This document shows positions 1 through 64,000 of a stretch of DNA of 64,000 bases, one piece after another. Source of the DNA: Eledone cirrhosa. Taxonomy: Eukaryota. How positions within the stretch are numbered: position 1 is the stretch's first letter; each line of letters starts with the position of its first letter. Location: contig OZ024742.1 in NCBI GenBank assembly GCA_964016885.1, positions 75,392,001 through 75,456,000 of the forward strand, in the 5' to 3' direction. A program made the position numbers and the translations under genes. Under the pieces are notes generated by a model. That model was given only the letters and a program-made list of their open reading frames with translations, made no database searches and was not told the DNA's origin.

Positions 1-33
1 ATCCTTTCTCACTTACCCCGTTTCTCATCTAAA

Positions 34-3000
34 ATGGCCGTACTTAGAATAATCAGTATACATGTACGTGGCCTGGGGTCATCTTGGAAGCAGGGTCACC
101 TGCTCGACTGCAGGTCACTAAACATAGATGTGGTGGCCATCAGCGAAACCAGAATCTCCGAAGCACGAGCCTTCACATCGATCTTCGGCGGCTACGATGT
201 ATACACATCCACTAGCCGTCCAGGATAGGGGGGAAGGGTTGCCGTGTTTTTCAGAGAGGCTTTGATCTCGCCATACGGGCCATCTTCCTGGAACCAGAAG
301 GTAAGACGGTGGCGGCGGACGTGACCGGCAGCGATCAATGCTTTCAGGCTAGTAGCTGTCTACGCGCCAGCAGCGGTAGGACGGCCAGATTTTTTCAGAC
401 GTCTAGAGACCTTTCTTGGAACGTCCCGCTCTTTAGTGCTAGTGGGCGACTGGAACGATATCTTAGATGCACGCTGGGATTATGTGGGGCTAGTAGACAG
501 GGCAGGAGGATGTAAAAACCTCAACAACCTGCTGAGACGTTTTGAACTCTCTGACAGGTATAGACTGGATTATCCGAATGTGCCAATGTGTACATGGGCA
601 AACCGCATCGGGTCATCCACATCGTATTTAGATAGGGTATTCTGTAGGGAATCAGATAAGGTTAGTTTAGGTTGTCCACAATTTAAAGTAGTCGACTACA
701 CGGACCACAAATTTGTGATATGTGAAGTTGACTTAGATAGACTCCATAGACAAGGGCCCGGCTACTGGAAGCTGAACGCGTCATTCCCGGCGCACAAAGC
801 TTACAGATATCGGATTAGCCAATTAGTTAAGCGTGCGTTGATGGGTGCGATCGTCAACAACAGGTTGTGTTTTACCCTGAAAAGGGCTATTAGAGTAGAA
901 TCGATAAGGTTTAGCAAAGGAGTAGTGATAGAGGAAAATAGAGTAGAGGGAGAGTTAGTTAGAAAGCTTGAAGAGGCGTTTAGGACAGGCATCGCAACCG
1001 ACGTGCGCGGTGAGATTGGCACTCGACCAATTCTTCAAAGCAAAGTACAAATCCTGCGTTGTCAGAGCTAGAGTGCGTGCTCTAAGACATGAGGGGACGA
1101 AAGCCGTTCAATAGGCCCGGGTGCTTGAGGCGCGACGTGGCAACAAGTCCACAATTCGGTATTTGCCTGATCAAAATGGGCGTATGTTGCTCGAACCCGA
1201 GCAGATGTGTTGAATTTCAACAGCACTTTACTCAATTGTTCTGGAGCGGCGGCGGGCGGGATCAGAGTATGGACTTCGGTGCATACCTCGACGGACAGCC
1301 GGGGCTCTAGACGACTGCAGCGCAGTGCTGCGAAAAGCCGCTAACAGCAGGTGAAATACGGGGCGGGATGTCTGACTGCACGAGGCGTAAATCGCCAGGT
1401 TTGGATGGTCTGCTTTACCAGCTTTATGCGTATATGCCAGACTTGTTCGGCGACCTCTTGGCATATGTCTACTGCAACTGGCAGCAGAACGGGAGCATTC
1501 CGAGTTTTGTGAGCCTGGGAGCTGTGGCGCTGCTGAGAAAAGACCCGAACAAGGGGGACGTTATAGACAACCTCAGTCCCATAACTGTGCTAAACGCAGA
1601 GTTTAAGATTTTGTCCAAGGTGTTAGCAACGAGGTTGGCGCTAGTCGTCGGTTATCTGGTGGGAGAGGCGCAAACATGCACCATTCCGGACAGTTCCATC
1701 AACGACAACCTCCATCTCATGCGATGTGATACATCATAGAGAGGATGGTTAAGGAACCAGGCACGGGTGGGGCCATGATCAACTTGGATCAATCTAAAGC
1801 ATTTGATAGCGTCGGCCATTTGTACCTGGCTGTGGCCCTCGAGGCGGCCGGCTTCGGGCCCGTTTTTAGGGTATATATCACTGCGATGCACAGCGACATT
1901 TGCTCGATTGTGAGGGTGAATGGTCATCTGTTGCAGCCTTTCAGCATTATGCGCTCGGTCCGACAGGTTTGCCCCCTCTCGTTCCTCTTGTACGTACTGG
2001 CCCTCGAGCCGTTACTGCACAAATTAGAGACGATGAGGGGGACCCACGCAAACTGGGATGCGGGAAATCCGAGTCAGCTTACACCGACGACGTCACCGTG
2101 GTGGTGTCGAGCACCAAACACGTTCAGATCCTCGGCACCGCACTCAAGGATTACGAAGCGGCGACAGGAGTAAAGATACACGAGAAAACGTCGGTGGGCT
2201 TGCAGCTCGGCACCTGGAGAGGCAAGTCCATGCCGTCCGACAGCGTCGTGGAGCGCTGGACGGAAGGATCGGTTAAATTGCTCGAGGTCTGGTTCGGTCC
2301 GGACATCCAGATGGAGAAAAACTGGAGCGAGGTGACGAGCAGGCTAGCCTCTCTCACTCAGAAATGGTCTCTGAAATGTCGGGCGGAGGTGACAAATGCG
2401 TACATAGCGTCCGTCATCTGCTACCGCCTGACCGTCGTACCTGCTCCCGCCTAACTCTGACCAAAATGGAGCTCCTTCTCTTCCGATTTTTGTGGAAGGG
2501 AGTGTTCCCATGGACAGCCGATCTATTTGCTCTCAACACCCGTTGCGTGGAGGACTAGGCATGCCGTGGTTGATGATGCGCAAACATGCGCTGAGGCTGC
2601 GACATCTCTGGTGCTTCCTTGACGGTGAACAGGTGTAGTCGCCATTTGCCAGACGCGCTTTTCCCCAGCTCGTCTCCTTGACAGAGCTGCAGTCCTGGAT
2701 CAGGAAAAGACCGAGGGATAGTGCTTGGAAGCTGGAATGTCTCCAGCTGGGCACTAGTATCGGTGGAACATCTACCTCGGCGTTCTATAGAGGGTTAGTG
2801 GAGGGAAAGAGCGACGAAGTTCTCGTGGAGACCCTGGGCGTCGAAGACGGGGACCTATGGACAATTTCCAAAAGTTACTGGCCTTGCAGTTCTACCGGGG
2901 AGCGTTGCCGGTTGGGGATAAGTTCTACAGGCACGGAGGTGCTGTCAACCGAGCCTGTCTGAGATGCGCGTACAGTGCCCGAGGATTGCTGACTTGTGGA

Positions 3001-3598
3001 GCTATGTCGAACAGCTGCTGTTGCGTGTAGGACGAATCCGGTTATCAACTGAGTCCATTGTGCAGATAGCCCCGTCATTCTCCTTTAAAGAGGAGGAAGG
3101 GCAGGTAGTTTTCACCTGCCTGGTGGCCATGGCGAAAGAGATTGTGTGATGGAGAAGGTTGAAAGGGTTGAAGACGAACACTTTCCTCTCCGGCCAATCC
3201 CTGATGAACTTTTTCAAATTTCACTTGAAGAGGAAAATCAGGGTGCAGAGGCATGTGCTGTCTTCTAGTAAGTTTGTTGAAAGGTGGGTGAAAGTGGCGA
3301 GTCTGGTCCGAGTGAACGAGCCCGATCTGAGTAAACGCCAGTAGACTGAGGAGTGGGAAAATGTGAGAGTGGGCGCTTGCCCTGGTGGTCAGGGTGGACG
3401 TGTTCTTTTCTGTGGTTTTCACCTTCGGAGGTTTCCCCCTTCTTGGGGAATTTTTGTTGTTTGAATTGTTTTGGATTTCTAGCCCGATTTTGTTATAACC
3501 TGTTTACACGACCAAAACCCACTTTCTATCGTCCTGTACTGTTCTGTGCCGTCTCTAATGTTTTCTTTCGTGCCAGCTCTTGTGGCCAATAAAGAAAC

Positions 3599-3600
<2 letters not shown>
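34..3600 (+). mobile_element. Tx1/L1-clade non-LTR retrotransposon ORF2 (APE endonuclease, RT, C-terminal Cys region) with frameshifts and stops, plus 3' UTR
   Basis: APE motifs IISIHVRGL, DVVAISET, LVGDWN, YLDR, TDH and PGYWKLNAS. RT motifs KSPGLDG, PITVLNAEFKILSKVLATRL, LDQSKAFD, SVRQVCPLSFLLYVLALEPL and YTDD. AATAAA at 3588-3593. Confidence 0.93.

Positions 3601-3652
<52 letters not shown>
3601..3652 (+). repeat. (TTA)n tail of the LINE
   Basis: Pure TTA array directly after the LINE 3' end. Confidence 0.9.
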
Positions 3653-3653
<1 letters not shown>

Positions 3654-3731
3654 TGGGGTCGATTTAATCGACTTTCCCCTCCCCTTCAAATTGCTGGCCT
3701 TGTGCCTAAAGTAGAAACAATTATTATTATT
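3654..3731 (+). mobile_element. SINE 3' fragment
   Basis: tggggtcgatttaatcgac...ttgctggccttgtgcctaaagtagaaacaattattatt. The same tail occurs reverse-complemented at ~40971-41010 and ~60676-60715. Confidence 0.7.
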
Positions 3732-6114
3732 GTTATTATCTTCTTCTTCGTCATTTTTCTTCATCCTTTGGAAATATTTCATAACAATAAACCTAATCCT
3801 ACTCTTGCCCCATCAACCTTCTTTTCATTCACTTCCCCCATCCCTTTTACACTATTTTTTACAAACTTCCCATTTCTTTTCATAAAAAATACATTCATTA
3901 ATGTGTTTTTGCCCTACACTTTTGACGTCGTAATTATCTTTTGTATTCACTGTTTCCATTTAAAAAAAATTTGTTTCACTGTTTCTTTAATAACTAGCCA
4001 GTAATATACATGTATTCGAAGCAGTGATACGTAGTCGATAGAACTACTTATGCCATTTACAGATGTATGCTGCTATAACTGTCTGTAAATATTTCAACAT
4101 TTCAATTTTAATAATGTGGTGATTGAGTAGATATATTAGATTGTCTGACTAAATGATTTATATATGAATTAATTATCGTTCCCCTCTGTTTATGGGAAGA
4201 CTTTTTAAATAATCAAAAACATCATACTCGGTGCCGTGATGATGAGACGAGTGTAGCGTATATATAATGGACTGATACAGAGCAACAGTTTAAAGAAATT
4301 TGATGCCGAAACTAAACGGCTTCTATAGTGGCTAGGATGTTTGTCTGTAAAGAAACCGCAGAATATCTATCTATCTATCTATATATATATCTATCTCGAT
4401 ATCTGTCAGTCTACCTCTCTAACTGTCTAGCGGTCTACGTGTCTAACTGTCTGTCTGTCTCACTATCAGAACAAGGGAGACAAAAATGATTGCAAGAATT
4501 ATAGCCATTCACAAGCTTTGCACTACTCGTAAAATGAATGTCTGTCCGATGTAAACAAGATCCTCTTAAATAGATTAGAACAAAGGAAGCGAATTGGTCT
4601 CAACAGAGAACCTAAATCGAGGTGATGCGTCAACCTTCTTGACATTGTTGATGTATTGAACAACATTTTCTCTTCACATTTGTCACCTTTATAACTCTAT
4701 TACCACAACTGAAATCCTCTTTTGCAATATATCTGATTGATTAGAGCCGAGCTGACATTAAGAAAAACATAAACCTTTAAATCAAAATACATGTCAATTT
4801 TTTTCTGTAAATACGTGAGAAAACCTTGGACGTGTTTTCGGTCCTTTTTTGAACTTATCAATAATTATAGTAGTAATCCTATTTAATTTACAAAACTGTA
4901 CACTGATTATCTTAGAGAAATAAAATTATTGTAATCGACCTGAAAGATAATATAGTAAATATGCGAATCATTAAAGCGTTACCTAGAAATAATTCTGCTG
5001 TGGGGAAAAATATGAATCAATGTATATTTTCATTGTTTCGGTAAGTGTGAGAAACATCTTTAAACACCTTGGGGTCGCATTCTGAAAAAGGAGCTAAAAT
5101 TCATACGGAAGACGAAGACATTTTTAGAAGTTATTTTATTATATACAAAACGGGGATTGCCTGCACAAGAATATGCATGTACTAGTGTGATGTATTAAAG
5201 CACTTTTTTTAAAATATACAGGCATTTCTCTCTGCCTCAGCAGAGCAGTTGAAAATGATTGGTTTATAAAAAGTCACTCAGAGACGCCATCCATAACATA
5301 TAGAAACATTTTTTTCACGAAATAGTGTGATTGATTTGTCAAATAAAAAAAATCCCAGATTGATTTCATTCTGTTGAAAGAGAAAATATCGCCAAAAAAA
5401 TAGAATCGGAATATAGGAAATCATGAATTAAATTCCTTTTCCAAGATTTTATATGTTTTTTTTCCCAAGGCACTCATCCAAAGCAATAAAATAAAAAAAA
5501 AAAGAAAGAAAATTCTTCACATAATTTTAGTAGTCGTGTTAGGACCCTTCAAAATATATTCTGGAAGTAAAAATAAGGCAACATCATGAAACAACAGAAT
5601 GCTTGGTTATACGATGAAGTAAGTTAAAATTGCCTTTGATTATTCTGATTGTTGATAAAATAGTCATCAGTACTATACCATCGATTCATTTGATTATGTT
5701 ATTCGCCCCTCCTCTGCAAATACTGGCCTTAATCATCAATATTAGAAATCAATGTTGCATATAACATCATGGGGTAGTATATTGATTTAGGCTCATATAT
5801 CCAAAGAAGGAAAAAAAGTGATAAGGAAATTAGCAATAATATATAAGAGGAGCCTCATTCCAAACGTTGAGGTCTAACTTATCGGAAATGACTGTATTAT
5901 ACACCTATTGGTTTTATATTTGGTCTAACAAAATATCTATTCATTTTACAACGTAAATTATCAGCTATATTTCAAAGGAAATCTCTATAATCAATACATA
6001 CGACACAAAGGCCTCAAATTACCGGAATATATATAGGCAATAGATCTCTTTCTCTCCTCCTCTCTCTCACCCTCTCTCCCACATATATATCTACATATCT
6101 ATATCTATATCTCG

Positions 6115-6321
<207 letters not shown>

Positions 6322-7093
6322 AATATCATATAATATACATATATATGTCTGTATATATACATATACACTCATACATACATGCATTCATACATACAGCCAT
6401 ACATATGTGGATATAATAAATGATAAGTTGGCTTAATTAGATATCGAAAAGATAGCAATATTACCCAATAATTTAAAATTTGAAGTGAACATAAAATATT
6501 TCAAAGAGATTGCTAATTTTAATAGCCATTTAAAAGAGAAAAAAGAACAAGAATCTAGCACAGACACATTCACATACATAATACACAAATGCTACTTTCA
6601 TGTGGTTTCATCAGCACCGAATAAATTGCCCATTAATTCTGAAATTGGAAGCACTAAAGTTATAGGTTTCTCTGCCCTGAGATGCTGCTCTAGTGAAATG
6701 AATCATTTAAAAAAACCGCTTTAAACGAAACATATTAAAGTCGTCAAGAGAAAACGCATCAGCCTAATTAATATAACAATTAATATTTTATGATATTAAA
6801 ATTGTATTGGATATTAAAATTATTAGACATAAATTGTAGATATTATATAAGAAGGTCGTTTATTAATAATATATATCAAGCGGAAAACAAAATATCGAAA
6901 GTGCAAAGAAAGAACAATTTTTTTAAAGAGTCTTTTTTTCAATTACCCGAATAAATATGACATTATATTGAATTTAGCTTTTAGAAAGTTTGTCATATAT
7001 ACACACATGCAAACAAATACAGACATACACACAAACGCATAACATCCATTTTCTCACTAACAAGCATGGACATACATACATGTATATGTATGC

Positions 7094-7129
<36 letters not shown>

Positions 7130-7130
7130 G

Positions 7131-7196
<66 letters not shown>

Positions 7197-8189
7197 AAAC
7201 AAATAACAAAGCAAACAACACAGTACATTGAAGAAATATATTAGTTGATGCATATATTTACAATCGATCGAGCCTTCTCTGTATGTAAGCTCTCTCTCTC
7301 ACACACACACGCACACGCACACACATGCACGGCACGCACACTCATGCAAATAAAGTCACACAAACATATACATACATATATAGAAGGGTGTGTCTCTCTA
7401 TTGCAATACACACTTTTACACCTTCATTAGTTGTCTTTCAAGCTCGTCACTGCCAATCAGCAGACCCATAGCTAATAATGTTTTTTCTCTTTTTTATTGG
7501 TTTCGGTCATTGGAGATCAGCCATGTTGGAACACCGCCTACAAGTATTTTACTCGATCTTACCGATCTCTCAAAACTTATTTCTGCTGGCAGTTATTACA
7601 TCGATTCGTGTATTTTAGAATTCGTATATATTAATAAATTAATGTGACTCAACACACCGCATTGTTTTAGACAAGTATACACAAATATCTCCCTTGCTTT
7701 ATATCTTTATATATATAATTACGATTATTAGTCGTTCGTAGTTTTGTCCTGGCACCCGATGAGAGGTCAAATTTGAAAAGGCTTCTCCACTATACAATGG
7801 TTGCCACAACTGGACCCCGAAACCTAAATTCGCGCATATATTTTAAGTGTAGGAAATTTTAAATATACTAAATAAGCTCTAAGATTGCAACAGATTGAGC
7901 ATTGTTTTCCTTAACCTTTTATCTACGGATATCCTGCATACACACACACAAGCACACACACACACGCACGCATACACACACATATATACACACAAATAAA
8001 CACGCGCGCGCTCCCACACACACGCGCACTCCCACACACACGCGCACACACACATATATATATATATATATATTATTTATTATATTTAGAGATTAAAAGT
8101 TTAGCAAAGAATCGCTGCTTTCACTCTTTTACGGGATCTTTTGCTTTTAGTCTTCAGATTTATTATTACTATATATATATATAAATATG

Positions 8190-8703
<514 letters not shown>

Positions 8704-9169
8704 AAAATATGGATGTGAGGAGTGCTGTGTGGTTACTGATAACCGGTGTTAGAAGGTAAGGAGACAAACACGCGAGGTGGACAGTCTGCCCTCGTCAGTA
8801 ATTAACAACGGATGTTTCGGTGCATTATTAGTAGCGCGCTCATAGTTTTTATCTATCAATCTATAATATTTCATTGAATGGGTACATGCTAAGAAAGATA
8901 AATTACTTTAGATATCTTGGTACATTTATAAAATGTGATGGAATTTTACAAACTGTAAATGAGTAATAACATATTTAAATGATTTTCAGGCAAGTGCAGT
9001 GCTTTCAACGTGTGGCCTTCATATACATTAATACATGATGCCAAAACTTAAACTTTATACGTCAAGAAATCATATAATATAGAGATATTGATATCACTAC
9101 ACGTTTAGAAAATTCATTAAAATGCAATCCTTAATATACTACTTTTCGCACTTCCCTTTTAGAATATTT

Positions 9170-10000
9170 CTATAAGTTACTATATAAGAAACTGTCAACA
9201 TTTGCGTATTTCCTAATGGTTGCTATGATGGTATTCTGATGAGAATTCAAAAGTCTCGAAAGACGATTCTAGATATTTATCATATAATCAATTTACCGAG
9301 AAGTACGTTAAATTTGAGATGTTTTCATATCTAGATATTCAATGTGTAGATTTAAATACATGGTTACATAAGCTTGGACAGCTCTTATATATCTATAAAC
9401 TGATATAAATTTATCGCATATGTATCAGATGCTTAGGGTACAATTTAATATATATAAAAATTAACTATTAACAAAAACACAAAACAAAACAAACTGTTAA
9501 CTATTATGCAAATTAGTACGTTCAGAGACTACTATAAGTTGTTGGGTATACAAGTGCTTCAGTTTCGTACATCCTTGTGATTGCTTAAATAATATACATA
9601 TCGTCTGATGAGCACCCCAAAAGGTTCTAAAATCGATTGAAGGCATCGTTTACTTCATTTTACAGCATGTTTATATGTCTACATACTCTATGTGTAAATA
9701 TATATACATATTTAGGCTGTCTCGAGAATCTCTGAAATCTATATACAGGTATAAATTATTGTATACTTTGATTCCTGAGCGCACAGCTTAATATTTATAT
9801 ATTTACATATATATATATATATAAACTACCGACCTGAGCTCTAATAATATGTAAATTAGTATGTTCATTTCCAGAGCCTACTGTAAGTGACAAGGTATAT
9901 AAGTCCCTTTCTTTCGTATTCCCCTATAGCTATATAGATTATATACATATCTTCTGATGAGGGTCTCAAAAATTTCGAAAATCGATTCCAGATATGCATT
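9170..10000 (+). repeat. Diverged ~350-370 bp tandem repeat (3 units), each with an HHR-like core
   Basis: CTGATGA at 9236, 9605 and 9954. Units 2 and 3 share tatg(c/t)aaattagta(c/t)gttca and atatacatatc. A homolog lies on the minus strand at ~24226-24385. Confidence 0.65.
9946..9996 (+). ncRNA. Type I hammerhead ribozyme motif
   Basis: catatct-t-CTGATGA-gggtctcaaaaatttc-GAAA-atcgat-TC-c-agatatg. Stem I 7 bp, palindromic stem III, weak stem II. Confidence 0.7.
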
Positions 10001-10210
10001 ATTTTTTTCTAGTAACATAGAAGTACGAAGAGATCTGACATATTTAATATTTATATACAACATCTGTAAATGCAAATACACGTTTACACAGCTTCACGCC
10101 ATTTTGGATTATCGACTTTTCCACACACGGCAATGGTCAAACTGCAGGTCTAGGAGCGAATGGTTGTGCAATATTTTATGCAGTGGGATCGAACACACGC
10201 ATACACAAGC

Positions 10211-10242
<32 letters not shown>

Positions 10243-10259
10243 TATATACATATATATAG

Positions 10260-10341
10260 GACTAGAATTGTTTCATTCGTGAGAAATCATCAGGGAAACC
10301 CTGATGATTTTTACAAATGAACCAGTTCTAGTCCTGTAGAA
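10260..10341. repeat. ~75-bp palindrome of two back-to-back HHR-like motifs
   Basis: gactagaattgtttcattcgtgagaaatcatcaggg-aaa-ccctgatgatttttacaaatgaaccagttctagtc-ctgtagaag. Same family at 21225-21294 and 47790-47885. Confidence 0.7.
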
Positions 10342-10399
10342 GCTCTTCTATATTAAAAAAATATATATATATAATCTTCACAGTATATAACCACAGCAC

Positions 10400-11897
10400 C
10401 ACTATGTTGGAGGGAATGAGGAGGCGTATTCGCCATTTCGTAAGAACCTGGGGCTCAGTATCGAAATAGACCCAAATAGAAAGGTACTTAACTTCCTAGA
10501 CACCATCCTAAACCTGAACACCGAGCAATACTACCCCAACCACAAGCCCAATGAGAAACTTGTGTATGTTAACGCCAAGTCAAACCACCCTAGATCCATA
10601 ACCAAGGCCGTTGTGAAGAGTGTCTCGGACAGGATCTCCAGCCTGTCCGCAAGTAAGGAAATATTCGATAGCAACGCGGAATATTACAACACAGCTCTAA
10701 ATAAGGCGGCACGTGGTCAAAATATAACATATAGTCCGAGACGCCGGGATGGGGATGGTTCAACGGACACCCACACCCGTGTTGTCCTGGAGGGGCGAAC
10801 CCTAACAATACAGGCAGAACAGAAACAAATAAGCATCATGAGCCCGACACCACCACACGGGCGATGGTGACGAGTTCGCTTAACCATGTGAAGAAACCCA
10901 GTCTCAGGGGTGATAACCACCCCGGCCCCGACGACCCCAACCGCAGGACACGTGTGTGGGGGGAGGGGGAGCGGGGGACCACCCCACAGTGAATCTCCCA
11001 GCGTGGGCAACGACCACCCCACAGATTCGGGCCGTGAAGATAGCAAAATGCATAGCGCCCAAAGGGGAAACAACAATGCGGGAACCACCAGCAACCCAAC
11101 AACTCTCCAACAACTCACGGCGCCCCCAACCCACCCATACAGGAGTAGACGCAGAAAAATCACGTGGTACAACCCACCCTACTCAGCGGCCCTAAAGAAC
11201 AGCTTGGCTCGATCATTCTTTGGAGCACTTGATAAATGCTTCCCGAGGGACCATAGATACCACAAGATCTTCAACAGACACAATGTGAAGCTCTCCTATT
11301 CCACCACGAGCAATCTGTCCCAACACATAGCTAGCATCAACAGGAGTAGGCTTAAAAACCACACACAACCAGAAGATGGCAATATAAGCACCCAGCAGAA
11401 CCATGTGGAAGGAGGGAACGGTGGACCCAGTGCCCACCCCAAAAACTAAAACAGACCCGGGGACACCCCACCGTGCCCGGGAGAAGACCACCATGTAACA
11501 CGTAACGGGAACCCCACACTAGGCACTCAGAGGTCGCCCAACCTCTGCAACTGTAGAAACCCCAAATAATGCCCCCTTAGTAATGAATGCCTTAAGAAGA
11601 ACCTGAGCACCTCTACATGGGAGCCACATCAACGAGCTTTAAAGACCGTTGGTTAACCACCGCCATTCCTTCAATAAGGAGGCCAAAAGGAAAAGTACGG
11701 CTCTCTCCGACCTGATTTGGAAGCTTAAGCTGGACAGGACCCCGTACTCTATCGCCTTGTCCATAATCAGGAAAGTACCACCCGATAAAGGGGGATATGG
11801 CATATGCAAATTATGTCTGAACGAGACCCTCGAGATACTAAGAGGTGGAAGCCGCCTGATAAATCTCAGAAGCGACTTCTTCGGGACATGCAGACAC
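10400..11897 (+). mobile_element. Penelope-like element (Naiad-like), 5'-truncated: RT C-terminus, linker and partly deleted GIY-YIG endonuclease
   Basis: FLDTILNL, YVNAKSNHP, RRRKITWYNPPYS, YHKIFNRHNVKLSYS, CNCR..CPL..C, STALSDLIWKLK, CKLCLNE, CRH. Confidence 0.88.
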
Positions 11898-12180
11898 CAC
11901 TTGGAGTTGTCGAGAAATAGAACTGTCTTCCTGGCGTGGATAATGATATTTCTTTCCTGGTCAGTGATGGGTGTGAGTGTTTCGGCAAAGTCCAAGGCAG
12001 CCGTAAGGAGCGGTAAGGTAATAGATGCATAGTAACACTCTATCTCAAACCGGTTGAATTTTATTACTCGTTTGTCCTCCATATTCCTGAACCATGAGAT
12101 TACTTCCTGGGTGCTGTCCCATAGGCTAAGTCTCACGTTTTGCTTAACTTTTGGTATAACTCAGTCTAGGATCTTTTTAC
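11898..12180 (-). mobile_element. Inverted PLE RT fragment joined to the preceding copy
   Basis: LWDSTQEVISWF...FEIECYYASIT...IIIHARKTVLF (RT motif A region) on the opposite strand. Confidence 0.8.
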
Positions 12181-12184
12181 TATG

Positions 12185-12251
<67 letters not shown>

Positions 12252-12847
12252 TTATATAAACATATATATATATGTATAACCAGACAATGAAGAAAATAGC
12301 CAATAACAGACTACAGTTCTGATCCAGTGACATGCTGCACGCTACGTCTGTGAGTATGTACACCTGCATTTGTTTGCGTTTTGTATCTATTTGTCTGAAT
12401 TCATTGTTTAATCTTTTTCAATGTAACTATAGAAACAAGTATTAAAGAAGCAGTGAAATGCTCTCTGTTTACTACCTTTAGCAGGTAACAATAATATAAT
12501 ACAATAATAGAGTCAGTTACATATTGTACACATTAAACATTAGTGAGGATGTATATTAATTTAATTTTCATTCACAAGCAAACATGAAATATTATATTCA
12601 TTTATCATGTGACTATGTATGCACATACACGTGCACACACACACAAACACACGAGTGTGTATTTGTGTGTGCGTGTGGGGATGTGCTTATAGTTGTTCTT
12701 TCAATTCAATATACAGGCTATATATATAAAGAGGATAACCGGCTTTAATCTACTGAATGTAGATAATATTTCAACGTGGTAAACACCATCACTGTCAAAA
12801 TGAAGGACAAATGTATTGTTAGTTTAAACAACCATCACTGTAATGTA

Positions 12848-12914
<67 letters not shown>

Positions 12915-13130
12915 TTAATAATAATAAATGTGAAGACTAAGATCCTGTTAAGGGTGAAAGCAGCGATTCTTTGCAACTTTAATCTGTTATTTTAATATAT
13001 ATATATTCAGAGCAGAGTATAATAATATGGAAAACGAAGAATCAGTGATGCATCGAAACAGAATTTATTAACGAATTGCAAATGTTTCTCCGACGAACAG
13101 CTGGATCGAACCTGACTCTGGATACGCAAG

Positions 13131-13193
<63 letters not shown>

Positions 13194-13578
13194 CATACAT
13201 ACATATACATATATATATATTATATGAATAAGATGATCTCAACATAAATATATCTAAAGTTTCAAAATTTAACCAGCACAGAATGTAGACATTCTGTATC
13301 TGTTAGTTTAGCTATCTTCAGGTTTGTCTAAATAATTGAACTAACAGATATAGAATGTTTATATCCTATGCCAGGTGATGCTATTAAGTTAGCCATTGCC
13401 TGGGCCAATGCTGACCGAAATCTATCAAGGTTATCAAAGTTATGATGGTTAACGTTTGAAACAATAGGTAACATGCATATATGTTGTGATCTTATTTATG
13501 TAATATATTATATTTCTGCTCTGTACATTACACAGAGCACTTTTTCCGTGACATATTCTTCGGAATCTTAGCTCTATG

Positions 13579-13629
<51 letters not shown>

Positions 13630-13884
13630 GTATATATATTTTGTATATATATATATATATACATACAGTATTTACGTATCGAGAGAGAGAGAAAAAAGGG
13701 GAAGATAGGTAATACATATAGTTATTTGCCAAGTAGCGTATGCCAAAGGTGCTCGATAATAGTGCCCGCAGTATTAAATATTCGAAGTGTTAATATTTAG
13801 TGGGCTAGAGAATTAGCAGAGCGTAAGCATGTGGGAAAGTAAGAAATCGGAGAATAGACCGTTAAAACATGTTTATTTAAAACA

Positions 13885-13924
13885 GCACCTACGTACGTTT
13901 CGCCCAGTTGGGCTTCTCAAGGGC
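13885..13924 (-). ncRNA. Type I HHR motif, U3-A8 core variant
   Basis: gccc-TTGAGAA-gccc-aact-gggc-GAAA-c-gtac-g-TA-ggtgc. Confidence 0.75.
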
Positions 13925-16294
13925 ATAAATAATCAAAAGTGTGCCTTACATTGCTCGGAAAGAGTTTTTGGGGTTAAATCCACGTCAAGGTTCATTGCTC
14001 GCAAAAATAGCTTGTTTTGATTTTGCAGCAGGTCAAGGGAGGTAACTCGGGCCGGTGTTAGGGCAGTCTTTCCCGGACAAATTTTTTTTTATCCGCTACG
14101 AGATGAGGTTACAACCTTACCATTGTCGATACGCATGTAATCAACGCTTATTTTGAGATTTTTTTTTTTTGCTGCATCTGTCTGTCTGAGTCGTTTGAGG
14201 CTGGGTCTGGTATGCAAGGATAGTTTCCTGGGTGTTATTTTGCAGCGCCTGCCCGCCGGGGTGTTAAGACCTGTTGCAGGGAGATCCTTTGCACGGTTTC
14301 ACTCCTCATCCTTAACCCATCTGAAGAAGGATATTTTTAAGCGATGTGTAAAACATATCGCTGTTTCAGTTCTGCTGTTGATTAGCTCGTGGGGTGCAGT
14401 TATGATGTGGTAGAGCTCCAGAGGCAAAGATCGCATTTCCTCTTAAAGTTGTACGGTGCAGCCCTGCCGACAATATCCCAGTGCGTGGAGAAGCTGATGT
14501 GGAGAAGTCCTTTAGTGCTGTGATGTAGTCCGCGAGCGAAGTGCAGTGTCTTAGTTTTTTATTTGCGAAAGAGTGGAGATGTGTTCGAAACCTTATTTTG
14601 AACGGGCCGGAGGTAGCCTATATAATGTTTAACGCTATTGTAGCTAGTTACAGTGCATCTATATATAACCCTCTAAGGGGGCAGCGTCCTCTGACGCGGC
14701 AGTTGCAATTTTTGTCGCGGTTGCCTCTATTTCCCACGGTAAGGCTATCATTGTTGCTGCCTACGTTGTTACCCACGCTACCGCAGCTGTCGTTACCAAC
14801 ATTACAACCCACAGCACACGGGGTGGTGCGATTGTTATTCCGCACGTCATGTCCTGCATGTTCGCCAGTCATTTCGCGGTTATGCTGGTTGCGTCTGCGG
14901 ATGCCGTTGCCAACACTATTCGATGCTGCCAGGGAGTTGTTAAGGCCGATATAGTTATTGTCAGGTGTAGGTGCGTGTGAATCGAAGTGCTGTGTCTTGG
15001 TGATCTTACTGTGGTTCGTTGTTCCTATGATGTCTGCTAGGTTAGGAGTAGTAGAGAAGGATATTTTTATATTGTTCCTATTAAGAATTTTTCAAACCTA
15101 TGGATGGGCGGGAAGTTCTTCTCTAAGGCTTCGAAGAACATCCGGGGTATGTTGGAGTCCACACTCCGAGAGTAGGGGGTTGGAACCATAGGACGTTACG
15201 GTGGCGATTACGTGTCCTTGAACGTTTGCTACGGGTGGTTCCATCTAGGTGAGCGCTCTTATGTGTGTTAGTGCGCAGTCGCCCGTTCAGTGCCCCTTTC
15301 ACTTTATGCTCGGGTGCACTCTTCCTACCTCTTCTATGTTTATGTACAGGAAGATGTTGGTTGGAAGGCGTTGGTAGTAGGCCGTCGCCTTTGTTGGTTT
15401 TGTAATAGGGGAATAGTTCGAGTAATCTACAGTGGTCACCGTCGTCGGGGTCGTGATCTTTAGTGCGGTTATCTATTCTATTATATCCGAATTCAACGAC
15501 GTCGCCGCGTGATCGTTTATAGGTTTGGCTTACTATAACGTTCGTTTTATGAGGGGGTGGTTTCTAGAGCTAGCGTTAGGGATGTAGGAAATTCCTCGGT
15601 TAAAGTCGGCGCTTATCAAGGCCCTATTGTAGTAATCTGCCGCTTGGTTGAAGATATCCTAATTGGTGGATAGTCTCGAGATTCTATGTGAGATACTATA
15701 GACTATGGAGTTGAGAGTCTGCTTAGGGTGGTTGGAGGCATAATTAATATAAGAGAAGCACTCTCCAGGCTTATGGTATGGCTTGTATAAGCCCATACTC
15801 AACTCCAGGGTCACGTCCAGGAAGTTGACAACCTTGTGGTTGAGGTCCATAGTTACGGATAGGCCGTATGACTTGAATAACCTGTGTATATGTTTGTTAA
15901 GGTTCTCTATCCTACGGGGGCTATGGTTCCTAACGGTAAACAGGGCGTCGTCCCTACATACACCTCCTTGTAGGGCCGTTATCTCTTCCCTAAGCTTATG
16001 TAGGAGGTATATCCCGACCAGGTCAGTTGCTTGCGCTGAGTCACTGGACTCCATCGTGATATCGAAGTTATCAGGACGATTGGTTCTGGTCCAGTGGGAG
16101 CCTTCGAACTGGATAATGATTCTACGCGCCGCTAGAACTATGTCAATTTCTTTTTTAGTGAGGCTAGTGTTAGATGTAGCTAAGATAAGTGCCTTATTTA
16201 AGAGTATGGGGGAGATAGAGGCGTAGTAACTTGACGTGGATTTAACCCAAAAAACTATTTCCGAGAAATGTAAGGAACACTTTTTATTATTTAT

Positions 16295-16334
16295 GCCCTT
16301 GAGAAGCCCAACTGGGCGAAACGTACGTAGGTGC
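16295..16334 (+). ncRNA. Type I HHR motif, U3-A8 core variant (inverted pLTR copy)
   Basis: Identical motif to 13885-13924. Confidence 0.75.
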
Positions 16335-16389
16335 TGTTTTAAATAAACATGTTTTAACGGTCTATTCTCCGATTTCTTACTTTCCCACG

Positions 16390-16423
<34 letters not shown>

Positions 16424-17279
16424 TAGATAAAGGGAAACAGACGGACAGAAAAAGATTGGAATATCGAAAAATATGAATAACGATGAAAAAAAGGTATGTA
16501 GAAAATGGTGTTTACCCTGACATCGGAAATCAATATTTCTAAAGAAACGACCAATTATTATTTTGAACGTAAATTCACATAATTACTGGATGACTCATTA
16601 CATCTAGAAAGATCATCCGATATTATTGAATATATACACATTTCTACTGTTTTTGTTTTCATAGTAGTGAAAGTTATTGAAAATTTATCTTAAATGTTAT
16701 CTTTTTTCTGAATTACACCGTATGCGTGTCTATCTATGATTAACTCACTTTTGTCTACAATTTGGATAACTAGAATACTTGCTTACTTTGTAGTAATTAT
16801 TCGAAATTGGCAGCAGAACCTTTTTGCATCTCATTAATGACACAAATTTTGTGTGGGGTCAACAGTTAAAGCTGTAAATAGTTACATTTGTTAAGATTTT
16901 TTTCGCGATACAAACTAAAATTCACTATATAATTAACAAATTGGGTACAATTACAGGAATGTTATGGCGTGGTAGCAAATGCCTTGAAGTACAATGCTAT
17001 GTCGAATTTCTTTCTCGCAGCCGGAATCCGACCTTGGCTTTCATTCTTTATAGTTGATAAACATCAATCAAACAATTGGCTCTGTCCATTCTCTTAGAAA
17101 TTATTAATACTATAATTTCAATCGACTGTATTGATCCCACACACAATAAGTCAAGTACGTTTTCCTTCAATAACACACGATTTTAGTTCCATTGTATTTT
17201 GAAATTGCTTGACATCATTTACGTCATCAAAAGAGTATGAGAACGTGTGTTACTATCAAAACATTATTTCTATGCAGAT

Positions 17280-19960
17280 TAGTACATATTCTGCTCCTTC
17301 GCCCACTTATTCATGAAAGGATTGTTGGGGCAGAGTCCCCAAACACTCCTTTTAGCGGGTCCTATCAGAAGCAATCGTCCCCACCTGATTCGGCTGAATC
17401 CCCAAAGGAGACCAGTCAAACTCATGGATGTTATCGAAGCATCCTGACCCTGGGTTTTCTGTTGGCTGATTTTTCCCGTAATATCTGTCAAACAATTCTT
17501 TCATGAGACAGTCTAACCACATGTCCATAGTACCAGAGTTGTGATATGTCAATTCGGATTGACTCTCTGGTCTCTGAGCTATGCACTATATCGAGTAACT
17601 CTACTTCAAAGACCCTTTCGGAGGAACCCCATTATAGCCGCTTGTATTCGCGATCATATTCTTTCGGTCATTACACCTAATTCATGACCATAGGTAAGGA
17701 TTGAGACAAATAACGAATTGAAGACAGCAAGTTTGGCTTTTACACCTAACTCCATTCTTCTGATTATCGAAGTTTGAAGTTGGTGTATTACTGGATCAGC
17801 TCCTGCAATTCTAGCACTTAATTCAGCCTCCTGTCTTCCATCACCTATGAAATCGGTCCCGAGATACTTAAACATCCCCATCTGCTTCAGTGGCGCTCCA
17901 TTCACATGTAGAATGCACTACACAGGCTTACAGTTTTTGCAGCACTAATTTTGATTACAGCCATGCAGCACTGGGCATCAAACCTATCAAATGCAAGTCG
18001 GAGATTACCCTATATTGAGTTATGTAACACCATGTCGTCTGAAAATTGTAGCAGACAGTTTTTCCATCCGCCAATCCTGTTAATGAAAGTAACGAGCGGG
18101 AGAGGTGTCAGTACACACCTTTGGCGGTCTCCGACTTCCATATTTTATGGTTTCGTTTTACCACCATCCGAACACAAATTTTCGGGCATTTGTATAGAGA
18201 CATCAGGGCATCAAGAAGCTGACCATCAATCCCATACTCCTGCACAGCCTTCCACCGCGGGTCGCGCGGAAGATGGTCATATACGTTTTCGCGGTCAGCA
18301 AAACAAAAATGTACCTCTTGGCAATACTCACACGATTTCTCGAAACCTGCCGTGAATATTTGGTCAGCTGTGTAGCGTCCGGGGCGCAAACCACACAGTT
18401 TATCAGCTAACTTGGACTCAACAATCTCCTTACATCTCTTTGCCAGACTCATAGCATAGACTTTACCGAGGAGGCTTAAGTAGATCCCTCTGTAATTGGA
18501 GAAATCTCTCGTCTCCTTTTTTGAAAATTAGGATAATCATTCCCGATTGTCTTTGCTTAAGAGCCTTTCCAGAGATCCAGACCACCCGGGGTACAAGAGT
18601 CAGCCAGAGAATACCTTCTCTATTTAAGGCTTTTAAGATCCCGAACCGGATTTCATATTCCCCAGCAGCCTTGCTCCATTTGAGCTCTGTAACTGCTCTT
18701 GTGACCTAAGCCTCCGAGAGATTAACCACCGCTTGGGGTTAGGGGATTAGCAAAATAGTCTCTATACCTCGCGCAGATGCACACCTCTCTGAAAAGAGGA
18801 GAACACCAGATGCGTTCCTGATAGTATTTGTGGAGGAGGACGTCTTTTTACGAAGTAGGCGGATAGTCTGCCAGAACACCTTAATTGCTGATCTGAAGTC
18901 GGATTCCAGCTTAACCCCAAAGTCCTCCAATGTCTTAACTTTGGATGCGTTTCTGTCTCTGCTGCGATTCTTCGTGCCGGCTTGTACTGCAAGTACAAGG
19001 AGGACTTATTTCCAAGCCAAGCTTTCTAGGCCCCCTTCTTTTTCTTTACTTGGATGGCACCTTTGACCTTGACTGAACCAAGCAGTATTCCTGCTACCCG
19101 GCTCCAGACCAAGTCTATTTTGCCCGCAGCATTTAAGAGCCAGAAGCAGAAACTGCTGAGCTGAACAATCTCTACTCTGTCTCAATGTCGTCAGTTTGCG
19201 CAGAAAGTTCTCTAAATTTGGATGTAATAGTATCTGCATACCTGGTCCTCTCATCCTTTTCTTGCCACTATATCTTGTAGGTCAGCCTGGACCTGCCAGA
19301 TTTGTGGGCATCTTTAGTTTTAGCTAGTCTCAAGTTGCAAATAACTAGATGGTGATCAGTTGATACCTCAGGCCCTCCCTTAACACAAACATCCAGCACA
19401 GAATCGAAGGGATTAGAGACAATGATTCTCTTTATACCACGTATATTTTTGGGTGTCTCTGTGCTAGAAGTTTAATCAGGCCTCAACATTCGTATTAAGA
19501 TTGAGGTCACCGTTCATTCCAATCACCCCTATGAATATCAGGTGGTTAGTGCCAGCATATGCTTTGAAGTCTCCGATCACGATATATGACTCAGTCGTTA
19601 CGACGTCTAACTCTGCAGTGAATTCATCAAGGAAGGGTCTGTATTTGGACTCCTTGTTTGGTGCATAAACTTATACCACACACACAGATATATCTTTCAG
19701 CTTGAGCTTCAGGAGGCAATTCCTCCCTCATAATGGTATCCAGTTCATAAGACATTCTGATACCCTAGTGATTGTGAGCACCCCCCCCCCGCCCACACAC
19801 ACACTTGTGGAGTTCTTCTGGCGCCACACCTGAATAGTGATTTTCCATCATCCATCAAAATCTACAGTCCTAGGGCCAAGGTAGCATCTAGGCTCCTCCA
19901 CAAGTTCCTGCTCTTTAGTTGTAAACGTTGTGATGTTCCAAGTTCTAATTTTCAGTGTTT
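17280..19960 (-). mobile_element. Degenerate RTE-like LINE (APE and RT)
   Basis: Minus strand LKIRTWNITT near 19950, VYAPN and IGDF, LSLLGKVY, CGLRPGRYTADQIF, FKYLG, SILTYGHE. Many stops. Confidence 0.85.
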
Positions 19961-21027
19961 CCTGCCTTCCACTTAGAGGTTTCTTTGTGCGTCTATCCCA
20001 CTCCTCCCAGAGCAGGTTGAAGACCTATCGCTAGGTTTTGTGGCATTAATTGGAGGCTGCAATATATTTTTCGAAAAGACCCCTCTACTTAAACCTTAAT
20101 GTGTCTCTTGTTAACCCACGCGAAGGACGGTGTGGTATGGTTCTTTTTCGTATCTCTTACTATCTTTGGTGGTCTTATTCACGCCCGTTACCAATCTGTT
20201 AACTTCTGTTTAAGGCTTGGCCTTTTTAGAGGCGGCCTTTACTCACCTCGTCATAGCTACATCACTGGGTTGTGAGAGTATTCTTGGGAGCTACAAGTGT
20301 CACCCAATACTCCATCTCCGATAGTAATTTATCGCTGTTGGTCCGTGATTGTTTATTCGTCCGGCAGGTGCCCGCTTATACCGCAACTAACCATTATATC
20401 TGGTTATTCTCTCGATATCCGCCACCCGCGACACGTTCTCTAGTAGAACTGCTCTGCCGAAAAAGATCAATTATTAAACCAAAACGAAAATTACCTATAT
20501 AGTTAAATGTTGTTCATGTGTAATTCTGGCAATTTCAGATCGACAATATATAACATCAAAACAGTTCTAACTGTGATCAACTTTTTTTTACAGGTAGTGG
20601 TCTATCATACATTATATTCTTTAATGATTTTACAGCTGTAAAGTGTATCTTTGATGAAATTGTGGCTGTAGTTCCTAGTTTCTAGAGACTACATCGTGAA
20701 TACTACATGGCTTCGTAATTATATTTTGAAAACGGAGTTAAATGGAAAAACTTGTTCAATGTAGATCTAAATATCAAATTGCCAAATACATCACAGTCTC
20801 AACATTCCTATTCTTTGATATTAGCGATTTATTTTCTGCAATCGTTTGAAAAGAAGTGTTTTACCTTGAAATATTACGAAGAAATATATCAACGATAAAC
20901 ATTATTATGTTTTCTTTTGTCATCCATTTACCACAATGCCACATTTATATTTCTATCCGCAACTTACGAGCATTCCTAACAAATCATCATTTATTACATA
21001 TCCCTGAATGATTCATGTAAACTATAC

Positions 21028-21106
<79 letters not shown>

Positions 21107-21224
21107 AATATATATATATATATATATTCACAAACACACACACACACATATATATATAATATGTTAAGAAAGTATAGATATTCTTATTTTATGTATAACA
21201 GACATCTACAGAACTTGCAGTGAT

Positions 21225-21294
21225 TCATTCGTATGAAATCATCAAGGAAGTCCTGATAATTTCATACGAATGAGACAACTCTAGTCTTGTAGAA
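21225..21294. repeat. Palindromic back-to-back HHR-like motif, degenerate
   Basis: tcattcgtatgaaatcatcaagga-ag-tcctgataatttcatacgaatga-gacaactctagtcttgtagaa. Confidence 0.65.
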
Positions 21295-21333
21295 GTCATT
21301 TCTCTCTCGCTTTGTCTGTCTGTCTGTCTGTCA

Positions 21334-21464
<131 letters not shown>

Positions 21465-21547
21465 GGTGTGTATGTGTGTGTGTTAGGAAGTGCGCTAAGC
21501 AAACGAAGTGTACGATAAAGTTATATCTGTAGATATAACGCATTTCC

Positions 21548-21636
<89 letters not shown>

Positions 21637-21642
<6 letters not shown>

Positions 21643-23581
21643 TCTAGAGAAAAATACTGCAGGTAGCACATGGGTAACATGTAGTAAAATAAGTCCCTCA
21701 TCAGTGATTTGCCGAAGATCATAGATATTTCATTGCATTAAAAATCATATATCTCACTTCGGTGCAATAATAACCAAAATAAGTTATTAGGACAATTAAA
21801 ACGCGTAAAGCGAGTGAGACAGGAGAACAACAGAAAATATAGCATACCGTAAGGGAGAAACAAGCTTCAAAAATTATTCTGTTTAGCGTAAGCTAGGTGA
21901 ATATATGAGCGCTTAGAGAATAGAACCTACACGAACGAGGGCTATGAGCAGAGAGAGAAAAAATAGCGTTCGTGAGTGCAGGATGAAATGAAGAGAAGAG
22001 AGAGAAAAACAGTGAGTGAGTGAGTGAAAGTGTGAGGAAGAGTTAACGGACAAGACAAAGGGGGAGAAACAGAGAGAATGGGGGAACAGTAAGAGAGAGA
22101 GAAAAAACACAGAATCTCAGTGGTAAATATATGTATTAAAATATAGAGAAAAATACTGCAGGTAGCACATGGGTAACATGTAATAAAATAAGTCCCTCAT
22201 CAGTGATTTGCCGAAGATCATAGATATTTCATTGCATTAAAAATCATATATCTCACTTCGGTGCAATAATAACCAAAATAAGTTATTAGGACAATTAAAA
22301 CGCGTAAAGCGAGTGAGACAGGAGAACAACAGAAAATATAGCATACCGTAGGGGAGAAACAAGCTTCAAAAATTATTCTGTTTAGCGTAAGCTAGGTGAA
22401 TATATGAGCGCTTAGAGAATAGAACCTACACGAACGAGGGTTATGAGCAGAGAGAGAAAAATTAGCGTTCGTGAGTGCAGGATGAAATGAAGAGAAGAGA
22501 TAGAAAAACAATGAGTGAGTGGTGAGGAAGAGTTAACGGACAAGACAGAGGGGGAGAAACAGAGAGAATGGGGGAACAGTAAGAGAGAGAGAAAAAACAC
22601 AGAATCTCAGTGGTAAATATATGTATTAAAATATAGAGAAAAATACTGCAGGTAGCACATGGGTAACGTAATAAAATAAGTCCCTCATCAGTGATTTGCC
22701 GAAGATCATAGATATTTCATTGCATTAAAAATCATATATCTCACTTCGGTGCAATAATAACCAAAATAAGTTATTAGGACAATTAAAACGCGTAAAGCGA
22801 GTGAGACAGGAGAACAACAGAAAATATAGCATACCTTAGGGGAGAAACAAGCTTCAAAAATTATTCTGTTTAGCGTAAGCTAGGTGAATATATGAGCGCT
22901 TAGAGAATAGAACCTACACGAACGAGGGCTATGAGCAGAGAGAGAAAAAATAGCGTTCGTGAGTGCAGGATGAAATGAAGAGAAGAGAGAGAAAAACAGT
23001 GAGTGAGTGAAAGTGTGAGGAAGAGTTAACGGACAAGACAGAGGGGGAGAAACAGAGAGAATGGGGGAACAGTAAGAGAGAGAGAAAAAACACAGAATCG
23101 CAGTGGTAAATATATGTATTAAAATATAGAGAAAAATACTGCAGGTAGCACATGGGTAACATGTAATAAAATAAGTCCCTCATCAGTGATTTGCCGAAGA
23201 TCATAGATATTTCATTGCATTAAAAATCATATATCTCACTTCGGTGCAATAATAACCAAAATAAGTTATTAGGACAATTAAAACGCGTAAAGCGAGTGAG
23301 ACAGGAGAACAACAGAAAATATAGCATACCGTAGGGGAGAAACAAGCTTCAAAAATTATTCTGTTTAGCGTAAGCTAGGTGAATATATGAGCGCTTAGAG
23401 AATAGAACCTACACGAACGAGGGCTATGAGCAAAGAGAGAAAAAATAGCGTTCGTGAGTGCAGGATGAAATGAAGAGAAGAGAGAGAAAAACAGTGAGTG
23501 AGTGAAAGTGTGAGGAAGAGTTAACGGACAAGACAGAGGGGGAGAAACAGAGAGAATGGGGGAACAGTAAGAGAGAGAGAA
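21637..23581 (-). repeat. Four tandem ~495-bp units (pLTR-like) flanked by (TA)n
   Basis: aaaatactgcaggtagcacatggg recurs at ~21651, 22150, 22640 and 23133. Each unit has CTGATGAggga on the minus strand. Confidence 0.92.
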
Positions 23582-23652
<71 letters not shown>

Positions 23653-23717
23653 TATATATATTCTGTTTACCTTTTACATACATATATATCTATATACATA
23701 TATATACGATATTAATT

Positions 23718-24150
23718 TAACAATGGAAATAATAACAACAAAGTAAAAGTTATTTTAGCTATACATATCATTGTTTTACGATCGTTTCGGAGGGTTGATC
23801 ATATTGATATATTGACTGAACTATAGCAGTTTTATCTTTCCGATTGTTTCGGAAGAAGACGGTCTGATCGAATCTATATATGAAGTCAGATAGTATACAG
23901 TTATATAACGGCTACAGAACAGTCAATACATCAATATGTCAATATAATCACCCCCTGAAACGATCGTAAAACAATGATATGAATAGGTAAAATAACTTGA
24001 CTTTGTTGTTATTATTTTCTTTGTTATCGAACATCAGACTTTATATCTATGGAATTAACTCAGCGGAACACGGAACCTTTCTATGGATTTCACTGTTTTA
24101 TTCGCTATCAGATTACATTGAGGTCTATCTACGGTACGGACCCTACCACA
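23718..24150 (+). mobile_element. Short PLE-type insertion: inverted repeat (~23718-23817 / ~23920-24026) plus tail
   Basis: Both arms carry GAAAC-GATC-GTA (3' half of a minimal HHR). Flanked by (TA)n. Confidence 0.7.
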
Positions 24151-24896
24151 TTTAAATATATATATATATATGTGTGTGTTTGTGTATGTGTGTGTGTGTA
24201 AATGGAAAACATAATAAACACCTTTAATCGATTTTCGTTCCTAGATGAGTCTACAATATGTGTATATCATCTAAAGAACCACAAGGATACAAGTATTTAA
24301 TGGGCTTATATACCCATTCTCTCATAGTAATGTTCTGAAATAGACGTACTAATTTTCATATAATTAGCGCTCTAGTTTGTAGTTAATTCAGATATACATT
24401 TTGAAATTCGCAAAGCAGCCAAAGCGTACGATAAAGAGATATCTGTACATATACACATTGGTTTATCGAAACTGCACCAATTTAAACGGAACTTCGTATT
24501 CTGGCATGTTTATATGTCTATATAATAATATAAGTATATATTTAAATATACACACAGACTTGATGTTTCCAGTTCGTTTAGAATCACACAAATTTAGCAT
24601 CCTCATTGCGAGTTAATTTTTTTTTAATTTAGCAACACTCCTGGCAACCGGAAGTGAAACCTAGACGGATAATTATGACGGTCAATCAATGTCAAAATTA
24701 TAGCTGATAAATTAGGGTTTCTAAATTTATATATTTATCAATAAATATTTTATAGAAACGTCTAGGTCAGTGAAGAAATGCTAAATGAAAGTAGGGACAC
24801 CAAACTTTGATTGATCCCCTGAAGGTATACATACATACACACACAGACATACACAGACAGATAAACACGCACACACACACGCATTCACAGAGTCAG

Positions 24897-24976
<80 letters not shown>

Positions 24977-24985
24977 GTATGTATA

Positions 24986-25070
<85 letters not shown>

Positions 25071-25469
25071 TTCGTTTCTGAATTTGTTTAGCAAGATTCT
25101 TTATCTGAAATCGTGTGTTGAAACCGATATTGTTATACTTTGGGAGGGTCATGTTGCCAATAAGAAACACACGCACCAGTCGTTTTCACTTCAATTTATT
25201 ATAATAAATTTATAATAAATTTATAATAAATTTATAAATTTATAAATTTCTGGTTGGTTGGTTCCACAACCAGATAGTTGTTTATATATTGTCATAGTTC
25301 TTTCGTCACACACTCTATGACCTCTTCAGTGACTCGGGATTCCTTTCTTTGTTTCTGTGCCTCTCCTTTGTTCTGTCCTACGCCATTTTGTTTTCAGAGG
25401 AATGCAGAACATTATTTTTATATAAGTTCCCAGTGTCCCCGCATTGCCTGGAAACTTACCTGAGAATAG

Positions 25470-25548
25470 ACTCCCTGATGACGTAAGGCTTCTCTATAGT
25501 TATTACGTAACTATATTTATCCCCTTACAGAAACTAATTAGTTGGAGT
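25470..25548 (+). ncRNA. Type I HHR motif with extended stem II
   Basis: actcc-CTGATGA-c-gtaagg...ccttac-a-GAAA-ctaattag-TT-ggagt. Stem I perfect, stem III palindrome aactaattagtt. Confidence 0.82.
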
Positions 25549-25991
25549 GAAATTTTAGTAAGTAAGTCAATTTTCATAACTTTCTTATTTACGTCTTTCA
25601 TATAATTATTCTGCATTACCCTGCATAGAACCACAAAGTTACTAGGACAAAACATATATATCTGCTAGCATGGGTATGCATCTGTATACATATGTCGGTA
25701 GATATATTAATTCTTTATAATTATCTCCAAATTATTCGTAGAGCAAAATTTGCCAAATTACTACTGTGACCGATAGTAGTAGCTAGGCTCTGTCTTAATA
25801 GCACCCCTACTCCAAGCTGGTTAACCTCAGTGTCACGTGATTGATTCTTTTGAATTTGCCACTTGACCAAGAAGGCAGTGAATTTTTCAATGGCTAGGAA
25901 TCTAGCCCCGCTCGCTTTTTTCCATCCACTGAATTATTTTTTTATGAGTCCCCAGTGTCCCCGCATTGCCTGGAAACTTAGCTGAGAATAG

Positions 25992-26070
25992 ACTCCCTGA
26001 TGACGTAAGGCTTCTCTATAGTTATTACGTAACTATATTTATCCCCTTACAGAAACTAATTAGTTGGAGT
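25992..26070 (+). ncRNA. Type I HHR motif, second copy
   Basis: Identical to 25470-25548. Confidence 0.82.
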
Positions 26071-26271
26071 GAAATTTTAGTAAGTAAGTCAATTTTCATA
26101 ACTTTCTTATTTACGTCTTTCATATAATTGTTCTGCATTCCCCTGCATAGAACCACAAAGTTACTAAGACAAAACATATATATCTGCTAGTATAGGTATG
26201 CATCTGTATACATATGTCGGTAGATATATTAATTCTTTATATATATATATATATAACTGGCAATACGTCTG

Positions 26272-26541
26272 TTAAAACGATAAGTGTTCCAGTTGATTCG
26301 AACAACGGAATAGCCTGCTCGTGATATTAACATGAAAGCGACTGAGCATTCCACAGATACGCGTACTATCAACATAATTCTCAGGGAGATTCAGCATGAA
26401 ACAGAATGTGACATGGCTGGCCCTTTGAATTACGGGCACAACGTATTTTTGACAGCTGAGTGGACTGGAGCAACGCACCGCGGGTAAACTCATGACTTTA
26501 AGATTGTGAGTCAAATACCTTAACCAAAAAGCCACGCGCCT
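26272..26541 (-). mobile_element. tRNA-derived SINE
   Basis: Minus-strand head aggcgcgtggctttttggttaaggtatttgactcacaatc with degenerate A/B boxes, then body ttgctccagtccactcagctg. Confidence 0.65.
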
Positions 26542-28136
26542 TTAAACATACATACATATATACATACATACATACATACATACATACATACATACATACA
26601 TACATACATACATACATACATGCATGCATGCATGCATGCATACATACATACATACATACATACATACATACATACATACATACATACATACATACATACA
26701 TACATACATAGAGTAGTTCATAATGAAGGTATGTACGATACACTTATGTATAATAAACAAACATGAGCTTCGCTATAAGTGCTTTCAGGCGTGATCGTGT
26801 CTGAATAGTACTGTGCGATCGTCAGACATGTTCACAATTGTGTTAGAAAACATTTGCACCTGGCTTCCCACAGTAGGACAAAACCACAAGCCGCCTTGTT
26901 CTAAAGCTGACAATGTGAAACTATTATTTCATCTAACAGTTCAACGGAAGCTTTTGTAACACCCTTTAGTAATACAGAACTGATTTGTGGCTGTACTTAT
27001 AAATGAAGATATTTTGAACATTCTGTCGGCTACTGCAAATTATGATATTCTTAATTATACAAGATCAGTATTTAGTAGAGATTGAAAGGACTTCAACTTT
27101 TTAACGTTTGCGTCTCTGAATTTGTATGATTGTTCACATAACCGGTAATTCTAGTATATATGGCAAACAGTCCTGGATTACATAGATTAACTACGTTCAT
27201 ATATAACTGGCAATAGTCATTACTGACTACACTGGTATACTAAAAAAATCAAATTTAAACTTTTCTTGTTTAAACTATATTATTGGGTTTCTAAATACGT
27301 ACAGAACTCTTTAAGCATGATTTTAACTGATTATTTTCATTCACAAGGCATTAAAGCTTGTATTTAATATATTAAGTAGTTCAATGCATTAATTCATTGT
27401 TTAAGGCATTTAAACATTTTTCTTTTCAAAAATAACAAATTGCTGATATATAAATACTTGATAATCTTACAATAGGAAAATAAATTCACTTACAATTGAT
27501 TATTTTAAATTATTTAGCATTCAACCTTGATTTATTTTTAGGTCATTCAATTTGTATATATGTGCGCGTTTCTTTGTTTGTGTGTATATATGTGTGTGCA
27601 TGTATGTGTGTGTATGCGTGTATGTGTGTGTGCGTTTATGTATGTGTGTCTGTATTTATGTATATGTATGTGCGTGTACGCGCCCATGTATGTGTATTCA
27701 CTCATGATTAACTTCTATTGAAAATAGCTGAAAGAATATTACTATATTTCATTTACTTTAATTTTATTGATTCTGTTTGGAGATATAAAAAAAGTTAGCG
27801 AGAAAAGATATAAGATAAAGTGAATGTTATATTAACTCTTACGCCCATAGTCTCATAAGGCTGGAGCTTATTCTTATTTCATTGTCGTTAAATTACTGAG
27901 AGTACGGGTTTCCCTGTCTAGATGGGCGTAGGCGAAACATTATGTGAGAAGTAAAACTTTTTTCTAACGACCTGCAACTCCACCATTTATTCATTTTGCT
28001 TATACCTGCTCTGCTTGAACGCTTCATTAAATATAATCCCCTCTTTAATATTTAACAGTGCTAACCCAAGCATCGAGCCCATCTTGCTTCGGCTATCGGC
28101 ATTTATTATACTGTATCACACCTATCTCTCTCTCTC

Positions 28137-28226
<90 letters not shown>

Positions 28227-28264
28227 CTCTCTTACGGTACATATATCCTCTCAATATAGATATA

Positions 28265-28319
<55 letters not shown>

Positions 28320-28433
28320 AGTATATTTGGCAATATAATGTATGCTTAATTAAAAACATTTTGAAGACCTTACGCTATTGTTTTAAAGTAGTGAGTATGT
28401 CACTTACTTCTTTTTTCAACAAACAAAGGGAGA

Positions 28434-28479
28434 TAAGCTGACTGATCTGTTTTATACTGTTGGTAATCATCAGAGCTTA
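28434..28479 (-). ncRNA. HHR motif copy (GAAA>AAAA)
   Basis: taagct-CTGATGA-t-tac-caaca-gta-t-aAAA-cagatcag-TC-agctta. Confidence 0.65.
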
Positions 28480-28666
28480 GCACTCGCCTTTGCCTGTTGA
28501 AAATTATATATGTTGGATTCTTATAGAATTCCAGTAATAATCAGGAACTGATAATCAGACCTTGCGCTATTATTTTAGTGTAGTGACTATGTCACTAACT
28601 TCTTTTTTCAACAATCAGTTCCTGATTATCCAATATCTATAATTTTCAAAAGGCAAATGCGAGTGC

Positions 28667-28712
28667 TAAGCTCTGATGATTACCAACAGTATGAAAGAGA
28701 TCTGACAGCTTA
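28667..28712 (+). ncRNA. HHR motif copy (stem III and cleavage site mutated)
   Basis: taagct-CTGATGA-ttaccaacagtat-GAAA-gagatctg-ac-agctta. Confidence 0.65.
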
Positions 28713-28983
28713 TCTCCCTTTGTTTGTTGAAAAAAGAAATAAGTGACATAGTCACTACTTTAAAACAATAGTGCAAGGTCTTCAAAATGTTTTTAATTAA
28801 ACATACAATATATCACCAAATATACTATACATACATTCATGTATACATCGCTATTTCAGAGCACCAATTCTAATTTTCAATTTTGGCTGGACCGGCAATC
28901 GCTCTGTATAATCAGTTCCTGATTATTACTGGAATTCTATAAGAATCCAACATCTATAATTTTCAACAGACAAAAGTGAGTTC

Positions 28984-29029
28984 TAAGCTATGATGATTAC
29001 CAACAGTATGAAACAGATCTATCAGCTTA
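28984..29029 (+). ncRNA. HHR motif copy (C3A)
   Basis: taagct-aTGATGA-ttaccaacagtat-GAAA-cagatcta-TC-agctta. Confidence 0.65.
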
Positions 29030-29599
29030 TCTCCCTTTGTTTGTTGAAAAAAAATAAGTGACATAGTCACTTCTCTAAAATAATAGCGCAAGGTCTTCAA
29101 CATATTTTTAATTAAGCATACAGTATATTGCCAAATATACTATATATACATTCATGTATACATCGCTATTTCAGAGCACCAATTCTAATATATATATATA
29201 TATGAATTAGTATTGGTGCTCCACCATAGGGTTATGCGCGAATATGTATATCGAATAATATAGAGGATGTTTATGAAAAATATTTGCCAGCCTTCCGACT
29301 TGAAGTTTTAAGGTTGTGACCACCGTCACACATCCTAGCCTCAGTAAAAACAAGAGGAAAGTTACCGACAACGAATTGTCTCTCGTTTGCTGGTTGTCGT
29401 TGTCAAGTCTACATATACACCTTGATTTCGCTGAGACAAAAATAAGCAATAGAAACTTATGGATTTCTCACTTATGTATATGAGCTGATGAAGCTCAGAT
29501 TCATACGGAGCAGTTGCCTGTACGGCTTAAATTAAAAAAAGAATTATTATTGGTGTTCCAAAAGAGCGTTTTACGCATATATGTACGTGTTGTATATCT

Positions 29600-30172
29600 A
29601 TAATATTATAAACCTGAGTGTCGTGTGTATGTATTATGTATGTATCCTACACACCGCCCTATAGTTTCTGAGCTTTACTCTCTCCGTCGCTCTTCTCTCT
29701 CTCTATAATAGATCATTGCCCCTCTCTATAATTTAACTGCTTTACTCTCTCTGTCGCTCTTCACTCTCAAATATTATAAAGCTGAGCGTTGTAGTATCTC
29801 TCTCTCCCTCTTTCCCCCTCTCTATAATTTAACTGCTTTACTCTCTGTCTCTCTTCACTCTATATATGACAACACTCTTTTACTTTCCGTAGAGATGAGC
29901 GTTGTATGTAAGTTCGGTCAACACGTATTTATCCTACACACCTCCCTATAGTTTCTTAGCTTTACTCTCTCCGTCGCTCTTCCCTCTCTCTATAATAAAT
30001 AATTCCCCCTCTCTATAATTGAACTGCTTTACTCTCTCTGTCGCTCTTCACTCTCAAATATTATAAAGCTGAGCGTCGTCTCTCTCTCTCTCTCTCCCTC
30101 TTTCACCCTCTCTATAATTTAACTGTTTTACTCTCTATATGATAACACTCTTTTACTTTCCGTATCTACCTT
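29600..30172. repeat. CT-rich duplicated repeat (~290-bp period) with internal ctctataatttaactgctttactctct subunits
   Basis: tatcctacacac...ccctatagtttct at ~29643 and ~29930. A related piece lies at 31140-31235. Confidence 0.75.
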
Positions 30173-30189
30173 CAATATATCAATATATA

Positions 30190-30445
30190 CCCAGGTTCTG
30201 CTGCACGTCGGGCTGAGGGGGCCACACTCCTCAAATACCGGTCGCTCTCCGACAGGTTTGCGGTCGTCCCCCTGGCAGTGGAGACTTCTGGTGTTCTCGG
30301 CCCCAGGGCTACCTCCTTACTCACCATCATAGGGGCTGAGCTGGCCAGCCGCAGGTGTGAGCCCCGCGAGTTGGGGTGGCTTTTCCAGCGCGTCTCCCTT
30401 GCCGTCCTCCGGGGAAACGCCTTCTCCATTCTGTCCACCGGGGTA
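30190..30445 (+). mobile_element. 3' fragment of a CRE-clade non-LTR element (restriction-like endonuclease C-terminus)
   Basis: GSAARRAE...KY...PLAVETSGVLG...LFQRVSLAVLRGNA. GC-rich island in AT-rich DNA. Confidence 0.8.
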
Positions 30446-30695
30446 TTGCGTACCGTTGTAGTTTTTGTATACAGATATTAACTCTTCAATCCCATTATTT
30501 ATATCATATATCAACATAGAGATTAGTGTCGTATGTATGTTTATTCAAAGGGATAACTCCGTTCAAATTCGATCAAAACTCAAGCAGGTAATACATACAT
30601 CAAAAGGCAACCCTCTTAGAGAGGCAGAGTGAAAGAGATAGATTAGGAAAACTACACACACACACACATCTAAAGAGAGAGAGAGAGAGGAGAGA

Positions 30696-30780
<85 letters not shown>

Positions 30781-30929
30781 AAGAGAAACAGGGGGACGGG
30801 CAAGCAGGTAATACATACATCTAAAATGATTTGGATACAAATATCATAATATAACGTTTGCAGAACGAAAATACAGACAAATATAATAATGTATGTATGC
30901 CACACACCTTTTCTGTCGTCGCTCGCATA

Positions 30930-30967
<38 letters not shown>

Positions 30968-31232
30968 CATACTTTCACACCTGATTTCGCCAATTGCCGG
31001 ATAACATCAAAACAAAACACACAGACACACACATGCACATACACACATACACAAAAACACATACACATACACAAACACACACACACACATATCTCTGCTT
31101 TATATGTATGTATGTATGTATGCATGTATGTATGTAAGATTATTCCCCCTCTCTATAATGTAACTGATTTACTCTCTATGTCGCTCCTCACTCTCTATAT
31201 GGCAACACTGTTTTAGTTTCCGTATCTCCCTT

Positions 31233-31270
<38 letters not shown>

Positions 31271-31302
31271 AGATCAAAAGATGGTTAAAGGAGTTCCATG
31301 TA

Positions 31303-31369
31303 TTTTATTATGCGCATTTCAAAAACAAACATCATCATGCAATAATATTTGTGTTTTCATCAGATAAAA
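31303..31369 (-). ncRNA. Type I HHR motif
   Basis: ttttat-CTGATGA-aaacacaaat...gtttgttttt-GAAA-tgcgca-TA-ataaaa. Confidence 0.82.
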
Positions 31370-31482
31370 CAGCACATGATATGAAGGCTAAAAGACACTT
31401 GTGGATAGTGCAGTTTTAAATCAACATATCCACAAGTGCACTATCCACAAGTGTTTTTTAGCCTTCATATCATGTCCTCCTG

Positions 31483-31549
31483 TTTTATCTGATGAAAACA
31501 CAAATATTATTGCATGATGATGTTTGTTTTTGAAATGCGCATAATAAAA
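31483..31549 (+). ncRNA. Type I HHR motif
   Basis: Same motif. Stem I ttttat/ataaaa, stem III palindrome atgcgcat. Confidence 0.82.
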
Positions 31550-31674
31550 TACATGGAACTCCTTTAACCATCTTTTGATCTTATATATTATGTATACTCC
31601 AGCCCTACAAACTGTAGAGAGCTTCTTATCCGATATCTGCATTGCTTTATTGTACTACAATAAAACTCACCTCC

Positions 31675-31728
<54 letters not shown>

Positions 31729-31881
31729 AGAGAGAGATTTAGAGAAAGATTAGGAAAACTACACACACACATCTACAGAGAGAGACAGAAAAACAGAGGG
31801 AGGGGAGAAGAGAGAGATAAGCCATTAGACAGAGAGAGATACAATTAATGAGTTAGTTATTCAGAGAGAGAGAGAGAGAGA

Positions 31882-31935
<54 letters not shown>

Positions 31936-32761
31936 GTCGAAAGGACGATGTGACACGGGAGGGTGTGAGGTATCTTTGCAGTGGAGTGGTGGGGGCAGGT
32001 ATACCTATCCGGACGGGGCAGCAAGTATATATATATGTATGACGTTATGTTGGAGCATCAATACAATTTATAAAATTAAAATGTGTGAAATCCTTGGTGC
32101 AGTTAGGTATATAAAAAAAAAAAAAAAAGAATGACTTCACTTGTAGTTCTAAAAAATTTAATTTAATTTTATATTATAATTTTACAATTTGGTTTTGTAG
32201 ATCTAGTAAGTTCTTTGTTAACTTCGGCGGGGAGATTTTTTAAAGGTTGCTGGTTAACTTCCGGGAGAACTTTCTCGCATTCGTCGATGGCGATTGTCGA
32301 ACTGATATATATATATAATAATAAGACGTTCTTTCTCTTCTCTCTTAGATGTAAGACGAAATAGCTTGGCTCATTATTGTGTGCAACTGGTATTCTTTCT
32401 GTTGTCCAATTTCTTAGTCGAAAGACTTTAAAGTTTAACATTTATATTGTTAATAATAATGTTACTGTAAATCATAATACATTATTGTTTAATATTTTGT
32501 GTTTAACGTTTTTCTTTTGTTTTCAAAAATAATGTTAGTTCACTTCGAAGTTTCGCCGGTGGGACCGTTTTTCAAAATGGATCAATGTAGATGAATCTTT
32601 CGCTGTATATAGCATTAAATATATTTAGATGAGAGATATTGTATGTATGTATGTATGTATGTATGTATGTATGTATGTATGTATGTATGTATGTATGTAT
32701 GTATGTATGTATGTGTGTATGTATGTATGTACCTATATCTATATATCTACATATACATAAA

Positions 32762-32857
<96 letters not shown>

Positions 32858-33045
32858 GATAAATCTACCAAGAGTTTACGGTAGTGTCCAATCCGTATGA
32901 AGAACTCAATGTATTCCGGATAATCATGGAAAGAAGAGATGTAATGAAAATCCACTTTCGGTGAAAGATAAACGGTATACAGAGTCAAGATAAAATATTA
33001 AACAAATAATGAATAAACAATTCCTTATATTAAACAAAAAAAGTT

Positions 33046-33196
33046 CATTATTTAACGATCGTTTCTAGGGTATATATGTGTTATAATTGGTATGCATATT
33101 CAACAGATCTATGTACAAAATTATACAAAATTATACAAATTATCAAGATTAAATATACATACCTAACACATATATACGCCGTCTTCAGAAATAATG
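33046..33196 (-). ncRNA. Type I HHR motif with ~116-nt stem II
   Basis: cattattt-CTGAAGA-c...tatatatgtgtta...taacacatatata...a-GAAA-c-gatc-g-TT-aaataatg. Perfect 8-bp stem I. Confidence 0.78.
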
Positions 33197-34033
33197 AAGT
33201 ATATTTATTGATAAAACAACAATTCAAAATATCAGTTCAAAATTGACCAATGAAAACACAAAGGGTTAAAAGCAGTTCGGTGTGTGTATATACATGTAAA
33301 ATCCTTACACATATTTTACAAAAATGTGTGTATAATTTATATACGCATACTAAAAAGATGGATGCAAACACAAAATTTCAAGGTTAATATCTCTGTAAGC
33401 TTAAAACATGCTGATAAGATGCGCATTGATACTTATGGAGTCAAGCATATAAATATATTTTTTCATACTCACACATATCAGCATAATCACACATACATGC
33501 GCGTATATGCATAAATATACACATAACCACGAACATACAAACACACACACACCCCCACTCACATTTATATATGTGGATATAAAATCATAAGCACATAGAA
33601 ATTAAATCACTCACATAAAACACTGGCACACACATTTCAAGATCAAGATACAGAAATTAGGTGGGAGGGGGGGGAGGGGTCAGTATTCAATTGTCTGAGC
33701 AGACTGCCTAATATAAATGTATCTATAAATTAAGAGAAATAAAAAAAAAATATAAAAAAAATAAAACAATAAAGTATAATAAATATAATATAATATATAT
33801 ACACATACAGATATATATACACATACATACATGTACGCGCACATAGAAATATTTACGCATACACACATACACACATACATATACAGTCATACACACACAT
33901 ACACTTACACGAACATACACATACACATATAAAAAGATATACATATACACACACACACGCGCAACACATACACACATACACATATATATAAAAAATAGAT
34001 AATAAAGATATATATCCATATATATATATATAT

Positions 34034-34086
<53 letters not shown>

Positions 34087-34539
34087 CACATACATACATA
34101 TACATACACATACATCTAAATATACATACACATACATACACACATACATGTACATACATGTACATACACATACGCACATCGATATACATATATATATATA
34201 TATATATATACATATATATACACTCACATAGACATATAGATACATACACACAACTTACATACACACGTATATATATATATATAGATGTACCTTCATACAT
34301 AGAATTAGATATATAATCATACATACATATGCACCTACTTATACTCATATATATAAATACATACTCTTTCATATATGTGTATATACATAAAAAACAATAC
34401 AACCTCACCAAACTCAGACATACAAATAAAAATAATGATAAAAAGGCATATGTATATACATACACACACGCATTAATAGAGATATATATATATATACACA
34501 CATACACACACACATATATATATATACACACATATATAT

Positions 34540-34592
<53 letters not shown>

Positions 34593-34723
34593 TAGACTCA
34601 TACATATATATATATATATATATATATAAACATATATATCCACACACTCATACCACCATAAATACACATACAAACACCCACATGTATATATATATATATA
34701 TCTATATACACACACGTATATAC

Positions 34724-34762
<39 letters not shown>

Positions 34763-34928
34763 CACATAATAAAAAACAGACATGCACATATATATATATA
34801 TATATATATTTTATTACTCTTATATATACACATATTATATATACATACACAACCTCACTTATACACATATACACATAAGTTATATTATAATAATAAAGAA
34901 TAATATACATATATATATATACATATAC

Positions 34929-34960
<32 letters not shown>

Positions 34961-35086
34961 ATACATACACATACATACATACACATAAACATATACATAC
35001 ATAAATACACACATACGAATAAAGACATATATTCACACATAGACACCTATATATATATATATATATATATATCTATATATATATAT

Positions 35087-35129
<43 letters not shown>

Positions 35130-36288
35130 CACACACACACACACACACAGACACACATACACACTCACATATATATATATATATATATGTGTATGTGTGT
35201 GTGCGCACATACACATATATACACACACACACATACAAACACACACAAACACATACATATGCATACGTGCACACACACACACATATATCACATAGATACG
35301 AAGATAAAACGAAGATAAACATATAAATAGAGAGACATACATATATATACACAACACACATACACATACATACATACACGCATATACATATACATACATA
35401 TACACATATATATATTCCTATATATACAAGCATACACATACATACACATATATACACACACATACACATATACATACAACACATTCACATACACATACAT
35501 ATATAATGCATATATATACATATATATACACATACATTTGTATGTACAATCATATATACACACACAATCTTACATTCATATTTGCATGCTCATATATGTA
35601 TTTTTATATTTAGATATAAATACCCAAACCTATATAGACACCTACTTACATATATATTCATACATAGACGCTTACAAATACAGATGATAATAGTATGGGG
35701 GAAAGGGGGGGTTTGGAGAAGGGGATCAAAGTAAATATATGTTTAAAGAAACATATAATATTTTCCGTATCTTAATTCAATGTATGTTCTTATATATTTT
35801 CAGTGCTAGGAAATACGAAATCTATGCATCTCAAAATAAATAAGTATACCATTAATCATATGTTAACCAAACCAAAGATAGTCAACATATTGATTTCTAA
35901 GGTGTAAATTAGTTAGGTTTATAATATTTGAAGCAGAATTTTGAAGTCAAACAGTAGTAGATTATTAATTACAGTATAACTAAATTAAAGTTAATAACGT
36001 TATGGTATCAATATTAGGAGATGAATTTAGTAATAGGGAAAAGAAACCCAAATAAAAATAAAATAAAGTATTACATCGGTAGTAGCATATAAATTATATG
36101 TTAATTAAATTAAAAATTATATATTTATTTCAATAGTATACGTTAATTAGTATATGTTAATTAGGTATACAATACATAAAGCAGATATTGTATTTCATCA
36201 ATAGCATAATATAATTATATGCAAATAGAAATCAAAATTAATACGCATACATATACATATACATACACATACACATATACATACATAT

Positions 36289-36337
<49 letters not shown>

Positions 36338-37173
36338 TACACATATATACATACATACAGATACACATACACAACACACACATATACATACACATATACA
36401 TATACATATCTTTTTCAAAAAATTGCACAGAATATATTAACTAGGTATATATCCAAAACACATCCCATTCTATGATTACATGACATTCTGCAATTCGTCT
36501 GTATAAGGATACTAATTTTAAACAAATTAAAATTAAAATTTTTAGGTTGATTAAAACTAAAACCAAATAATAAATATATTTCCAAAATATATATTAATTA
36601 GGTCTATAATACTAAAAATTATTTCTCTGTCATTGGATACATGATATTATTTTGTTATATTTTATATATAGGTTTGGGTATTTATATCTAAATATAAAAA
36701 TACATATATGAGCATGCAAATATGAATGTAAGATTGTGTGTGTATATATGATTGTACATACATATGTATGTGTATATATATGTATATATATGCATTATAT
36801 ATGTATGTGTATGTGAATGTGTTGTATGTATATGTGTATGTGTGTGTATATATGTGTATGTATGTGTATGCTTGTATATATAGGAATATATATATGTGTA
36901 TATATGTATGTATATGTATATGCGTGTATGTATGTATGTGTATGTGTGTTGTGTATATATATGTATGTCTCTCTATTTATATGTTTATCTTCGTTTTATC
37001 TTCGTATCTATGTGATATATGTGTGTGTGTGTGCACGTATGCATATGTATGTGTTTGTGTGTGTTTGTATGTGTGTGTGTGTATATATGTGTATGTGCGC
37101 ACACACACATACACATATATATATATATATATATGTGAGTGTGTATGTGTGTCTGTGTGTGTGTGTGTGTGTG

Positions 37174-37216
<43 letters not shown>

Positions 37217-37342
37217 ATATATATATATAGATATATATATATATATATATATATAGGTGTCTATGTGTGAATATATGTCTTTATTCGTATGTGTGTATTT
37301 ATGTATGTATATGTTTATGTGTATGTATGTATGTGTATGTAT

Positions 37343-37374
<32 letters not shown>

Positions 37375-37540
37375 GTATATGTATATATATATATGTATAT
37401 TATTCTTTATTATTATAATATAACTTATGTGTATATGTGTATAAGTGAGGTTGTGTATGTATATATAATATGTGTATATATAAGAGTAATAAAATATATA
37501 TATATATATATATATGTGCATGTCTGTTTTTTATTATGTG

Positions 37541-37579
<39 letters not shown>

Positions 37580-37708
37580 GTATATACGTGTGTGTATATA
37601 GATATATATATATATACATGTGGGTGTTTGTATGTGTATTTATGGTGGTATGAGTGTGTGGATATATATGTTTATATATATATATATATATATATATGTA
37701 TGAGTCTA

Positions 37709-37761
<53 letters not shown>

Positions 37762-38214
37762 ATATATATGTGTGTATATATATATATGTGTGTGTGTATG
37801 TGTGTATATATATATATATCTCTATTAATGCGTGTGTGTATGTATATACATATGCCTTTTTATCATTATTTTTATTTGTATGTCTGAGTTTGGTGAGGTT
37901 GTATTGTTTTTTATGTATATACACATATATGAAAGAGTATGTATTTATATATATGAGTATAAGTAGGTGCATATGTATGTATGATTATATATCTAATTCT
38001 ATGTATGAAGGTACATCTATATATATATATATACGTGTGTATGTAAGTTGTGTGTATGTATCTATATGTCTATGTGAGTGTATATATATGTATATATATA
38101 TATATATATATATGTATATCGATGTGCGTATGTGTATGTACATGTATGTACATGTATGTGTGTATGTATGTGTATGTATATTTAGATGTATGTGTATGTA
38201 TATGTATGTATGTG

Positions 38215-38265
<51 letters not shown>

Positions 38266-39100
38266 ATATATATATATATATGGATATATATCTTTATTAT
38301 CTATTTTTTATATATATGTGTATGTGTGTATGTGTTGCGCGTGTGTGTGTGTATATGTATATCTTTTTATATGTGTATGTGTATGTTCGTGTAAGTGTAT
38401 GTGTGTGTATGACTGTATATGTATGTGTGTATGTGTGTATGCGTAAATATTTCTATGTGCGCGTACATGTATGTATGTGTATATATATCTGTATGTCTAT
38501 ATATATTATATTATATTTATTATACTTTATTGTTTTATTTTTTTTATATTTTTTTTATTTCTCTTAATTTATAGATACATTTATATTAGGCAGTCTGCTC
38601 AGACAATTGAATACTGACCCCTCCCCCCCCTCCCACCTAATTTCTGTATCTTGATCTTGAAATGTGTGTGCCAGTGTTTTATGTGAGTGATTTAATTTCT
38701 ATGTGCTTATGATTTTATATCCACATATATAAATGTGAGTGGGGGTGTGTGTGTGTTTGTATGTTCGTGGTTATGTGTATATTTATGCATATACGCGCAT
38801 GTATGTGTGATTATGCTGATATGTGTGAGTATGAAAAAATATATTTATATGCTTGACTCCATAAGTATCAATGCGCATCTTATCAGCATGTTTTAAGCTT
38901 ACAGAGATATTAACCTTGAAATTTTGTGTTTGCATCCATCTTTTTAGTATGCGTATACAAATTATACACACATTTTTGTAAAATATGTGTAAGGATTTTA
39001 CATGTATATACACACACCGAACTGCTTTTAACCCTTTGTGTTTTCATTGGTCAATTTTGAACTGATATTTTGAATTGTTGTTTTATCAATAAATATACTT

Positions 39101-39251
39101 CATTATTTCTGAAGACGGCGTATATATGTGTTAGGTATGTATATTTAATCTTGATAATTTGTATAATTTTGTATAATTTTGTACATAGATCTGTTGAATA
39201 TGCATACCAATTATAACACATATATACCCTAGACACGATCGTTAAATAATG
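39101..39251 (+). ncRNA. Inverted copy of the long-stem-II HHR, core mutated (GAAA>GACA)
   Basis: Reverse complement of 33046-33196 except A>C at 39234. Confidence 0.7.
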
Positions 39252-39298
39252 AACTTTTTTTGTTTAATATAAGGAATTGTTTATTCATTATTTGTTTA

Positions 39299-39349
<51 letters not shown>

Positions 39350-39401
39350 CAATGAAAAAAGAAGACCGTATTCCAATATATTCCTTTAATGTTGCATAAA
39401 T

Positions 39402-39447
39402 ACACAATACGTATTTCTATGGCCGGCTGGCCTGCGTCATCAGGTGT
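39402..39447 (-). ncRNA. Type I HHR motif
   Basis: acac-CTGATGA-cgcaggccagccggccata-GAAA-tacgta-TT-gtgt. Confidence 0.72.
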
Positions 39448-40404
39448 GATTAACATAAAGGATTTACAAGATTTAGTAATTAACTACTGACTTAAGGCAA
39501 AATATAAACAAATAATTGATACACAGGTGGTCCGACGAACGAAGCAATCTCGGCGACATACGGCCTCCGTATATATATATATATACACATATATATATAT
39601 ATATATATTTATATGTGCGTATTCATATACACACACATACACACGCACACACACATATATATATATATATAGAGAGAGAGATGGGGGGGGGGGACAGAGA
39701 GGACGATGAGGAGATAGAAATATAGCATGAGAGAGAGGTTATTTTCTATTACTGTGTAGCATTTACGAGTATACAGATACATACACGCTACCACGTTCAA
39801 ATATGGATCTCTATACGAGTGTAAATGTAACAGTAATGCATTCACGAATATTGCAGGATTATATTACAAATCTATTTTCTTGTGTGTCTAGTTATGAAAA
39901 TAAGTTATGCCTTAGATGTATACAAATGCTAGAAATTTCTGGATGAAAATAAGTTAAACTATTCTATAATACAATATTTCTGAATTATGGCTAACGCTTA
40001 TTTCTCATTCATATTGGAAATTATACAATAGAATATATTTTCCGTTTGATTATCGGAACCCAAGAATGAACCCCCTGAAATAGTAAGGAGAAATGGTATA
40101 AATGTATATAATTCCACAATGATAATAAACAGCAGATATTTTGTGCCTACTTCGTGATCAAACAGGCGAGATAATAAAATAATAATGCCATTGACAAAGG
40201 ATTAAATATTTTCGCGACAGGTAAAGAGGATTTAATTGTCATGAGTACATTACTGGCATATTTTTTTTATGAATCATAGACTGTTGAATGGCAAATTCCT
40301 TTTTGGTGAGTTTTGACGTCAGAAATGAAAAGCGTGTAGCTATATATCGAATTCCATTTAATGTAACTTACAACCGGTTCTGTTACTTCATCGTCCAAAT
40401 AATA

Positions 40405-40830
40405 ACATATTCTACACAAATGTTACCATATATTAACACTTATTCTACACACATGCTACCATATAACACATTACTCACTACACGTATTCTACACAAGTGC
40501 TACTATATAATATAACACAGCACAGCACGTATTCTACACAAATGTTAACATATAATATAATACATTATACACATCACATTCTCTACATAAATTCTACCAT
40601 ATAATATAACATATAACACCAACATATAATACAATACATCATACATAGCACGTACCCTACACACATGTCAACATATAATGTTACATTACACACATGTACA
40701 CTACATACATACCAACATATAATGCGATACATATAATGCGATACACAGCACGCACTCTACACACATACCAACATATAATACAATACACGTTCACCGCCCA
40801 ACAATTAAACATATAACACAAGTCACACAA
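40405..40830. repeat. Degenerate ~35-40 bp minisatellite
   Basis: Recurrent cacgtattctacacaaatgttaccatataatataatac-like units. Confidence 0.75.
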
Positions 40831-40970
40831 AGTGTACGAAATGAAATCGCCACCCAATAAAATAAAACATCACGTACAATATGTTCTGCAAAACAGTAAG
40901 TCTGAACATGTAGGTTATGAATTAGTGGGGAAACAAAAACCAGCATGATATGGTTACACCATCACAGTGA

Positions 40971-41068
40971 TAATAATTGTTTCTACTTTTGGCACAAGGC
41001 CAGCAATTATCCCAGTGCATTACTGGTGCTTTATTTTATCGACGCCTTATGGATGAAAGGCACAGTTA
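40971..41068 (-). mobile_element. SINE 3' fragment
   Basis: Minus strand cctttcatcc...gtcgataaaataaagcaccag...gctggccttgtgccaaaagtagaaacaattatta. Confidence 0.7.
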
Positions 41069-41069
41069 A

Positions 41070-41880
41070 GGGATAATGCAAAACAAAAGGGGCAGAGGAG
41101 ATTTACATAAAAACGAAGAAAAATAGGTAACAACTACAAATGAATAAGTAACAATAGCATTCTCCAATAGAAAGGAGAATAAGCCAGGAGTATGTTAGAA
41201 AACCCACAAATCCGAAACCACCTTAAATGTGAAGAGCACAAGAGGACAGAGGCCACATCCTCTCTGGACTCTCCAGCCAACAGGAGCATGCTCAGAGTTG
41301 GCACATTCACTCAGGCCAGCATCGCTACATTCACCAATAGTTTAACAAATGTCGTGGGTAGAAAGCACTTCATTCATCACCCTAATCTTCCTTCCAAAGT
41401 GGAGGTTGAAAAAGTTGATTAGGGTTTGTCGGAATACGAAAGTGTCTGTCTTCAGTCTTAAGTCACATCCACCACACAACCTCTTTCGCTACCGCCACCA
41501 GGCACAGAAAAACTGCTTGTCTTTCTCGACCAAAAGAAGATGGCGCGGAAACCTTCACGATGAATCTGCCGATAGTCGGATCCATCCTACACATCACAAT
41601 AGCTGTTCAAAAAAATTCCACAAGCTAGCAATGCTCAGACACTGGTCGAGTGCGTGTAGAACGGTTTCATTGTTCTTCGCGCACCTCGAACAGATCCGTC
41701 TGGCAGAAACTCCGTGCCTATGGAATTTGCCTAGAGTTAGCACTGCCCCCACCCACCCCATCGCAGCACACTGCATTTTCCGCCGAATCCTGGCAGGTCG
41801 TCAATTTAGAAATTACAGTCTGCCGCCATCTCTGTATCCTCGCTTTCCCTGAATAGTTTTGACAACAGTTGTGCTGCTGG
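41070..41880 (-). mobile_element. 3' fragment of a Tx1/L1 LINE related to the copy at 34-3600
   Basis: KFHRHGVSARRICSRCAKNNETVLHALDQC..LWNFFEQLL and LINFFNLHFGRKIRV match the 2920-3340 region. Confidence 0.82.
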
Positions 41881-43289
41881 GAAACCACACACATCTACTT
41901 GAACTTGAATAGCACGTGCCAATTTCGGTCCACCAAAGACCAAATCCTAGCTTTGTTGCTACCCGGACCCATCTAACAGGATTCTTTCCTTCGCATTTTA
42001 GATCTGATAATGCAAACTTTGTGTTTCGCATTTAAGAAATCGTTTAGTATTATTCTTGCAGTTAACACGGCGGTTGCAATGTCACTCGTAATCATCTCTT
42101 CTACTTAACTACTAGCCATCAAATATGTGTGTTCTGTTGCTGTCTCTTTACGTGCGGGGAATGACGCATTATTCCTCTATCACGATCAACTATGCAGATC
42201 ACAAATTTGTGGTCTGAATTGGCTTCCGTTTATAGGTAGATGCCCTATGATATTCCTATTCCTGAAACTTCACACAAAACTACATCGAAAACACCTGGAG
42301 GGCATTTAAAGTGCCATTCTTATAACTATATATACTAAGCAGAGTAAGTATATAATATGATGCGCTTTACGAAGTGTAATTAAACCTATCTGTTCAGTGT
42401 GTTCATTAGAATATAATATAGCTACAGAAAGAGAGTAGCGTTAGTATTCCGTAATCTCTGTTTCTAACATCGTCATAAGGTGACATATGTTTAGTAAAGC
42501 TACAGTTTAGAGAAGTTGCATATATTTAATATAGACACAACTAATCTTAGTATTTGACCGATCTTACTATGAATAAAATATAGAGTTGACCTCGGCATAA
42601 AGGAGGTCATAAGCGGTAAATAAATACGGCAATGCCTTTTGTCTGCTCCTCTAACGATTCGCTCAATGCACCACAGTTTATTCCCTTACATTAATATTAT
42701 ACTGGAGAGGACGATGAGGAGGAAAAGTTGGATTTGGAACAGGAGAAGAAGAAGGATCACGTCGTTTGTAGTTTTCATTTTGAAGTACTATTATAACAGA
42801 TGATGGTAATGATGACAAGATAGATGCTGCTGCTGATGATGATGATGACGGTGATGGTGATGGTGATGATGATGATTATGATGATGATGATGGAGATGAT
42901 GATAGCAATAAGAAAATAGAAGCGTTGAAAAAACAATTGAATCTAAATTGATTTTGTATCGACGCCATATACAATTAACTGATACATTGGTACTTATTTA
43001 GCATTGAACACTGAGTTCTTCATGAAAAATATATTGAAAGACATTCTCAAGTGGTCTTAAGTGGAAAGTAAATAATTTGATTAGATACTCATGAAGAGAT
43101 GCAGTTTAAAGGCACGGCTTATTAACATTTGGCTGCAAAGGGTGGAAGATTCACGCGGAAAGGAAATACAGGGCTGTCATGTTCTTTGAGGACACGTTTT
43201 TAAATAGTTCTAACTGGTTCCGATTATAATTTCTTTCCAGATAAATCACGACGGGCATCAATATAACCCAGCAAATAAAAATGCACGGT

Positions 43290-43840
43290 CTAACCGTTGC
43301 TTTAAATGCAGAGCATAGTAATTTAGGGATTGCTCCCATCCTGAAAGTTGCACGGTCATTTGGTTTCAAGTTCGCAAAGGGCTAAACACTGCAGAATGTG
43401 ATTCTACAGCCGTAATCAAAGTTAAAATGCCTGCCGAGGATCCAAATGCTATAAGAATACCCAAATTTGCATGAAAGGTACAGAAATGTCTCGATAAAAT
43501 CCCCAGAAATCAATTAATGCAATAGCTAAGGGGCGGAAGACTTCAAGGCACACTATAGGAAGAATTGGCCATGAGAATCTTTGATACAGGTTCTATCTGA
43601 TGCAGTAAGCAAACACAAAAGAAAACCATCTTATCTGTGAAAAGCATTTATGAGTAAGTTGATACACCTTGAGACTGACTGGAATGCCTTGGTCCTTCTC
43701 TTTTAAGAATGACTTTGATCAGGACTAATAGGTCAACCAAAGGAATTACAGATGGTTACGTAGAGACATTAAATGCGTTTCAACGGTCGTACGTACACAT
43801 GTTCTGGCAACTGTTATGCTTCTAGAACTCGTGAGCAAGT
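43290..43840 (+). mobile_element. Highly degenerate Tc1/mariner-type transposase remnant
   Basis: Piecewise translation W-S-F-S..NDFDQD..VNQRNYRWL...ATVMLLELVS resembles the SDEK..N.RNDR region. Confidence 0.55.
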
Positions 43841-44399
43841 ACTTTCATAGAATCGAAGTGAAGTTACTAGACCTCATCATATGTTGAAGTTTCTTCAAAC
43901 CTTAATTAATTATCTCACATTTTAAACAATATACAAAATTATCTCACAAAATTAAAATTTACGAAACAGACTCTGTTTCAAATAAAGCAGTCCTCTCAAA
44001 ATCTTTGTCAAGACGTACAGAAAGACGAAGCACCACAACATATAATGGCATACACACGAAATTGAAGGAACTAGCCATTCTGATAACCACAAGACTATAG
44101 AAGACACCTCTGTGTCTTTCACCCAGCGTTCCGTATAGTTGTATTTAACTTATCATCTGCAGTGTGTTATAGAATCAATCGTATGTACAGGGTGACTGTA
44201 AGTTTAAATGTGAACTGTTAATTGTGATAGTTATTAAATGCTAATAGCTGGATTTCTCCTGATGTAGGTAAGTGGCTTTTTAAATCCCAGAATCTAAATT
44301 TCATTAAAGGTATATCCAGTTCTCTCAATTCTAATGTCGGTATACATACATCTGTCTCTTTGATAGAAAGCTAGACTGCTACGCTAGAATAGGTTTGCC

Positions 44400-44990
44400 T
44401 GTCTTATCCCTAATATTTATCTAGCAGTTCGTCAAGAAATGGAGCTATGCCCCTTGTTGTAAACGTATAACATGTGTAGTTTCCACATTAGCCGAAGTTG
44501 TTATGAAGGTAGGCACATTTGTACTCTATTCGATATCATGCCACCTCTGCAGTGGCCACCTCCCATGATATGCCACATTCAATGATAACCTTAAACGTGG
44601 CTTCGCTGCAGCTGGCTTCCCATCGAAGATCGCTTCCCAGTTAGAACCGACAACATTAGACCAATGAGACGTCAAAATACCTAATAATCTTCTAGTATCG
44701 AGGTGTTAAGTACCTTATCTGAGATGTGACCTGCAATAATACTTTCTCTGGTGGCAACCTAGTGAAATCAGCATCAGTCCCAGGCTTTCTTGTTCGTCAG
44801 CTTGATTATCCCAAGCTGACACAGTATCGGCGGGTTTGTCGTCGAACTATGGAAACATCTGTCATCCTGGGAATCGAACCAACTTCTTACGAATATGGTG
44901 ATGTCTATCTGCAGGTACAAGAGCCGTCAGTCGGACAGGCTCTTTCAATACATCTTGCTCGCTATAATGTGAATTTATGTATTCATAATT
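44400..44990 (+). mobile_element. Degenerate CRE-clade non-LTR 3' region (Zn knuckle and RLE)
   Basis: NDNLKRGFAAAGFPS...LEP, I*DVTCNNTF (WDVTC.DT) and METSVILG. Confidence 0.65.
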
Positions 44991-46398
44991 CTGTCCAGGA
45001 AGCAACAACAATAAAATAGATGCTATTATTATTTTTTCTTCAGCCTTTTCCCTGTAATTCATTTACAAATACATTACAGCCATTTGACAAGTAGCATAAC
45101 TTGGTAAAAGATGAGCTGCCTGAAGTCAAAGTGTTCATTAGTGCGATTATGAATCAACGAGCAATCGCAATCACCAATAAATCGAAATTATGTCCAGCAT
45201 CATACAAAATAACTACCTTATATTTTTGATTCGACTTTTATCGCAAATATTACGAACGTGCAATGCAATGCCGATAAGATCAATGAGATACACACAAAAA
45301 TGAACAAATAAATTTAGAAAAAATAACATATTAAAGGAAACTATCATTACCGACTGCAATGGAAGCAATGACCATGATAGTAATATGATCAAAAGAAATA
45401 TTAGATGAATTTTTTTGAAAAAATCTTCTCAATTAAGAATTTGTGTGTATTTTGTTTTTCATGTTATCAGTAAAATGATTAATTGACGATTGGCTACATT
45501 CAGTTATCTTTTAATTACGCAGATATCCCCATGTAATTAACTTTATTAAAAAGAAGGAACATTATCTGCTTATTTACACGAGCTAACGTTATAAAAACTC
45601 TAAAATATATAACAAATATAACTGAACTATTGAAGGAAACATGGACTTAATGTTCCTTTCCTTTAAACGTAGAAGCAATATACAGCGTCTGAGTTTATTT
45701 TGGCGTTGAAATATTTTCAACTAATTTCTAGACAATGCATAACTTTTCTCGCTGATGTTAATGTGCCACATAAGTAAAATGGATTAAGCCAAAGATGGAA
45801 ATATTGTTGTTGTATGGAAACTTCTTAGAAACTATCTCTTACGCACCATCTTCCTCCACCATAGAATAATTAACAACTGAATGTACCTTAAACTCGAAAC
45901 ATTATACTACAATTGAGAAGTTACCTGTTAAGTCAATGAATGACGACTGTTAACTAAGAAAGAATAAAATCGAGCCAGAGATAAACTACTAGCAAGATGT
46001 ATAAATATGCAGCATATATGTATGAATGATAACAGGACAAATATAGTTTCGAATATTTATATAATTTTATTATCTTTTTGCCCACATACAAACTGGTTCC
46101 AGAAAAATATATTGCACAGAAAAAGAAAAACAGGCTTTAGAAGTATATGGAGTAAAAAAAATTCATTTGAGACTAGTGCTGATTTGCGGTGATAACATTT
46201 GTAAGTATTGGTAATTCTTGATGTTTGATAAAGAGAAATTAGTGATGTTTCGGAAAAAAATCCCCCACCAAGGAAGGAGAACAGAAATTTGTGTTTGCAC
46301 TTGTGAGGGACCGAAGTGGTCATGGCGAGAAAAGGCTTTGGAGACAAAATGGAAGAGACTTAGGAAAGGCTGAACTAGAAAAAGAATAATAGGGATAA

Positions 46399-46432
<34 letters not shown>

Positions 46433-47987
46433 GAGGGGAGAGTGAACGAGGGAGAGAGAGATATTAAAAAACGATCGAGTGAAGGTGAGAAGAGATACAA
46501 TACAAGCGAAAAGGAAGGGAGGGAGGGATTAGATTATAAGGGAATAATGTGAATATTTGGAAGTTGAAACTGGAGAGCCCCAGCTTCAAGGGGCTTGACA
46601 AAAAACAATTTTTACACACACATTAGGAGATACATAAGCAATGAATGCTGTGCTACAGGCTTGCTTGTTCTCACTTCATACACTCACACTATAACATAAA
46701 AACAACGATAGGAATGAAATAAAAAAAATACATAAATATAATAAAAATAAAAGTAAAAACACATCTGTAGAGGCATTTTGAATAATTTACTTGCATAAAT
46801 CCATATGAGTTTGTTTCTCTGCAAGCCCAATGGATTCCAAGATATTTTCGATTCTCCGACGAAGATATTTCACATTACTTATACTGCTAAATTTCCTCAA
46901 AAAGACTTGAAATACATTCCCCAACTAAAACATAGAAACGTACGTATAATGAAAAGAAACCAATGTCCATGAAATATTTCTCTGCTGGAAAATGCTTCAG
47001 CTTTCGATAAAATACATTTCGTTATTGCTTTTATGATTTAGAGATTAAAATAGATTTGACTACAAATATTGATTTTCTTGCAACTTCATATTATATACGA
47101 GAGGGAAGCTGCAACAAAACTACTGAGTCGCATGCGTCTTATATAAATTACACCTGGATATCAGACCCATTCATGACCTTTTTCGCAATTTGATGGAAAA
47201 ATTGATTTTATAGATGCTTCAAGTACAGAAAGTAAAAGAGACAAGGTGGCTAATGCTATTTTATTAAACACAAGAAACATTTATTTATCGTATAAGTATT
47301 AGACCTTTCGGCACCAAATATCTAGACATCTTTTAAAATATACATCCAAAATCATTAAATATATTGCAGCAACAAATTGTAATAGTATGCATTACAATTG
47401 TTCTAATTACATTTGACAAAGTGCTTCAAGGTGAAATATTAAATGACAACCTCAAATAAGCTGACGGCTTTAAGCTTCAAGCTTTACATATAGAAGCATA
47501 CTAGATTACATATTCTTCTACATATGTTCTTCATGTTTGGAATGTAATAACTTATTTTAATTTGTCTTGATGTGGAAAAAATAGGATGTTGTATTAAAGA
47601 GATTGCTTGTAAAATCCGCTGAGGTTTGTTATGAAGATTAATGCATTTACCACCACTCATTATGTATATCAAACGCGAAAGAATAAAACACACACACCCA
47701 TTACATACACACATACACACACATATACACGCACAAACACACACATATTTATATATATATATTTATATATAGAGGGAGAGAGAGAAATGCCTTCTACAGG
47801 ACGAGAACTGTTTCTTGCGTATGAAACCACCAAGAATGTAAAATATTGGTGATTTCATATTACGGTTCTAGTCTTGTGGAAGTCATTTTATATGTATGAT
47901 AAAGTTCCCCATACTCTACCAATCTACTGAGTACTTTATTTAACTGTGCTCACCACCCAACTCAACATGGGAATCTACATATTATAT

Positions 47988-48147
47988 ATGTATCAAAGGC
48001 ACGTATTGAGTTAGAAACTCAAAATAGTCATTACAGTAAATTAGCTCTAGGAAAGAGGTTTTCCGAGCCGTATAGTATAACTGAACAAAAAAAAGAGACT
48101 GTAATGAGACTATTTTAAGTTTCTAACTCAATACGTGCATTTGATAT
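47988..48147. repeat. Inverted repeat with ~48-bp arms
   Basis: tatcaaaggcacgtattgagttagaaactcaaaatagtc / gactattttaagtttctaactcaatacgtgcatttgata. Confidence 0.85.
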
Positions 48148-48320
48148 ATTCGGCTCCGGTAATTCGTCGAGCTAATTCAAATGTCGAGTAAACTCGGCTG
48201 CTATTTTTAGTGGCGTGTGTGTGCGAGACACGCTAAGTTCGAGAACCATGTGCGTTATATATACACACACTATCCAGTTTTTTTAATTATATTTAGAAGT
48301 GATCAGGATACTAATTTCTT

Positions 48321-48401
48321 CACTCGGTGATGAGCTTAGGACTTTGGTACTCCTTTTCACAAATAATATTGCGAAACAGTTTGATCAAAACTGTCCGGGT
48401 G
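48321..48401 (+). ncRNA. HHR motif with C3G substitution
   Basis: cactcg-gTGATGA-gc...gc-GAAA-cagttt-gatc-aaaactg-TC-cgggtg. Confidence 0.68.
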
Positions 48402-48588
48402 TTCGGTTGTTACTACAATTATGGTTTGTATTTATTTTTCTTGATTTATTCTTAAATTGAGTCTGACAAACCCTATTGTCTGTAGTTAGTATTTTTTTCA
48501 CCTTAACGATTCTGGTCCATTACGATTTGAACGCATATATGTATATGTCTGTGTTCGTTTTTCTTTTTGTTCAGTTATACTATTACAC

Positions 48589-48637
<49 letters not shown>

Positions 48638-48667
48638 CACACACACACACACACATACACACACACA

Positions 48668-48783
<116 letters not shown>

Positions 48784-48899
48784 TATATACATGACGGCGA
48801 TGAATTTGTTTTGCGAGGTTTTTGATATGAAATCGTGTGTCGAAACAAATATTGTTATACTTGGTGAGGGTCATATTGTTGTAATAATATTGACAGAAT

Positions 48900-50080
48900 T
48901 AATAACGGAACACACTCTCTGTTTGACCCAACAGAAATGGAAAGACACATCCAACACTTCATCAACCGCATGCAGTTTTCTGCCTACAACAAAAGAGCCA
49001 GAATCAGGGTATACGAAGGAGCCATGGAGAAGTATAAGACCCTCATAGAACTGGACATGAAAGGAATTGGCCCATTATACAGGAGCAAATCATGAAATAG
49101 CTTAGATAGGACTAGACATAAGATAGGGAAAGTCACCTCATGGTACGACAACCAGAGATACCAGAGTGTCATGTTCGTGGACGCTACCCCTGAAGGGAAA
49201 TTAGTTAACCAGTGTAGAAATGCCCTGATAAAGACACACTTAAAGATTAAGGTGGTAGAAAAGCCAGGAACCACCATAAAATCCCTGATCAGCAAAACGT
49301 AACCTTTTAAGAAAACCCACTGTACTAATAGGAAATGTATTATATGCAAAGTAAACCCCCGGATAAACTATAAAACTAGAAACGTAGTCTATAACATAAT
49401 ATGTACAGAGGGTACTTGCAGAAACATGACAACATACATAGGCGAGAGAGCTCGTAGCATAGGTGAAAAGATAGACCAACACTGGGGAGGATCTAAAAGG
49501 AAGAAAAAACGGTTCAGTACTATACAAAACACGCCAGACAACAACATGGCGGTAACATAGACAACATAGAAATTAAAATAATATCTAAACATAGAAATGA
49601 CCCAGCAGATAGGCAAATCAGAGTGGCCAGTGAAATAGAACTTAGAAGGCCAAAGCTAAACAGAAAAAATGAATGGAATAACAACACCCAAACAAACAAT
49701 ACTGACCTAAGAGAAATATAAATAAATATATACACAAGCACTATAACAACAAACACATATAAACACACACTAGTAAACCAAAATAGAATACAATAACCAA
49801 AACACAGTCACCTAAACTCGAACACACATCAAACACTATACACACACGCAAACGCATGCGCAGAGAAGAAGACAAAAATAAACAAATAAATACACAGATT
49901 AAATAAAGATGAGGTAGACATACAATGCAACAGGAGGAAACATAATAGCATCACTAACGATGTTGCAGATGTGCAACGAAAGAACTTTGTTAGATTATTA
50001 ATGTGTTTATGTCTATATTATATCTTTATTTTTCACCGTTGGTAGTCAATGGTAAACATTGAGGACCGAATAAATTAACT
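48900..50080 (+). mobile_element. Degenerate PLE 3' part (non-Naiad-type linker and GIY-YIG) with a decayed HHR at ~49950-49995
   Basis: GPLYR, VMFVDATPEGKL, KVVEKPG, CIIC, NVVYNIIC...TYIGER. HHR reads ctaacga-t-gttgca-gatg-tgcaac-GAAA. Confidence 0.75.
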
Positions 50081-50182
50081 GATATAAAAGATACGGAAGC
50101 GAAAACCAACCAAACAGTGAGTGTGTTCTGTTATTAATTATGGCAATATTATTAAAAGTATAACAATATATATATATATACA

Positions 50183-50253
<71 letters not shown>

Positions 50254-50271
50254 AGAAAACTCACCTCCTAC

Positions 50272-50419
<148 letters not shown>

Positions 50420-50464
50420 GAGAGTAAAACAAAGAAGCCTTCAATACATCAAAAGTCTTTATTA

Positions 50465-50502
50465 GCCGACAATGTTTCGTCCTATTAAGGACTCATCAGG
50501 GC
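50465..50502 (-). ncRNA. Minimal type I HHR with canonical core
   Basis: gcc-CTGATGA-gtcct-taat-aggac-GAAA-c-att-g-TC-ggc. Confidence 0.9.
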
Positions 50503-50749
50503 AATTCAAACAACAAGAAGTAATAACGGCAGATACAAGCCAGAAGCTCCGAAGAATATGGAGTGTACATATACTAAAGTATTGCAAAAATATATAATAA
50601 AAATAATAAAAATATATAATGAAAATTACTAAGGATGTATGTGACATTAAGAACCATATTACAAATATAGTCCAAAGCAAAAAAACCTATAGCTAGACAA
50701 AGGTGGTTATATAGATCAGGAATCATATATAATATAATGTAATAATAAT

Positions 50750-51591
50750 GATGGCGGGATATTTGATAATGGTAGAGTCCGTAAGAATAAAAATAGAAGG
50801 CGATTAAATACTTATTTTAACCCGCCATTTAATCAGGAAGTATCAACTAATATCCCTAGGTCTTTCTTCTCTATCTTAGAGAAAAATGTCCCCCCCCTTC
50901 TCATAAATACCATAGTATTTTTAATAAAAATGTTATTAAACTTTCATTCTCTACCACCCCTAATATTAGTTCTCATTTAGCTAGCACTAATAATAGGAAA
51001 ATTAGGGATGGATTCTCCTCTCTATATACTACTAGTCTGAACAGATCTGGCAATGCATTACCACCGGAACAGTCCTTATCTAATAGCAATCCTACGTGTA
51101 ATGCATCACCACTTGAGCCAACCAATAACACCCGGAAGTGTAATTGTAGAGTGAGTGCTAACTGCCCTTTAAACGGTAACTGCCTTTCTAAGAACATTGT
51201 CTATGCTTGCGAAGTTACAACTAATTCCTCTAATAGAACTTATATAGGCTCCACATCTAACTCTTTTAAGACTAGATTTAACTCCCATATCTCCAATTTC
51301 AAACATGTTAGGTTTAAGAATTCCACTTCTTTAGCACATTATATCTGGGATCTTAAGGGAGCTAATATACCATATAGCCTTAACTGGCGTTTAGTAGAAC
51401 GCTCTAACCACCTTTCGACACATACTAAGTTTTGTAATCTCTGCATCCTTGAGACACACTATATAATTTTCTCTAGCGTACCCTTACTTAATAGAAAGTC
51501 TGAGATATTCTCTTCTTGCCCCCACGCTATTTCTAATTCATACTTTTATTATAAACCTAAACGTTCTAGTAGTACAAATTGTAGCCATTAG
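50750..51591 (+). pseudogene. PLE linker and GIY-YIG endonuclease (truncated, frameshift near 50895)
   Basis: YFNPPFN, HKYHSIFNKNVIKLSFS, CNCRVSANCPLNGNCLSKNIVY...YIGSTSNSFKTRFNSH...SLAHYIWDLK...CNLCILE...CPH. Confidence 0.9.
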
Positions 51592-53400
51592 CTGATATAT
51601 TCCATTATTTATTTTTAGTTTAGGTTCCTTTGTTTGCCAACGTCATTATTATTATCATCATTATTACCATTGGTTTCCTGATGACTCTTTATTTTAGCTC
51701 TCATAATCTTTTGGCTACTGTACCATATCTATCTTCTTACGCATTAGATTTTCACTATTACACCTTTTGAATTATATAAGATTATATATTTTACGCTATT
51801 TATTTTATTTTTATTTTTATTTTTACTTTCATTTTTATTTTTATTCGGATTCTTCTTTGGATAACCCCCCCCCCCATGCGCACATAAACTTATTGTCATC
51901 CCCTCCAAATTGACTATGATTATATTTAACACCCCCCTCTTTTACGCTCCTTTCTATTAAGTAATATAGTATATCGACTATATTTATGCCCCTTTGCATC
52001 CTCCATATATTTCTTCATTTCTGTCCCTATTGGCCTACCTTAATTCTGCTTAAGTCATTTTTTAGGTATCGTTATGTATATGATAGGAACAAATTTTCAT
52101 TCCTTTTTGTAAACATTGTAACGAAATATTAATGTTTATAAACTTTAATTACTTAAACTATAGCTAATATTATACTGCCTTATTAGATAGTTTAAATATT
52201 TTTAATATTAATTTATCAAATAGGGTTTTCGAGTCATTTTCACGTGTTATTTCCTTAGGTTTTACTTAAATACTTAAATACTTAACTGCATGTGAGACCT
52301 AAATGCATACGTTTGTTTTTGTTTTTTAATCTCCGGGTGATTCTATTTATATATTTATTTATTTTATTCTATATTTTATACTGTATATTTTATTAATATT
52401 GTGCATTGCATTTACTGTCTGGCATTTACTCACTCATCCATATATATGTATGTCTACCAACCTTGTAATTATAAGTAATTATATATTATATTATGTTAAC
52501 TTATTTTATATAATATATTATATTGTATTTTTTATTGTAATATTGATCCTTATCACTTACCGTTAATTATATGTAACATTATGATATGTTAAACTTTATA
52601 TATCATGTAGGATCTTTGTATTTTTGTACCCACAAAATTCCTTTGGGGATATTGTACAATTTATTTATTTTTCCTCGCCTACTCTGTAACCCAATATGAA
52701 TTGATTTGTTAACTTATATATTGTTGATTATAAGTGTTAGTATATTGTATATTATACATCTTGGTATGTTATATTATATTATAATTATATTATTATTGTG
52801 ACATCTATATTGTTTGTGTAAATTAACCGGAGATTATCCATTCTATTATATTGTATTATATAGTATATAATTGTATTGTTTATTATTCATTATATATGCT
52901 ACTTATAATTATATCATATTATTACCCCATGTATACTGGGTAGATGTATTAGTATTATCATTATTATTATTCTCATTCCTATCATGCTCATTTTCATATT
53001 CAAACTCTTGATAAGGTTAAATTTGTGCAGTTGAAGATAGATGTGTGTATTGTTGTAGGTGTATGTGTGTGTGCGTGTGCACACATATATGCATATGCAT
53101 AATGTACCTTTTGATTTTTCATTGTAACTTTAATGTTGGTAAAAGTATAATTATATTATATTACATTATATTATATATGATTCCTGATCTATATAACCAC
53201 CTTTGTCTAGCTATAGGTTTTTTTGCCTTGGACTATATTTGTAATATGGTTCTTAATGTCACATACATCCTTAGTAATTTTCATTATATATTTTTATTAT
53301 TTTTATTATATATTTTTGCAATACTTTAGTATATGTACACTCCATATTCTTCGGAGCTTCTGGCTTGTATCTGCCGTTATTACTTCTTGTTGTTTGAATT

Positions 53401-53438
53401 GCCCTGATGAGTCCTTAATAGGACGAAACATTGTCGGC
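53401..53438 (+). ncRNA. Minimal type I HHR with canonical core
   Basis: gcc-CTGATGA-gtcct-taat-aggac-GAAA-c-att-g-TC-ggc, followed by AATAAA. Confidence 0.9.
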
Positions 53439-53587
53439 TAATAAAGACTTTTGATGTATTGAAGGTTTCTTTGTTTTACTCTCTTAATTTTTCGGCTCTG
53501 TTTAACTACATTGAGCTATACCGTTTACTGTCATTTCTATAATACGAAGAGGGGGTTTAACTCCAATACGCTCCAGTATTTTAACCT

Positions 53588-53760
<173 letters not shown>

Positions 53761-55070
53761 CATACATTATGGTCTTGTGGCTTTGTGATATCTATAATAT
53801 GAAAGTCAAATGAAACCCAGGACAAAGAGTGGAAACGAGCCTAACAGAGAACGGGAGAATAGGTCAGTCAGGGACACAGAAGAACGCACAACAATTCGAA
53901 GAATGATAATAAATACATGGAAAAAGATTATTGATAGGCAAAAATAAAAAAAAAATGGATGATATGCCCTGATAAAACCACCAATTGTTACAATTAGGGG
54001 ACACACAAATATAGAAAGTAAAACGCTAAGGGAAGAATAAAAGGACTTGTAAAAGTTAACTGGTACAAGATGCATCAACTTGTGTGATCTAATGTGAAAA
54101 GAAAGAATATGACATAGCCCCTATGACTTTGCAGAAAACAGGTGGAGATCATTGGGTAACGAGCACAAGCGGAGGTTTCTGATAAATAACCAACTCTGGA
54201 CCAAAGAATCGTCGACTTTTCTACAGAAAAATAATGGGTCTTGAGTGGTAGGCTTCTGATCGCCACTCTCCGTTGTGTTTTATTCTGTTTCCCAATCGTT
54301 TTTTTTTGTGAATCAACAAAGCCGAGAACATTCTCGCGGAGTTGTATCATAGCTTGTTTGTAATAAATCTCTCAATATAACTAGCTTAATCTTATGTTTT
54401 CTTTTATGTCTACCTATGTTATGCTCTTTAATTATGTTTTATTCTTTATTTATTTTTCGATTTCAATTATTTACCTGTGAGCTACATTTCGTTTGCTGTC
54501 ACGCTAAATAGATATTATGCTGGAAGCAGAAGGTTGTCAAACGTCGAAGAGATGTAAAAAGAAAGTAGAAGAATGAGGTGTTTATTTTACTGCCTTATCT
54601 TGCAATCTAGAAAATAGGATGTAGGTGCGAGTATGACAATGAAAGTCTCTTTCATATTAACATTTATGTTACTTTTAGCCGGACATGAAATATACAGAAG
54701 TGATTAAGAAAGTCCTCTACGACATGCTCTGAGGTTCCCTATGGTCCCTTTGATAATGGATGTTACATCTTAAATGTAGGGACTAATAAATATTTTCAAG
54801 CTAACGTTATCTCTGGTTCCTTTCCTTTCTTTCTTCATTTACCGTTTTTTTCTTTTTTATTCCTCTTCCCTGTTTCTTCACCCGATTTTGTTGCTTTAAT
54901 ATTTACAACTCAACATGAACTGCAGCGACTTCCAAAACGTGAGCCATTTTCATATGCATGAAATATGTGTGCCCAGACCCAAATGAATAGAACAGTCAAT
55001 CCCCATAAAGAAAACTTGGAAAATTCGTATAAAGTACCCATGTAGATGGATGATAAAGTCAGAGGTACCA

Positions 55071-55129
<59 letters not shown>

Positions 55130-55500
55130 CTCTCTCTCTCTCTCTCTTTTCCCCCTCTCTCCCTCTGTATATATATATATATATATATATATTCCTCTCT
55201 CCTCACCATTCCCTCCCCTCTGTTCTTCTTCCTCTTTTCCCTCTTTTTCCCTCCCTGTTCTCCCCCCCCCCCTCCTTTCTCTCTTCTTTTCCTCCTGGCT
55301 TTTTGATTAATAAAAGGCCTTGGGCGCTCCCGATCATACAAATTCAGCGCCAAAACTTCTGGATCGCGAATTTTTTTACAGCTGACGAAGGATTCTTTCT
55401 TCTTTTCTCCCCTTGTTCCATCCTAACCACCATCCTAAACCTTGTTTTTAGTAATCACACAGCTCCTTTCATTTCGTATCATTTTATATATATATATATG

Positions 55501-56075
55501 TACGAGGTGCTATAAAAAAGTTTCAGGATTGGTTATGTTGTGCGCCAACAGATGGCTACACACGGTTGCGCGTGCAGTGAGAGCTAACAGTGACATTCAT
55601 GCGCCAGTGTGCTGAGTGACGTTGCTGTATTTACTTCGCAAGTTGGGAGATTTGTGAAGTTGTTATCACGTGTATGCTGTAGCCTGCGATTTTGTCATGA
55701 ACAGGACTTTAGAACAAAGAACCAACGTGAAATTTTACATTCAACTTGGTAACTCTGCTACAGAGACATTGAACATGCTTCGGCAAACTTATAGCGACGA
55801 GGCAATGGGTGTACACAATGTTTCGAGTAGCACTTGCACTTCAAAAGCGGAAGAACATTCCTGGAAGATGACGAGCGACCTGGAAGACCTGCCACGAGCG
55901 TCACCCCCCGGAAATAAGGAGAATATTTATCAGCTTATGCATGAGGTTCGTCGGAGGAAATCAACGGCATTGCTGATGTTGTTGCTCTACCATATAGGTC
56001 GATGCAGGCAATCCTAACGTTTGAATTGAACATGCGGCGTGTCGCTGCCAAGTTTGTCCCTCGCCTGGTCACCAC
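55501..56075 (+). mobile_element. Mariner element 5' part (TIR and HTH region of transposase), frameshifted
   Basis: TA-CGAGG terminus. EQRTNVKF...SATETLNMLRQTYSDEAM, FKSGRTFLEDDERPGRP and LNMRRVAAKFVPRL. Confidence 0.88.
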
Positions 56076-56459
56076 ATGTTTTTCTCTAGTAAATGGTGCC
56101 TTGCGTATAGGTATCTGTTCAGCAGAAGCGGCTTGTTGGGTATTTCCTTCCAGACCAAAACGCCATAACGCATTCTTTCACATATGCACATTCATCTATT
56201 TATCCATAAAATAGATACGCACACACGCATATATATACATACATACATATATATATATATGTATATATAATATATGTATGCATATTTATATCTATGTATG
56301 TATGTATGTATGTATGAATGCAAGTATGTATGAATGTATATATGCATGTATGTATGTATATATGTATGTATGTTTGTTTGTATGTTATCTCTTTCTCTTA
56401 ATTTCGAGTATATCTTTTTGACTGGCCACCTTCCTGGTGGCAAGGTTGTAAAAGAAAAG

Positions 56460-56843
56460 AAATTGTCATCTCTGGAATCGCAAGAATGTTTTGCAAATTG
56501 TGAAGGTGCCAGCTATCGCAGCCATTTGTAGACTATGAATTAGGAAGCTGCGCTTTTTGTCCGCAAATCCAAGTTCAGTCATACTTTGGTCCAAGCGGGT
56601 TGGCATATAAACCGTAGCTCCAATAATGACGGGTGTGAAGCTAAAGATGTATCTTGTATACTGGATTTGTAAACTCCTCACCAATGGTCCGTAGATGTAT
56701 TTTTCTGACAACGCTTACATCAAGTGGGCAGCTGATCTCCACAACAGAACACATTTTCAATGTGTGGTCCCAAACAACAATATCAGGCTGGTTGTGCTTT
56801 AATTTGGTGGCAGTTTTTATTTTCAGGTTCCACCAGTACTCTT
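56460..56843 (-). mobile_element. RLE fragment of an R4/Dong-like non-LTR element
   Basis: WWNLKIKT...HNQPDIVVWD...VVEISCPLD and YGPL...PVIIGA. Confidence 0.72.
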
Positions 56844-57436
56844 TATGTATGTATGAATGTATGTATGTATGTATGTATGTATGTATGTATGTATGTATGT
56901 ATGTATGTATGTATGTATGTATGTATGTATGTATGCATGTATGTATGTATGTATGTATGTATGTATGTATGTGTAAAATATAAATAAGGATTGCTCTGCT
57001 AAAATATACTAAAATATTTGTGTAACTTCCACAAACTTCTGTCGTGACATTCTCGAGTCCAGTGACCAACAAATTGTTGTATTTTGATGTTTCAGAATAC
57101 AAAAATTAATTAAAAACTTACCACACGAAAAGACAGCGTGTGTTGTCCTATCTATATGCTCCCTCATTTACTTACATCTCAATATAACATCTCAATATAA
57201 CATGGCTAAAATTCAAATTTTGCAAAAAGAAAACGGTCAAATGAACTAGATACATCGCACTGCCCCCCGCCACCACAATAACTTCTACACTCTCTCCCCA
57301 CCATCACATGTCATTACCCTATCTAGACAAAAGTCATCGACCTGTTGTCAGACTCTCTACTCTCTGTTGAATGTGTATATATATATATATATATGTAATA
57401 TATAAGAACAAAAGATGGTTAAAAGAGTTCCATGTA

Positions 57437-57503
57437 TTTTATTATGCGCATTTCAAAAACAAATATCATCATATAATAATATTTGTGTTTTCATCAGATA
57501 AAA
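57437..57503 (-). ncRNA. Type I HHR motif
   Basis: Same family as 31483-31549. Confidence 0.8.
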
Positions 57504-58953
57504 CAGGAGGACATGATATGAAGGTTAAAAAACACTTGTGGATAGTTCAGTTTTAAATCATCATATGAGAAGTAGTTTTAGATTGATGTGTGATATTGTG
57601 AAAAATATTTTATTTAGAGGGGGTGGGGGTGGAAAGGATGAAAAAAAGGAGGAGATGAGAGTGAAGGTGGAGAGGGAGGAGCATAATGAGGAAGGATGAG
57701 ATAGGAGGAGAGATAGGCGATAGAGAGAGAGAGATAGCTTTTATAACTGAGAAAAATATATTGTTTTACATAGAGAGGTTGAAAACCGTTGGAAGATAAT
57801 GTATAAATTAAAAGAATTTGAAAATTAACGAAGAGAAAAATAATGTAAAGTTAAGGTTTGTATATTGAGGGGTTTGATAATATGTGCGAAGAAAAAGAAA
57901 GAGTTAATATGTATTGAGAATAATGAGTTAGATGAAAGGGAGAAAAGATAATGAATTGAGGATGAATAATCTAACGTCAAAAAAATGTATATGTTTACGA
58001 AGGATTTTTACAAGGTGATATAGAGTAAGAATGTGTTGTATTATGTAATAATTGATTCTATGTTAGGCAAGAGTGAGAAAAGGTGCAGATTAGGGGTTAG
58101 ACATTAGAAGAAGAAGAGAAGTGATAAATAGGGGTGATGTAGAAAGAGTAGACAAGTATTATAGAATTTGAAAATTAACGAAGAGAAAAGTAATGTAAAG
58201 TTAAGGTTTGTATATTGGAGGGTTTGATAATATGTGCGAAGAAAAAGAAAATATTAATATGTATTGTGAATAATGAGTTAGATGAAAGGGAGAAAAGATA
58301 ATGAATTGAGGATGAATAATCTAACGTCAAAAAAAATGTATATGTTTACGAAGGATTTTTACAAGGTGATATAGAGTAAGAGTGTGTTGTATTATGTAAT
58401 AATTGATTCTATGTTAGGCAGGAGTGATAAAAGGTACAGATTAGGGGTTAGACATTAGAAGAAGAAGGGAAGTGATAAATAGAGGTGATGTAGAAAGAGG
58501 AGACAAGTATTATAGAATGTATAATAACCTTTAAAATAAGGTAGAACGATGGGTATATTTTTAAAAGAAGTGTATATATATATATGTGCCTTTGAGAAAA
58601 AGATTCTAAATTGATAAAGAATTGAGTATTAGCTGTATACTTTGTGAAATCTCTTATTGAATGTATGCAAGCAGATAGAAAACAAGTCAGTGCGTCTATT
58701 TATTATAGAATCTAGATTAGAGATAATGGTACATTTTTCATTTAGACAGAGATTGCAGATTTTAGATAGAGAACTGTTCTAGTATGGAGACGCAGAAGAA
58801 ACCTTCTTCCAAAAGATGCCATATTTAATATTTTTGTCTTTCAAGGACCATATGAGTTCTGAGAGAGCCGTGTTGGTTCTTTTAAGTTTGTATTTAAAAG
58901 ACTAATGATGGTTATAAAGACGAGCTGTAAAAGAGGTGGAAGTGGAGCCAAAA

Positions 58954-59047
58954 TGGAAGTGGAGTGGAAGTGGAGTGGAAGTGGAGTGGAAGTGGAGTGG
59001 AAGTGGAGTGGAAGTGGAGTGGAGCCAAAATGGAAGTGGAGCCAAAA
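58954..59047 (+). repeat. Junctional (TGGAAGTGGAG)n array
   Basis: Six perfect 11-mers at 58954-59019, then tggagccaaaa and tggaagtggagccaaaa. Confidence 0.95.
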
Positions 59048-60151
59048 TTCCTTCACCTATTTTGGCTCCACTTCCACCTCTTTTAAAGCTCTTCTTTATA
59101 ACCATGATTCGTCTTTTAAATACAAACTTAAAAGAACCAACACGGCCCTCTCAGAACTCATATGGTCCTTGAAAGACAAAAATATTAAATATAGCATCTT
59201 TTGGAAGAAGGTATCTTCTGCGCTTCCATACTTGAACAGTTCTCTATCTAAAATCTGCAATCTCTGTCTAAATGAAAAATTTACCATTATCTAGATTCTA
59301 TAATAAATAGACGCACTGACTCGTTTTCTATCTGCTTGCATAAATTCCATAAAACATTTCACAAAGTATACAGCTAATACTCAATTCTTTATCAATTTAG
59401 AATCTTTTTCTCAAAGGCACATATATATATATACACTTCTTTTAAAAATATACCCATCTTTCTACCTTATTTCAAAGGTTATTATACATTCTATAATACT
59501 TGTCTACTCTTTCTACATCACCCCTATTTATCACTTCCCTTCTTCTTCTAATGTCTAACCCTTAATCTGTACCTTTTCTCACTCTTGCCTAACATAGAAT
59601 CAATTATTACATAATACAACACATTCTTACTCTATATCACCTTGTAAAAATCCTTCGTAAACATATACATTTTTTTTGACGTTAGATTATTCATCCTCAA
59701 TTTATTATCTTTTCTCCCTTTCATCTAACTCATTATTCTCAATACATATTAACTCTTTCTTTTTCTTCGCACATATTATCAAACCCCTCAATATACAAAC
59801 CTTAACTTTACATTATTTTTCTCTTCGTTAATTTTCAAATTCTTTTAATTTATACATTATCTTCCAACGGTTTTCAACCTCTCTATGTAAAACAATATAT
59901 CTTTCTCAGTTATAAAAGCTATCTCTCTCTCTCTCTATCACCCATCTCTCCTCCTATCTCATCCTTCCTCATTATACTCCTCCCTCTCCACCTTCACTCT
60001 CATCTCCTCCTTTTTTTTCATCCTTTCCAACCCCCCCTCTAAATAAAATATTTTTCCCAATATCACACATCAATCTAAAACTACTTCTCATATGTTGATT
60101 TAAAACTGAACTATCCACAAGTGTTTTTTAACCTTCATATCACGTCCTCTG

Positions 60152-60218
60152 TTTTATCTGATGAAAACACAAATATTATTATATGATGATATTTGTTTTT
60201 GAAATGCGCATAATAAAA
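60152..60218 (+). ncRNA. Type I HHR motif
   Basis: ttttat-CTGATGA-aaacacaaat...atttgttttt-GAAA-tgcgca-TA-ataaaa. Confidence 0.8.
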
Positions 60219-60675
60219 TACATGGAACTCTTTTAACCATCTTTTGTTCTTATATATTATATTATGTATACTCCAGTCCTACAAACTCTAGAGTGCTTCT
60301 TATCCGATATCTGCATTGCTTTATTGTACTACAATAAAACTCACCTCCTACATATATATATGTATGTATATGTGTGTATATACATCACTCAGTCAAACGA
60401 CCAGATTTCAACCCCAACATCTACAACAACAACACCGGCACTAATGTTTACAGCAACAACAGCTTCAGAATGAACCGAAATTAACATTTACAACAACAAC
60501 AACAGCGGCATCAAAAGATAAAAAAAAGAAAAAAGAAGAAAAAAAACAACAAAAAAACTCAAAATAACAAAACACACACACGCACACAACACAACAACAA
60601 CATCAACTGCCACCACCATCACTACCGCCGCCGCCATCACCATCACCAGCGACCGGGCCTTAAGAAAACAACTTT

Positions 60676-60830
60676 AATAATAATTTTTCTGCTTTTGGCA
60701 CGGATCCAGCGACTGGCCCAGCGCATCACTGGTACTCTCTTTTGTTGACTCCGTGAGGATGAAAGGCAAGGTTGACCACGGCGGGATTTGAGCTCAGAGC
60801 GTGGAGGGCCGTGACTCTATGCTGTAAAGC
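60676..60830 (-). mobile_element. SINE, same family as 3654 and 40971
   Basis: Plus strand ttttggcac...ctggtact...ggatgaaaggcaaggttgaccacggcgggatttgagctcag, with a B-box-like motif on the minus strand. Confidence 0.65.
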
Positions 60831-61414
60831 AATTATAATAATACTGGACTGTAGTACGATCGGCTTCAACTATAGAAACTCTTGAAAGTCAACAGTTGAC
60901 ATAATCTTGTAATCTTGTATCAGTAATGACGGTAATATATATATATATGTATATATATGTGTGTGTGTGTGTGTGTGTAAGTGAGTAGAGTAGCGTGTGT
61001 GTGTTTGTTTGTATGTATGATTGTTGCTGTGTGCGCGTATATGTATACGCGTGTGTGTATGTCGTACGTATAAGTGTCAATAGTGTTTTTTTTTTTTTTG
61101 TTTTTTTTTGCGCGGGGACATAGAAATAATCGGACTGGATGCCCGATCGCTCAGTTAAACCACTGGAAGTGAAGAACCCCTGGCCCTTGTCAGGGCATTC
61201 TTCTAGGAGAAGGCATCTCAGGAAACTGGGTTAACTCCGACATAAAACCTGCGGCTCAGTAGTTACCGATGATGTTGATCTTTTCTTCTTTTCGGGTTAC
61301 AGCTACTGTCGCTCAGAGAGTGGGATTGGCTCAGTGCACAGTCTTTCCTCACTTTAAAAATATTCGTCACGCACAGACATTGCACGAGTGCATTAATAAT
61401 TATTAATAGTGTAC

Positions 61415-61456
<42 letters not shown>

Positions 61457-61461
61457 TATTA

Positions 61462-61495
<34 letters not shown>

Positions 61496-61659
61496 CAAAT
61501 TCAATGATGTTCCAGAACAATTGCCAATTATCTCTTTTATATTTAAAAGAGATAATTGGCAATTTAGGTTCTGGAACAAAAAAGATCATTGGCAATAAGG
61601 GCAGGGGCCCCAGGTTATCACAGCCTGGGCCCGCTCGTCATCGTGCCATTGTAATAGAG

Positions 61660-64000
61660 CCAAACAAGGCATTTAGTCTTGGCTGCTGGAACGTACGGAC
61701 GTTGCTTGACAGGGATTCCTTGGGGGTGCCCTGAACGAAGGACCGCTCTTGTTGCAAAGGAGCTTCGACGTTACGATCTTGACATCGTGGCTTTATCTGA
61801 GACGAGGCTAGCTGGAGATGGTCATCTTACGGAATTTTGTGGAGAATATACATTCTTCTGGAAAGGAAGAGATGAAGGAACCAGAAAAGAAGCTGGGGTA
61901 GGATTTGCTGTTAAGACTGTGCTTGTGAACAAATTAGAAGAATTCCCAGTAGGGATTAGTGAGCGTCTTATGTCCATGAGAGTTCCGCTGGACAAGGGAG
62001 GATATGCTACCCTGGTGAGTGTGTATGCTCCAACTGTGAGTTCTGTCGATGAGGAAAAGGTGTCCTTTTACCATGCCTTGAAAGGTGTTTTAAGAAATAT
62101 CCCTCAGGCAGACAAAGTCATCGTGCTTGGTGACTTTAATGCTAGAGTGGGTAGGGATTTTAACACATGGAATGTAATCGGAAGGCATGGGGTGGGAAAG
62201 TGTAACAGCAATGGTATGCTCCTGCTGCAGATGTGTGAGGAGCTGGATCTGTGTGTTACCAACACCATGTTCCAACAAAAGAACAAATTCAAGACCACAT
62301 GGATGCATCCTGCATCTAAGGAATGGCATATTTTGGACTACGTCCTAGTCAGGATGCGTGACAGACAGGATGTGCAGTGTGTTCGTGTTCTTCGTGGAGC
62401 TGAGTGCTGGACGGACCACCGACTGGTACGCGCAAAAGTGAAACTAATCACTAAACGTAAAATCCGGGCTCCTGGTGTTGCCCTGCCCAAAAGATTGAAT
62501 GCTGCTCGTCTTAAGGATAAAAATGTGAAGAGGACATTGGAAGAAGAGATGCAGGCTGCAGATCTTGGTGAGGATTGGCCGACCCTTAAAAAGTCGGTTT
62601 ATGATGTAGGCAGGCGTGCTCTCGGATTGGCGCAGAGGAGACATCAGGACTCGTTTGATGAGAATGATGTACATATAGAAGACTTGTTGGCTGATAAGAG
62701 GCGTGCTCTGTCACGCTACTTGACGGCAAAACCACAGGAGAGGAATACGTTGCATGAGGAACTCAGGGATGCAAAATCACGTGTTAGGCGGAGTCTTTCT
62801 CAGATGAAGGACCAGTGGTGGAGTGAGAAGGCTGGTGAGATACAAACTGCGTCTGATTCCAATAACACAAAGCTGTTGTACAGTCTCTTGCGTGAGGTTT
62901 ATGGACCGTCTTCTTTTCTGGTGACACCGATTCGCAGCAAGGATGGCAAAGAACTTCTTCGTGACTCACAGGGAATTCTACGAAGGTGGCGAGAGCACTT
63001 TGATGATCTTTTGAATCTGCCGTCTGTCGTCAGTGAAGATTTCCTCAATCTCATTCCAGAAAGTCCTGTGAAAGTAGCTCTCGCAGAACCTCCGACGCTT
63101 GTGGAGGTTGCAGTGGCTATTTCGAAGCTGAACAGTGGAAGATCTCCAGGTATGAATGGCATACATGCTGAGCTCCTACAATATGGTGGTGAGAGACTCC
63201 TGCAACATCTTCAATCTTTGTTTGGCAGGATATGGGCTAATGAATCCGTACCTGAGGACTGGAGAGATGCAGTAATGGTGGTCTTGTACAAGGGAAAGGG
63301 TAACAGGAACGATTGTGGGAACTACAGAGGTATATCATTGCTTTCTGTCGTAGGGAAAGATTTATGTAGGGTGCTTCTGGACCGTCTGCTGACACACACT
63401 GCAGATTGTGTTCTTCCTGAAAGTCAATCTGGTTTTCGTGCTGGACGCGGCACTACTGATATGATCTTCTCAGCTAGACAGCTCCAGGAGAAGTGCATGG
63501 AACAAGGTTTGGATCTGTATCAGGTTTTTGTCGATCTGACAAAAGCTTTCGATACTGTTAACAGAGATGCATTATGGAAGGTTCTCCAGAAACTTGGTTG
63601 CCGTGATAAGTTCCTTGCTTTAGTTAGGTCTTTCCATGACGACATGAAGGCGTGGGTAAATGTTGGGGATAACATGTCGGAGCCTATCTCAGTAAAAAAT
63701 GGAGTGAAACAGGGGGATATTCCAGCACCGACCCTGTTTGCCATATACTTTGCAATGGTTTTCTGTATTGCATTCAGGAATTGCGAGCATGGTGTTTACA
63801 TCCGATGTCGAACCTCAGGCAGCATATTTAACATTAAGCGCTTTGCTGCGAAGACAAAAGTATTTACATCAATCATAAGAGACCTCTTGTATGCAGATGA
63901 TTGCGATCTTGTAGCGCACACAGAGAGTGATATGCAGCACATTTTGAATGCATTTTCTGACGCTTGTACTTCCCTAGGTCTGACTGTCAGTCTCAAGAAA
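61660..64000 (+). mobile_element. RTE-clade LINE ORF (APE and RT), nearly intact, running off the window
   Basis: GCWNVRTLLDR, frameshift in the G run near 61722-61726, then PERRTALVAKELRRYDLDIVALSETRL, VYAPT, LGDFNARVG, LDY, TDH, NYRGISLLS, KAFDTVNR, GVKQG and LYADD. Confidence 0.95.

What the first reader, a model, noticed from the sequence alone, without database searches (positions are those of the whole stretch)
58931..59080. Telomerase-like reiterative copying at a Penelope inversion junction
Seen: the inverted arm ends gaggtggaagtggagccaaaa, followed by six perfect TGGAAGTGGAG units (58954-59019) and two partial re-copies ending ccaaaa. The sense arm then starts and contains the template once (ttttggctccacttccacctc, the YIG-motif codons). 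The template has internal redundancy (tcca..tcca) that allows realignment, and the product is a G-rich strand. Established: PLE RTs are the closest retroelement relatives of telomerase RT. Inference: repeat-addition by a PLE RT. A small junction duplication (atccacaagtg twice, ~31427-31452) in the same family fits this.
Basis: partly seen in the sequence, partly recalled or inferred. Interest (0 to 1): 0.75.

Follow-up and report, generated by a model that had tools for sequence, protein, structure and literature searches.

The report
Stuttered seam of a Penelope-type insertion
Six identical 11-letter repeats sit exactly where the two back-to-back halves of a jumping gene meet, the extreme case of a stutter found at roughly one in ten such seams in this genome, and they were likely copied from DNA while the seam was being sealed rather than added telomerase-style from RNA, though a repeat ladder at the element's fixed start keeps the telomerase-like reading open.

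Summary
The array is real: 6 x TGGAAGTGGAG (58954-59019) at the head-to-head junction of a Hydra-type Penelope-like element. It lies inside three copies of the left arm's last 17 bases and is absent from other copies. The 11-nt period has 1 nt of redundancy on the element, but 4 nt once the neighbouring 5-nt stutter exists in DNA. Short re-copies mark 12 (automated) to 16 (by eye) of 154 sister junctions; some include both arms, so were copied from DNA. An RTE control gave 1 of 57 (p=0.19, inconclusive). The same 11-mer forms an unrelated 126-copy array. New: at the family's fixed 5' start an 8-nt unit forms a ladder (168 places with >=2 copies, 12 with about 3 or more, maximum 5). Best reading: repeated re-priming on DNA while two cDNA ends are joined (Pol theta-type), then slippage (0.55). 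RT re-copying of RNA stays open (0.27). The scan noted such stutters before in other genomes.

The parts
57384..58954 (-). Left arm of a 5'-truncated Hydra-type PLE (C-terminal part of the GIY-YIG domain + 3' UTR), short outer end in (TA)n; carries a 355-bp tandem duplication (57813-58167 / 58163-58518) also seen in other family copies
58937..58953 (+). Last 17 templated bases of the left arm (TGGAAGTGGAGCCAAAA), copy 1 of the 17-nt unit
58954..59019 (+). Six perfect 11-nt units TGGAAGTGGAG
59020..59030 (+). 5-nt stutter TGGAG plus CCAAAA; with the preceding unit it forms the middle 17-nt copy and supplies the 4-nt TGGA redundancy at 11-nt spacing
59031..59047 (+). Third, complete copy of the 17-nt unit; overlaps the start of the right arm by AAT
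59046..60351 (+). Right (sense) arm: end of the GIY-YIG coding region, 3' UTR and about 80-110 nt longer outer end ('tail') in (TA)n; 95-97% identical to the left arm; holds the template once at 59066-59076
31271..31677 (.). Second, short head-to-head insertion of the same family; junction near 31429-31434 with a 15-nt back-jump that duplicates ATCCACAAGTG (31428, 31443)

Best explanation
This is the seam of a two-armed insertion of a Hydra-type Penelope-like retroelement, and the repeats were likely made on a DNA template: two cDNAs, likely primed from the two cut strands of a (TA)n target, were likely joined by a polymerase-theta-type end-joining reaction that re-primed several times on the opposite cDNA end. 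Shown: the junction consists of three copies of the last 17 bases of the left arm, a 5-nt stutter in the middle copy and five extra 11-mers, closed by a 3-nt overlap. Inferred: the 17-nt triplication and the 5-nt stutter came from abortive extension and re-annealing with 1-3 nt of pairing; the stutter created a 4-nt TGGA redundancy at 11-nt spacing, on which the unit then slipped up to six copies, during fill-in or in later replication. The element's own RT acting as a DNA-dependent polymerase could replace Pol theta in this scheme; that would not be telomerase-like RNA-templated addition.
For: Two separately primed arms: 42 of 47 short two-armed loci have one long and one short outer end, as do both loci in the window; PAc nicks and extends both strands and starts RT at two sites (PMC11167929, parts 1-2 of 4 read). 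Registers: on the element the 11-nt unit has 1 nt of redundancy, the unused 6-nt and 12-nt periods 5 and 3; with the stutter the 11-nt period has 4. 6-nt product: 0 found; intact motif 1,427. Sister junctions: of 154, 79 simple (microhomology 0:16, 1:18, 2:12, 3:8, 4:10, >=5:15), 38 with untemplated filler, 37 complex; re-copies of 8-36 nt period at 12-16 of 154 vs 3 of 288 distal windows, p=4e-4. L104 and L128 repeat sequence from both arms, L115 and L188 repeat or contain strand switches, which the element RNA cannot template. One of 57 RTE 5' ends has a perfect 15-nt duplication spanning host and element. In the 8-nt ladder all 8 loci with >=3 copies and two full-length arms have the same palindromic join, against 9 of 17 single-copy loci (p=0.026, post hoc), so repeat number seems to depend on the partner end. 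The same 11-mer forms a 125.6-copy array with no match to the element. Pol theta makes iterative templated insertions, mostly <25 bp, primed by >=1 bp (PMC12426944, PMC5068794, PMC2943611, PMC4912351, passages).
Against: Sequence cannot tell on which strand a re-copy was made, so most simple cases fit RT equally well. Seven of eight restarts begin at the same base and three runs end at the same base, as end-to-end template switching on an RNA fragment would give (1-nt overhang, PMC8363836 abstract). Re-copies are more frequent at PLE than at RTE junctions (12 of 154 vs 1 of 57), though not significantly (p=0.19; a PLE junction has two element ends, an RTE junction one). 29 of 30 sampled 8-nt dimers lie at the fixed 5' start, in the register of a 3-nt GAT..GAT alignment region. 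The array has 0 substitutions while each arm has about 8-9 private ones per 330 nt (P 0.08-0.27, uninformative). Pol theta was not looked up in this genome.
Confidence: 0.55

Rival explanations
1. The PLE reverse transcriptase itself re-copied RNA: it ran off the template end and switched end-to-end, with a 1-nt overhang, onto short RNA remnants (17, 11 and 11 nt), or realigned by 3 nt at the capped 5' start, adding repeats to the cDNA before the arms were joined.
For: Shared start and end points of the runs and 1-nt pairing; most sister re-copies run exactly to the arm's end; ladder at the fixed start: 168 places with >=2 units, 12 with about 3 or more, up to 5; G precedes the start in 14 of 33 non-overlapped arms where long copies have C; non-LTR-type RTs make serial 1-nt-overhang switches (PMC8363836, abstract).
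Against: Needs three different, partly overlapping fragments here; cannot make L104, L128, L115; does not predict dependence of copy number on the partner end; continuation rises with copy number (12 of 168, then 3 of 12), as expected when homology grows on DNA, though numbers are small; no PLE RT has been shown to do this in the papers searched.
Confidence: 0.27
2. Only replication slippage after insertion: the seam was simple, or carried one small duplication, and the hairpin-forming inverted repeat made it slip later.
For: The 11-mer expands elsewhere and reads from a probably related organism hold such arrays; the array is mutation-free; >=3-copy ladders sit on perfect palindromes.
Against: Seeds are tied to junctions: 29 of 30 dimers at the 5' start, both 12-nt duplications of this motif within 50 nt of a 5' junction; 1-nt-register 17-nt jumps are not slippage products. 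Slippage is part of the best explanation for the five extra units, but not for the seed.
Confidence: 0.1
3. One reading: telomerase-like realignment on the internal tcca..tcca redundancy of the template.
For: Perfect G-rich units at a cDNA end; every restart begins with TGGA; PLE RTs are sister to TERT (PMC8557442, passages).
Against: That redundancy gives a 6-nt period; observed periods are 17, 11 and 5; the 6-nt product occurs 0 times in the genome; no fixed boundary, the site is one of many random truncation points.
Confidence: 0.04
4. Assembly or sequencing artefact at a fold-back.
For: No read or contig in four laid runs spans the junction.
Against: The arms differ by about 5% with private substitutions and by a 355-bp duplication, unlike a read fold-back; those runs differ from the window at fixed positions and may be another species; similar scars recur at many loci.
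Confidence: 0.04

Closest known systems
Hydra clade of C-terminal EN+ Penelope-like elements (Craig et al. 2021, PMC8557442, passages read)
   Same: RT then GIY-YIG, CxCX5C linker, DKT, CxxC and CxH around the EN E/N, (TA)n targets, inverted 5'-truncated arm, tail on one end
   Different: The passages read describe no re-copies at the inversion junction; the tail here is about 80-110 nt rather than 30-40; no phylogeny was run
Templated insertions of Pol theta-mediated / synthesis-dependent MMEJ (PMC12426944, PMC5068794, PMC2943611, PMC4912351; passages read)
   Same: Flank-derived 8-25 nt copies, 1-3 nt priming, fillers, strand switches, repeated cycles
   Different: Here the two ends are inferred cDNA ends, and six identical units are an extreme; the enzyme is not shown
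R2 snap-back 5' junctions and L1 twin/dual priming (PMC11371274, PMC2912911, PMC2837659; passages read)
   Same: cDNA 3' ends prime extra DNA synthesis before joining; two cDNAs annealed by microhomology
   Different: PLE arms are head-to-head copies of the same 3' end; tandem multi-copy arrays are not described in those passages
Telomerase repeat addition; DRT2/DRT10 tandem cDNA (mechanism recalled; PMC12039810, PMC12632851 seen as search listings only)
   Same: Perfect short tandem copies of a template's last bases; the 8-nt ladder at the fixed start has a boundary and a 3-nt alignment region
   Different: This locus has no fixed boundary, mixed periods, ignores the best alignment region, and occurs once; the ladder affects only a few percent of ends

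Membership tests
Hydra-clade PLE | Single ORF, RT followed by C-terminal GIY-YIG | tested here: met
   595-aa frame in sister copy L063 with YRDD at 155 and YECKV..YFG at 475; read by motif, no Pfam hit at E<=0.1
Hydra-clade PLE | CxCX5C linker; CxxC and CxH around EN E and N; DKG changed to DKT | tested here: met
   CNCPIKNKC 454, CNLCLNE 554, CLH 582, HSDKT in L069, against PMC8557442
Hydra-clade PLE | (TA)n targeting, inverted arm, tail on one end | tested here: met
Hydra-clade PLE | Placement in the RT phylogeny | not tested
   no reference PLE set was fetched
Hydra-clade PLE | Hammerhead motif in the pLTR | tested here: inconclusive
   no Rfam hit at gathering in the window, none to a hammerhead at E<=5 in 59700-60450; minimal hammerheads can be missed
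Telomerase-like repeat addition | Realignment through the template's terminal redundancy sets the period | tested here: not met
   this locus: 11-nt unit has 1-nt redundancy, predicted 6-nt period absent. The 8-nt ladder at the fixed start does fit a 3-nt redundancy
Telomerase-like repeat addition | Fixed template boundary and one repeat unit | tested here: not met
   periods 17, 11, 5; runs end at two positions; only 1 of 18 inversions near this motif has an array
Telomerase-like repeat addition | RNA-templated synthesis by the RT, processive | not testable with these tools
   needs biochemistry
Pol theta-type templated insertion | Insert copied from within tens of bases of the junction, short, primed by 1-3 nt | tested here: met
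Pol theta-type templated insertion | Same scar at junctions of unrelated origin at a similar rate | tested here: inconclusive
   RTE 1 of 57 vs PLE 12 of 154, p=0.19
Pol theta-type templated insertion | Dependence on POLQ | not testable with these tools
   needs mutants; POLQ gene not searched

The most novel reading that the evidence does not exclude
Hydra/Penelope RT has a latent telomerase-like repeat-addition activity: at the fixed, probably capped 5' end of its RNA the cDNA end ATC realigns on the GAT eight bases back and adds (CAACATAT)n, giving the genomic ladder of 2 to 5 units, and at broken ends it re-copies remnants, giving arrays like this one.
Probability: 0.2. Interest if true: 0.8.

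Novelty: new variant of a known kind. Interest (0 to 1): 0.42.

Why it matters
How PLEs form their tandem/inverted structures is named as an open question (PMC8557442, passage). The seams record the last step of insertion: two cDNA ends joined with iterative re-priming. If host end joining does it, PLE seams are a large natural archive of Pol theta-type scars and a source of new minisatellites. If the RT does it, the sister enzyme of telomerase already adds repeats at a template boundary. The 8-nt ladder at the fixed start gives a defined template and predicted period, so the question is directly testable with an existing kind of in vitro assay.

Tried and rejected
Pfam scan of four family frames: no hit. 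Rfam: nothing at gathering score; weak hits are chance. Public runs: best share 0.43 of the words; laid runs X3-X6 differ at fixed positions and no piece spans the junction, so no evidence on copy number or empty site. Array in the family sequence: rejected. C1 minisatellite as a PLE junction product: no match to the element. Host-side (non-inverted) PLE 5' ends: only 16 were called, at least two wrongly, none with a re-copy; too few to use. Shuffle controls: 33 of 2,963 ends under the stricter placement rule; 119 of 2,997 under the looser rule, which is inflated because real re-copies travel with the shuffled half, so the distal-window control was used instead. Age test by substitutions: not significant. 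Naiad clade considered from memory and rejected because EN is C-terminal. PMC13282606 (passages) gave nothing on junctions. A recalled paper on I-factor 3' repeats was not held and is not used as evidence.

Full report
Observation. The sequence is as described. The left arm, an antisense copy, ends with the 17-mer TGGAAGTGGAGCCAAAA (58937-58953). Six perfect TGGAAGTGGAG follow (58954-59019), then TGGAG CCAAAA (59020-59030), then the full 17-mer again (59031-59047), and the sense arm starts at 59046 through an AAT overlap. An exact dimer of the unit occurs at three places in the 3.0-Gb genome, the reversed control at none. The second duplication is at 31428 and 31443. No contig or read of four laid runs spans the junction.

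The element. A sister copy holds a 595-aa frame with YRDD, a CxCX5C linker, a YECKV..YFG nuclease start, CxxC before the EN glutamate and CxH after; another copy has DKT. These are the features given for the Hydra clade of C-terminal EN+ PLEs (PMC8557442, passages); Pfam gave no hit and no tree was built. The family is large: 1,427 exact copies of the 18-nt motif and 4,759 head-to-head pairs at a motif near the 3' end. The arms are 95-97% identical, share subfamily variants and each has about 8-9 private changes per 330 nt; the left arm has a 355-bp duplication seen in other copies, the right lacks it. In 42 of 47 short two-armed loci one arm has the long and one the short outer end, as in both window loci. 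With the two start sites and two-strand priming shown for PAc (PMC11167929, parts 1-2 of 4 read), I infer two separately primed cDNAs whose 3' ends meet at the seam. Arkhipova's self-priming idea for such palindromes (PMC3846280, passages) does not explain arms that differ in this way.

Register. A pattern that catches 6-, 11- and 12-nt duplications directly behind the family context found two places, both 12-nt, none 6-nt; both lie within 50 nt of a 5' junction, one in a nest of three strand switches. The window's array is not caught by that pattern because it begins at the stutter. With the 5-nt stutter present, the 11-nt period gains a 4-nt TGGA redundancy, and the array ends in exactly that partial unit. 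The simplest parse is three 17-nt copies, one 5-nt stutter, and five extra 11-mers slipped on DNA that already held the stutter. The unit is slip-prone: a 125.6-copy array of it on contig C1 has no match to the element.

Survey. I parsed 154 junction loci: 18 of 18, 29 of 32 (three are junctions already in the first set), 25 of 25, 35 of 44 and 47 of 4,759; L170 and L196 look like one junction on two contigs. 79 are simple joins, 38 have untemplated filler, 37 are complex. An automated rule called 13 tandem re-copies; I dropped L130, whose repeat is in both arms, leaving 12 with this locus; by eye L115, L180, L185 and L224 add up to 16. Only this locus exceeds three copies. The same rule called 3 of 288 windows deeper in the arms (p=4e-4). 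L104 and L128 repeat bases of both arms, and L115 repeats a strand switch, so these had a DNA template. As control I took an RTE-like LINE (RVT_1; 4,952 motif copies): of 92 motif copies 57 had a called 5' end, about five of them internal deletions and one at an N gap by eye; one has a perfect 15-nt duplication spanning host and element.

A ladder at the fixed start. Many short arms begin at one site, ATATGTTGAT, where long copies have C in front and 14 of 33 non-overlapped short arms have G; an earlier scan note reads such a G as the copied cap, which I did not test further. The first 8 bases are tandemly repeated at 168 places, and a near-triple pattern matches 12. Among those 12, one has two units plus a part, eight have three, two have four and one has five. 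Of 30 sampled dimer places 29 are at a 5' end and one is internal (L336, a near-duplicate of L335, was left out of the class counts). It is equally the register in which the opposite arm's 3' end would re-anneal on this cDNA end. Two hints favour DNA: continuation rises (12 of 168, then 3 of 12), and all 8 loci with three or more units and two full-length arms have the same palindromic join against 9 of 17 single-unit loci (p=0.026), while 9 of 16 two-unit loci do (single vs two-or-more p=0.33). These tests are post hoc, small and on differently selected sets.

Mechanism. Best (0.55): iterative re-priming on DNA while two cDNA ends are joined, Pol theta-type, then slippage. Pol theta insertions are flank-templated, mostly under 25 bp, primed by minimal pairing, iterative, and reach about 35% of joins in Arabidopsis (PMC12426944; also PMC5068794, PMC2943611, PMC4912351; passages). 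Snap-back synthesis from cDNA ends is seen at R2 5' junctions (PMC11371274, passages). Rival (0.27): the RT re-copies RNA ends or remnants by 1-nt-overhang switching (PMC8363836, abstract); seven of eight restarts here share one base. Later slippage alone 0.10, the literal tcca model 0.04, artefact 0.04.

Novelty. Paper searches returned no report of re-copy ladders at PLE junctions; the library lacks most subscription papers and supplements were not read. The scan's own notes describe the same stutter, at about one end in ten to twenty, in other genomes, with split verdicts on the enzyme; they are unchecked leads, not support. What this window adds is the register argument against the proposed realignment and a countable ladder at a fixed boundary. 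Verdict: real feature, new variant of a known kind of junction scar, interest 0.42; 0.8 if RT repeat addition at the fixed start proves true (probability 0.2).

Noticed in passing
G000:C1:214202630-214204030 (L050:4134-5530): 1.4-kb minisatellite of the same 11-nt unit (125.6 copies, 86% matches) with no match to the PLE
   Followed up: partly
L319-L360 (family 5' start, equivalent to window 60091-60100): Ladder of (ATATGTTG)n, n=2-5, at the fixed start of the short arms
   Followed up: yes
L188 (G000:C5:68.499 Mb): Nest of three strand switches at the same motif, with 12-nt unit copy numbers 1-3-2-1 across the four segments
   Followed up: partly
L229 (G000:C1:219.7 kb): Perfect 15-nt duplication spanning host and element at an RTE-like 5' junction
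   Followed up: partly
L229-L318: Many RTE-like 5' ends abut (TA)n, often a short run between unique host DNA and the element
   Followed up: no
window 32990-39307: Large, near-perfect inverted repeat (99.6-100% in the non-simple parts) around a centre near 36 kb; very young or an assembly fold-back
   Followed up: no
window 50415-50749 / 53155-53488; 13831-13989 / 16230-16388; 28327-29189: Further inverted pairs, the first 99% identical and flanked by (TA)n, possibly other two-armed insertions
   Followed up: no
window 21628-23582: Four copies of a 495-bp unit at 97% between TA repeats; other tandem pairs at 25411-26241 and 29638-30079
   Followed up: no
window 1784-3323, 48933-49024 and 56385-56845: Fragments matching frames in L056 (L1-like RT, 66%), L055 (another Penelope-like RT, 80%) and L063 (LINE C-terminus, 90%); labels from my reading of the translations
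   Followed up: no
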